Shown: positions 1 to 64,000, counted from the stretch's first letter. The stretch is DNA of 64,000 nucleotides from Neocallimastix sp. 'constans' (GCA_050613775.1 JBODTK010000102.1:62001-126000), one strand, 5' to 3'. Numbers and translations are program-made. Notes: generated from the letters alone by a model not told the origin.

Positions 1-19
1 GAAATTTTTTTTAGACAGG

Positions 20-820
20 GAAGAGAATACGCTTCCATAATTTTATTAAATTTTATTATAAAAAATACATATGGAACTTCATTTAAAGCTGAAGTTCCAC
101 CAAGAAGAAACATGTAATTAAAATGTTTGATATAATCTTCAAAATCAGAAGTAGAGTCATAGGAATAAAGAGGATTAAACGCTCTAATCTTCCTAACGAA
201 CAAAACATAGAGATCATCGATAAAATTTAAATAATTTCATCTGAAAAATACAAAAGTATTTCATTTAAAAATCCAATGCTCAAAAAATTGATTACTTTTA
301 CCACAACAGGGGCAAGTCGTAGGAAAATATTCTGAAATTCTACCCATTCTAATAGCAATAGTAGTATTGTATTTATAACCACAGTGTAAACGTATAATCC
401 ACCAAAATCCTAAGTTGATTTGGGGATATTTTAAGCTAAGCTTTATTATAATTTTATTATTTGAGAACTTGTTACTATTGTAATTTTGACCTGTAATACC
501 TTGAAATTTGGAAACTGAATTCCAGTAACGTTCTATAATATCATCATATTTCATACATTTATAATTTTTGATTTTTTTGTAAAGTGTTCTAGATCTTTAG
601 TCCAGGAATAATAAAGCATTTTGGGAATAGACTTAATAAGATCCTTTATAATACAATTTGATTTACTACATTTTGCATAAGATTTAACTTATAAGGCTGC
701 GCAGATACCAGCAATAGGAGGGATGCATAGATCACGAGATAAAGCTATAGTAGAATTATGTCTAATATAGTAATTGTTTTCTGAATTTGTTTTGCTATTT
801 TTAAAGTACCCATCGAAAGC
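20..820 (-). mobile_element. Degenerate 3' end of a non-LTR (LINE-like) retrotransposon ORF2, including the C-terminal Cys/His zinc-binding region
   Basis: ORF 261..554 ends in RLHCGY...CPCCGKSNQFFEHWIF, the C-P-x-C...E-H-W-I pattern of LINE ORF2 C-termini. Upstream minus-strand frames read ALSRDLCIPPIAGICAA, broken by stops and frameshifts. Confidence 0.6.
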
Positions 821-2286
821 TAATGTTAAATTCAGATTATTTTAAGTTAATCTTTAGGTAGTCTCTAGTTTTTTCAAATTTATTTTTATTATTAGCTTTA
901 ACCTTGATTAGTTTTACTGTCATATCTCTATTCCAGTAAATGCTTAAAATTTCCTTTTTTGATGAAAATTAATCTAAATCTGATATATACTATTCATTTT
1001 CCATCAACTGTCCATGGCCCTTGAAAAACAATCCATATCATTGTGGGGTTTTGTTCAGGGTAATATAGAATTTTCAAAACTTTTAAATATAAGGAGAGAA
1101 TATAAGCTACATTTTAAAAGAATAAAAATATATAATTCGTAATAATTTTATATTTGTAACTTTTTATTATAAATAATATTAATAAAGTTGACATAATTTT
1201 TAAATCTAGTTTTTATAACTTCAATAATATTAAAATATTCTTCTTCTTTAGTGAAATTTAAAATAAATATTATTTTTTTTTGAATTAAAATTTTTTATTA
1301 ATAAAATTTAAAATTAAAAATTTTTGGAATTTAAATTTAATAAAGAAATTTTATAGAAAATAACCAAAAATTAAAATAACATATAAAAAATAATATAAAA
1401 AAAAATATAAAACATAAAAAAAAATTTCGAATTATAGAAAATTTAATATAATATAGATTAAAAATCAGTTCATAATTAAAAAAAATTTCAGTATGACTTA
1501 GATTAATAAATAGTAACATGATAAGTAATAAAATTTAATATAAGTAAAATAACCCCTTTAAAAAAAACTGTGTGGTGTCCATTAAACTCTTACTTGAAAA
1601 TAAAAAAATTTTCTCATTGAGAGAATTATTATTTATAGTTTCGTTGAACGAAAGTAGATTGAAAAATATTACTATTATAAAAACAAAAAGTAAATAAATT
1701 TGTTTATAATAAAATAATAAATTATTTAATAATATATTTTCATAAAAATAATAAAAAACATTATAATATATATATAATATAATGTTTGACTTGAATAATC
1801 TATAAGACAAATACATTTTTTTAATTAAATAATTATATAATTTTAAAGATATGCCTTTATAAATAATAAATATTTTTATTTAACTTTAATGACAGAAGTG
1901 AAAAAAAAAATTATAAATTTTAGTTTTAAATTTTTTTATTTATTAATAAATATTCAATAATTAAATATTTTTAATTTTTTATTAATCATCAAATTAATAG
2001 AAGCTATTGTAAATAAATATAAAATACTGATTTTTATTATTGAATTATTTTAAAAAAGTTTACATATTTTAAAATTATAATATATTTTTTATAAAAAGCT
2101 TTTTGTATAAAAATTAAATTAAAAATAATAATAATTATATATCATAATTTCTTATTTTTTATTTTTTTTATATTAAAATAATAAATAAATAAATAAATAA
2201 ATAAAATTTTATTTTAAACTTTTATATAAAGTTTAGATGACATACATACTTCATATTTTTTAATGATTTTAATTTTTTTAATCATA

Positions 2287-4112
2287 TCAAGCAGTATTAG
2301 TTTTTTTTGTACATACTCCATTATTACATTCAAATTCCAAAACATTAGTTATTTTGTTATCCTCCATTGGACATGTATCACCTTTTTCAATAACTTTTAG
2401 ATTTCCACTACTACTATTATTAACATAGACATATTTCACATTATTATTGTATTTTGAGTTTAATGTAATTACTTGATCCTTTATTGATATAATTGCAAAT
2501 TTTCCTTTTGAAGTGAATAAGGTATCCTCCTCTGAGTTACTACTACCATTGTCACTATTACCTTTTCTTCCACTACCAGTTACCATATAATTTCCGTTAT
2601 TGCTTTTTAATATATCAACTGAAATTTTACCATCAAGACAAATTGAAAGTTTATTGTCTTTATAAACAATTCTTCCAATTGCATTACTGTCACATACACC
2701 AACAGTATCATCTTTTCTACAGGTAGTATTGGAACAGAAATAAATTGTATCCTTATCTACAATATAGTAACCTGTTTCTGTAATTTGTATACATTCTTTT
2801 TCTGTCTTACAATAGTATAATAATCCAGATCCAGTAGCAATATTATTAAGTGTTTTTTCATGAACAAGATAATAGGAATTTTCAACACAATTTGTTCCTG
2901 TATTAATGTCACATTCTTTTGGGCAATATTTATCATCTACTGGAATAACACTTCCTTCCCCAATTTTAATGCAAACTTTACTACCATCACTAAGGCCTAA
3001 AAAATTATCTTCATCATCTTCATTATCAACAGGATTATTTACAGTAATTGAAATATATTTAATATTTTCCGTATTAGATTGAATTTCAATAATATCTTTT
3101 TCATCTTCAGAATCTGAAGTACAAATATAACCTTTTTTTGATCCATCTTTTTCTTTTTTTACAATAACATCACCAGCACCAAAACAAATATTATCATCTT
3201 CTACAATATCACAATATTCATTTTCTTTTTCACATACAATTATTTTCCCTTCAGAATTACCAGAATTTGTATTGATAAAATATCCTGAAATATTTTCCTC
3301 TACATAACATCCTTGTTCAGTACATGTAATAATACTATCTTTTTCTTCCTCCATTGAAATATAATGATCAACTGAATTATTTGATGCTCTATTGTTAATT
3401 TTTTCGCAGTTAAATTCAGCATTACTACTATCTCCATTACTTCTACGACTTTGATGATTGACATTATTTCCTTCACATTTTATTAATTCGTTATATTTAT
3501 TTTCAGTATTTTTAGAAGCACCATCTAAGTAAAAAGTGGTTTCATTCGAATCTATTGGAAATTCAGTAATTAAACTACAGTTACCCTCACTTTTACATTT
3601 AAATAATTCATTACTTGAGTCATTTGATTTATTTTGATTTAAATAATACCCAGCTTCAGTTATTTCTGAACAGCTATTAGAAGAAGAGCATTTAAATAAA
3701 TATTTACCTGAATTATCTTCAGAACAATCAGTTCCTTTATTACATTTTGCATTAAATAAATAATATTCTTTTACACCTATCATAATAATGTATTAATATT
3801 GAAATTTTTTTTCGTTAAATTTTTTATATTTATTGGTAACTTACATCCATCCCATTGATTACTACTTGAATTAAAAGTACAGCCTGTACCTATGTATTAG
3901 ATGTTAAATTTAAATTTATTAATTAAAAAATTAAATATTTTTTAATAAAGAAATATTTTTAATTTTTTTAATTAAAATTAATTTATTTTATATTTATTAA
4001 TAACTTCTATATTTTATTATTTATTAATATATTTAATAATTGAAAGTTTAACCTGCATATACTAAATTGAATATTAATGTAATTAATAATATTATAGACC
4101 TAATATTTTCAT
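2287..4112 (-). CDS. Secreted Cys-rich scaffoldin-like protein (fungal cellulosome Sca-type GYY repeats); exons approx. 4112-4053, 3889-3845, 3776-2287
   Basis: Repeated C..C...GYY/GYF modules (EAGYYL, ISGYFI, ETGYYI) and a C-terminal YVYVN...CP...EFECNNGVC. GT-AG introns join in frame: ...LIFNLVYA-G|TGCTFNSSSNQWDG-C|VKEYYLFN. Exon 1 encodes a signal peptide but is one base short of the ATG frame. Confidence 0.75.
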
Positions 4113-6029
4113 ATATTAAATATAATTAATATAAGATATTATTTAAAGTATTTTATAAAAAAATTACATAACTACCATGTATAAATATATTAAAATATTT
4201 ACTTTAGAAAAAATCGTATACCCATTTTTTAGAAATTATATTTAATTAGTTTTGAATTAAATAAAATTATAAAGTTGATTTTAGTAGTATGAAAATTTTA
4301 AATATTTATTAAATTAAAAATGTAAATAATAAATATTTAATAAATATTCATATTTTAATAATAATAAAAAAAAGTGAAAAAATATATTTATAATATAATT
4401 CAATCCTATTAATATATTTTACTTTATTTTTAATTATTTTTTATTTTCGTATATTACAATCAAATTTATATTCGTTTTTTTTGTAATATTTTCGTTATTA
4501 AAAGGTTATTTTTGTTACTTTCTTATTAAATAATTCTAATAATTTTATTTTAATTCATTACAATAATAATTTTCATCAATAAATAAATGAATTTCAAATT
4601 TTAATCATGAAAAATATTTTATATTAAATTAATACTATTAATGTTGTTATTAGTATTTTTGTTGATTTTTTATTTTCTTTAAATTATTAATTATTATTTA
4701 TTATATAGAGATTATTATAAATAATTTATTTTTATATTTTTATAATTCAATATATCTATATATCAATTTTTCAATACTAAAATAAAATAAAATAAATTAA
4801 TGAAAGATTTAAAAGAGAACTTCAAATAAATAAATTAGAAAAAATTTTATAATATTAAATAAATATAATTCATTTATATTTACTTTTAACATTACAAAAA
4901 GAATAAGCAAATTATTAAATATATATTGAATTGTAATTAAAAGTTATTTTTCTAAAATAATCAATTATTAAAATCAAAAAAATCAATAAGAAATCTAAAT
5001 AATTTATTAACAATTATTATAAAATAATTATAATGTTTATTATACACCTGCCATCAACAAAAAACTTTTTATTAAAGGTTAATATAGTAAAGTAAAATTA
5101 TAAAATTATTTTAAATACTTAAAATAAATAATCAATAATCGTTTATGAAAACTACAACAATTAATTAGTAAAAATAATTTGGAATTATAATTATAAATAG
5201 ATATTTCATTTAAACAATATTAATAATAAAATCATGAATGTAAGGACGAAAATTCCAGAGAAGCTTAATTATAAAAAAATAGAAAGCAACCACTTGCTGT
5301 TCTTGTTATTATTATATTGCTTTAGTTAATTAGGCAACAATTAAAAATATCAAAAGCCTAATTAAATAAAAATTTAAAATAACAATATAATTTCAATGAA
5401 TATCATTATAGAAATAAAATTTGTCAAATATTTAAATGGATTCTTTTTAAATAAATTAAAATATACTAAAGAAAATTCTGAATAAGCAATTAAAAATACA
5501 CATTAAAACATAGAATTAGTGAGTGAAAATAAAATCATAATAAAATAAATTAAATAATCGTTCAATCTTAATTAAAGATTCACTAAATTCTTAAGTAGTA
5601 TTCCATAGAATAAATCTTAAAACTTATTATTAACTGAAAAAAATAATATTTAATTACTATTGAATAATTATTATAATTATTAATTTATAACAATTACTTT
5701 TACTTTTATCTTTATTTTTAATTTTATCATTATTATTATCTATTTTATTTAATTTATTATTATTATAACTATTAGTACCATTAGTAAGTAATGAATTATA
5801 AATTTCGAATCCATTAATAATTGATTATTAATTCAATATTCAATATTTTATTTTCAGCTCGATTAGTTGACTACGAATTTTCAATTTAAATTGCTAATTA
5901 TTTTATATAATTTTTAGCTTAATTAATATTAGCAGATCATTTTTATTTAATTAAATGGTAAAATTTATTTATATAATTATTTAATACTTTTTTAATTATT
6001 TTAATAAATTTATATTATATAAGTATTTT

Positions 6030-6365
6030 AATAATAATATGTATATATATCAAGCTGAAAAGATAGCATCGTCAGCCGATATTATTTAAAAAAATAATAA
6101 ATAAATATAAATAAAAATATAAATAAAATTAAATTAATATCATCAAGATGAAAAATTAATAGTAAACTGATGATATTAATGTAAATTTGAAATTAAAAAC
6201 ACTACTATTAATATAAAAGTAAAATTTAATTAAAAATAATAATAAAAAATTAATTAATAGTTTTTCATTAAATAAAATTATAAATAAATCATATTATACA
6301 TATTTTATTAAATATATTAAAATGAAATTATGAAATAAATCAATAAGTAGAAATTAACAAATTGA
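6030..6365 (+). repeat. Orphan copy of a retroelement leader region, homologous to ~39770-40090
   Basis: Colinear similarity: tatatcaag..aaaagatag..gtcagcc..aaattaatatcatcaa.atgaaa..actactattaatataaaa..aaattatgaaataaat is present at both places. Confidence 0.6.
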
Positions 6366-6600
6366 AAAAACAGACTTCCATATAATGGGTACCCATCTCC
6401 CATATTGCCATAGAGTTATTAATTAACTGTAAGGTGATGAATTATTGGTATACTGTAAGAGCTTCGCCGCTCTCAATCGTCGTCACACACTGCCTGGAAA
6501 TGTATTCCTAACGTTCCTACATATATCTCCATTGACCACGAGCATCAGAACGTAATCATTAACTCCTCCCTAGTGGGTGTAATCATTGGAGATTGAAAAT

Positions 6601-6685
6601 TGTTAGAATACAAAAAAAAATAAATACTTAATAATGACTTTAATATAATTCAGCCAATCAGAATATTATTATATTTAAATAAAAT
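6601..6685 (+). repeat. LTR 5' fragment (type A), interrupted by another LTR at 6686
   Basis: Starts TGTTAGA and matches 16815-16905 (aaataaatac.taataatgactttaa...ccaatcagaatattattatatttaaataaaatt). Confidence 0.6.
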
Positions 6686-7507
6686 TGTTAGAAATATAAA
6701 TATTAAAGCCTATAATTATATTAATTTAAGGAGTAGTGTTATATATGTTAATATATTTTGTGTAAGTTACATGACCAATAATAATAACGAGCTATACATT
6801 ATAACTATAAATATCATAAAATAAAAAATACTAATTTACATGTATTCTTTTATAATAAGAGTCTCAATCTCACCAAATTGAGCAAATTAAAAATTAAATA
6901 TTGAGTCATGTCTCTAAAATAAAAAAAGATAAATTTACAAATATATTATTAATTTCATTCCTTAGATATTTATCAAAATAATTGACGTTATATATATATA
7001 TATAATAAAATAAAATAAAAAATAATAATAAGTTATTTTGATCAAAAAAAAAATTAAAATTTAATTATTATGTATACATGAGAAACCAAATAAAACATAA
7101 ATAAATAAAAAAGTTAGCTGAATTTGGTCAGCAACATTAATAAATAAAAAGTTATCTGAATTTGGTCAGCAACATTAATAAATAAAAAGTTATCTGAATT
7201 TGGTCAGCAACATAAATAAATAAAAAAAAGGTTAGCTGAATTTGATCAGCGTTTGTACAAAGTAGAAAGTTGTGCTAAATATTAGTCAGCGTTTATTTAA
7301 AAAAAAAAAACAAAATAATAAATTTTTATTTTGTATTCATTTAGAAATAATTATAATAATAAAAAGAATTAAAATTAATAAAATATATATATAATTAACA
7401 TTTTATTAATTATATAATGTTTTATAATACTATTTTTATTTGCCTTAAAATTATACAACATACAAAATATAATAATATTATATAAGATATTAATTATTAA
7501 ATAAATT
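6686..7507 (+). mobile_element. 5' LTR, tRNA-Lys-half PBS and leader of a copia-family element, interrupted by the element at 7508
   Basis: The TGTTAGAAAT... LTR is homologous to those at 39300, 29879 and 52270. It is followed by aataagagtctcaatctcaccaaattgagc (6854-6883) and a hairpin tandem array. Confidence 0.7.
7093..7293 (+). repeat. Tandem array, ~38-bp period, 4 good units plus 1 degenerate unit, with hairpin core GCTGA-atttgg-TCAGC
   Basis: ctgaatttg.tcagc starts at 7118, 7156, 7194 and 7236. The inter-core sequence is near-identical, with no unique spacers. Confidence 0.9.
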
Positions 7508-7698
7508 TTTTAAACACTAAAATTATAGAAGTACACTTATAAAGTATGTAATATTAATATAGCATTTTTATTTATTATATAAAAACAAGATTAACTACAT
7601 TTTTATGAACTATTTGTAATTTTCTTATCTTATTTTGTTTGTATGTAAAATATGATTGGTAGACACTATGTTCGACACATTAATATTGTCGTTTAACA
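7508..7698 (-). repeat. 3' LTR of the copia element
   Basis: Direct repeat of 12819-13009; on the minus strand it reads TGTTAAACGAC...GTGTTTAAAA. Confidence 0.95.
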
Positions 7699-7713
7699 CT
7701 CCCCCTCAAATCT
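7699..7713 (-). other. Polypurine tract
   Basis: Minus-strand AGATTTGAGGGGGAG lies directly before the TG of the 3' LTR. Similar tracts occur at 20180, 34049, 40312 and 54232. Confidence 0.9.
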
Positions 7714-7743
7714 AACTATCCGTAAAGATATGTGAGATTTGTC

Positions 7744-10700
7744 TCAGTGGTCTTTCACTTCCGTGAGTAGTGAATTTCTAAATTTGTCCATTAGGGAGTT
7801 ACAAAGATACTTTGTAAATCCATCGGCTAGATTTTCTTTAGAATTAATATATTTCAAATTTATTTTATTTTCCTTAATAAGTTCCCTTACGTGATGATAT
7901 TTGATGTCGATATGCTTTGATCTTGAGTTTATTGATTGATTCTGACAGTTGTATATTGCGGCCTTATTATCAATGTTAATGGTAACGGAATTTATATTTA
8001 TATTCAATTCGTTTAATATGTTCATGTACCATAGGCTATGCTTTGCACACTCACTAACACCATAATATTCCAATTCAGCAGTAGATGTCGCTACACACTT
8101 CTGTAGCTTAGAATACCAGCTAGTTGGCGCATTTCCAATCATCATCAAGAATCCAGAGGTTGACTTTCTCGATTCGGTGTCGCCCGCGAAATCTGCATCC
8201 ACGTATACCTTCAACGACCTTTCCTTTGTGAATTTTATCCCGTAGTTTATAGTATAACTCAGATACTTGAATATTCGTTCAACATTGGCCCAATCCTCTA
8301 AAGTTGGATTCTTATTCTTTCTAGCAGCCCTGCTTACGGCGAACATTATATCAGGCCTAGTACAGACAGCTAGATAGATTAATTTTCCAATTGCACTCCT
8401 ATATAATGTTTCGTCGCACTTTCTTTTTCTTAAATTAAGATTCTCAATGGGTTTCAAGTTTTTAACGGGTAAGCAATCTTTTAGTTTAAACTTAACTAAT
8501 AATTCTTTTATGTAACCTCGTTGTTGCATGAAATATCCATCGTAATATTTTTTAAATTTTATTCCAATGACGAAATCAATATCACCTATATCTTTAATAT
8601 TAAAATATACTTTAATTTGTTCTTTTACATATAAAATTTCTTTTTATTTACCTATCAGTAATATATCATCTACGTAGACCGCTACAATACATAGAACCTC
8701 TTTTGATTCGTTTTCCATGATGTATAGGCACGGTTCACTAATTAATCTTCGGAATCCAATCTTTGTGAGTGTGTTGTTCAATGTCTCGTTTCATTCTCGG
8801 CCTGCCTGCTTTAATCCATACAAGGCTTTGTTGAGTTTTAAGAATCCTTTGTTGTGCATCGGGTGTCCCTTTGGTGCCTTGATATAGATGTTTTCATTTA
8901 GGTCGGCATTTAAGTATACGGCGTTAACGTCAATTTGCATTATTCGGTAGTTTCTTTGTACTGCGAGAGCAACGATAATTCATAGTGAGTCTAGTTTTAA
9001 TGTGGGGGAGAAGGTGAAGGTATAGTCTATTCCATACCTTTGAGTGAAGCCTCTAGCTACTAGACGGGCTTTTCTTTTTATGATATTCCCATCGGCGTCC
9101 CTTTTATATTTTAGTACCCACTTACAGGATATGATATTAGCACCAGTAGGTAAGGATTTGGTGGTATTGAAAACCTTAAGTTTTTCCATTTTCTTAAGTT
9201 CCTCGTTTATGGCTTTTAACCAGTCGTCTTTGTCAGGTAGGCTAAAGATGTCATCAAAGTCATTTGGTTCTTTGAGTTTTTGATTATCATTACGTTTTCT
9301 GGTGTTTATTTGGTTTAATTCAGTGGTTGTGTCGTTTGTTTTGTTTTCATTGTGTGAGGAAATATTGTTATAATTTATCTTATTGCTGTTGTCGATTTGT
9401 CCATGCGAGTTTTGTGGATTGTAAGAAAAGTTATTAAAATTATTAAATTTGTTTAACATATAGGTGTTGCTCCCCCTGATTTCGGAAATTGGCATAAAGT
9501 TTGGGAAATTTCTAGGAACTGGGAGAGATATTTTGGAGTTTCCAGGAGTATCTTCGAAGAATTCGACTGAACGAGAGAGAACGATCTTATTATTAGCTAT
9601 GTTCAGAATTTTATAGGAATTAGTTAATGGGTGATAACCCAAGAAGATACCTGGAAGGGAATTATTGTCGAATTTGTTTCGTTGTGATTTAGGAACAAAG
9701 AAAAAGACCTTACAACCGAAGACTTTAAAATGTGAATAATCCATTTTAGTTTTGAATAATAGTTCAAAAGGGATTTTGTTGTTGATGCCAGAGTGGGGAA
9801 TACGATTCTGTATGTAATTAGCAGTGTCTACCGCGTATTCCCAGAATTCTTTACTAAGTTGTGAATCATTAAGTAGAGATTTAGCTGAACTAATGAGGGT
9901 GCCATTAAATCGTTTAGCTCTCCCATTTTGTTGAGGATTATGAGGGATAGTGAACTGTTGAACAATACCTCTCTGAGAGCAGAAATACTTGAATTTATTG
10001 TTCGTAAATTCCGTACCATTGTCGGTACGAATGTAAGTGATGGTCTTATTAAATATATTTTCAATAGATTTAACCCATAAAGTGAACTTTTCGAAAATGT
10101 CACTCTTGTTTTGGATGAAGAGGACCCAACCAAAACGAGAATAGTCATCAAGGATGGATAGGAAATATTTATTGGAATGAATAGATTCTACTACTGGACC
10201 CACTAGGTCCATGTAAATTAGTTCAAAAGGAGCTTTGGCTCTGTTGTTTGATTTCCGATGAGGTAAGTTTCTTTGTTTTGATTGAGAGCATATTGGACAT
10301 TTAGATTTGATATTAATTTTTAATAGTTTATTTTTAATAGGGTTAATGTTGAAGTGCCCAAGGCGTCTGTGCCATAAATTAATTTTATCTAATTTGTTTA
10401 GAGTAGAGAGGTGCATCAATAAGGTTTTGTTGTGTTTTGGTTCGTTGTTTGAAATTAGCTTGTTCGATAGCCATAAAGTAAAAATATTCTGGCTGTTTGA
10501 ACTAACGTTAATGATTCTTTTGCCGGAATCATTGTAAATGGTTAAATAAGGTTTGTTGTTGTAATTGAAAAATATAATTTTATAGTGTTGTTGGATAAGT
10601 TTGGTAACTGATATTATATTTTTGTTTATGTTATCGACGTAGAACACGTTCTTTAATATAAATTTTGAATTGTCAATATATCCGGTAAAATTACCGTAAG

Positions 10701-11922
10701 CGGAGGCAACAATTGTCTTACCGTTTGGGAGAATAACTTCTTCATTACATTTTTTAATATCTGTAAGTAAGTCAATACATCCCGTGATATGTATGGATGC
10801 TCCTGAGTCTATTATCCATTGTGATATGTGGATTTGTGGATAGTGGTTATTGCTGACAGTGTTTGTAATACAATTTAATAATATCCCATTTTCGGTATTA
10901 CGGTCTTCGAAAATATCTTGAGGTTTTTCAATGGCGTTCACTTGATTCTTACGTTGGTTCCTAATATACTTGGAGGTACTTGGAATGTTGTTACAATAAT
11001 TCTTTCTGAGGTTCTTTTTGAATGGTTTCCTTTTGAATCTGTATTTGGCCTTGTTTCTGCATTCATAAGAGTAATGTCCAAAAGTACCACAGTTGAAGCA
11101 TTTACCATTTTTTCTTTTTCTTGTTGTGATAACCTTAGAAATTTTGTTCCTATTCTTGGCTTGGGATTCAACTAGGAACAATTTGTTCTCTTCCGTCTTG
11201 GATATCTCTCTAGTGTTGGAGAATATGATGTCTGGAATGACATCCTTAACGTAATTGCAGAGTTGCTTCCAATCATTTTTATATTGGAAAACATTTATAA
11301 ACCTTAGGTTTTCAGGGAGTGACCTATTCAAAATACCAGCCTTGACAGGGTCACTTAACTCATAGTCAATATTTTCTAGCTCATCTATTGCGTTTTGGAG
11401 TTTAGCAATGAAAATGTTAATGTCGTCTTCTTCGTTGTATTTCAAATTATTTATTTTGCTTTTAATTTCAAGTTTCCTTTTCTCTGGACTCATTGTGAAG
11501 GACTTTTCTAATGTAATCCATATTTGATGAGCTGTCTTTCCATTACCTTCAATTATTTTCTTTGTATTCTCTCCTAGGCTGTTGGTAATGATCCATTTTA
11601 CCATCACATCGTTTTTTATATCTTTTAACGATGTGTTCTTATCGTATACTAGGCTGGGGTCAAACTTGTCTTCAAGGTAGTTATCAAGGTCATCCCTAAG
11701 ATTTCTTTTTCTAAGTTTCTTTATTTTTTCTTCTATTACGTATCCTTCAAGGTTGTTAATCATCAGAAGATATAGAATGTTCGTTCTCCAGCTGGGGTAA
11801 TTTTCTGTAGATAGTTCAATAACACGATTGAAATTTTCCGAGTAATTGAACGTGATACCTTTTGTTAAGGTTTCATCTGTGTCATCAATAGTTATAGGTA
11901 TGTTGTTTCTGTTTATACTCAT
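7744..11922 (-). pseudogene. Copia gag-pol polyprotein in a single frame, inactivated by two in-frame TGA stops
   Basis: Zinc knuckle CFNCGTFGHYSYEC, protease WIIDSGASIH, WHRRLGH..CPIC, integrase IYMDLVGP/IRTDNGTEF, RT KARLVARGF and YVDD, RNase H YVDADFAGD/NLADGFTK. ORFs 8980..11922 and 7744..8529 share a frame, with stops at 8980-8982 (DSL*II) and ~8791-8793 (GRE*NE). Confidence 0.95.
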
Positions 11923-12118
11923 ATTGTTATCTCCCTTTTGAATTTTGGATAAATGTTTTCTTAATAAAAAATTTTTTTTGTTCGTTTACTAAGTCTTTAA
12001 GAACTTTATGTTAGCATATGATGTGATTGAATATTGAATGTTTGTTTGTTTTATTTTATTATATTATTTAATTTAATTGGTTGAAATACTATTATTTGAT
12101 TTGTTGAATGATTAATAC

Positions 12119-12181
<63 letters not shown>

Positions 12182-12674
12182 GTTAAATTTAATTGGTTAA
12201 GTAATAATTATGGTAATTTTAATGTATTTAAATTATTGGTTTAAATTTTGATATTAAGGTTTTTCATTGTTTTATATATCTATATAGGAATAATTAAATT
12301 CACCTTTAATTTATTATTAATTTAATATATATTTTTATTTTAAATTCTATTCGATAAATTATTTGTTTATTCATTTGTTCTTAACGCGAATTATATTTCC
12401 TTTTAAATCTTATTATTTAATTGAAATTTTAATAAGATTTAGTTTTGTCACTGACTATTTTCAGTGTGACGTTTATTATTTGCTGCTGACAATTCAGCGT
12501 AGCATTATTTACCTTTTATTTGCTGCTGACTATTTCAGCATAGCATTATTTATTTCTTATCTATGTAAGCCTTTTTTTTTTTTTTTTTTTTTTTTTTGTA
12601 TATAAATTAAAAAAATGAATTGTTTTTCATCTTTTAAATATATATGTATAATGTTGAATTTGATTAAAAAAATT

Positions 12675-12705
<31 letters not shown>

Positions 12706-12804
12706 GGTATTTTAAGATATTAATTAGTAAGAATATATTTTATTATTTATTTTTTTTATACTATATATATTTTAATACTTAGCTTTATATGAGTTGAGGT
12801 GAGA

Positions 12805-12818
12805 TGAGACTCTTAATC
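12805..12818 (-). other. Primer-binding site complementary to the anticodon arm of tRNA-Lys(CUU)
   Basis: Plus-strand TGAGACTCTTAATC matches the anticodon stem-loop of eukaryotic tRNA-Lys(CTT) as recalled, and it abuts the LTR with no spacer. Confidence 0.85.
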
Positions 12819-13009
12819 TTTTAAACACTAAAATTATAGAAGTACACTTATAAAGTATGTAATATTAATATAGCATTTTTATTTATTATATAAAAACAAG
12901 ATTAACTATGTTTTTATGAACTATTTGTAATTTTCTTATCTTATTTTGTTTGTATATAAAATATGATTGGTAGACACTATGTTGGACACATTAATATTGT
13001 CGTTTAACA
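12819..13009 (-). repeat. 5' LTR of the copia element
   Basis: Direct repeat of 7508-7698. Confidence 0.95.
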
Positions 13010-13151
13010 ATAATTTTATTCATTTATAAATTTTAACTAAGTATAATTAACAATATATCATGATTTTTTTTAAAAAAAAAAAAAAAACGTTTCATATTTA
13101 ATGGGAGAATAAATAAATTTTATAAAAAAAAATTAATGATATAAAGGACAA

Positions 13152-13470
13152 ATGAGAAATATAGAACCCTTCAAATCAAACCCGAATTTTAAATTTGTCA
13201 ATCATAATATCATAGAACCTTTAGATATTGAAGAAAAATTAGACCAAGTAAATAATTTAACATATCAGGCATCATCACCTCATTATCAAAAGATCCACTA
13301 TTTTCAATTAATACTTGTTTCATTGGGACGACTAATATGTTAAATCTAGCAAGAAAAAATAATTGTAAAATACTTCAAGCAAGCACTCCTGAAGTTTATG
13401 AGGATCCCTTAGAACATCCTCAAAAAGGAATCATAAAGAAGTCATGTGAATTGTGTTCGAATTAGAAGTT
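13152..13470 (+). pseudogene. UXS1: Internal fragment of UDP-glucuronate decarboxylase (UDP-xylose synthase), frameshifted
   Basis: Stitched frames read NPNFKFVNHNIIEPL..DQV.NL..ASSPHYQ / IGTTNMLNLARKNNCKILQASTPEVYEDPLEHPQK / HVNCVRIRS. This matches the UXS motifs ASPxHYQ, GTxNML and ASTSEVYGDPxxHPQ. Confidence 0.85.
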
Positions 13471-13479
13471 AATTTTGGT

Positions 13480-15660
13480 ATGACTCATTTTAGATACATT
13501 CCAAATGAAACAAATAAATACTATACTACTGAAGAATTAAATAAAAAAATATATTAGAGTAAATGAAATTCAAAAAAATAGACAAAATTCAAATAATCAA
13601 CCAATAAAGAATTTGAATACTTATTACTCCATTTCAAAAGTAATGATCTTTCTTCTAATGCTACAAAAAGTTTATAAATTGATTGATCCATCGACTTCTA
13701 AAGAAACTAATAATTATTCATATATAGAAAATACTAATAAGAAGATAGATAATAGTAAGGTTAATTTCTTTAAATCTATTGATTATTCAAATCTAATTAT
13801 ACATCTAATGTATTTAATTCTGGATTACAAAATTCAAATTCAACAATATTTACTCCAACATCAGATTCATCATTATTCTTTAATTATGATTCACTTCTAT
13901 CTTCTACCTCTTCCATTGTTAATAATAACAATTTTAGTTTAAATAATAATTCATCTTTATTATGTCCAATTGATGAATATTCTAGTTTTAGTACTGCATT
14001 GGTTCCATCTTTTAGTTCTAATAATATATTGTTTTAAAATATAAGTAATCCATTCTCAATGAATAATATGAATAGTAGTAGTAATAGTAATATTAATAAT
14101 TATAATAATTATAATAGCAATAATAATAATTTTAATAATACAAATTTATTATTGAGTGGTGATAGCTCATTTAGAAGCAGTAAAATACTTTCAATAATAA
14201 TAATAATATATTTGAAAATAATTCATTTAATAATAATAATACATTTGGAAGTAATTACTTTTAATAATAATACCACTTTTAGTAATAATTCTTTTAATAA
14301 TAATACTATTAACAACTCATTCAGTGATAATAACATTAACTTTAATTCCTTTGGTAATTCCTTTAGTTCTAGCAATGGACTTAATTTAAGTAATAATTTT
14401 TGTCAAAATAATAGTTATAGTAATAATGCTATTAATAATGCTAATTCATTGGTAACTAGTTCAATGTCAAGTCCCTCTTTATCAATAACAAAATCTCTTT
14501 CATATAATGGAAATTCAAATAATGTTGCATCACTAACTTCATCTGACAACAGTAATAGTAGTAATAATGTAAAATAATAAAATGACATATTCCTCATCTT
14601 TATTGCTAAATAATAATGCTACCGGTAATAGTAACAGTAATAATAATGATTTAACAAATAAATCTTTAGTCCTTAGTACTTATCCAACAAGTCCTGCAAT
14701 TCCTAACTTTAGTAGAAGTCTTAAGCATCTAATTAATTCACCAATTAATTCTTTATTTGGATCGCCATATATGATGAGTTCACCAAATCTCTTTGATAGT
14801 ACTACTACCACGACCAACTTTAATTATAAGAATAATACTAATGGTAATACAAATATTTTAGCAAATACAAGTATAGATTCTAATTTTTTGTATCAGGGGC
14901 ACAAATTCTGGTATTAAACATTCTAATACTTTTAGTGATATGAATTCAAATACAAGAAATATAATCAATAGAGTAAATTCTAATAACTCAATATTTAATT
15001 TGAATGATTTAATTAGTGCTACTAATAGCAATTAGTAAAATTTTAACAGGAAAAATAGTGATAGTAATAATAATAATAATACTCAATCTCCATTTATTTC
15101 AGCATCTTTACATTATTACTAAAGTTTGAATGATTCTACAACATTAAAGAGTTCTTTTTTATCAAATACGACAGGTAATCTATTTAATACACCATTAAGT
15201 GCACCTAGCAATCTATTAAGTTTAAATAATCCACTTGGAACACTTTCTAGTCCAATGAAGACATTAGCATTAGAAGGATCTCCAACACATTCTTCTTCAT
15301 TATCTTCTCATTCTCTGATTGTAACTAATAGAACTTTAGCAGCTTCAAAAATAATTTCATCTTGAAATAATACCAGTTATAGTAATTTTAATAGTATTTC
15401 ATCACATGTAACTTCTCCTCAATTAGTAGGAAGAAATCTTACTGGTAATCAAACTATTCACACTAATACTAAAAATCCATTTGAAGGTATATATTAAGGA
15501 TAAAATGAAAAAAAAAAAAAAAATTAACTCTAATAAAACTTGTATTATTTCAGACGCTGGTGTTTTATTAAAAATAATGTTCATTATTTGGCTTAAAGTT
15601 TCATTGAAGAGCTCTGTAAATAATTTTCACAACAATTGAACAAACAAGAAATAATGGTTT
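13480..15660 (+). pseudogene. Broken Ser/Asn/Pro-rich low-complexity protein-coding relic, product unknown
   Basis: A chain of short same-strand ORFs (14059, 14582, 15126) with S/N/P-rich codons, separated by frameshifts. An intron-like GT..TTTCAG segment lies at ~15487-15552. Confidence 0.5.
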
Positions 15661-16089
15661 TATTAATATTTTAATTCAAAATATAATATCTAAAAATATT
15701 TACACTTTGACAATTAATATTCAAAGCTATAAGAAACTATTTATATCACTAAGAAACTGTTTAAGTTATTAATATTATACAATATAGTGTCAATATTATT
15801 CTAGAATTCAGTTAAAATAAGTTTTTTATTTAATGTGTTTAAAATTTAAATTTTATAAAGAAATTATTAAGTACCAATAAATCGTAAGCACGTAATCAAG
15901 ATTCAAGAATTCATGAAAAAGAAAATGTAAATTTATATAATTAATGAAATATAATGATTAATTTATTAAATTAAAGCTGTCAATGGAATTCAAAAAAAAA
16001 AAAAAAAAAAAAAATATAGAAAAAAGGAACATTCAAATAATCTGACACACCCGAAAATATTGTTTACAAATATGAGCCAGAATGGTCAA

Positions 16090-16820
16090 ACTATCAAAAC
16101 ATGAAATTGTACACCTCTTAGAATTATGACTCCAATTGAAAATGAAGATCTTAGGAAGGTAAAAGTAGATGAAACAAAATATAGAAGCATAATAGGAAAT
16201 TTATTATATCTCAGTATATGTACTAAACCCAATATTATCTTCTCTGTATCAAAAGAAGCTAGAAGAGCAAAGGAACCAAATATGGAAGACTGGAATAACG
16301 TAATGAGAATATTAAGATATTTAAAAGGAACTAAAAAATATGGAATAAATTCACAAATAATCCGAATGTTAAAGCATATGTCGATTCGGATTACGGAGGT
16401 GACTTGGAAACTAGACGTTCAACAACAGGATTCTTAATAGCATTTGGTGGTGCACCAACAAGCTGGTGTTCAAAGTTATAAAATTCCATATCGACTTCAA
16501 CAGCCGAGTCCGAATATTACAGTCTTAGTGAATGGAGTAAACAATGTATATGGTACTTAAATTTATTCGAAGAATTGAACTTAAATATTAAAAATATTAA
16601 AGTAAATGTTGACAATAAAGCAGATATTTATATTGCTAAAAATCAAACTATCAGCCCAAAAACTAAACATGTAGACATTAGGGTTCATTACATAAGAGAA
16701 ATAATCAAAGAAAATAAATTCTATCTTAAATATATAAAATCTGAAAAAAATCTCGCTGATGGGTTTACGAAGTATTTAAATGGAACATTAATGGATAAAT
16801 TTAGAAATTCTTTATGTTAG
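16090..16820 (+). mobile_element. Copia RT C-terminus and RNase H relic
   Basis: YRSIIGNLLYLSICTKPNI, ILRYLKGT, VDNKA..TKHVDIRVHYIRE, NLADGFTK, with frameshifts. Confidence 0.9.
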
Positions 16821-16905
16821 AGTATAAAAAAAATAAATACATAATAATGACTTTAACTTTAATTTAATTTACCCAATCAGAATATTATTATATTTAAATA
16901 AAATT
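16815..16905 (+). repeat. LTR fragment (type A)
   Basis: Homologous to 6601-6685; begins TGTTAGAG. The right end is not defined. Confidence 0.55.
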
Positions 16906-17862
16906 ATAAAAAAATAAAATGTAATTTTGTTAAAAATATACACTTTTGTAATTATAAAAAATAAAGAAAAATAAAATTAAAATATTAAGTATTATATATG
17001 AAATACTACACTAAAAATATATCTAATTTTCTCAATATTTGCTTTTGGCATTTAATATATTCTTTAAAAAAAATGAATTAATTTTTTATTGTTATAGTTA
17101 TTATCTATTATTTTCATTACTATTATTAATAATATTAGATATATAATATGAGAAATAGAAATTAAATGTAATTCAAACGTATTGATAAAATTTTAATATA
17201 AATAATAAATAGTCAATTAGGAAATATAATAATTTATAAAATTATATAAAATAATAAATTATTTCATTTATATACTAAAATACATGAATTGAAAAACTAT
17301 AATAAGTTTTTAATAATTATATAAATTTATTTTTTATAATAATAATAAATTTCCATTATTTAAAGATTTAAATCTTGTTATAAATATCTTAATTAGAAAA
17401 AAAGTTTTAAACTTTGTTATTATAAAATTGAATTAATAAACATATAATTCTTTATCAATTATATATTTCAATTTAAGTTTGGTGAGATGAAAAAATTTTT
17501 CATAATTAATACATTACTGATTTACATTTATATACATTTCTATTTTTATTTTACAAAATAAATGAAATAAATTTTATAACTTTTTAAATATAGATTAAAT
17601 AATAAAAGCAAAAAATAATTTTTTAGATTATATATAAAAATAGATATTTTTTATTTTTATCAAAAGAATTAATAATTATATTATTAAATTTAGTAACAAT
17701 ATATATGAATAAATATTTTTAATATTAAATAAAAAAATTTTAAATATTTTATTAATTTAAAATAAAATGGGTAATACTAATTAATTATTATTTACTAAAA
17801 CATATAAATAATATAAATGTTCCTTTGAATTTAATAAATATTAAATAAATATTATACTAAAA

Positions 17863-19027
17863 ATGTACTATTTTTTAAATTTAATAACTTTTTTTATTAT
17901 AAGTTCAAAATGCCTATCTAGTAAAATTGAAATACCTGGGAGAGAGTCTTCATTGACATTTTTATCGAAAAATAATATGTTTAACTACAATGAGATATCT
18001 AATTTAGTTGTTTTTGGGTAATAATTACTTTTATTTAAATAATTTAAAAAAAAAACTAACTATATATAAATTTCTTTAAATAAATAGAGATTCACATTCA
18101 TATTCTGAAACAAATTTTAAAACAATGGAATCTTCAAAGAAGGTTTACTTTAACTTCTTTATTAATAAGATAATAATTATTTATAATATTTTTAATTAAT
18201 ATGATATTTTTTTAAACAATAAAAAAAGTTACTTGCTAATAGAAAAAATTGGCCAGTACAACTTGCTAATATACATAAAATGAAATTATGGAATTTCGCT
18301 TTAAATGGTTCTGTTGTTACTTTAGAATTGTAATTAATATTTATATAAACTTATTTAAGTTTAAAAAATTATTTTTAATTAATATTTTTTTTTTTTTTAA
18401 AGAGGTTGTGAATTTAGAAAAAAATATAAAGATTTCTTAAAACAATACAATTTATTTTATGAACGAATGAGTCATGGGAAAATATATTTTAATGAATGGA
18501 ATAGTAATAATACATTATTTTCTATATATATGGGATCTAACGATATTAATGATATTAATTTTATTTATAATAATAGAACTATTAATGAAAATATTAATTA
18601 TATAGTTGATATTATCTTTGATAAAATTGAATGTATAAAAGAAATTGGAGGAAATAATTTTTTAATAATTAATATTCCTCCTTTTGATAAAGCTCCAGTT
18701 AACTCTAAAAATAAATATAATTATTTTATAGATGAAATTTTTTTTTTTAACAATTTATTAAATAAGAAAGCTGAAGAATTGTATAAAAAATATAAAGATA
18801 TAAATATTATTATATATAATATTAACAATGAATATAAATATATTATGAAAAATTATAAAAAATATAATTTTATTTCGAGAAATAATGCATGGAAACTAAG
18901 CACAAACAAGGTATTCAGTAATCTTGATGATTATTTTTGGCGAGATAATACTCATATATCCAATAAGGCTAATAGAATCATCGCTGAAGATATAAATGAA
19001 TTACTAATATCTTTAAATAAAAATTAA
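17863..19027 (+). CDS. Secreted SGNH/GDSL hydrolase (CE16-like carbohydrate esterase), 4 exons
   Basis: ATG at 17863 begins the signal peptide MYYFLNLITFFIISSKCLS. Splicing three GT-AG introns gives NLVVFG|DSHS (block I), NWPVQL..LWNFALNGS (block II), YMGSND (block III) and FWRDNTHIS (block V). Confidence 0.88.
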
Positions 19028-19187
19028 GTTTTAGTACGTTGAATGAAAAGAATAATTTTGAAATTTAAAAAAATTATTAATTAAATAATTATATAATGTA
19101 ATATAATATAGATAAATTAGAATTTTTTTCTAATTTTAATTATTATAATAAAAAAATATTTAGTAAAATTATTTTTAAATTATAAAT

Positions 19188-19670
19188 TTATTTTTGATTT
19201 GACATTGTGGCATAATAAATGGAGTAATTATCTATAAAAAAAATTACAGAATTTTTTTTTATACAGGAATGTAATTTTTGTAGTATACCCATTTCATAAT
19301 ATATTTTACTATTTATAATAATATGTTGAATGTGATCAAACTGATAATAAAGGACATAAAATTTTGCCCTTCTCCAATGGTCAATGATTTTTTCATCCTT
19401 AATATCAATGTTTTTTTCTAAAGAAAGAAATCTAAAACTAATTTTTTTTAATTTTATTTTTTTTTTTTTCTTTGATATTCTCTTTTGTAATGATAATTTC
19501 GATTTTTCTATCAAATTATTAATAAAAATTTTAATTTTTACTTGTTGTTATTAATTTTATTAATAAACGTTTTATTAAATTTTATATTTAGAAATAGCAA
19601 TAATGGAATCAATGAATAAAAAAGATATAATTAATAATGTAATAAATAGAAATTTATTATTTATATTCAT
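19188..19670 (-). pseudogene. Disrupted secreted or signal-anchored protein relic
   Basis: ATG at 19670 gives MNINNKFLFITLLIISFLFI, resembling the N-terminus MKISNKFLSITILIFTILFV of the 37495..38619 gene. A stop follows shortly, and coding continues as ORF 19188..19514. Confidence 0.35.
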
Positions 19671-20865
19671 TTATAATTATCTCTAAATATTAAATAAATT
19701 TTTGTAAATAATTTTCTTTTTAATAGTATAAAAATTCCTTTTTTTCCTTTAGAATAAAATTTTTTAAAATTATATTTATATTAATAAATTTACTATTTTT
19801 AATAAATTGGAATTGTATGTGACTAAAATATTGATATAAATTTTAATTATTTCAATCCTAATAATGTGTATTGAAAAGGGTTAGGGTTAGAAAGGAATTA
19901 TTTTTTTATATAAAAAATACAAATAAACTAAAGCTTAGAAAAAAAAATTCTAGAATTTTAATATTTAATTAATATTTTTTAGAAATAAAAATAACTTTCT
20001 TATATTAAAAATATTAGAATCATGTTCAAAATAATAATGTACATTTTTATGTTATTTATAGTTAACATAATACGTGACTTATTATTATTGGTCAAATATT
20101 TTACATGAATATATTAAAATATATATTATTTCTCCTTAAATTAATATAATTATAAAATTTTATATTTATATTTTTAACATTCCTCCTCAAATCTAACTTT
20201 GGATAAAAGTTATAATTGAATAGAAATATAGTGTTTGTATTAAAATATAAAATAATATTTTTGTTTTAATATGATTAAACAAAAAATTATAAATTTATAA
20301 TATTTTAAAAGAGTATGAATGATATTATATTTATATTTTTTATATTAATATTATGTTTTAATATTTTTATTATTTTATAATTTACAACATAATCTCTTTG
20401 GTCTCTTCTTCTTAATATGTTTCATTATCATTATTAATTTTATCATCATTTTCATCATCTAATTATTAATTATTTTAAATATTTTTCTTATTTATTATTT
20501 TATTCATATTTTTTGAAGTATTTATATACTATCTATATTTATAGAATAATTACCATGACTATCTCTAAAATCTATTTCATTAAGGGGTAGATTTGGTTTA
20601 ATATCTAAGTTAACTTCAGAAGATTTTAAGATTTCATTAATTATACTACTTCAATATCATCATATTTTTATTGTCTATCTTCTACATCTCTAATTTCCGT
20701 TGAAAGGAAATGTTTTTGAGCTTTTAACTATTTTTTTTTTATTGTTCATTTATTTTTGTTGTTATATATAAAATATTAATAATTTTTTTTTATCATCAAT
20801 ATATATAATTGATATTATTAATTTTTAAATTAAAATATTTATTTACTAATTTATTTGAATAGATA

Positions 20866-21406
20866 TTAGATAATTAAAAGTCCAGGTGTTTTAAGACGTA
20901 TATGATCATATAAAATACCATCGAATTGATAATTATTAGTATATTAATCAGTCTTATTGGCACATAGAGTAATTTTATTTTCTTCAATTCTGAAATCATT
21001 AGGTCTAATTTTGAATTCTAATTCACTGTAGAATCCTCGAATACCATTGCGGCGAACACAGACATCATCTTTAAAATTGGCAACTTCAGCTGAGTTCTTT
21101 CCTTCATTGATAGAGACTGAAAATAAGGTAGAACAACTAGCTGCAACCGAAACACGTAATTGATGTGTACTTGGATTAAAATTGTTAATAGAGAAATTTG
21201 GACTAATACCTAAAATACTATAAGTCCAAAAAAATAACGACGCTGTAAAATTTCCACGTTATTTAACATATCCTGGTTGACAAACAAATGAATATTATCA
21301 TTTATCTTTTTCAACTTTGACTACTGATTTAGCATCTTACAATAAAGCTTAAGGAGTCTCTGTCTTATTCAAATAAATTAAATATGGTCTATAAACTTTT
21401 GACCAG

Positions 21407-21437
<31 letters not shown>

Positions 21438-22200
21438 TTTCGGATATTCATCTCTTGCACCATAATAGGAACCAGCCATGCATATTATTACTAAGGAATC
21501 ATTTTCACCTTGATGACAAGCAAGATCATAATTATAAACACCTCCATTTTTTCATTCCGCTGATGGATTCACAAACTAACAACCTAAACCATTTTTAGCA
21601 GTTAAATCATGAATATCAGGTTTTAATGCATCAATTGTCCAATCATCTTTATGAATAACTTCACCTGTTTGTATTTTGCAAGTTTCTTTTGGAGCTAAAA
21701 CCTTACAGTTCTTTTGTTGTTCAGGGTTTGGTAAATAACGACCAACATCGTATTCAACTTGTAACCAACTGAATGGATTTCTTTTTAATCTTTAAATTGA
21801 ACAAATTTCACTGAATTGATTATCATGATAATTAACTTTATGATCAAGTTTTAAAGAAAATACTTACTCTTAGAATCATTAAGAATAGTATTATCTAACT
21901 TCCCATTTCGTATTTGATACATTATTAATGAAAGAAATTTTAACATGTTCATTTGTATTCTTAATTGTAAAACTTCTTTCACATGAAAGCCAGATTTTGA
22001 ACTATTAGTATCAATATAGGATCTATTTAAAAAATACTTGATTGTTACTAGCAATCTTTAATAAATAATATAACTATCTTTCTTAGAAATAAAAACACTA
22101 AGGTAGTTATTCTTTAAAATGTATGAATTATTGTTTTGTATCGAATTGACAGCATAAACAATAGAAGCCAAGAAGGTATCATTCAAAAAAGTTTTATGTT
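20866..22200 (-). pseudogene. Rhamnogalacturonan lyase (polysaccharide lyase family 4) relic
   Basis: Stitched frames read GRYLPNPE..TGEVIHKDDW..IHD..FVNPSAE.KNGGVYNYDLACHQG..SYYG..ENWSKVYRPYLIYLN..DAK..RG, then LRVSVAAS..RNGIRGFYSELEF..ENKITL..DGILYDHIRLKTPG. These parallel PL4 motifs such as WKKVFGPVFIYLN, RHGIHGLY and GIMYDYIRLE. The middle domain appears deleted. Confidence 0.82.
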
Positions 22201-23974
22201 AAATAAACTATGAAGGATTCTCTCTTTCTTCTATTTTCTCATTTAATATTTTTCATGGATTAATTTTTAATTATTTTTCATTTAGTGATTATTAGAATAA
22301 AAAAAATAACGTCTTTCTAATTATAATTTATAATCTACAACACAACAAATATATTATTTTTATTTTAAAATTAAAATTTATTTATCAGTAGAATACTTAT
22401 TGTGATTTATTGTACTTTTTATAGTTATCATTTACTTTAATAAGACTTCATATTTCTAACTTACAAAAAATATATGTGCTAATTCCTGGGGCCCTTTAGT
22501 AGATGTATTAATTTATTTTGGCATAAACTTAAACAAAATGGATAAAAATATTTTAAATATTTTAAGATGTTGAATTTTAAATTATAAAATAAATTTGTAA
22601 CAGTTGTAATTAATCCAACTTTTCGTTTTTAAAAGATAATTCCTTAATATTAATCATCTCAATTGCAATAACAACAATTTAAATATAAAACTTTATTTTC
22701 AAATAAGAACTTTTTATTGACTACTTTTAATTTTATTTTTAATAACAGCTGTCGAGGATTGTGACATTCAAATAGTTTCTTATCTATTAATAATGGATAA
22801 TGTATAAATAAATATTAACTATAAATCCTTTTGTGGCTGCATTATATTTAAAAATATAAATAATAAATAAATATTTTTTGTTGTAAATTGAATAATCCAA
22901 AATTTTGTTTCCAAAAAGTGACATTTCTTATTGGTATTCGTATAGAATATCTTTGGTTTCAAAGGAGAGCTTCTTAATATCCACAATTTCAATATTCTTT
23001 CGTCAAAACCATCTTCCCCTGATCAGGTTATTTCAAAACATTTATTTCCATTATTTAGGATCTTTTAAGAATTTATATATTTACATGATTCTATTTTATT
23101 TACAATTTCTAAATTCTTTTCATTGTTTTTAATGTGATTTTATATTTATTCTGTAATAATTCTTTTTAATTTTATTATTTTTCAAATAACTAATAAACAA
23201 ATAGAATTTCATTCTAAAAATCAAATTTAACACTTCAATTTATCAAATAAAACTTATTTTGAATATCGAAATTACATCACATTGAAAAATAAAATCATTG
23301 AATTCTCAATCATAAATAATTTCTTATAGCTTTAAAGATTAATTATCAAAACTTAAAAATATAATTTATTAAATAAATTTTCATAATGATACTTTCAAAG
23401 AATATTGTAAATTCTAAATATCAATTATTAACAAGTAAATATTTCGTTAAAGTTCTTTTTTTTTTAAATCTTTAACATGCATTTGATACATTTGATTTGT
23501 TTTGTTAAAAAATTTAAATAGATATTATTAATTAAAAGTTAGTAATATAATCAATTATACAATTAATAGATCAAATTTTATTTGTTTTATTTTAATTATA
23601 AAACTTTAATTAATATTATTTGTATTGATAAATTGAATTAAAAAAAATATACTCTTGATTTTAATTGGTAAGACAAATATTATATATTAAAGTTTGATAA
23701 TGTTTAATTCTGTTGGATCTTGATTTATTAATTAATATAATTAATTATTTTTAGAATTCTCATTTGAATTTTTATTTATATTTGAATTTAATAAATTGTA
23801 ATTTTTATTATATTAAGTTAAATAATACGAAACTTTATTAAATAAAGTATTAATAATATTTAATTTATTAATAATTTTGATTTAATAAAATTCTAATTAT
23901 TACTTTTCTTTAATTTATTAATTTTTACTCTAATATAATCAATATAATCAGTTGATTATAAATTATTTTTTATC

Positions 23975-24131
23975 ATGATGATGTTAAGTTTGCGTTCTTA
24001 GGGATTTTATCAAGTGTTTCATATACTCTCAAATTTATCATATTGTTGAGTTCATTATCGACTGATTTTAATCATTCGTTTTTATCATTTAAATTAAAGA
24101 TATCGTAATAATTATTTGGTTCATGTAATTC
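23975..24131 (-). pseudogene. Short copia pol relic (start of RT) inside the cargo element
   Basis: ELHEPNNYYDIFNLNDKNE*LKSVDNELNNM..KIPKNAN parallels EPNDFDDIFSLPDKDDWLKAINEELKKM..LPTGAN of the intact element. Confidence 0.75.
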
Positions 24132-24229
24132 TTTTAAATTTTTTTTTTTTTTTTTTTTTTTTGTGATAGTTTTAATTTACTGTATGATGTAAATATATAT
24201 ATTTTGATTGTTAATAATTAACAATAATA

Positions 24230-24434
24230 TTTTCAGTTCAAATTAATTATTTGACTGACCATATAATTTTTCAGTTCAAATTAATTATTTGACTGACCAT
24301 ATAATTTTTCAGTTCAAATTAATTATTTGACTGACCATATAATTTTTCAGTTCAAATTAATTATTTGACTGACCATATAATTTTTCAGTTCAAATTAATT
24401 ATTTGACTGACCATATAATTTTTCAGTTCAAATT
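24230..24434. repeat. Perfect tandem array, 5 x 38 bp plus a partial unit, hairpin-forming
   Basis: The unit cagttcaaattaattatttgactgaccatataattttt starts at 24234, 24272, 24310, 24348 and 24386, with a partial copy at 24424. Confidence 0.95.
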
Positions 24435-37494: not shown

Positions 37495-38619
37495 TTATTC
37501 AATGAAATTACCAAATCTTTTTATAAACCAATCTTTGTCTTTCTCTACTTTAAAAAAAAAATCTTTATCTTTTTCTACTTTAAAAAAATTTGTTTTCTTT
37601 TTTGGATTGCCAATATAGGGAAATTTAAAATCGTGTTTAACATAGATAAATGCATTTTCTAATTTGTTTATATTAAAAAATGATTTGTTATATTTAAATC
37701 CTTTATAATATTCAATAAATTTATTAATTTGATTATGATGTTGGCCTAATGAATATATACTTAAATAACCTTTATACAAATTTTTATTTAAAATTAATGA
37801 TTGAAATGCTGAATAAGTTCCTTTATAATTATAATAACAATAAATTTTATAATCATTTTTAATATCATCATTTATCATGGTAATTCCATCAATATATCCT
37901 TTAAAATATAGTGGTATACTAATATTACATTTATTTTGTATATCTTCCACAGCATCGTTATATATTAAATCATCATGATTAATTCTTGTTGTTATTACGA
38001 ATTTAGCTTCTTTAGTGTTATTTATGATATATTTATCTGTTAAATTAGAACGAATTACATTTATATTTATTGAAGATTCTATTTGTTTTAATTCTGATAT
38101 TGCTTTATTATTTTCTGGTAATTTATTATTAATTTTTATTATAATTTCAAAGTTTTTATTACTTTGATTTTCTAAAGATTTCAATGTAAATTTCTTAAAA
38201 ATATTAATTGCATTATGTAAGAACGAATAATTAAATATTTTTTCTTTTTTCATCAAGATATCTGAATAAAACCGAATAATAATAAAATGCTTGATTTCAT
38301 TAGTGTAATTTATTTCATCCATTGTTTCTTCATGGGATAAAAGTTTTATCGTGGAGTTTTTATTTTCAGTAATTATATTATTTTTATAAATTTTAATATT
38401 TTCTGAAGTTTTATCTTTATCTAACATATCTAAAGAAGGACATTTTTTACAAAATCTTTTAAGTTTTCTATTATTATTTTTGTTATTACATCTTTTCTTA
38501 CAAAGTAATAATAATTTTTGATTCTTCAATGCTCGCTCATTTAAAGCATAGTTTAATTTAACAAATAATATAGTAAAAATTAAAATGGTAATAGATAAGA
38601 ATTTGTTACTTATTTTCAT
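37495..38619 (-). CDS. Putative glycosyltransferase of the bacterial 'putative rhamnosyltransferase' type, with an N-terminal signal anchor
   Basis: Intronless ORF with likely start MKISNKFLSITILIF. Motifs HFIIIRF, F.KFTLKSLENQSNKNF and ITTRINHDDL resemble the RF..LPSL..QT..DF / TRxDxDD pattern. Confidence 0.65.
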   Translation of the reverse strand: MKISNKFLSITILIFTILFVKLNYALNERALKNQKLLLLCKKRCNNKNNNRKLKRFCKKCPSLDMLDKDKTSENIKIYKNNIITENKNSTIKLLSHEETMDEINYTNEIKHFIIIRFYSDILMKKEKIFNYSFLHNAINIFKKFTLKSLENQSNKNFEIIIKINNKLPENNKAISELKQIESSININVIRSNLTDKYIINNTKEAKFVITTRINHDDLIYNDAVEDIQNKCNISIPLYFKGYIDGITMINDDIKNDYKIYCYYNYKGTYSAFQSLILNKNLYKGYLSIYSLGQHHNQINKFIEYYKGFKYNKSFFNINKLENAFIYVKHDFKFPYIGNPKKKTNFFKVEKDKDFFFKVEKDKDWFIKRFGNFIE

Positions 38620-39299
38620 TTTTTTTATATATGAAATAATTTCTATAAGAAGAGTATTTATATTACAGAGTAATATTTTTGAATCCATTTGCTAATTTAT
38701 ATTTTTTTAATGAAATAAAGTGATTTAAGTTAATACCTCTTTAATTTTTAAATTTGATAAATTTTATTTATTTTAGATATTTTCCTTTCAATTATGAATT
38801 TTATTAATTTAATTAATTTTTTAAATATAATTTTTATTTCTAATTTTAAATTTAAAAATTAAAATTTTTAAAATATTCAAATATTTACTTTAAAATATAT
38901 CATTTTATTATTATTTAGTTCAGTTAATTTAAAATCCATTGTTTTGAGAATATTTAATTCATTTTGTTGGAATTGTTCATTTTTGGAAATTTAATTATAA
39001 ATTCAAATTGTTAGACATAATTTATTACATGTTTAATGTTTTAATATGTTTATTTTTATTTTGAAAATATAAATTAATCTTACAATATTTATTTAATATA
39101 AAACATATTAATTTTAAAATTTTTGTATTATTTAATTTCCGATACTAATATTTAAATTAAAAATTTTATAATTTGTTAATAATATATTATATTCTGTATT
39201 TAAAAATATAATAGTATTTATTTATCCTAAGAGAAAGTACTATTAAAACATTTATTTATTTTATTTTTTTATTTTCAACTTTTAGATTATTTCAGTTTT

Positions 39300-40090
39300 T
39301 GTTAGAAATGTAAATATAAAGTTTTATAATTATATTAATTTAAGGAATAATGCTATATATTTTAATAAATTAATGTAAAATATATAACCAATAATAATAA
39401 ATCACATGTTATGTTAATTATAAATACTATAAAATGTATATTATTATATTTATATATACTATTCTAATATTTTCAAATAATAAAGAGATTCTTATTTCAA
39501 AAAGATTAATATTCTCAGTCTTACCAGATTGAACAAAAACATTAAAGTTAAATATTCAATATAATAAAATTAAATATAAATATATATGTAGCTATCTAAC
39601 CTTAAATTGGTTTATATTATTTTAAATTAATTATTTTATTAACACATTTTCATTAATGACTACATACTAACATTACTACAATCAAATTAATCAAAAAAAT
39701 ATAATAAAATTAAAAAATACGTTTTATATATAAGCGCGAAATGATAATATATATTATTTAAGTATTTCAGTAATATTATATATATCAAGATTAAAAGATA
39801 GAATAGTCAGCCAATATAATAAAAAAAAATAAATAATTATAAAAATAAAATAAAATTAATATCATCAAAATGAAATATTTAATGTCAATTGATAATATTA
39901 ATATAAATTTGAAAATAAAAAAAAACTACTATTAATATAAAAATAAAATTTAACTAAAATAATAATAAAAAAATATTATATAGTATTTATTAAATAAAAT
40001 TATTAATTAATAATATTACATATTTTATCAAATATATTAAAACAAAATTATGAAATAAATGAATGAAAAAAAAATTAATTGATTAAATTG
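39300..40090 (+). mobile_element. 5' LTR (39300-39503), degenerate PBS and leader
   Basis: TGTTAGAAATG...TTTCAAAAA followed by gattaatattctcagtcttaccagattgaac. The leader is homologous to 6030-6365. Confidence 0.75.
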
Positions 40091-41225
40091 AAATAAAATC
40101 AAAATTTTTTAGAAATAAGAATATTTTTTATTGTATAAAAATATAAGAATAGTATATGAATATAATAATGTACATTTTTATGGAATTTATAGATAACATA
40201 ATATGTGGCTTATTGCTATTATTGGTAACATATTTTACATGAATATATTAATATATAGCATTACTACTTAAATTAATATAATTATAAAACTTCATATATA
40301 TATTTCCAACATTCCTCCTCAAATCGAACTTTGTATGAAAGTTTGAGTTGAATAAAAATATAATATTTGTATTACAATATAAAATAATACTTTTGTTTTT
40401 AATATTATTATATAAAGAATAAATTATAAATTAGAGTTATTATAATATTATAAGAATAAGAATGATATTATAATTTTTATATTAATATTATGTTTTGATT
40501 CTAATCATACGAATAATTTGAAAAATTATGATTCACTTTTCTTTTCATTCTTGGAAAAGATTAGACTTCTTACTATTATTATTTCCCTTTCGGTGTTGAA
40601 TTTCATATTTTATTACTTGCATTTTTCTTTGGTATAATTGATTCATCAATAGTTACTGCACTAATATATTTTTCAATAGTATCTAACTCTAGTTGTAAAT
40701 CATTATTATTATTGCTTTGTACGTTGAAAATTGTTTGACTTTGTACAGGGTAATTATTTTTTTTTTTTTAAATTTCTCTATCTACTTCATCATAATTAAT
40801 TTCTTCATCATCTAATTTTAGAATATTTAAAATTTTGGAAGAATTGTTTTTCAATTTTAACTTTTTTTTTTTGTTGAGTCAATATATACTTTTATTTAAT
40901 TTTGTGAAATACTTACATATTTACATATATATATATATTTTATAATTCTTATATTATGTTATTTTGTCATTTATATTTTATTAGTACATTTTTAATTTTT
41001 ATAATTATTCTTTTTTTTTTTTTAATTTTTTGTTTTTAATAAATTTTATTAATATTTTTTATATTTATTTTATATTTTATTTACTTTTTTATATGTATAC
41101 TAATTTTATTGCTCATTTATTTTTTATTGTTATATATAAATTAATTTTATTTAATTATTAATATAATTGATATTTTTAATTTTTTAAATTAAAATATTTA
41201 TTTACTAATTTTTTTGATTAGATAT

Positions 41226-41431
41226 TTTTCGAAATAAAAATATCTTTATTATGTTAAAAAATAAGAATCATATCATTTTATAAAATTATTCATTTTTATG
41301 ATATTTATAGTTTACATAATGTATAACTTATTATTATTACCTATCATATATCTTAAACAGATATATTAAAATGTATAACATTACTCTTTAAATTAATCTA
41401 ATTATAAAACTATATATTTATACTTCTAACA
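41226..41431 (-). repeat. Solo LTR of the same family inserted at the PL4 3' end
   Basis: Homologous to the 40107 LTR; flanks GATAT and GATTT give a 4/5 TSD match. Confidence 0.75.
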
Positions 41432-41700
41432 GATTTTAGATACATAATACCATAAAAGTGGTAATTATTGGTATATTCTTCTGTCTTTCTGGCATGTAAA
41501 ATAATCTTATTTTCTCTAATTTGAAATCATTGTGTCTAAATTTGAATTCTAATTCATCGTAGAATCCTCGAATACCATTGAGATGAACACAAGTATCTTC
41601 TCTTTATTTGGTAACTTCAACTGAATTCTTTCTTCCATTGATAGAGACTGAAAGTAAAGTAGAAGAATTAGCTGCAACTGAAACACGTAATACAGGTTTA
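41432..41700 (-). pseudogene. PL4 rhamnogalacturonan lyase C-terminal domain relic (second copy)
   Basis: LRVSVAANSSTLLSVSINGRKNSVEV..LNGIRGFYDELEFKFR..YTNNYHFYGIMY is clearly homologous at DNA level to 20915-21160. Confidence 0.85.
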
Positions 41701-44700
41701 CCAGTGGGTTTCTTTATCAAATTGAAACAACATGTTTAGTGATTTGTAAATCTTCTTTATAATCATTTAATGGTGATTCCCTTGGTGAATCTTTTGGTCA
41801 ATTTATAGGTAAATCTCTTGGTAAATCTCTAAGTAAACCTTTTGATAAACATAGAACTGGAATATTTTCAGTTGTTTAGAAAACATCAGAATTTTTTTTA
41901 TTAATGTAAACACATGAACCATCACTTAAGGAAATTGGATAACTAACATGAGATTGAATATTATTTAGTAAAATCTTAATTGATAATCACATTCATAGTC
42001 ATTATTAAAAATAATTAATTTATCGTACAATCCACCTATTGGGTAGTTTGGTTTTGGACTAACTTAATTTAATGAACTGTATGAAATATCATTGTCACAA
42101 TTTTACATATGATTTTTTCTCATAAAGATAAATCCACATATAGCAACTAAAGTAACTACACTTGTATCAGACAAAGAGATAATAACAACACAATTTGAAA
42201 TAATAAGTTTTTTCATTGGAAATTGAAATATTGATTTTATTTCCAGCTGCAATTGTTGCTTGAACATTATTGTATGGTAATACTAAAGGATCATAACTAA
42301 CATTAATAAAAAATAAAACTAATAATGATATACTCAAAGTTATCAATTTTAAAACAAATTTATATTTTATTTTTATTTCTTTATTTTAAATTTTAGAAAT
42401 TTATTTTTATTCAATGATATTTTTACTATTATTTGTATTCTATATAGATATGTATAAATCTTTCAAATTAAATTTTTATTATTTATAAATATTCTTTTAT
42501 ATTTATTAATTTTTATAAGCTTTTATAATAGGTTCATTATTAATATAAACTACTTTTTAAAAAATATACAATATATATATTTAAAAAAATATATATAACT
42601 TTATTGTAGAAACTGAAATTTTTAAAATAAATATATTAATAATACAATTAAAAGATTACAATGAGATAATGTTATAATTACAAATTATAAAATCTTTTTC
42701 ATATATATATAATAATTTTGAAAATTTTTTTTTATTTTCAATTATTCAAATTATTCAAATGTAAAATTCAATTATAATATTTTTTCTTAAATAAATAATA
42801 TATTTATATTATTTATTTATTTAATTATTTATTTACATATTTTTTATATCACCTTATTTAAGTTACTCAAATTAATTATTTGACTAATTATTTAAGTTTC
42901 TATTATTGTTGACAAATATTTATTTATTTTAATAAACATATGGTGAATTATTATATTATCAATGGAGTATTGTTTATATTTTAATATTACATTTTAATTT
43001 ATTTATTTTATATTATTTTATCTTGAAATTCTATATAGTAATGTTTTTCAGTTTAATCATTATTTACTGACTATCAAGGTATTTTATTTATTTTATTTAT
43101 TATTTTATTTTCAGTTTAATAATTAATTAACTGATTATTCTTTGTATTAATAATGATATATTATTCATGTTGAATTTCAGTTTAATTAATAATTAACTGA
43201 CTATTCTATTCTTTTTCAGTTTAATCAATGATTAACTGACTCTTTTTTATTTTTTTTTCAATTAATAAAAGATTAACTGGCACTTCTTTTATTTTTAAGT
43301 TTAATAATAATTAACAGCTTATTTTTATTTATAGTTGTATTTGCATTAAATATAAAATATTATTTTACTTCTATTTAAAAATTATTACCTGTTTTTTCTT
43401 TTAGTACATAAAATTATGAATATGAAAAAAAAATTAGTTATACTATTTTAATAATAATTATACTTCAATATTAAACATAACTTAATTTTGAAATAATCTC
43501 AGATACAGACTTGAGACTCTTTATCCTTTAGAAAAATAAAAAATCTAATTTCACTTTTTTATTAAAGGAGTTATTGATGAAATTTATATTATAATATATT
43601 TATATATATTAAAAAAAAATAAATTTAATTTTTTTCATTTAAACTTTAGTAATTTTAAATAAAAAATATTTAATTATTTTCATGTGATTATTAAAGTAAA
43701 TATTTAAATTTTTATAAAAAATTTCTTTTAAATATTTTGTGTTTTTTTTTATTAATATTATCAATTAAATTGTTTTTATTATTCTAAAAAGTCTTTACTG
43801 TTTATTTAAATTATCACATTAAATTGATAAAATTTATAACATGTTTTATGAATTTATACTTTAATATTTATGATTAACACAAAATTTTATTTTGAAAACT
43901 TTTGAAATTTATATTTATTTTCATCCTGTAATAATATTAATTTTTCTAAAAAAAATGATAATTCTCTTTTTTATTAGTATTACCTATTAAAAATATTTTT
44001 TAATTTGTTCAATTAAATAATTAAAACTAGTACTTTATATAAATAATTTAAAAAAATCTCTATTCATTTATTAGAATTATTTATTTAAAAAATGTATAAT
44101 TTTTACTTATTTTAATAAAATATTAGAGTAACTCTAATATTTAATAGTATTTATTTAATTTTTTTATTACAAATTATATTTGTTAAAATTAATGAATTAT
44201 TAATAGATAGTAAAACTAATTAAAAAAAAGATCAAAAATTTTATAGTATCAATTCATATAAAAATATTTATAGAATTTAATATAACTCTTTAAAATTTTA
44301 TTTATAAAATATTTATATATATTATTTCTTTTTATCTTTAAAAAAATAATTTATTTTTCTTAACATATATATATTTTGTAGTTGGATAATTTATAAAATT
44401 TAAATATTATTTTTAAAATATTAATATATTTTTATATATTAAAAGTAAAGTTATATTCTCAATATACATTGTATATTGAGAATATAATTTTACTAAAAAT
44501 ATATTATACAATATAAAAAATAAAAAATTTCATTAATAGTATAATAGAAATCTTAAATATAAATTTATATGTAAATTTATAATAAATTTTAAATATTTTA
44601 AATTTAAAATAAAAATTATGACTTTCACGTATAATTTAAAAATAGATATAATATAAGTTTATCTTTAAAATATTAATATAAATTATTTATCAAAACAATA

Positions 44701-45087
44701 GTATTCATAATATTGAGATATAATTTTATAATTATTTAAATAAGAAAAGTATTAAATATTTAAAATGCTAAATTAAAATTATTTTAAAAAATAATAATTT
44801 TTCTCATGTAATATATATTTATTATTTTTTTACATATTAAAAATGATATTTATAAATTATTTAAAATTTTTATTAAAAAATTATTAAATAAATATGAGAA
44901 ATCAGTGTTAATAATTATAATTCAATAGTTTTCTAAATTTAAATAAAAATAAATAAGTATATATGAGACATAACTCTAAATAATTTGTATGATATTATTA
45001 CATATACAAAAATTATTTAAATTTTATTAATTTTAAAAATTATTTTGTATTTGATTTTAATTTTATTACAAATATTTGGACTTTTAT

Positions 45088-46374
45088 ATGGATTTAATTA
45101 GTAATACTACAATTCAAAAAAGTAGAGTATATGATGATTTTCATTCAAGTAATGAAAATATATCTAGAACTCAGGAGGATCGAAATCAAATGCAAATAAA
45201 TATTTCAAATTTAACTCCTAATATTCTGACTTCTATTACTACTGGGAGTGAAGCTACCCTCAATGAAAGTCTTCCATCTCTTCAACCTAAAAAAAGAAAA
45301 CGTTTATACTGGGCTGATTGTGCTCGTATCTTCTCTATGTTTGGAATTATTTTATTACATAGTGCGGGTTATGGATGTGAAAAAACCCTCCTCAAACGAA
45401 AAGACTCAAATGTAATGATCATTTGTTTCTATAATTGTATGACTCGTTTCGGCGTTCCAATGTTCGTCCTACTTTCAGGAACATTTATTCTTGATCCATC
45501 CAAGACTTTCTCATTCAAAAAATTGTTTAGACATAATATTTTGAGATTAGCAACAGCATTTGCCTTTTGGTCATCAATCAATGCATTAATTAATATTTTT
45601 CTTTATAAAAAGAACAAACCGTCTGAATTCTTAAAAATATTTGTAGTTGGTGAAGAGTATCTCTGGTTCATATTTATGATTATTGGTTGTTATCTTATTT
45701 CACCTTTTTTACGCCTTTTTTCTGATGATGTTACTCTTGCCAGATATTTTTTAGGACTTTGTGTTTTTTGGGGATCGTTAATTCCAACGCTTAAAAATAT
45801 TTTTATTTCTTATCATTTGAAGGAAGCTCAAGACGAGTTAAACATATGGACTAGTCGTTGGCATTATCATTTTACTTTGGAATTTGTAGGGTATTTTGTT
45901 GCCGGTTATCATATTGTCAATCATGTCAATATTAAATCATTAAAAATTCGAGTTCTACTCTATGTATTAGGATTGGCTGATGTTTTTCTTATTTTTTATA
46001 TGACCTATAGTCTGGAAATGAAAACTGGACGTTATTCTAAAGATTTTCGTGATAGTTATACTTTAACGGTAGTATTCTATACAGTAATACTTTTTATTTT
46101 TTTTAAACATGAAATTGGACAAATTAATTTTTCAGAAAGGGCCATAAGAATAATTTCAAAATTATCGTATTTAACTTTCGGCATGTATCTCTCTCATATG
46201 ATTCTGAAAGGCTTATTATCGAGATATGCCCACATAAAACAAGAAGAATTTTTAGGTATAAAATTTAGTTCAACTATCGGCTGTCCCATTTTTTGGATTA
46301 TTATATCTGGAAGTAGTTTACTCGTAAGTTATCTCTTATCAATTACACCAATTTTAAAAAATTATGTAGTGTAA
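45088..46374 (+). CDS. Acyltransferase family 3 (membrane O-acetyltransferase, WecH/OafA-like)
   Basis: RLYWADCARIFSMFGIILLH, RFGVPMFVLLSG, YLWFI, GYFVAGY and SYLTFGMYLSH are AT3 hallmark motifs. The ORF is intronless with many TM segments, and the first ATG is at 45088. Confidence 0.92.
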   Translation: MDLISNTTIQKSRVYDDFHSSNENISRTQEDRNQMQINISNLTPNILTSITTGSEATLNESLPSLQPKKRKRLYWADCARIFSMFGIILLHSAGYGCEKTLLKRKDSNVMIICFYNCMTRFGVPMFVLLSGTFILDPSKTFSFKKLFRHNILRLATAFAFWSSINALINIFLYKKNKPSEFLKIFVVGEEYLWFIFMIIGCYLISPFLRLFSDDVTLARYFLGLCVFWGSLIPTLKNIFISYHLKEAQDELNIWTSRWHYHFTLEFVGYFVAGYHIVNHVNIKSLKIRVLLYVLGLADVFLIFYMTYSLEMKTGRYSKDFRDSYTLTVVFYTVILFIFFKHEIGQINFSERAIRIISKLSYLTFGMYLSHMILKGLLSRYAHIKQEEFLGIKFSSTIGCPIFWIIISGSSLLVSYLLSITPILKNYVV

Positions 46375-47862
46375 AGAAATTGAATTTGTTATATTAATAT
46401 AGAATTTATTTTAAGAATAGAAAAATTTTATAGATTTTTTTTATACTTTAATTATTAATCTTTATATTATAAATTTTATAGAAAAATAATGTTTATTAAA
46501 ATAGAAAATAAATTTTTAAGTTTTTAAACTACTTTCTTTAGTTTTCTTTTTTTTTTTGAAATTTTATTTTATTTCAGTTTTATTTTAATGTTTATATTTG
46601 TACTTTAAATGAATAAACAAATTTTAAAAATATATATTTTAACTAAAAGTTATTTTTTTTAATTTAAAATTAAAATTTTATAATGAAAAATTTTAAAACA
46701 AATTTTTTAAATTGAAATAATAAAATTTATATTTTTTTTGTAATTTTAAAAAATTTTATTGTAATAAAAGTTAATATATAAGGTTATCAATTTAAAATAT
46801 TTTTTAAAACAAAAATTGAAAATAAATAATTATTATTTAAATTTTTTTATTTTATTAATTTTTTATAATTAATACTAATTCTGATATTAATATTGATTTA
46901 CATAAATAATTTAAATATTTTTACTATGTAATTGTTATATTTATTTTTTAAAGTTTATGTAATTAATTTCAAAGTTAATATATTTAATATAAATTATGAA
47001 TTACTAAGGATGTTAATTATTATAAAAAGAAGGTTTTTTATTTTTATCATAATATTAATATATTTTTTTTCATTTTTAATTTAGTATTGTTTTCTATTTT
47101 ATCTGGTGATTTAATAAATTTTAATCCCTTAAAATAAAAAACTCTTTATAATGTAAAGTATAATAAACGAATAATAATAGTAAAAATATAATTCTTATTT
47201 TTTATTTATAAAATATTTTTATTTAACTGTATTTTTTAATTGAGATAGTTATCGAGATTTTATACTCAGAAACTACAATTATAATATATAAAAATAATAT
47301 ACTAACTATTATGAAATTATATAATAATAAATTAAAAATACGAATAATATATTTATTATTGATTTAACTTTATCTTCTTAATAATTACAAATTAAATTAC
47401 AATAATGAAAATTTTTTATTTATAACATATAAAAATTTAAAATTATTTTACATTATAAAAAATAAATTTTTATTAAACCAGAAAAAATAATTTTTAAAAA
47501 TTATTTTTAAAAATTTAAAAAATTAAACAAATATGAAAATAATTAAAATTAAATTTAATAAATTTTATTTTAAAAAAAAATATATTTTTCAAATTATTTA
47601 AATGTTCATTGCTTATATGAAGTATTTAATATTAAATATATATATTTTTTTAAAAAATTAAATTTTAATAAATTATATTTTATTAATTAAAATTATTTAA
47701 TTTTAAATATTTTATAATTATATTAAATATTGTTAATATTATTTATACAAAATACTTTTAAAAATATATTTTAATGTTAACTATACATGCTGTAAAAAAA
47801 TTAATTAATTAAATTTTAATTTAATATAAATATAAATAAATTATTTTTTTTTAAATTAAAGT

Positions 47863-48666
47863 ATGAAAAAAATGAAATTGATTATAAAAGTGTTTTTTTA
47901 TATTTATATTTATTTTGAAATATTTTTTAAAAATATAAATACATTACCATTATCTATTGTAGTTCCAGTATTTAATACAAGTCCTTATTTAAATCGTTCT
48001 ATTAATTCTATTTTGGATCAGACTTTCAATGATTTTGAATTAATACTTGTTGATGATGCATCAACAGATAATTCTTTGGAAATATTAGTAAATTATAGTA
48101 AAATAGATAATAGAATTAAAACCATTCATTTTGAAATAAATAAAGGGGTCAGTGCTGCGAGAAATGCAGGCATAGATATAGCTAAAGGTGAATTTATAGG
48201 ATTTGTTGATAGTGATGACTTTATTGATAAAAGATTTTATGAAAATTTACTTAAAAATTCAAAAGATTATGATGTTATAGAAGGAAATTTTATCGCTGGT
48301 ACCAATATCTCGGAAAGTTATAAAAAATTAAATTTACGTTTTCATTGTTCAATTTTTGATTCAATATGGAGAAGAGATTTTCTAAATAAATATAATCTTA
48401 GATATGATGAATCAATGAGAAATGGAAGTGATAAAAAATTTAGAATGGAGGTCTATCAATATAAACCAAGAATTTTTGTGTCTCCGGATGAAGGAATTTA
48501 TTATTATTATAAGAGAAGAGTAGGCTCTCTTTCAAATTTTAGTGAAATACAATTGAAATATTTAAATAAGGAAGCTTTTAAAGAAATCAGAAAACAAAAA
48601 AGAAATAAAAATAAACATAAAAAATTAATTAAAAGAGAAAAATTAAAAAAAAAAAAAAAAATTTAA
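47863..48666 (+). CDS. Glycosyltransferase family 2 with N-terminal hydrophobic anchor and Lys-rich tail
   Basis: SIVVPVFN..YLNRSINSILDQT..ELILVDDASTD..NKGVSAARNAG..GEFIGFVDSDD are GT2 motifs; the ORF is intronless. Confidence 0.93.
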   Translation: MKKMKLIIKVFFYIYIYFEIFFKNINTLPLSIVVPVFNTSPYLNRSINSILDQTFNDFELILVDDASTDNSLEILVNYSKIDNRIKTIHFEINKGVSAARNAGIDIAKGEFIGFVDSDDFIDKRFYENLLKNSKDYDVIEGNFIAGTNISESYKKLNLRFHCSIFDSIWRRDFLNKYNLRYDESMRNGSDKKFRMEVYQYKPRIFVSPDEGIYYYYKRRVGSLSNFSEIQLKYLNKEAFKEIRKQKRNKNKHKKLIKREKLKKKKKI

Positions 48667-51600
48667 AAAATGAAGAAAATAATAATTGATTTATTTAAAA
48701 TATTTAGAAAATTAATTAAATAATTTATAATAATTATATAGTTAAAAATTAAAAAGTAATGATATATGAATATTTCAGTTTTTAAATTTTATATAATTAT
48801 TAATTTTAATTAAATTATTTTACTTAAGGTTAAAATTAAATAAAATAAGAAATAAGAAATATTTGAAATTAAGAATTAAGAATTAATATTTTTATTTCTT
48901 TATAATTTTACTTTGTATATTAATTAATACTTATTTTATTTTTATAATTTTATAAATATATTTAATATAAATATATTTGGAATATTATTATAAATTAAAT
49001 TATATACTATAAATTATATTATTTTCTTTAATTTATTACTTTTTATATTTTTATTGTAACTTCTTTTTAAGTTTAAAAATATATTTAGGGTTATATTTAG
49101 TATAAAAATAATTAATTAAAAAAATGTAAAGCTAATTAATTTATTCAATATGATCTATTATTTATTAATTTAAATCTATTATTTGAAATTCTTTTATTTT
49201 TTTTTAATTTAATTAATAATTTTTATTATTATTATTTTTTAAATTTTAAATTAAAAATAAAAATATATATATAAATCAAATTAAAAGTTTTTATATCTAA
49301 TAAAAAAAAGATTAAATAAATATAAAATGTTAAATTTAAAAAAGCTATATCTAAAAATAAAACTATGAAATTTATATTTAAAAATATAAATTTATTACAA
49401 TACTAAAAAATTCAAATTTTATTAAGTAAAATAAAATTTTTAGATAATCTTTAACAAATATACATATTAAAATTAACAATTTTATCAATTTAAGGAGAAA
49501 TGTTATATTTAATGAAACTTGTACAAAATATATAGCTAATAATATTAATAATCCATATATTAAATATCCTACAAATATCATAAAAATATAAAATATAAAT
49601 TTTTTTTTTTAAAAAAGATAAAAATAATTTTTATATTAACAAATTAAAAGTCAGATTCTCAATTTCAGTAGATTGAAAAAGAAATAAAAGTTAGAATCAA
49701 GGTAATAAGATAAATTTCATTATAAAAATCTAAAAAAAATTTTTTTATTATATTACTATAAAATTTTTATATTATTAATTAATATATTATTATCAAGTCT
49801 GTTTAAAATCATTAATAATTAATGATTTTAATAAAGTATAATAATTAGTCATCATTTTATTATTATTTACTATAGAATGAATAATAATTAATTGATTTAG
49901 AAAATAATTTTATAAAATGTTTAATAATAATTTTTATTACGAAGATAAATATTTCAAAAAATATATAATTATATATTAAATTTATTTCATATTTTTATAT
50001 CTTAGTTACTTTATTTATTTTACTTAGAGATTAATTATTGGTTGATATAAATTAATAATATAAATAAATATTTGTAACAATTTTGACTCTAACAAAAATA
50101 ATATTTAGGATCCTATAAATAATTAAATTTATTTATATATTAATATTAAAATAAATTAAAAATATTAAATAATTATTATTAATATATCAATAATTATTAA
50201 TGATTATAAATAACAACGAAAAACATGAATTAAAGAATAATATATATCTATTAAAAAAAAAAAAGGATAATATTAAATTCTTATTGAAGTAGATAAATCT
50301 TTAAATAATAAATAATAATAATATATCAGGTTATATTTTAAAATAAAGTAAATGAAAAATAAGAATTTGAATTAACTATAATTATGTACTTTATTAATTC
50401 ATAATAGTATATTTATATGTATATTATCAAATTAAATGAATTTAATATTTTCATTTTAGTTATTCTTTTTCGTATTCTTCTATTTTCTATTTCAATTTTA
50501 TTGTAATCAATTAATAAAAATTTAAAAAATATATTATGTATTAATTAGTAAATCATAAATTTAAACAATATATAATAAGTAATAAATAATTAATAATAAA
50601 TAATTAAAAACATTGATCAATTATAATTTATAATTAACAAATAAATAATAATATAATTAAGTATAATTAATGAAAAATAATAAATAATAAATATTATATT
50701 ATGAACCATATTTGTTTATTAATAATAGAAATTAATTATTAATAATAAATATTAAATAATATATTTATAATTAATCATAATGAATAATTGAGAATTCAAA
50801 TTAAATAGTTGTATTAAATAATAAAAATTTTAGATTATAAGTATTTATTAATTATTAATAATAAATAATAATAATTGTTAACTAAATTGATGTAAAGTTA
50901 TTATATTTATATTATATTAGTTATAAAAAATTAACACTAATTGAGCTTAAATCAAAATAAGTTTAAGTTATTTAAAATTTTTTTTATTTCTTTTTTTTTT
51001 TTTTTTTTTTTAATATAAATAAAGATCTAATAATTAAATATCTTAATTATTGATTATACTTTTATTAATTTCTGAATTGAATTAATAAGCTATTAAATAA
51101 TTTTTTTTTAATTAATTATAAATATAATATTAATTATACATTAAATTAAAATAAAAATGATATCATCAGGATATAAAAATTAAATAAATTAAACTATTAA
51201 CTGATGATATCATTATAAATTTGAAATAAAAAATACTATTATTATATAAAAAAAAATATGAAAAAATGTAATTCATATAAGATTGAAAAAGATAAGTATA
51301 ATTTATAATTCATACAGGTTTTAAAAAAGATTAGTGTCATTTATATCTTATATATTTTATTAATAAATATAATTTATTTATCCTATATAATTAATTTTAT
51401 TATAATAAAAAAAATTACTATTAATAGTGGCAATTAACAAAGTTAAAAAATAAAAAAATAAACAAATTAAATATTACGTTAAATATAATAATAAAATTAT
51501 AGTATAGCTTAAGTTTAATAAAATATCATATCAATCAATAATTAATATCTAAGAAATTAAATAATTTTAACTAAGATATAAAAACATGAAATAAAATTTA

Positions 51601-51859
51601 TGTAAAAATTATCTTTTTGAAATATATATCTTTATAATAAAAATATTCTTATTAAATATTTTTTAATATTACTCATAAACAAAAAAAGTACTTTATGTTT
51701 TCCTAGTTTAGTTTTTTTTTCTTAGTATTATAAGTTTTAGTTTTTCTTAAATCTCTGTTAATCATTTATATATATTTAATAAATAAATAATAATATATAT
51801 TAATTAATAATCAATTTTTTATTAATTAAGTGTCACAGTTGAAAATAACTGACAGCCTT

Positions 51860-52260
51860 TAATGTTTCGTTTACTAGTTTTCCAATTTCAAAATGTGGAA
51901 AAAGTTCCTTATTAACATTTTGAAAGCTAAGAACTTTCTTACTTCTTCACTTTCAATATTTTTAATTAAGCCGATAAAAATAATGAAAATTTTGAAGAAA
52001 TTGATAAAAAAAATTTGAAAGTCTTTGCTTATTAAGACTTTGGATGAATGAATTTATAAAGATATTGAGGATTTGGAATATGCATATGATATTATCAAGA
52101 AATTGAAAGAGACAAACCAATATGTAGATGAACTTATTGTTGAAAAATTAGTCAAACTACTATATGGAAGTTTTACAATGTTTATCTAATATGAGTGAAA
52201 ATGATAAAATTCAATATATGTTTAAAGCATTACCAAAATAATTACAAATTGCTATCCTGT
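51860..52260 (+). mobile_element. Copia-type gag relic of a different family
   Basis: SNFKMWKKFLINILKAKN..KSLLIKTLDE..EDLEYAYDIIKKLKE..KALP resembles a copia gag N-terminus. Confidence 0.6.
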
Positions 52261-52269
52261 CAGCATTTG

Positions 52270-52495
52270 TATTAAAAATATAAAATAATAAGTTTTATAA
52301 TTATATTAATTTAAGTAGTAATGCTATATATATTAATATATTCATGTGAAATAATAATAAGCCACATATTATGTTAACTATAAATATCATAAAAATGTAC
52401 AATATTATTTTTCATAGACTATTATAATATTTTCATATAATAAAAGATATTCTTATTTCTAAAAGATTAAGTGTCTCAATCTTACCAGATTGACC
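52270..52495 (+). mobile_element. LTR (~52270-52464) plus PBS
   Basis: Homologous to the 39300 and 40107 LTRs; ends TTTCTAAAA, followed by gattaagtgtctcaatcttaccagattga. Confidence 0.75.
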
Positions 52496-53069
52496 AAAAA
52501 CAAGTAAGTTAAGTATTCAATATAATAAGATTATTTCCTATTATAATACTTAATGTAATAAAAATAGTAAAAAATTAGTAAAGTCAAACAAAAATAAAAT
52601 TAAAATGTTAATTTTTAATATAACAAATTATATTAATAGATAAATCAAGAACCAACAGAATTAAATATTATCAAAGTTTAATAAATGGTCTATATCTTAC
52701 CAATCAAAATTAATAATACTTTTTTTTCTAAATCAATTTATCAATATGAATATTACTAAATAAAGTTTTATAAATATAGCAAAACGAATAAATTTCAATC
52801 TATAAATTGTATAATTAATTATATTACCAAACTTTAATTAATAATATCTAAATAAATTCATTAACGAAATAAATTCAATGTATAATAATCAAATGCATCA
52901 AAACCATCACTATCATGACAATTATTAAATCATAATAATTCAAACAGTCTAATATATGTTAAAACCTCACAAAAATCTAAATTTAAACTATTTTTTAAAG
53001 ATTTGCAAAAATTTTAAAAATGGACAGGTAAATGTAGAAAAATAAATTAAAAAGTTACTAAAATTCGGA

Positions 53070-53580
53070 ATAATAAGATATAGAAAATTTTCTACCATAA
53101 TTTATGTTAACATTCATATTATATCTTTTTTTTTAGCAAATAATTTGACTATATTTAAATTATTGGAATCTACAGCAAGAATTATTAAACCTACTTTATA
53201 TGAATTAAACCAATAAATATTTAAAATATTACCTTTTAAATTATTTAATTGTAATTTAAATATATCAATATTATTTACATCAATAGCTTTTACTATTGTA
53301 AAAATTATAGCTTTAAAAAATCCTTAATAATTATTTCCAAATTTTTTTATTAATGGAAAATTTACAAATTTGCAAATATTATATTCCATTGTATATTCCA
53401 ATGAAAATTCATAGATATTATTAACGCTTTTATCTATTTCTAAATTATTTTTTAATAAAAAATTAGCTAAATCATTTGCATCATTTTTCAATTTCTTATT
53501 CAATACAATAACTAAATGATTTTCATAAATATTAAACAGATTAACATTAATATGTAAGAATGAAGAATTAATTAACAATT
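53070..53580 (-). pseudogene. Possible ankyrin-repeat protein relic
   Basis: Fragments IVKAIDVNNIDIFKL, IILAVDSNNLNIVKLF and DLANFLLKNNLEID resemble ankyrin helices. Support is weak. Confidence 0.35.
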
Positions 53581-56101
53581 ATCAATAATTAAAAAAAAAA
53601 AACAAAGTAGTTATATTGAAATTTTATTTCCAAAAATGAAATTAATGAGCTATTATACATTTTGATAATTAATATAATATATAATGTGATTAATATAAAT
53701 TTTAAATAAATAGAAAAATTATTATTAATATAGGATTTAATATTAAATTATAAAATTTAAAAAAATTTTAATTTAATTTTTATTTTTTGAAATTTAAAAA
53801 TTTTTTAAAGCGAAAAGTAATAATTTACCCATAATATATTACAAATAATATATCAAATTAATTAAGAATACATTATTTAGTACATTCTTATAACAATTGG
53901 TATAGTTCATAAATATTAAGGAATAAAATAACAAATAAATACAAAATTAAAAATTACCATATAAAATAATTTCTTTTTTAAATTTATACTTATATATATA
54001 TAAAATTATAAAAGAAAACTATATAATTATTTTAGACATATAGATATGGTATATAATTTTATAATGATTTAATTTTATTTCTATTTAGATATAACTTTTT
54101 ATTTATTAATATATTTTTAGTAATAGAATAAAAAAAACATATTTGCTTACAAAGCTTTTATACATGAATAATATTTATTAAAATAATTTATTGGTTAATA
54201 AAAATTAAAGTATAATAAATATATTTTAAAACTCCTCCTCAAATGTAAATTTGATTCAATGTTACATATATTTAATTTTAATTTTTAGAATTAAAGTCTT
54301 AAGTTTTCAATTTTATATAATTAAGGATTTCAAAATATTTCCATAAGAGTGTAGTTTAGATATTTTGTAAATCCATCGGCTAATTTATTTTTTGATTGAA
54401 TATACTCTAATTTTATAAATTTTAATTATTATCTTTCTAATGAATTCTTATATCTATATTATTTATATTCGAATTAATTGATTGAATTTTGCTGTTGAAG
54501 ATGGCAACTATGTTATCTATACTTATTTTAATATATTTAATATTATAATATAATAATTTCATTACGTTTAAATACTAAATACAGTGTTTACCACATTCAC
54601 TTAAACTATAGTACTTCGAATCTCCAGTAGATGTTGAATAGCAATGTTTCAATTTGGAACACCAGCTAGTGGGTGCGTTGTTCATGGTTACTAAAAAACT
54701 TGTCATTGTGTTTCTGGTCTCAATATCTCCTGCAAAGTCGGCACCAATAAAAGCTTGTTTTCCTAGTTTTCTTGTATTATTTATTTCGTTATTCATTGTG
54801 CCTTTTAGGTATCTAAGTATTCTTACGACATTGTTCTGGTCTTCCATATTGGGATAATTTTATTTTCTTGATGCTTTACTTACCGAAAATATAATATCCG
54901 GTATAATGAATATAGATATGTAAAGTAAATTTCCTATAGTAATTCAGTAAATGGTTTTATTAAAATTTATATTTTTTAATTTATTTTTTATTATTAATTT
55001 TTTATTTCTTAATAGCTTTTCATTGTTTATTTTAATTTTTTTCTATAATCTCTTTAAAATATCTTCGTTGAGGTATAAAATATTCTATTTTGTGCTTAAT
55101 AACGAAATCCACATCTCAAATTTCTTTTATTTTATATTTTCTCATTAAGCTTTCCTTTATATATTTCATTTTCTTTTCCAGGGATTAAAATATCACCATA
55201 TAAATACTGACAATGCACAAAATGTTTTTATTCTTTCAATTTTATATATATATGGTTCACTTACAATTCTTCTAAGTCTTTATTAAAAATTTATAAATTT
55301 CCTTGTTTCATTCTCGTATACTTTGTTTCAAACCATATATAGCTTTGTTCAATTTTCAGTAGTATTTATTAAAATCTAAATGAACTTCTGGTGGTTTCAT
55401 ATATATATTCTCCCTTAATTTGGCATTAAGGTAAGGGAGAATATATATATTAAAATTTATTCTATATTAAAATTATTTTGAGAAGCTATTAGGGTCAGAA
55501 TTCTGATTGAGCCATCTTTTAATATTGGAGTAAAAGTATCATGAAAATATATTCCAAATTTTTGAGTAAAACTTTAATCCAGCAATCTTGCGCTTCTTTT
55601 TGTTATCTCGACAATTGTATTTCTTTTGTATTTAAAAATCCATCGTGAAGTAATTAAATTGACATTTTCTGGTATATATTAAATTGTATTAAATATATTT
55701 AAGTTTTTCATATTACTTAATTCTTCATTTATTGTATTAATCAATTCTTTACTATTAGTATAAATTTTTATATTTTAGTAATTTTTGGTTCTTTTAAGTA
55801 TTTATGGTTTTTATTCTATTGTTGTTATTGTAAAAAACTAATGTTCCTAGTATTATTTTTGTTATTGTAATTAATTTTATTAAATTATTATTAGTCAATA
55901 AAGTATTTATAATTTCATTTTCATTATATAGAATATAATTTTTATTGATAATTAGTAGTCATCTACTCTTTTATTTTCAATATTACTATTATTGATTATT
56001 TTATTTACTATATTATTATTTATTTAATTATTGGTTCTTTTTCTATTCTGATTATTATTATTATTATTAATATTACTATTATTATTGCTTATTATTGATA
56101 T

Positions 56102-56388
56102 TGTTAATAAACACACAATTAAGAGACACACAATATTAAGATAATATTATAATTATGTTTAAGTAAAGATGTTTTATATTCTTTATTATATATTAATATT
56201 TATTATTATAAATATATATAATTAAGTATGTATGATCGTATATATATATTAAGGTTTTTTATTGTTAAAGAGATAAAAAAAAATTAGGATTATTATTTAA
56301 GCACGTTTTATAGTATTTCGAGTATTTTGTATTTGTAAAATATTGGATAATCATAGATTAAATTTTATATTAAAATATATTTTTAACA
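56102..56388. repeat. Solo LTR (287 bp) with canonical TG...CA ends
   Basis: TGTTAA...TTAACA termini and a perfect TSD GATAT (56097-56101, 56389-56393). Confidence 0.85.
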
Positions 56389-57949
56389 GATATTATTAAA
56401 AAATAAAACTAAAATACACTCAATTTAAAAACACTATAAAATATCTTTTTTTTTAATAATCATTTTATAATAACTTTATATTAAAGATTGTAATAATATA
56501 AAATTATTATTTCCTAATAAATAAGAAGTTCTTTTAATTTATTGAATAAAAACATTTCGGTTTTATATATTCGGTTAACTTAATAAAATCAATTTCATTG
56601 GTTATTCAATTAATGGATAATTTTAATTATTTATAATATACCAATTATTTTTAGCAGACAAAATTATTATTATTTATATTATTATTATTGATATTATTAT
56701 TACTACTTATTTTATTATTATTTATATAATTATTATTTTATTATTGTTGTTGCTATTACTATTGTTGCCATTATTTTTGATTTTATTATTAATGATATTA
56801 TTAATATTATATTAGTCATCATTATTGGTATTTACATTGTTATTGTTAATATTATTGTTACTGAAATTATTATTTCTTTGTTTATTGTTATATTTCTTTT
56901 TATTCTTAGAATTATTTTTAATAAATATATCTTCGTATATTTTGTGTATTATATAATTTTAATGAAATAATAAAAATTTTTATTGAATTAAAAAATACAT
57001 TATAGATGGGACAGAATATTTTATTTAATTTTTGTTGAATTTTATGATAAATATCATTAGTATTATAGTATGTGTTATCTCCTTTTATTTCGTTATCTAC
57101 AATGAAATTTGAAATTTCAGTGAGTATTCTTTAAGGTAACTGTTTCCAGGATTGGATTCGAAAAAAGCGACTGATCCAGATAGGATTATTTTATTATTAG
57201 TAATATCTAATATTTTATAGGCTGATGGATTTTCAGATTATCAAAAGAATATCTCTGGTTTAGTATAGTTATCGAATTTAGATCTAAAAACTTAAAGGAT
57301 AAAAAAATAAATTTTGTATCGAAATACTTAAATATTTGAATAGGTGACCTTTGTTTTATTAATTATTTCATAAGTGATTTTCAGATTTATTCCTTTGTTT
57401 GAAATACCACTATATATATAATTAGCCGTAGATGTAGCATCTTCCCAAAATTGGTGACTAAGTATAGAATCATTCAACATGACTTTGTCTGAATTTATTA
57501 AAGTACCATTGAATCATTCCATCATTCCATTTTGTTATAAATTATATGATTTAGTTAGTTGATGTTTAATATGGTAAGATTTGAATAATAAACTTTAATT
57601 ATTATTACAAAACTCTGTACCATTATCAGTTCGAATATGTTTAATTTTAATATTATACTTATTTTTATTACATATGAATCAACTTTAAAATAAATTAAAT
57701 GTATAACTTTTGAAATTTAAAAGCATAATTTATCCATAACATGAATAGTCATAAAGGAAAGTAAATAATTTTTGTTGCAATAAAGCTATTCAGGAAGAGG
57801 ACCAACCAAGTCTATAAGAAGTAATTCAAATTTATGTTTATATTTATTTATTACTAATTTATATGGTTTGTTTTTATTTTCGAATTCGTACAAATTAGGC
57901 ATTGATTAATTGAGGTATTTTGTTTTTGTATCGAAACTTATAATCAATA

Positions 57950-60480
57950 AATTAGTGACCATGGTTATATACTAAGACCGTAGAATTGGACTCTCTTGGT
58001 TTGACTCACACTTCTTCAAAATTTTACAAAAATTTTATATTAAAAAATTATTTGGTAATTCTTTCTATGTATTTCTTAGTAAAAAATCACTGGAATTTAA
58101 TAGATAAAATCTTTATCAATTAAATTCAGAACAATCTGGATTTTTTTATTATTTTATATATTTTTTCAATAAGATTCATTTTAAATCAAAATATCTAAGT
58201 TTCTAGAACTTTTATAATCTTTTATAAACGAAACTGTTTATATTTAAAAAGTACAAATAAGTGCAAATTTTCAATAACAAAAATATTTTAATTCTTATTT
58301 TTATTAATTAATTAATTAAATATTCAATATGTAATTCGAAAAATTACAATAACTGAATAATAATTAACATTTTTATTATTAAATAAAATTAATAAGACAC
58401 ATTTCTAATAAAGCAAATTTCAAATTATTTATAATGTTTTCAAATTTATTGTGTAGAAAATAACTAAAACAATTTGTTCCTTCAATTTATTACAATGGAA
58501 GTGCTCTTTTAGAAAAAAATAACCAAAACAAAAAAAATAATAATTATAACAGAAGTAATAATAGTAGGAAACCAAATCACAAAAAGAAATTTACTAACCC
58601 TAAATTCCATTGTCCCTTATCAAACGAAGAAAGAGAAAGAAAAAGAAGAGAAAATCTTTTTTATATTGTGATTCAGCGATCATTCTCTGGATAGAGTTTA
58701 GTAGACAAATTTTATTTCAATAAAAGATAAATGAAATTCTTTAATGATATTTTAAATTTATTTTAAATAAAATAAGTTAATTAAATTTATTTAATTTAAG
58801 TATATTTGACATTGTTAACATTTTTTAAGTAAATATTTATCGAGTTTAAAAGAATTAATAAATTATCAAATAAAATATCAAACACACCAAAAGCCTCTTT
58901 CAGTACCACCAATTAAACCATGAAGAATGATGATTCCAAGGATAATAAGAAGACTGAGACATCTCTGCTCAATTTTTTGATAAAAATGATTGAAACCATG
59001 ACCTCCACAGTAGAGGCCATAATCAGTCATATTACTAAGGTCAATACGCTTCTAACTTCCTTCGAAAAGAGGTTCAATTCCTTTGGTAAAGTCGTACAGG
59101 ATAATTTAATGAAGATACTTCAAGAATGAATAAAGTGAAAAAACAAAGCCTGAAGAGTATTGAGGATGCCAATGAAAGGATGGTTACTAATATTAATGAT
59201 CAACGTAAAGGTAGCCAGGCTCCAAAGTCTCCAAGAGATTCTAACTACGAAGTAGTTATGAGACATATCACCAATCCTCAGCCTTACCATTCTTCTAATT
59301 CCATGAAGAAACCATAGAAGTAAAACTTTATTGATAGTTGCATGAGTTACTTTTATTAATATTCTATTAGATACCTTTAAGATGAACAAGAAAATATATA
59401 CCACATTACTGACCGCCTGTAAGGAAGCACCGCTCTGTGATACTAATATACCCAGAAAGAGACCCAGGAAAGACGTGCAGATATTGCTATATCTTTGGAA
59501 GATACGAAAACTGACTTTCATTTGAAAGAAGACAAGGAACTAATGAAATCTAATCTCCTCAATCTGAAAAATGAATAGAGTAAAGTATACGATATCTTGG
59601 TTAATTCAGACGACTTACCAAAGCAATCGGTTGTACCGAAGAACAGAGAAAAGGTATCTAAAATTGTCAGGTTTGATCATCGATCGAAATAAAATTTATG
59701 AACCTAGAGTCTAACAACCCTATTAAGATCACTCTAACTGGTATAACTCTTTTCCTGATCGGTTGTGACATTGACCAGAAAAGTTACTAAAATCAGAAGT
59801 TAGAAAAAAGGGACGGTCTCCAGGACTACTGAGCTCTAGTTGCTGAATTGTTAGATATTTACAGTACGGAATATAGAATTTTCGATCACTAGAAACAGAA
59901 AGAAGAAAAAGATAAGAAAGATTCTAGAAAAAAGAAACACAAACAGTACATTCCTTTGAGAGTAGGCATAGACTCACAAGCTTGACACCTGGTCCTTATT
60001 CAACGGAAGAAAAGTGGAGAACTCCGCCTATATATTGACTACTGAAAATTATATCAAAAAGTTTACCTAGATGATATTATTATTTATTTAAAAAATTTTG
60101 AAGTACATGTTAAGCAGGCACAAACTGTCCTACATCTATTCATAGATAACTAGCTTGTAGCTAAAATTTTCAAGTGTGAATTTTGCGAGCAAGAAGTTAC
60201 ATTCCTTGTCCACATTGTTAGCAGTGAAAATATCAAACTGATCCTAACAAGCTTGAAGCCATTACATCCTGGCCAACTCCTACCAACATAGGGGAAGTTA
60301 AATCGTTCATCTGATTCTGTAACTACTACTGTCGTTTTATTTAGGACTTCTCTAAAATAGTCAGGTTTATTCATCATCTTACTAACAAAGATATTGAATT
60401 TTAATGAACAACAACTGCCAGACTGCCTTTCTAAAGTTAAAGAAACTTTTTGTTTCTTCTGGATCCAAACCAGGACAAAC
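57950..60480 (+). mobile_element. Ty3/gypsy relics (gag and RT) nested in the old copia element
   Basis: PLSNEERERKRRENL..YC (gag knuckle region, ~58613), and YLDDIIIY..KCEFCEQEVTFL.HIVS..DPNKLEAITSWPTPT..FCNYYCRFI at 60064-60345. Confidence 0.8.
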
Positions 60481-61289
60481 TTTTCATTTATGTTAATATC
60501 ATCAGTTGAAAATATTATTTTCATCTTGACGATGTTTTTTATTTTAGTTTTAATATTATCAGTTGACAATTTAATTTTCATTTTTTAGTTTTATATAAAT
60601 ATCTTCAGTTGTCATTTTAATTTTCATCTTGATGATATTAATTTTAATGTAATTTTAGTATCAAACTATAATTTTATTTATAATTGATTAAGAAAAAAAA
60701 TCTTTATTTCTTACGGATTCAATTAAGTAATAAATAAAAATATAATCAATAATAAAAATAATTATAAATTAACACTTTTATTTTATTAATAATAAAAATA
60801 ATAAAAATATAATTTATATTATAACTTAACTTTATTTTAATTCAACTCATTAGTGGATTGATACTCTTAATCTTTTAGACACATTCATATTTTATATAAT
60901 TCTATAAAGATATAAATTTATTTTAATATAAATATTATTTTTTATTTATTAATATATTTTTAAGTATAGAATAAAGAAAACATATTCACTTATAAAGCTT
61001 TTATACATAAATAATATTTAATAACTTTATAAATATAAATATAAAATAAAACCAATATAATTAAAACATTAATTTATTTTATAAAATTTATTATTTCTTA
61101 TTTTATGTAATTATAATTAATATTTATAATTCAAGCCAAATTCTAATTATATTATAAAGTCATTAGATTTAAATTTAAAACTGTAACTTATATTTGAATA
61201 ATAAAAACTATCTTATATTAATATATTAATGTAGGCTTGAATATTTCATTTTATATCATTTGTTCTCACAATAAGATACAACTATACAA

Positions 61290-61640
61290 TAATTGTATTA
61301 AACTTGATAATACTTTTAAGGTGTACTGGTGGTTCTAAATATGTTTGTGTATTAGGATCCATTAATTGAACTGTATTGAATTTCTTTTCTAACTAACTGA
61401 TAAAGATCCAAATTATATCTTGAGAAATTCCTTACATAGACTAAATTCTCTACTTTTATATCATTTTTTTATTAAAACTTTCTTCCCCTTCTTACTTAGT
61501 TTCCTAATATTTATTATTTTTATTGATGACCTTACAATCTTATATTACCCATTTATGGTGCTCCATAAATTTCATAATTAGTTTTTCTTCTTGAGTTTCT
61601 TGTATATAGGAAGTAGGTGGAGTTGTGGATAGCTGGAAAT
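61290..61640 (-). mobile_element. Gypsy integrase C-terminal relic
   Basis: DIKVENLVYVRNFSR..NTVQLMDP..PPVHLKSIIKF resembles the post-core region of gypsy integrases. Confidence 0.5.
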
Positions 61641-61739
61641 GGTTTAAGGTCTTTTCTACTAGTATATTTAATTCATAAATGGAATATTCGATTACGGGAA
61701 CTATTGAATGTTACGGGAACTATTGATGTCGTCACAAAA

Positions 61740-62540
61740 TGCAATAACAATTAATGATAAAAATCATGGTATCAAATTACGGTAAAAGGAATATGTATCT
61801 TAGAATTTTGTCCAATGTTTTAAAATGTATGTGATTACTACAAATGGTCTAATGAAAATTCAAAGAGTAGGTGTCAAGAATATCACCTCATCTGTAAAAA
61901 AAAATTTATAGGTAATCAAGAACTTCCTATGTTAGAGGATATGAAAGAAATATTGCTTAAGACTTATAAAATGAAAAAAAAAATTAAAAGATATTATCAA
62001 TTAATTATAATCAATGAAAATAAGTAAAAAATGAAAATATCAAAGAATTCAATAGGAAAAATACTGAATTATATAATAAGATTGATGACAAGTTCAAATT
62101 GAGATTATTCAGAAGTGACTATTTAGATGCCATAATTAATAAAGTTTTGGTGTAGCGCATTATACGGTCTGAAGCTAAAGACAGAAATATTACTATAACT
62201 GAAGTTATAGATGCTGCCGAATTCTATGATAAATTGGAAATTGAGTTAAGAATTAAAACACAAAACAATACAAGCGGTTCTTTGAAAAATAAAATTAATA
62301 AAATTTCTAATTTTTTAAAAATCCTAAATTTAATAATAATAGTAATGTAAACAATTCCATTAGTAATAATTATATTAATTATAATAATAATAATAATAAT
62401 TATGATTAAAATAATAATTTAATCAAGTCTAATTTTAACAATAAACATAAAGTTTCATATTGTATTTTGTAATGAAAAAGGTTATTCAATTTCGGACTGT
62501 CTGGGATTTGAACAATTTAAATATTTTATAAGTGTAAAAT
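61740..62540 (+). mobile_element. Retrotransposon gag relic
   Basis: ITEVIDAAEFYDKLEIEL, an Asn-rich linker, and a decayed zinc knuckle (C..C..KGYSISDC) near 62460-62500. Confidence 0.5.
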
Positions 62541-63060
62541 AGTGAGAGATGTTAAGACACAACAAAAGGAGGAAATAAAATAAATTTTGTTTACACTATT
62601 TATTTGTAAATAATTCGCTTTATTAGTAATAATTTTTATTAATTATAAAATTTAAAATTCTTATTAATATTAATTAAATAGTATAATATTTCGAATTATT
62701 CATATGCTAATTAAATAGTTAATAAATACACCAAGAAAAAATATTCTCATTCGTGAACTTGGCACAATTTATTTTTTTAAAGTAAAAACAGTTTTAAAAT
62801 GTAATAATAATTTTAAATAAATATTTAGAAATATTTTAGTAATAATTTATGATGAAAAACTTGTAGAAAAATAGATTTTAATTGATCAAAATGAATCTTA
62901 TAAATAATAGAATAAAATAATTTTCAAAATAAGAATATCGATATTCATTTCGGTTGAATTACAAAACCGAAAGAATCTTTAACTTTCTATAATTTTTACA
63001 GAAGGAATATTTAATGAAGTTATTATCAAAAATTAATAAAATAATTAATTTTGCAAAATA

Positions 63061-63137
63061 GGTAGGAGTGTGAGTTGAACCCATGAAAAAATGATCATGA
63101 CCAAGGTAACTAACTATTAACCAAGATTCCTACTTTA
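63061..63137 (-). other. Degenerate tRNA-like sequence
   Basis: The minus strand reads GTAGGA...ATGGGTTCAACTCACACTCCTACC, with acceptor-like pairing GTAGGA/TCCTAC about 70 nt apart and a T-loop-like GGTTCAA. D and anticodon arms are not recognisable. Confidence 0.3.
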
Positions 63138-63864
63138 CTAACTTAGGACTTCGTTTCATGGTTTTTGGAGAATTGTTGACTTAGAAGTTATACAAGGTTG
63201 TTAAGATAATAACTGAATTTCAATTCAATTTCAATTTCAATAATTCAGTTATTTGAATTTCAATATTAATAAATAATAATATAATAATTATTACTATATT
63301 AACTTTATTAAAATATTTAGGAAATAGTCTAGGCCAACTAATTGACTAAATATTATTAACATATTGAAATTAATATATATTAAATAATGTAAACACGTGA
63401 TTGTCATATTAAATTAATTTTTATATTAATTTATTATCAAAATCTTTACATATTATATTTTAATTATTAAATATAATATTTAGCTATATTAGATTCTTAT
63501 ATTTTATTTATATTAAATATTTATATTATTATCTTACTTTATATTATCAATATCAAACTTATATTAATATTATTATATATTCATATTAATACTTAATATT
63601 TTAATAATTAGTTATTTTATATAAATACAAGTTTAAATCTTTTGATTAATCCTTTGTAGGATTATTACAATTTAAATTATAGTAATAATTATATAAAATA
63701 ATAATGTAATAAAATATTATTAAAATTAAATAAAATTTATATTTTAAATAAAAACTTAATTATAAAATTTACTAATAACAATATGTTTTAAATAAGAGCA
63801 AAATTAAATTATTAATTAATTACTATAATTTGGCATCTTGACCTAATCGTTAAGACCAAATTAT

Positions 63865-63990
63865 CTAAAAACTTTGGCAAAGGTAAGGAATAGGGACTGT
63901 TGGGTAGATGCGTGGATTGAATTGTTATAGCACAACTCTACTAGAAATAGAAAATCCATCCAGCTTTCATTATTGTAAGTATCAACAAAA
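63865..63990 (-). mobile_element. Gypsy integrase core relic
   Basis: SWMDFLFLVELCYNNSIHASTQQS matches W..LPLAEFAYNNS.H.ST..SPF. Confidence 0.7.
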
Positions 63991-64000
63991 CATAATAAAT

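Follow-up and report, generated by a model that had tools for sequence, protein, structure and literature searches.

A 5'-truncated copia-type LTR element carrying pieces of two dead host genes and probably formed by a template switch

Overview

The element at 40107-43560 (-), called E2 here, is a 5'-truncated copia-type LTR element that has no coding capacity of its own and carries pieces of two dead host genes, and it probably arose by a template switch between related elements. It was compared with two further elements, E1 (19977-25043 (-)) and E3 (29879-34270 (+)), which lie in the same window, the 64,000-nucleotide stretch of DNA that was analysed. At least three cargo-bearing elements, E1, E2 and E3, are found within 64 kb; their identified cargo is always in the sense orientation of the element, and all cargo seen in them is dead.

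Elements of the LTR family in the window

The window has a G+C content of about 18% and copia pieces are abundant in it. E1 is a complete, Ty1/copia-derived, non-autonomous element with two LTRs (6 differences in 203 letters), a perfect target repeat of 5 bases, a PBS, a PPT and a pol remnant, and without intact gag-pol. Its 5' LTR is followed in order by a PBS-like motif, a 38-base hairpin array, the copia pol remnant (23976-24134 (-); 41% over 53 residues to positions 902-954 of the copia polyprotein encoded in the window), a PL4 pseudogene (20869-22177 (-)), the 3' internal region and the PPT. The pseudogene is near full length, spanning residue ~11 to 600 minus two internal deletions, with 10 stops in 421 codons, and was once whole from signal peptide to stop. 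Further ORF-like remnants in E1, at 22800-23150 (-) and 20500-20660 (-), are possibly additional cargo.

The PBS and PPT motifs of E1 are those of a near-complete copia at 7504-13009 (-), an example of the kind of helper that would be needed; these two motifs are common to the copia and the E1/E2 family, and the LTR body is not. The PBS letters in E1, E3 and the full copia are identical to the internal tRNA-Lys PBS given in PMC5445492, and the tRNA-Lys reading of the PBS follows that paper. An Rfam search at the E1 PBS gave no match, and ARAGORN gave no tRNA across the window. E3 belongs to the same LTR family and has both LTRs (15.5% apart, both beginning with A instead of T), a PBS and a PPT; comparison of its flanks gave no matching target repeat. 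Its cargo, unlike the PL4 of E1, is a decayed arfaptin/BAR gene (arfaptin-like, ~33110-33526 (+)), so cargo capture in this LTR family is not specific to PL4.

Ten LTR copies of the family were counted in the window, starting at 6686, 19977, 24838, 29879, 34064, 39300, 40107, 41226, 49456 and 52270. They begin with TGTT and mostly end in AAAA, not CA, and the LTRs of the copia at 7504-13009 end alike. Tandem repeats of 38-46 bases were found at 7094-7250, 24224-24434, 30480-30610, 43045-43320, 60535-60627 and 12476-12552, a few hundred bases past PBS motifs in several elements; repeat units from E1 and E2 are predicted to fold as hairpins, and the arrays are possibly packaging or dimer signals. 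In addition, E1 23477-23832 is 80% alike to 52534-52898, which lies directly after the PBS of the element starting at 52270 (+). The stretch 26805-29800 (+) is a copy of the copia that is truncated and contains an internal duplication, and 54030-61066 (-) is a decayed copia of greater age, which has an LTR pair of its own and the same PBS.

Anatomy of E2

The original prediction was of a second, diverged element at this place, and the element is real: its 3' LTR, PPT, 3' internal region, PL4 piece, hairpin leader and PBS match those of E1. All features of E2 lie on the minus strand and are given here from the 3' end. The 3' LTR (40107-40311, TGTT...AAAA) differs by 17-18% from the E1 LTRs and is adjoined by the PPT (40312-40330), which together with the conserved 3' internal region (40312-40499) is 80% alike to E1 20180-20362 and 74% alike to E3 33951-34063. 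Assignment of the 3' internal region to the RNase H end of copia found no support outside the PPT motif (26 of 100 shuffles scored equally high). The next segment (40500-41103) is mostly unshared with E1 in shuffle alignments: only its first ~120 bases align to E1, and weakly (1 of 300 shuffles as high), and over the interval from PL4 to the 3' internal region 14 of 100 shuffles scored equal or better. It contains an ORF-like remnant (40609-40872), a candidate for extra cargo; in a search at E up to 1, none of 434 candidates was a relative of it, which is weak evidence. Behind the PL4 stop follows a block (41104-41225) common to E1 20737-20867 (83%; 0 of 100 shuffles as high), which is a likely candidate for the PL4 3' untranslated region.

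The coding end of PL4 has been deleted from E2, and at this place, bordering the PL4 piece, is a solo LTR of the same family (41226-41431); its flanks (41221-41225 and 41432-41436) form a target repeat alike at 4 of 5 letters. The PL4 (rhamnogalacturonan lyase) piece itself (41440-41726) derives from domain III, residues ~495-590 of 600, has one stop, one frameshift and the coding end deleted, and is 82% alike to E1 over 253 bases; it represents about the last 95 codons only. The named proteins closest to it come from Neocallimastix californiae, N. lanati and N. 'constans', so that Neocallimastix or a close anaerobic gut fungus is the likely host. Upstream of PL4 lies a second dead gene, gene X (41726-42346). 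The leader of E2 holds a short hairpin-forming repeat array (43045-43320), the alignment of which to the E1 leader beats 100 of 100 local shuffles, and is followed by a PBS-like motif (43512-43527; 2 mismatches versus E1 and the full copia) and, on sequence comparison, a stub resembling an LTR end (43528-43560). The remainder of the 5' LTR is missing: past the stub the LTR profile found no match, and shuffled sequences reached the same score in 98 and 88 of 100 cases. E2 retains only the 3' LTR and the stub, without a readable target repeat. No match to gag-pol was found in E2, and its tie to copia consists of the LTR, PBS, PPT and leader.

The claim that E2 repeats the module order of E1 thus stands for the order itself, but E2 has no 5' LTR, has received a solo LTR, carries another gene upstream and contains the unshared segment 40500-41103. 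The further claim of the same PL4 cargo at the same internal position did not stand: E2 holds only the 3' end of the gene, behind another gene, and E1 holds nearly all of it.

Gene X and its joint to PL4

The gene X pieces correspond to residues 1-43 and 233-382 of P0033, an SH3-tailed single-pass membrane protein, and contain 4 stops; 190 codons were lost from E2 by internal deletion, and a suggested gene X intron, into which P0040 reads, falls inside that deletion. The product of gene X has ~900 residues and a weak SH3 match; a signal peptide and a membrane helix are apparent by eye, and the cluster of this protein contains an N. californiae 'SH3 domain-containing protein'. P0041, with 23% identity, was set aside as a chance match.

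The gene X and PL4 pieces meet at 41726, out of frame and with an overlap of 1 base. The joint is sharp, because expressed gene X copies align to 41726 and PL4 contigs depart at 41726/41727. It is spanned with 0 differences by contigs of runs X1 (possibly the window's own source), X4 and X9 in a public-contig comparison that was confined to 41420-42290; a word-share table, in which 8 of 24 rows reached at least one half, was kept out as habitat evidence. In RNA run X9, E2 was present at depth 4.8, possibly as DNA, and in run X13 there was no E2 contig more than 90% alike.

A base missing from E2 at 41972 is also absent from DNA contigs of depth 442 (X1) and 222 (X4), the depths of E2's own contigs being 32 and 18, and is present in the main RNA contigs. 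Taken as a hint of copy number only, these depths suggest about ten more dead copies of gene X. Over 46 columns of gene X, E2 and one dead copy, P0038, have 10 derived residues, 6 of them in common.

One PL4 capture or several

A single capture of PL4 is likely. Distances between E1 and E2 are alike across modules (LTR 17-18%, PL4 18%, 3' internal region 20%, downstream block 17%). Over 137 sites that are fixed among nine resident PL4 proteins, E1 and E2 have 17 changes each, of which 6 are common against 2.1 expected (permutation p 0.006). This p is too kind, because the six changes are partly dependent (two lie in one codon), are mostly G>A (four of them, this being the commonest change) and include one also found in an outgroup and one common to all four dead copies. 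At 293 sites, E1 and L001, a third dead PL4, have 10 changes in common (5.0 expected, p 0.012), again with nine residents, and 3 common stop codons among the 10 codons at which either has a stop. E2 and L001 showed no excess of common changes (2 versus 2.7 expected), and a stop common to E1 and L001 is absent in E2. The P0004/P0024 models fall in the same 90% cluster as the ORF of L001, and their ends match E1 20605-20528, which lies ~270 bases beyond the stop of PL4 (61% over 26 residues, E 0.001-0.002). P0006, P0007 (a fourth dead type) and P0027 end, like E1, with three identical extra residues.

In a tree of dead and resident PL4 copies, E1 and E2 grouped together (74/86), as did the four dead copies (66/84), with support too weak to prove one capture and the bootstrap unsettled; P0003, P0006, P0012, P0023, P0026, P0027 and P0030 (near-copies or cut models) and P0011 were omitted. 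With polarisation by two outgroup transcripts alone, the site patterns were 3/3/3, a star.

The leading alternative is that PL4 was captured independently at least twice from a multi-copy resident array, the shared 3' end reflecting recurring mRNA ends and G>A decay. Residents are indeed many and near-identical (their cluster counts 50 members, with several on one contig), the three dead copies for which there is DNA lie equally far apart (18-19%), and the C-terminal synonymous differences of E1 (13.5 and 12.5, versus 5.5 for E2-L001) are as expected from a different parent paralog. The excess of shared derived changes and the shared stops, the agreement between LTR and cargo distances, and the stretch past the gene that P0004/P0024 have in common with E1 all speak against it, and independent capture is considered rather unlikely.

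A single old capture carried through later jumps, as the original prediction had it, is supported by the shared derived changes, the stops shared with L001 and the relative ages of cargo and LTRs in E1. The E1 cargo differs from the residents at 91 of 671 fixed sites, or 8.5% when weighted to LTR base make-up, and half of the E1 LTR pair divergence is 1.5%, making the cargo ~5-6 times older. On these values the PL4 of E1 was already decayed at the last jump, unless the LTRs were homogenised later. We infer secondary rounds of transposition from this age difference and from the shared stops and shared frameshift among dispersed copies.

A metagenome scan for PL4 3' ends confirmed 4 of 299 candidates, all of 1-2.2 kb and none reaching an LTR. 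In viral contigs the same scan confirmed 0 of 31, and the PPT plus LTR-start pattern was found in none of the prokaryote genomes and none of the viral contigs searched.

Origin of E2

Under the preferred reading, host mRNAs would have been captured in sense orientation by copia-derived elements that retain the LTR, PBS, PPT and leader hairpins. Such internally deleted copias would keep their cis signals and be packaged by autonomous helpers, host mRNAs entering by template switching; autonomous copias with the same PBS and PPT may then have moved the cargo elements in trans. The PL4 cargo would have died early and been carried passively thereafter, which would account for E1, for the 3' half of E2 and for further dead copies dispersed in Neocallimastix genomes. 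The 5' half of E2 would come from a separate amplified lineage bearing the dead membrane-protein gene, with reverse transcriptase switching from a PL4-bearing RNA to a gene-X-bearing RNA to produce E2; chimeric RNAs of this kind could jump again and recombine. After insertion, E2 would have received a second LTR insertion, which collapsed to the solo LTR, and its 5' LTR would have been lost.

The 1-base overlap of gene X and PL4 provides no microhomology for template switching. It would equally suit an origin by internal DNA deletion from a longer element in which both genes had been captured in turn, without recombination between lineages, and both elements do show internal deletions (two in the PL4 of E1, 190 codons of gene X in E2). 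No high-depth copy of gene X was shown to lie between LTRs, and a DNA-level deletion from a two-gene element would look alike. Against a deletion, E1 has no gene X upstream of PL4. Moreover, the high-depth gene X contigs continue with gene-X-like letters at 41828 and have no PL4 joint among the pieces listed; in each DNA run, the contig of E2 itself is the sole listed piece that crosses 41726. Deletion is held to be distinctly unlikely as the origin of E2, and a switch between two lineages is preferred.

Decay and selection

It had been suggested that PL4 may at one time have served the element as a selected accessory gene, and the data turn against this. The dN/dS for E1-E2 was 0.51 (0.26-1.13; 81 codons), below 1 in 95% of bootstraps, and this is the sole dN/dS result in favour; that for E1-L001 was 0.96 (0.56-1.69; 182 codons) and that for E2-L001 2.06 (1.04-7.9), compared with 0.22-0.26 for the intact pair L002-L004, and none of the element-borne values is clearly below 1. 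E1 formerly held the whole gene, which would suit a working accessory gene kept by selection for a time. However, neither E1 nor E2 retains an intact translatable PL4 frame, three stops are older than the split of E1 and L001, and the PL4 piece of E2 is out of frame and without a start. An accessory role is very improbable, because the stops predate the split of the copies and the fusion is out of frame.

A segmental duplication or assembly artefact, to which a repeat-rich and very AT-rich region might be prone, has practically no probability left: homology between E1 and E2 stops at the element ends, the flanks scoring like shuffles (31 of 100 and 92 of 100 as high), the target repeat of E1 is perfect and the junction at 41726 recurs letter for letter in three runs, which supports E1 and E2 as two separate insertions of one LTR family.

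Relation to known systems

Capture of the E2 type is a known process. LTR-mediated gene capture is described for animals, plants and yeast assays, and genes captured by transposons have been described in fungi. PMC5131818 (Tan et al. 2016) gives a template-switch model of deleted elements, packaging in trans and chimeric RNAs that jump again; the fungal cases in that paper are induced yeast assays. The LTR-mediated retrocopies of that study resemble the present elements in being partial host mRNAs inside LTR elements, in sense orientation, and in including chimeras of two parental genes and further non-autonomous rounds. They differ in that the cargo of E1 and E2 is old and dead, that the one junction examined lacks microsimilarity and that the host is likely an anaerobic gut fungus. 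For anaerobic gut fungi no earlier report of LTR gene capture was found in the literature searched, which was incomplete, and the word retrotransposon is absent from PMC6712302, which discusses the PL4 domain of these fungi.

Maize Bs1 (PMC13317346, PMC5131818) is likewise an LTR element with pieces of several host genes, including cell-wall enzymes, and secondary jumps, but its chimeric gene is transcribed and translated, whereas the fusion in E2 is out of frame and stop-laden. The fungal copia clade FunCo1 has, like E1, E3 and the full copia, a PBS complementary to an internal part of tRNA-Lys; it is reported to be almost confined to Pezizomycotina, and no chytrid or member of the Neocallimastigomycota is named in the portion of PMC5445492 consulted. 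LTRs of the E1/E2 family end in AAAA, not CA; the likeness to FunCo1 is one of PBS letters. In Pseudocercospora, a fungal histone H3 gene was captured by a hAT transposon and amplified as dead copies (PMC6710886); that case concerns a DNA transposon and RIP, and the window an LTR retroelement with several cargos. A copia that captured a working MBD domain (PMC6673714) also carries a host-derived gene, but its cargo is functional and the cargo of E2 shows no such sign.

Significance and further observations

Anaerobic gut fungi have large, AT-rich genomes and expanded families of plant-wall enzymes. A native route by which mRNAs are copied and fused would, if true, be a testable source of gene duplicates and fusions. 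That these fungi contain a widespread copia-derived family with a high rate of host-mRNA capture and with cargo exchange between its copies, and that some of their intact, intron-poor, domain-shuffled plant-wall enzyme genes were copied or fused in this way, is an unlikely extension; any biological effect of capture is unproven here, because every cargo seen is dead. The PL4 type of anaerobic gut fungi is reported to be unique among fungi (PMC6712302).

P0004, P0024, P0006 and P0027 are public Neocallimastix models that have the look of stitched, decayed PL4 and lie off the contigs of the resident PL4 cluster. They look like gene models on dead, probably element-borne PL4 copies, and such models would inflate enzyme counts.

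A decayed piece resembling NAD-dependent epimerase/GDP-mannose dehydratase was found at 13289-13435 (+) (Pfam E 4e-5, below cut-off). It adjoins the copia, downstream of a partial LTR, PBS and hairpins (6686-7250), and may be the cargo of an older element into which the copia inserted. Long open frames lying among the elements of the window encode a putative rhamnosyl transferase (37495-38691 (-)), a putative acyltransferase 3 (45061-46374 (+)), a putative glycosyltransferase 2 (47860-48666 (+)) and a putative GDSL lipase (18401-19027 (+)).
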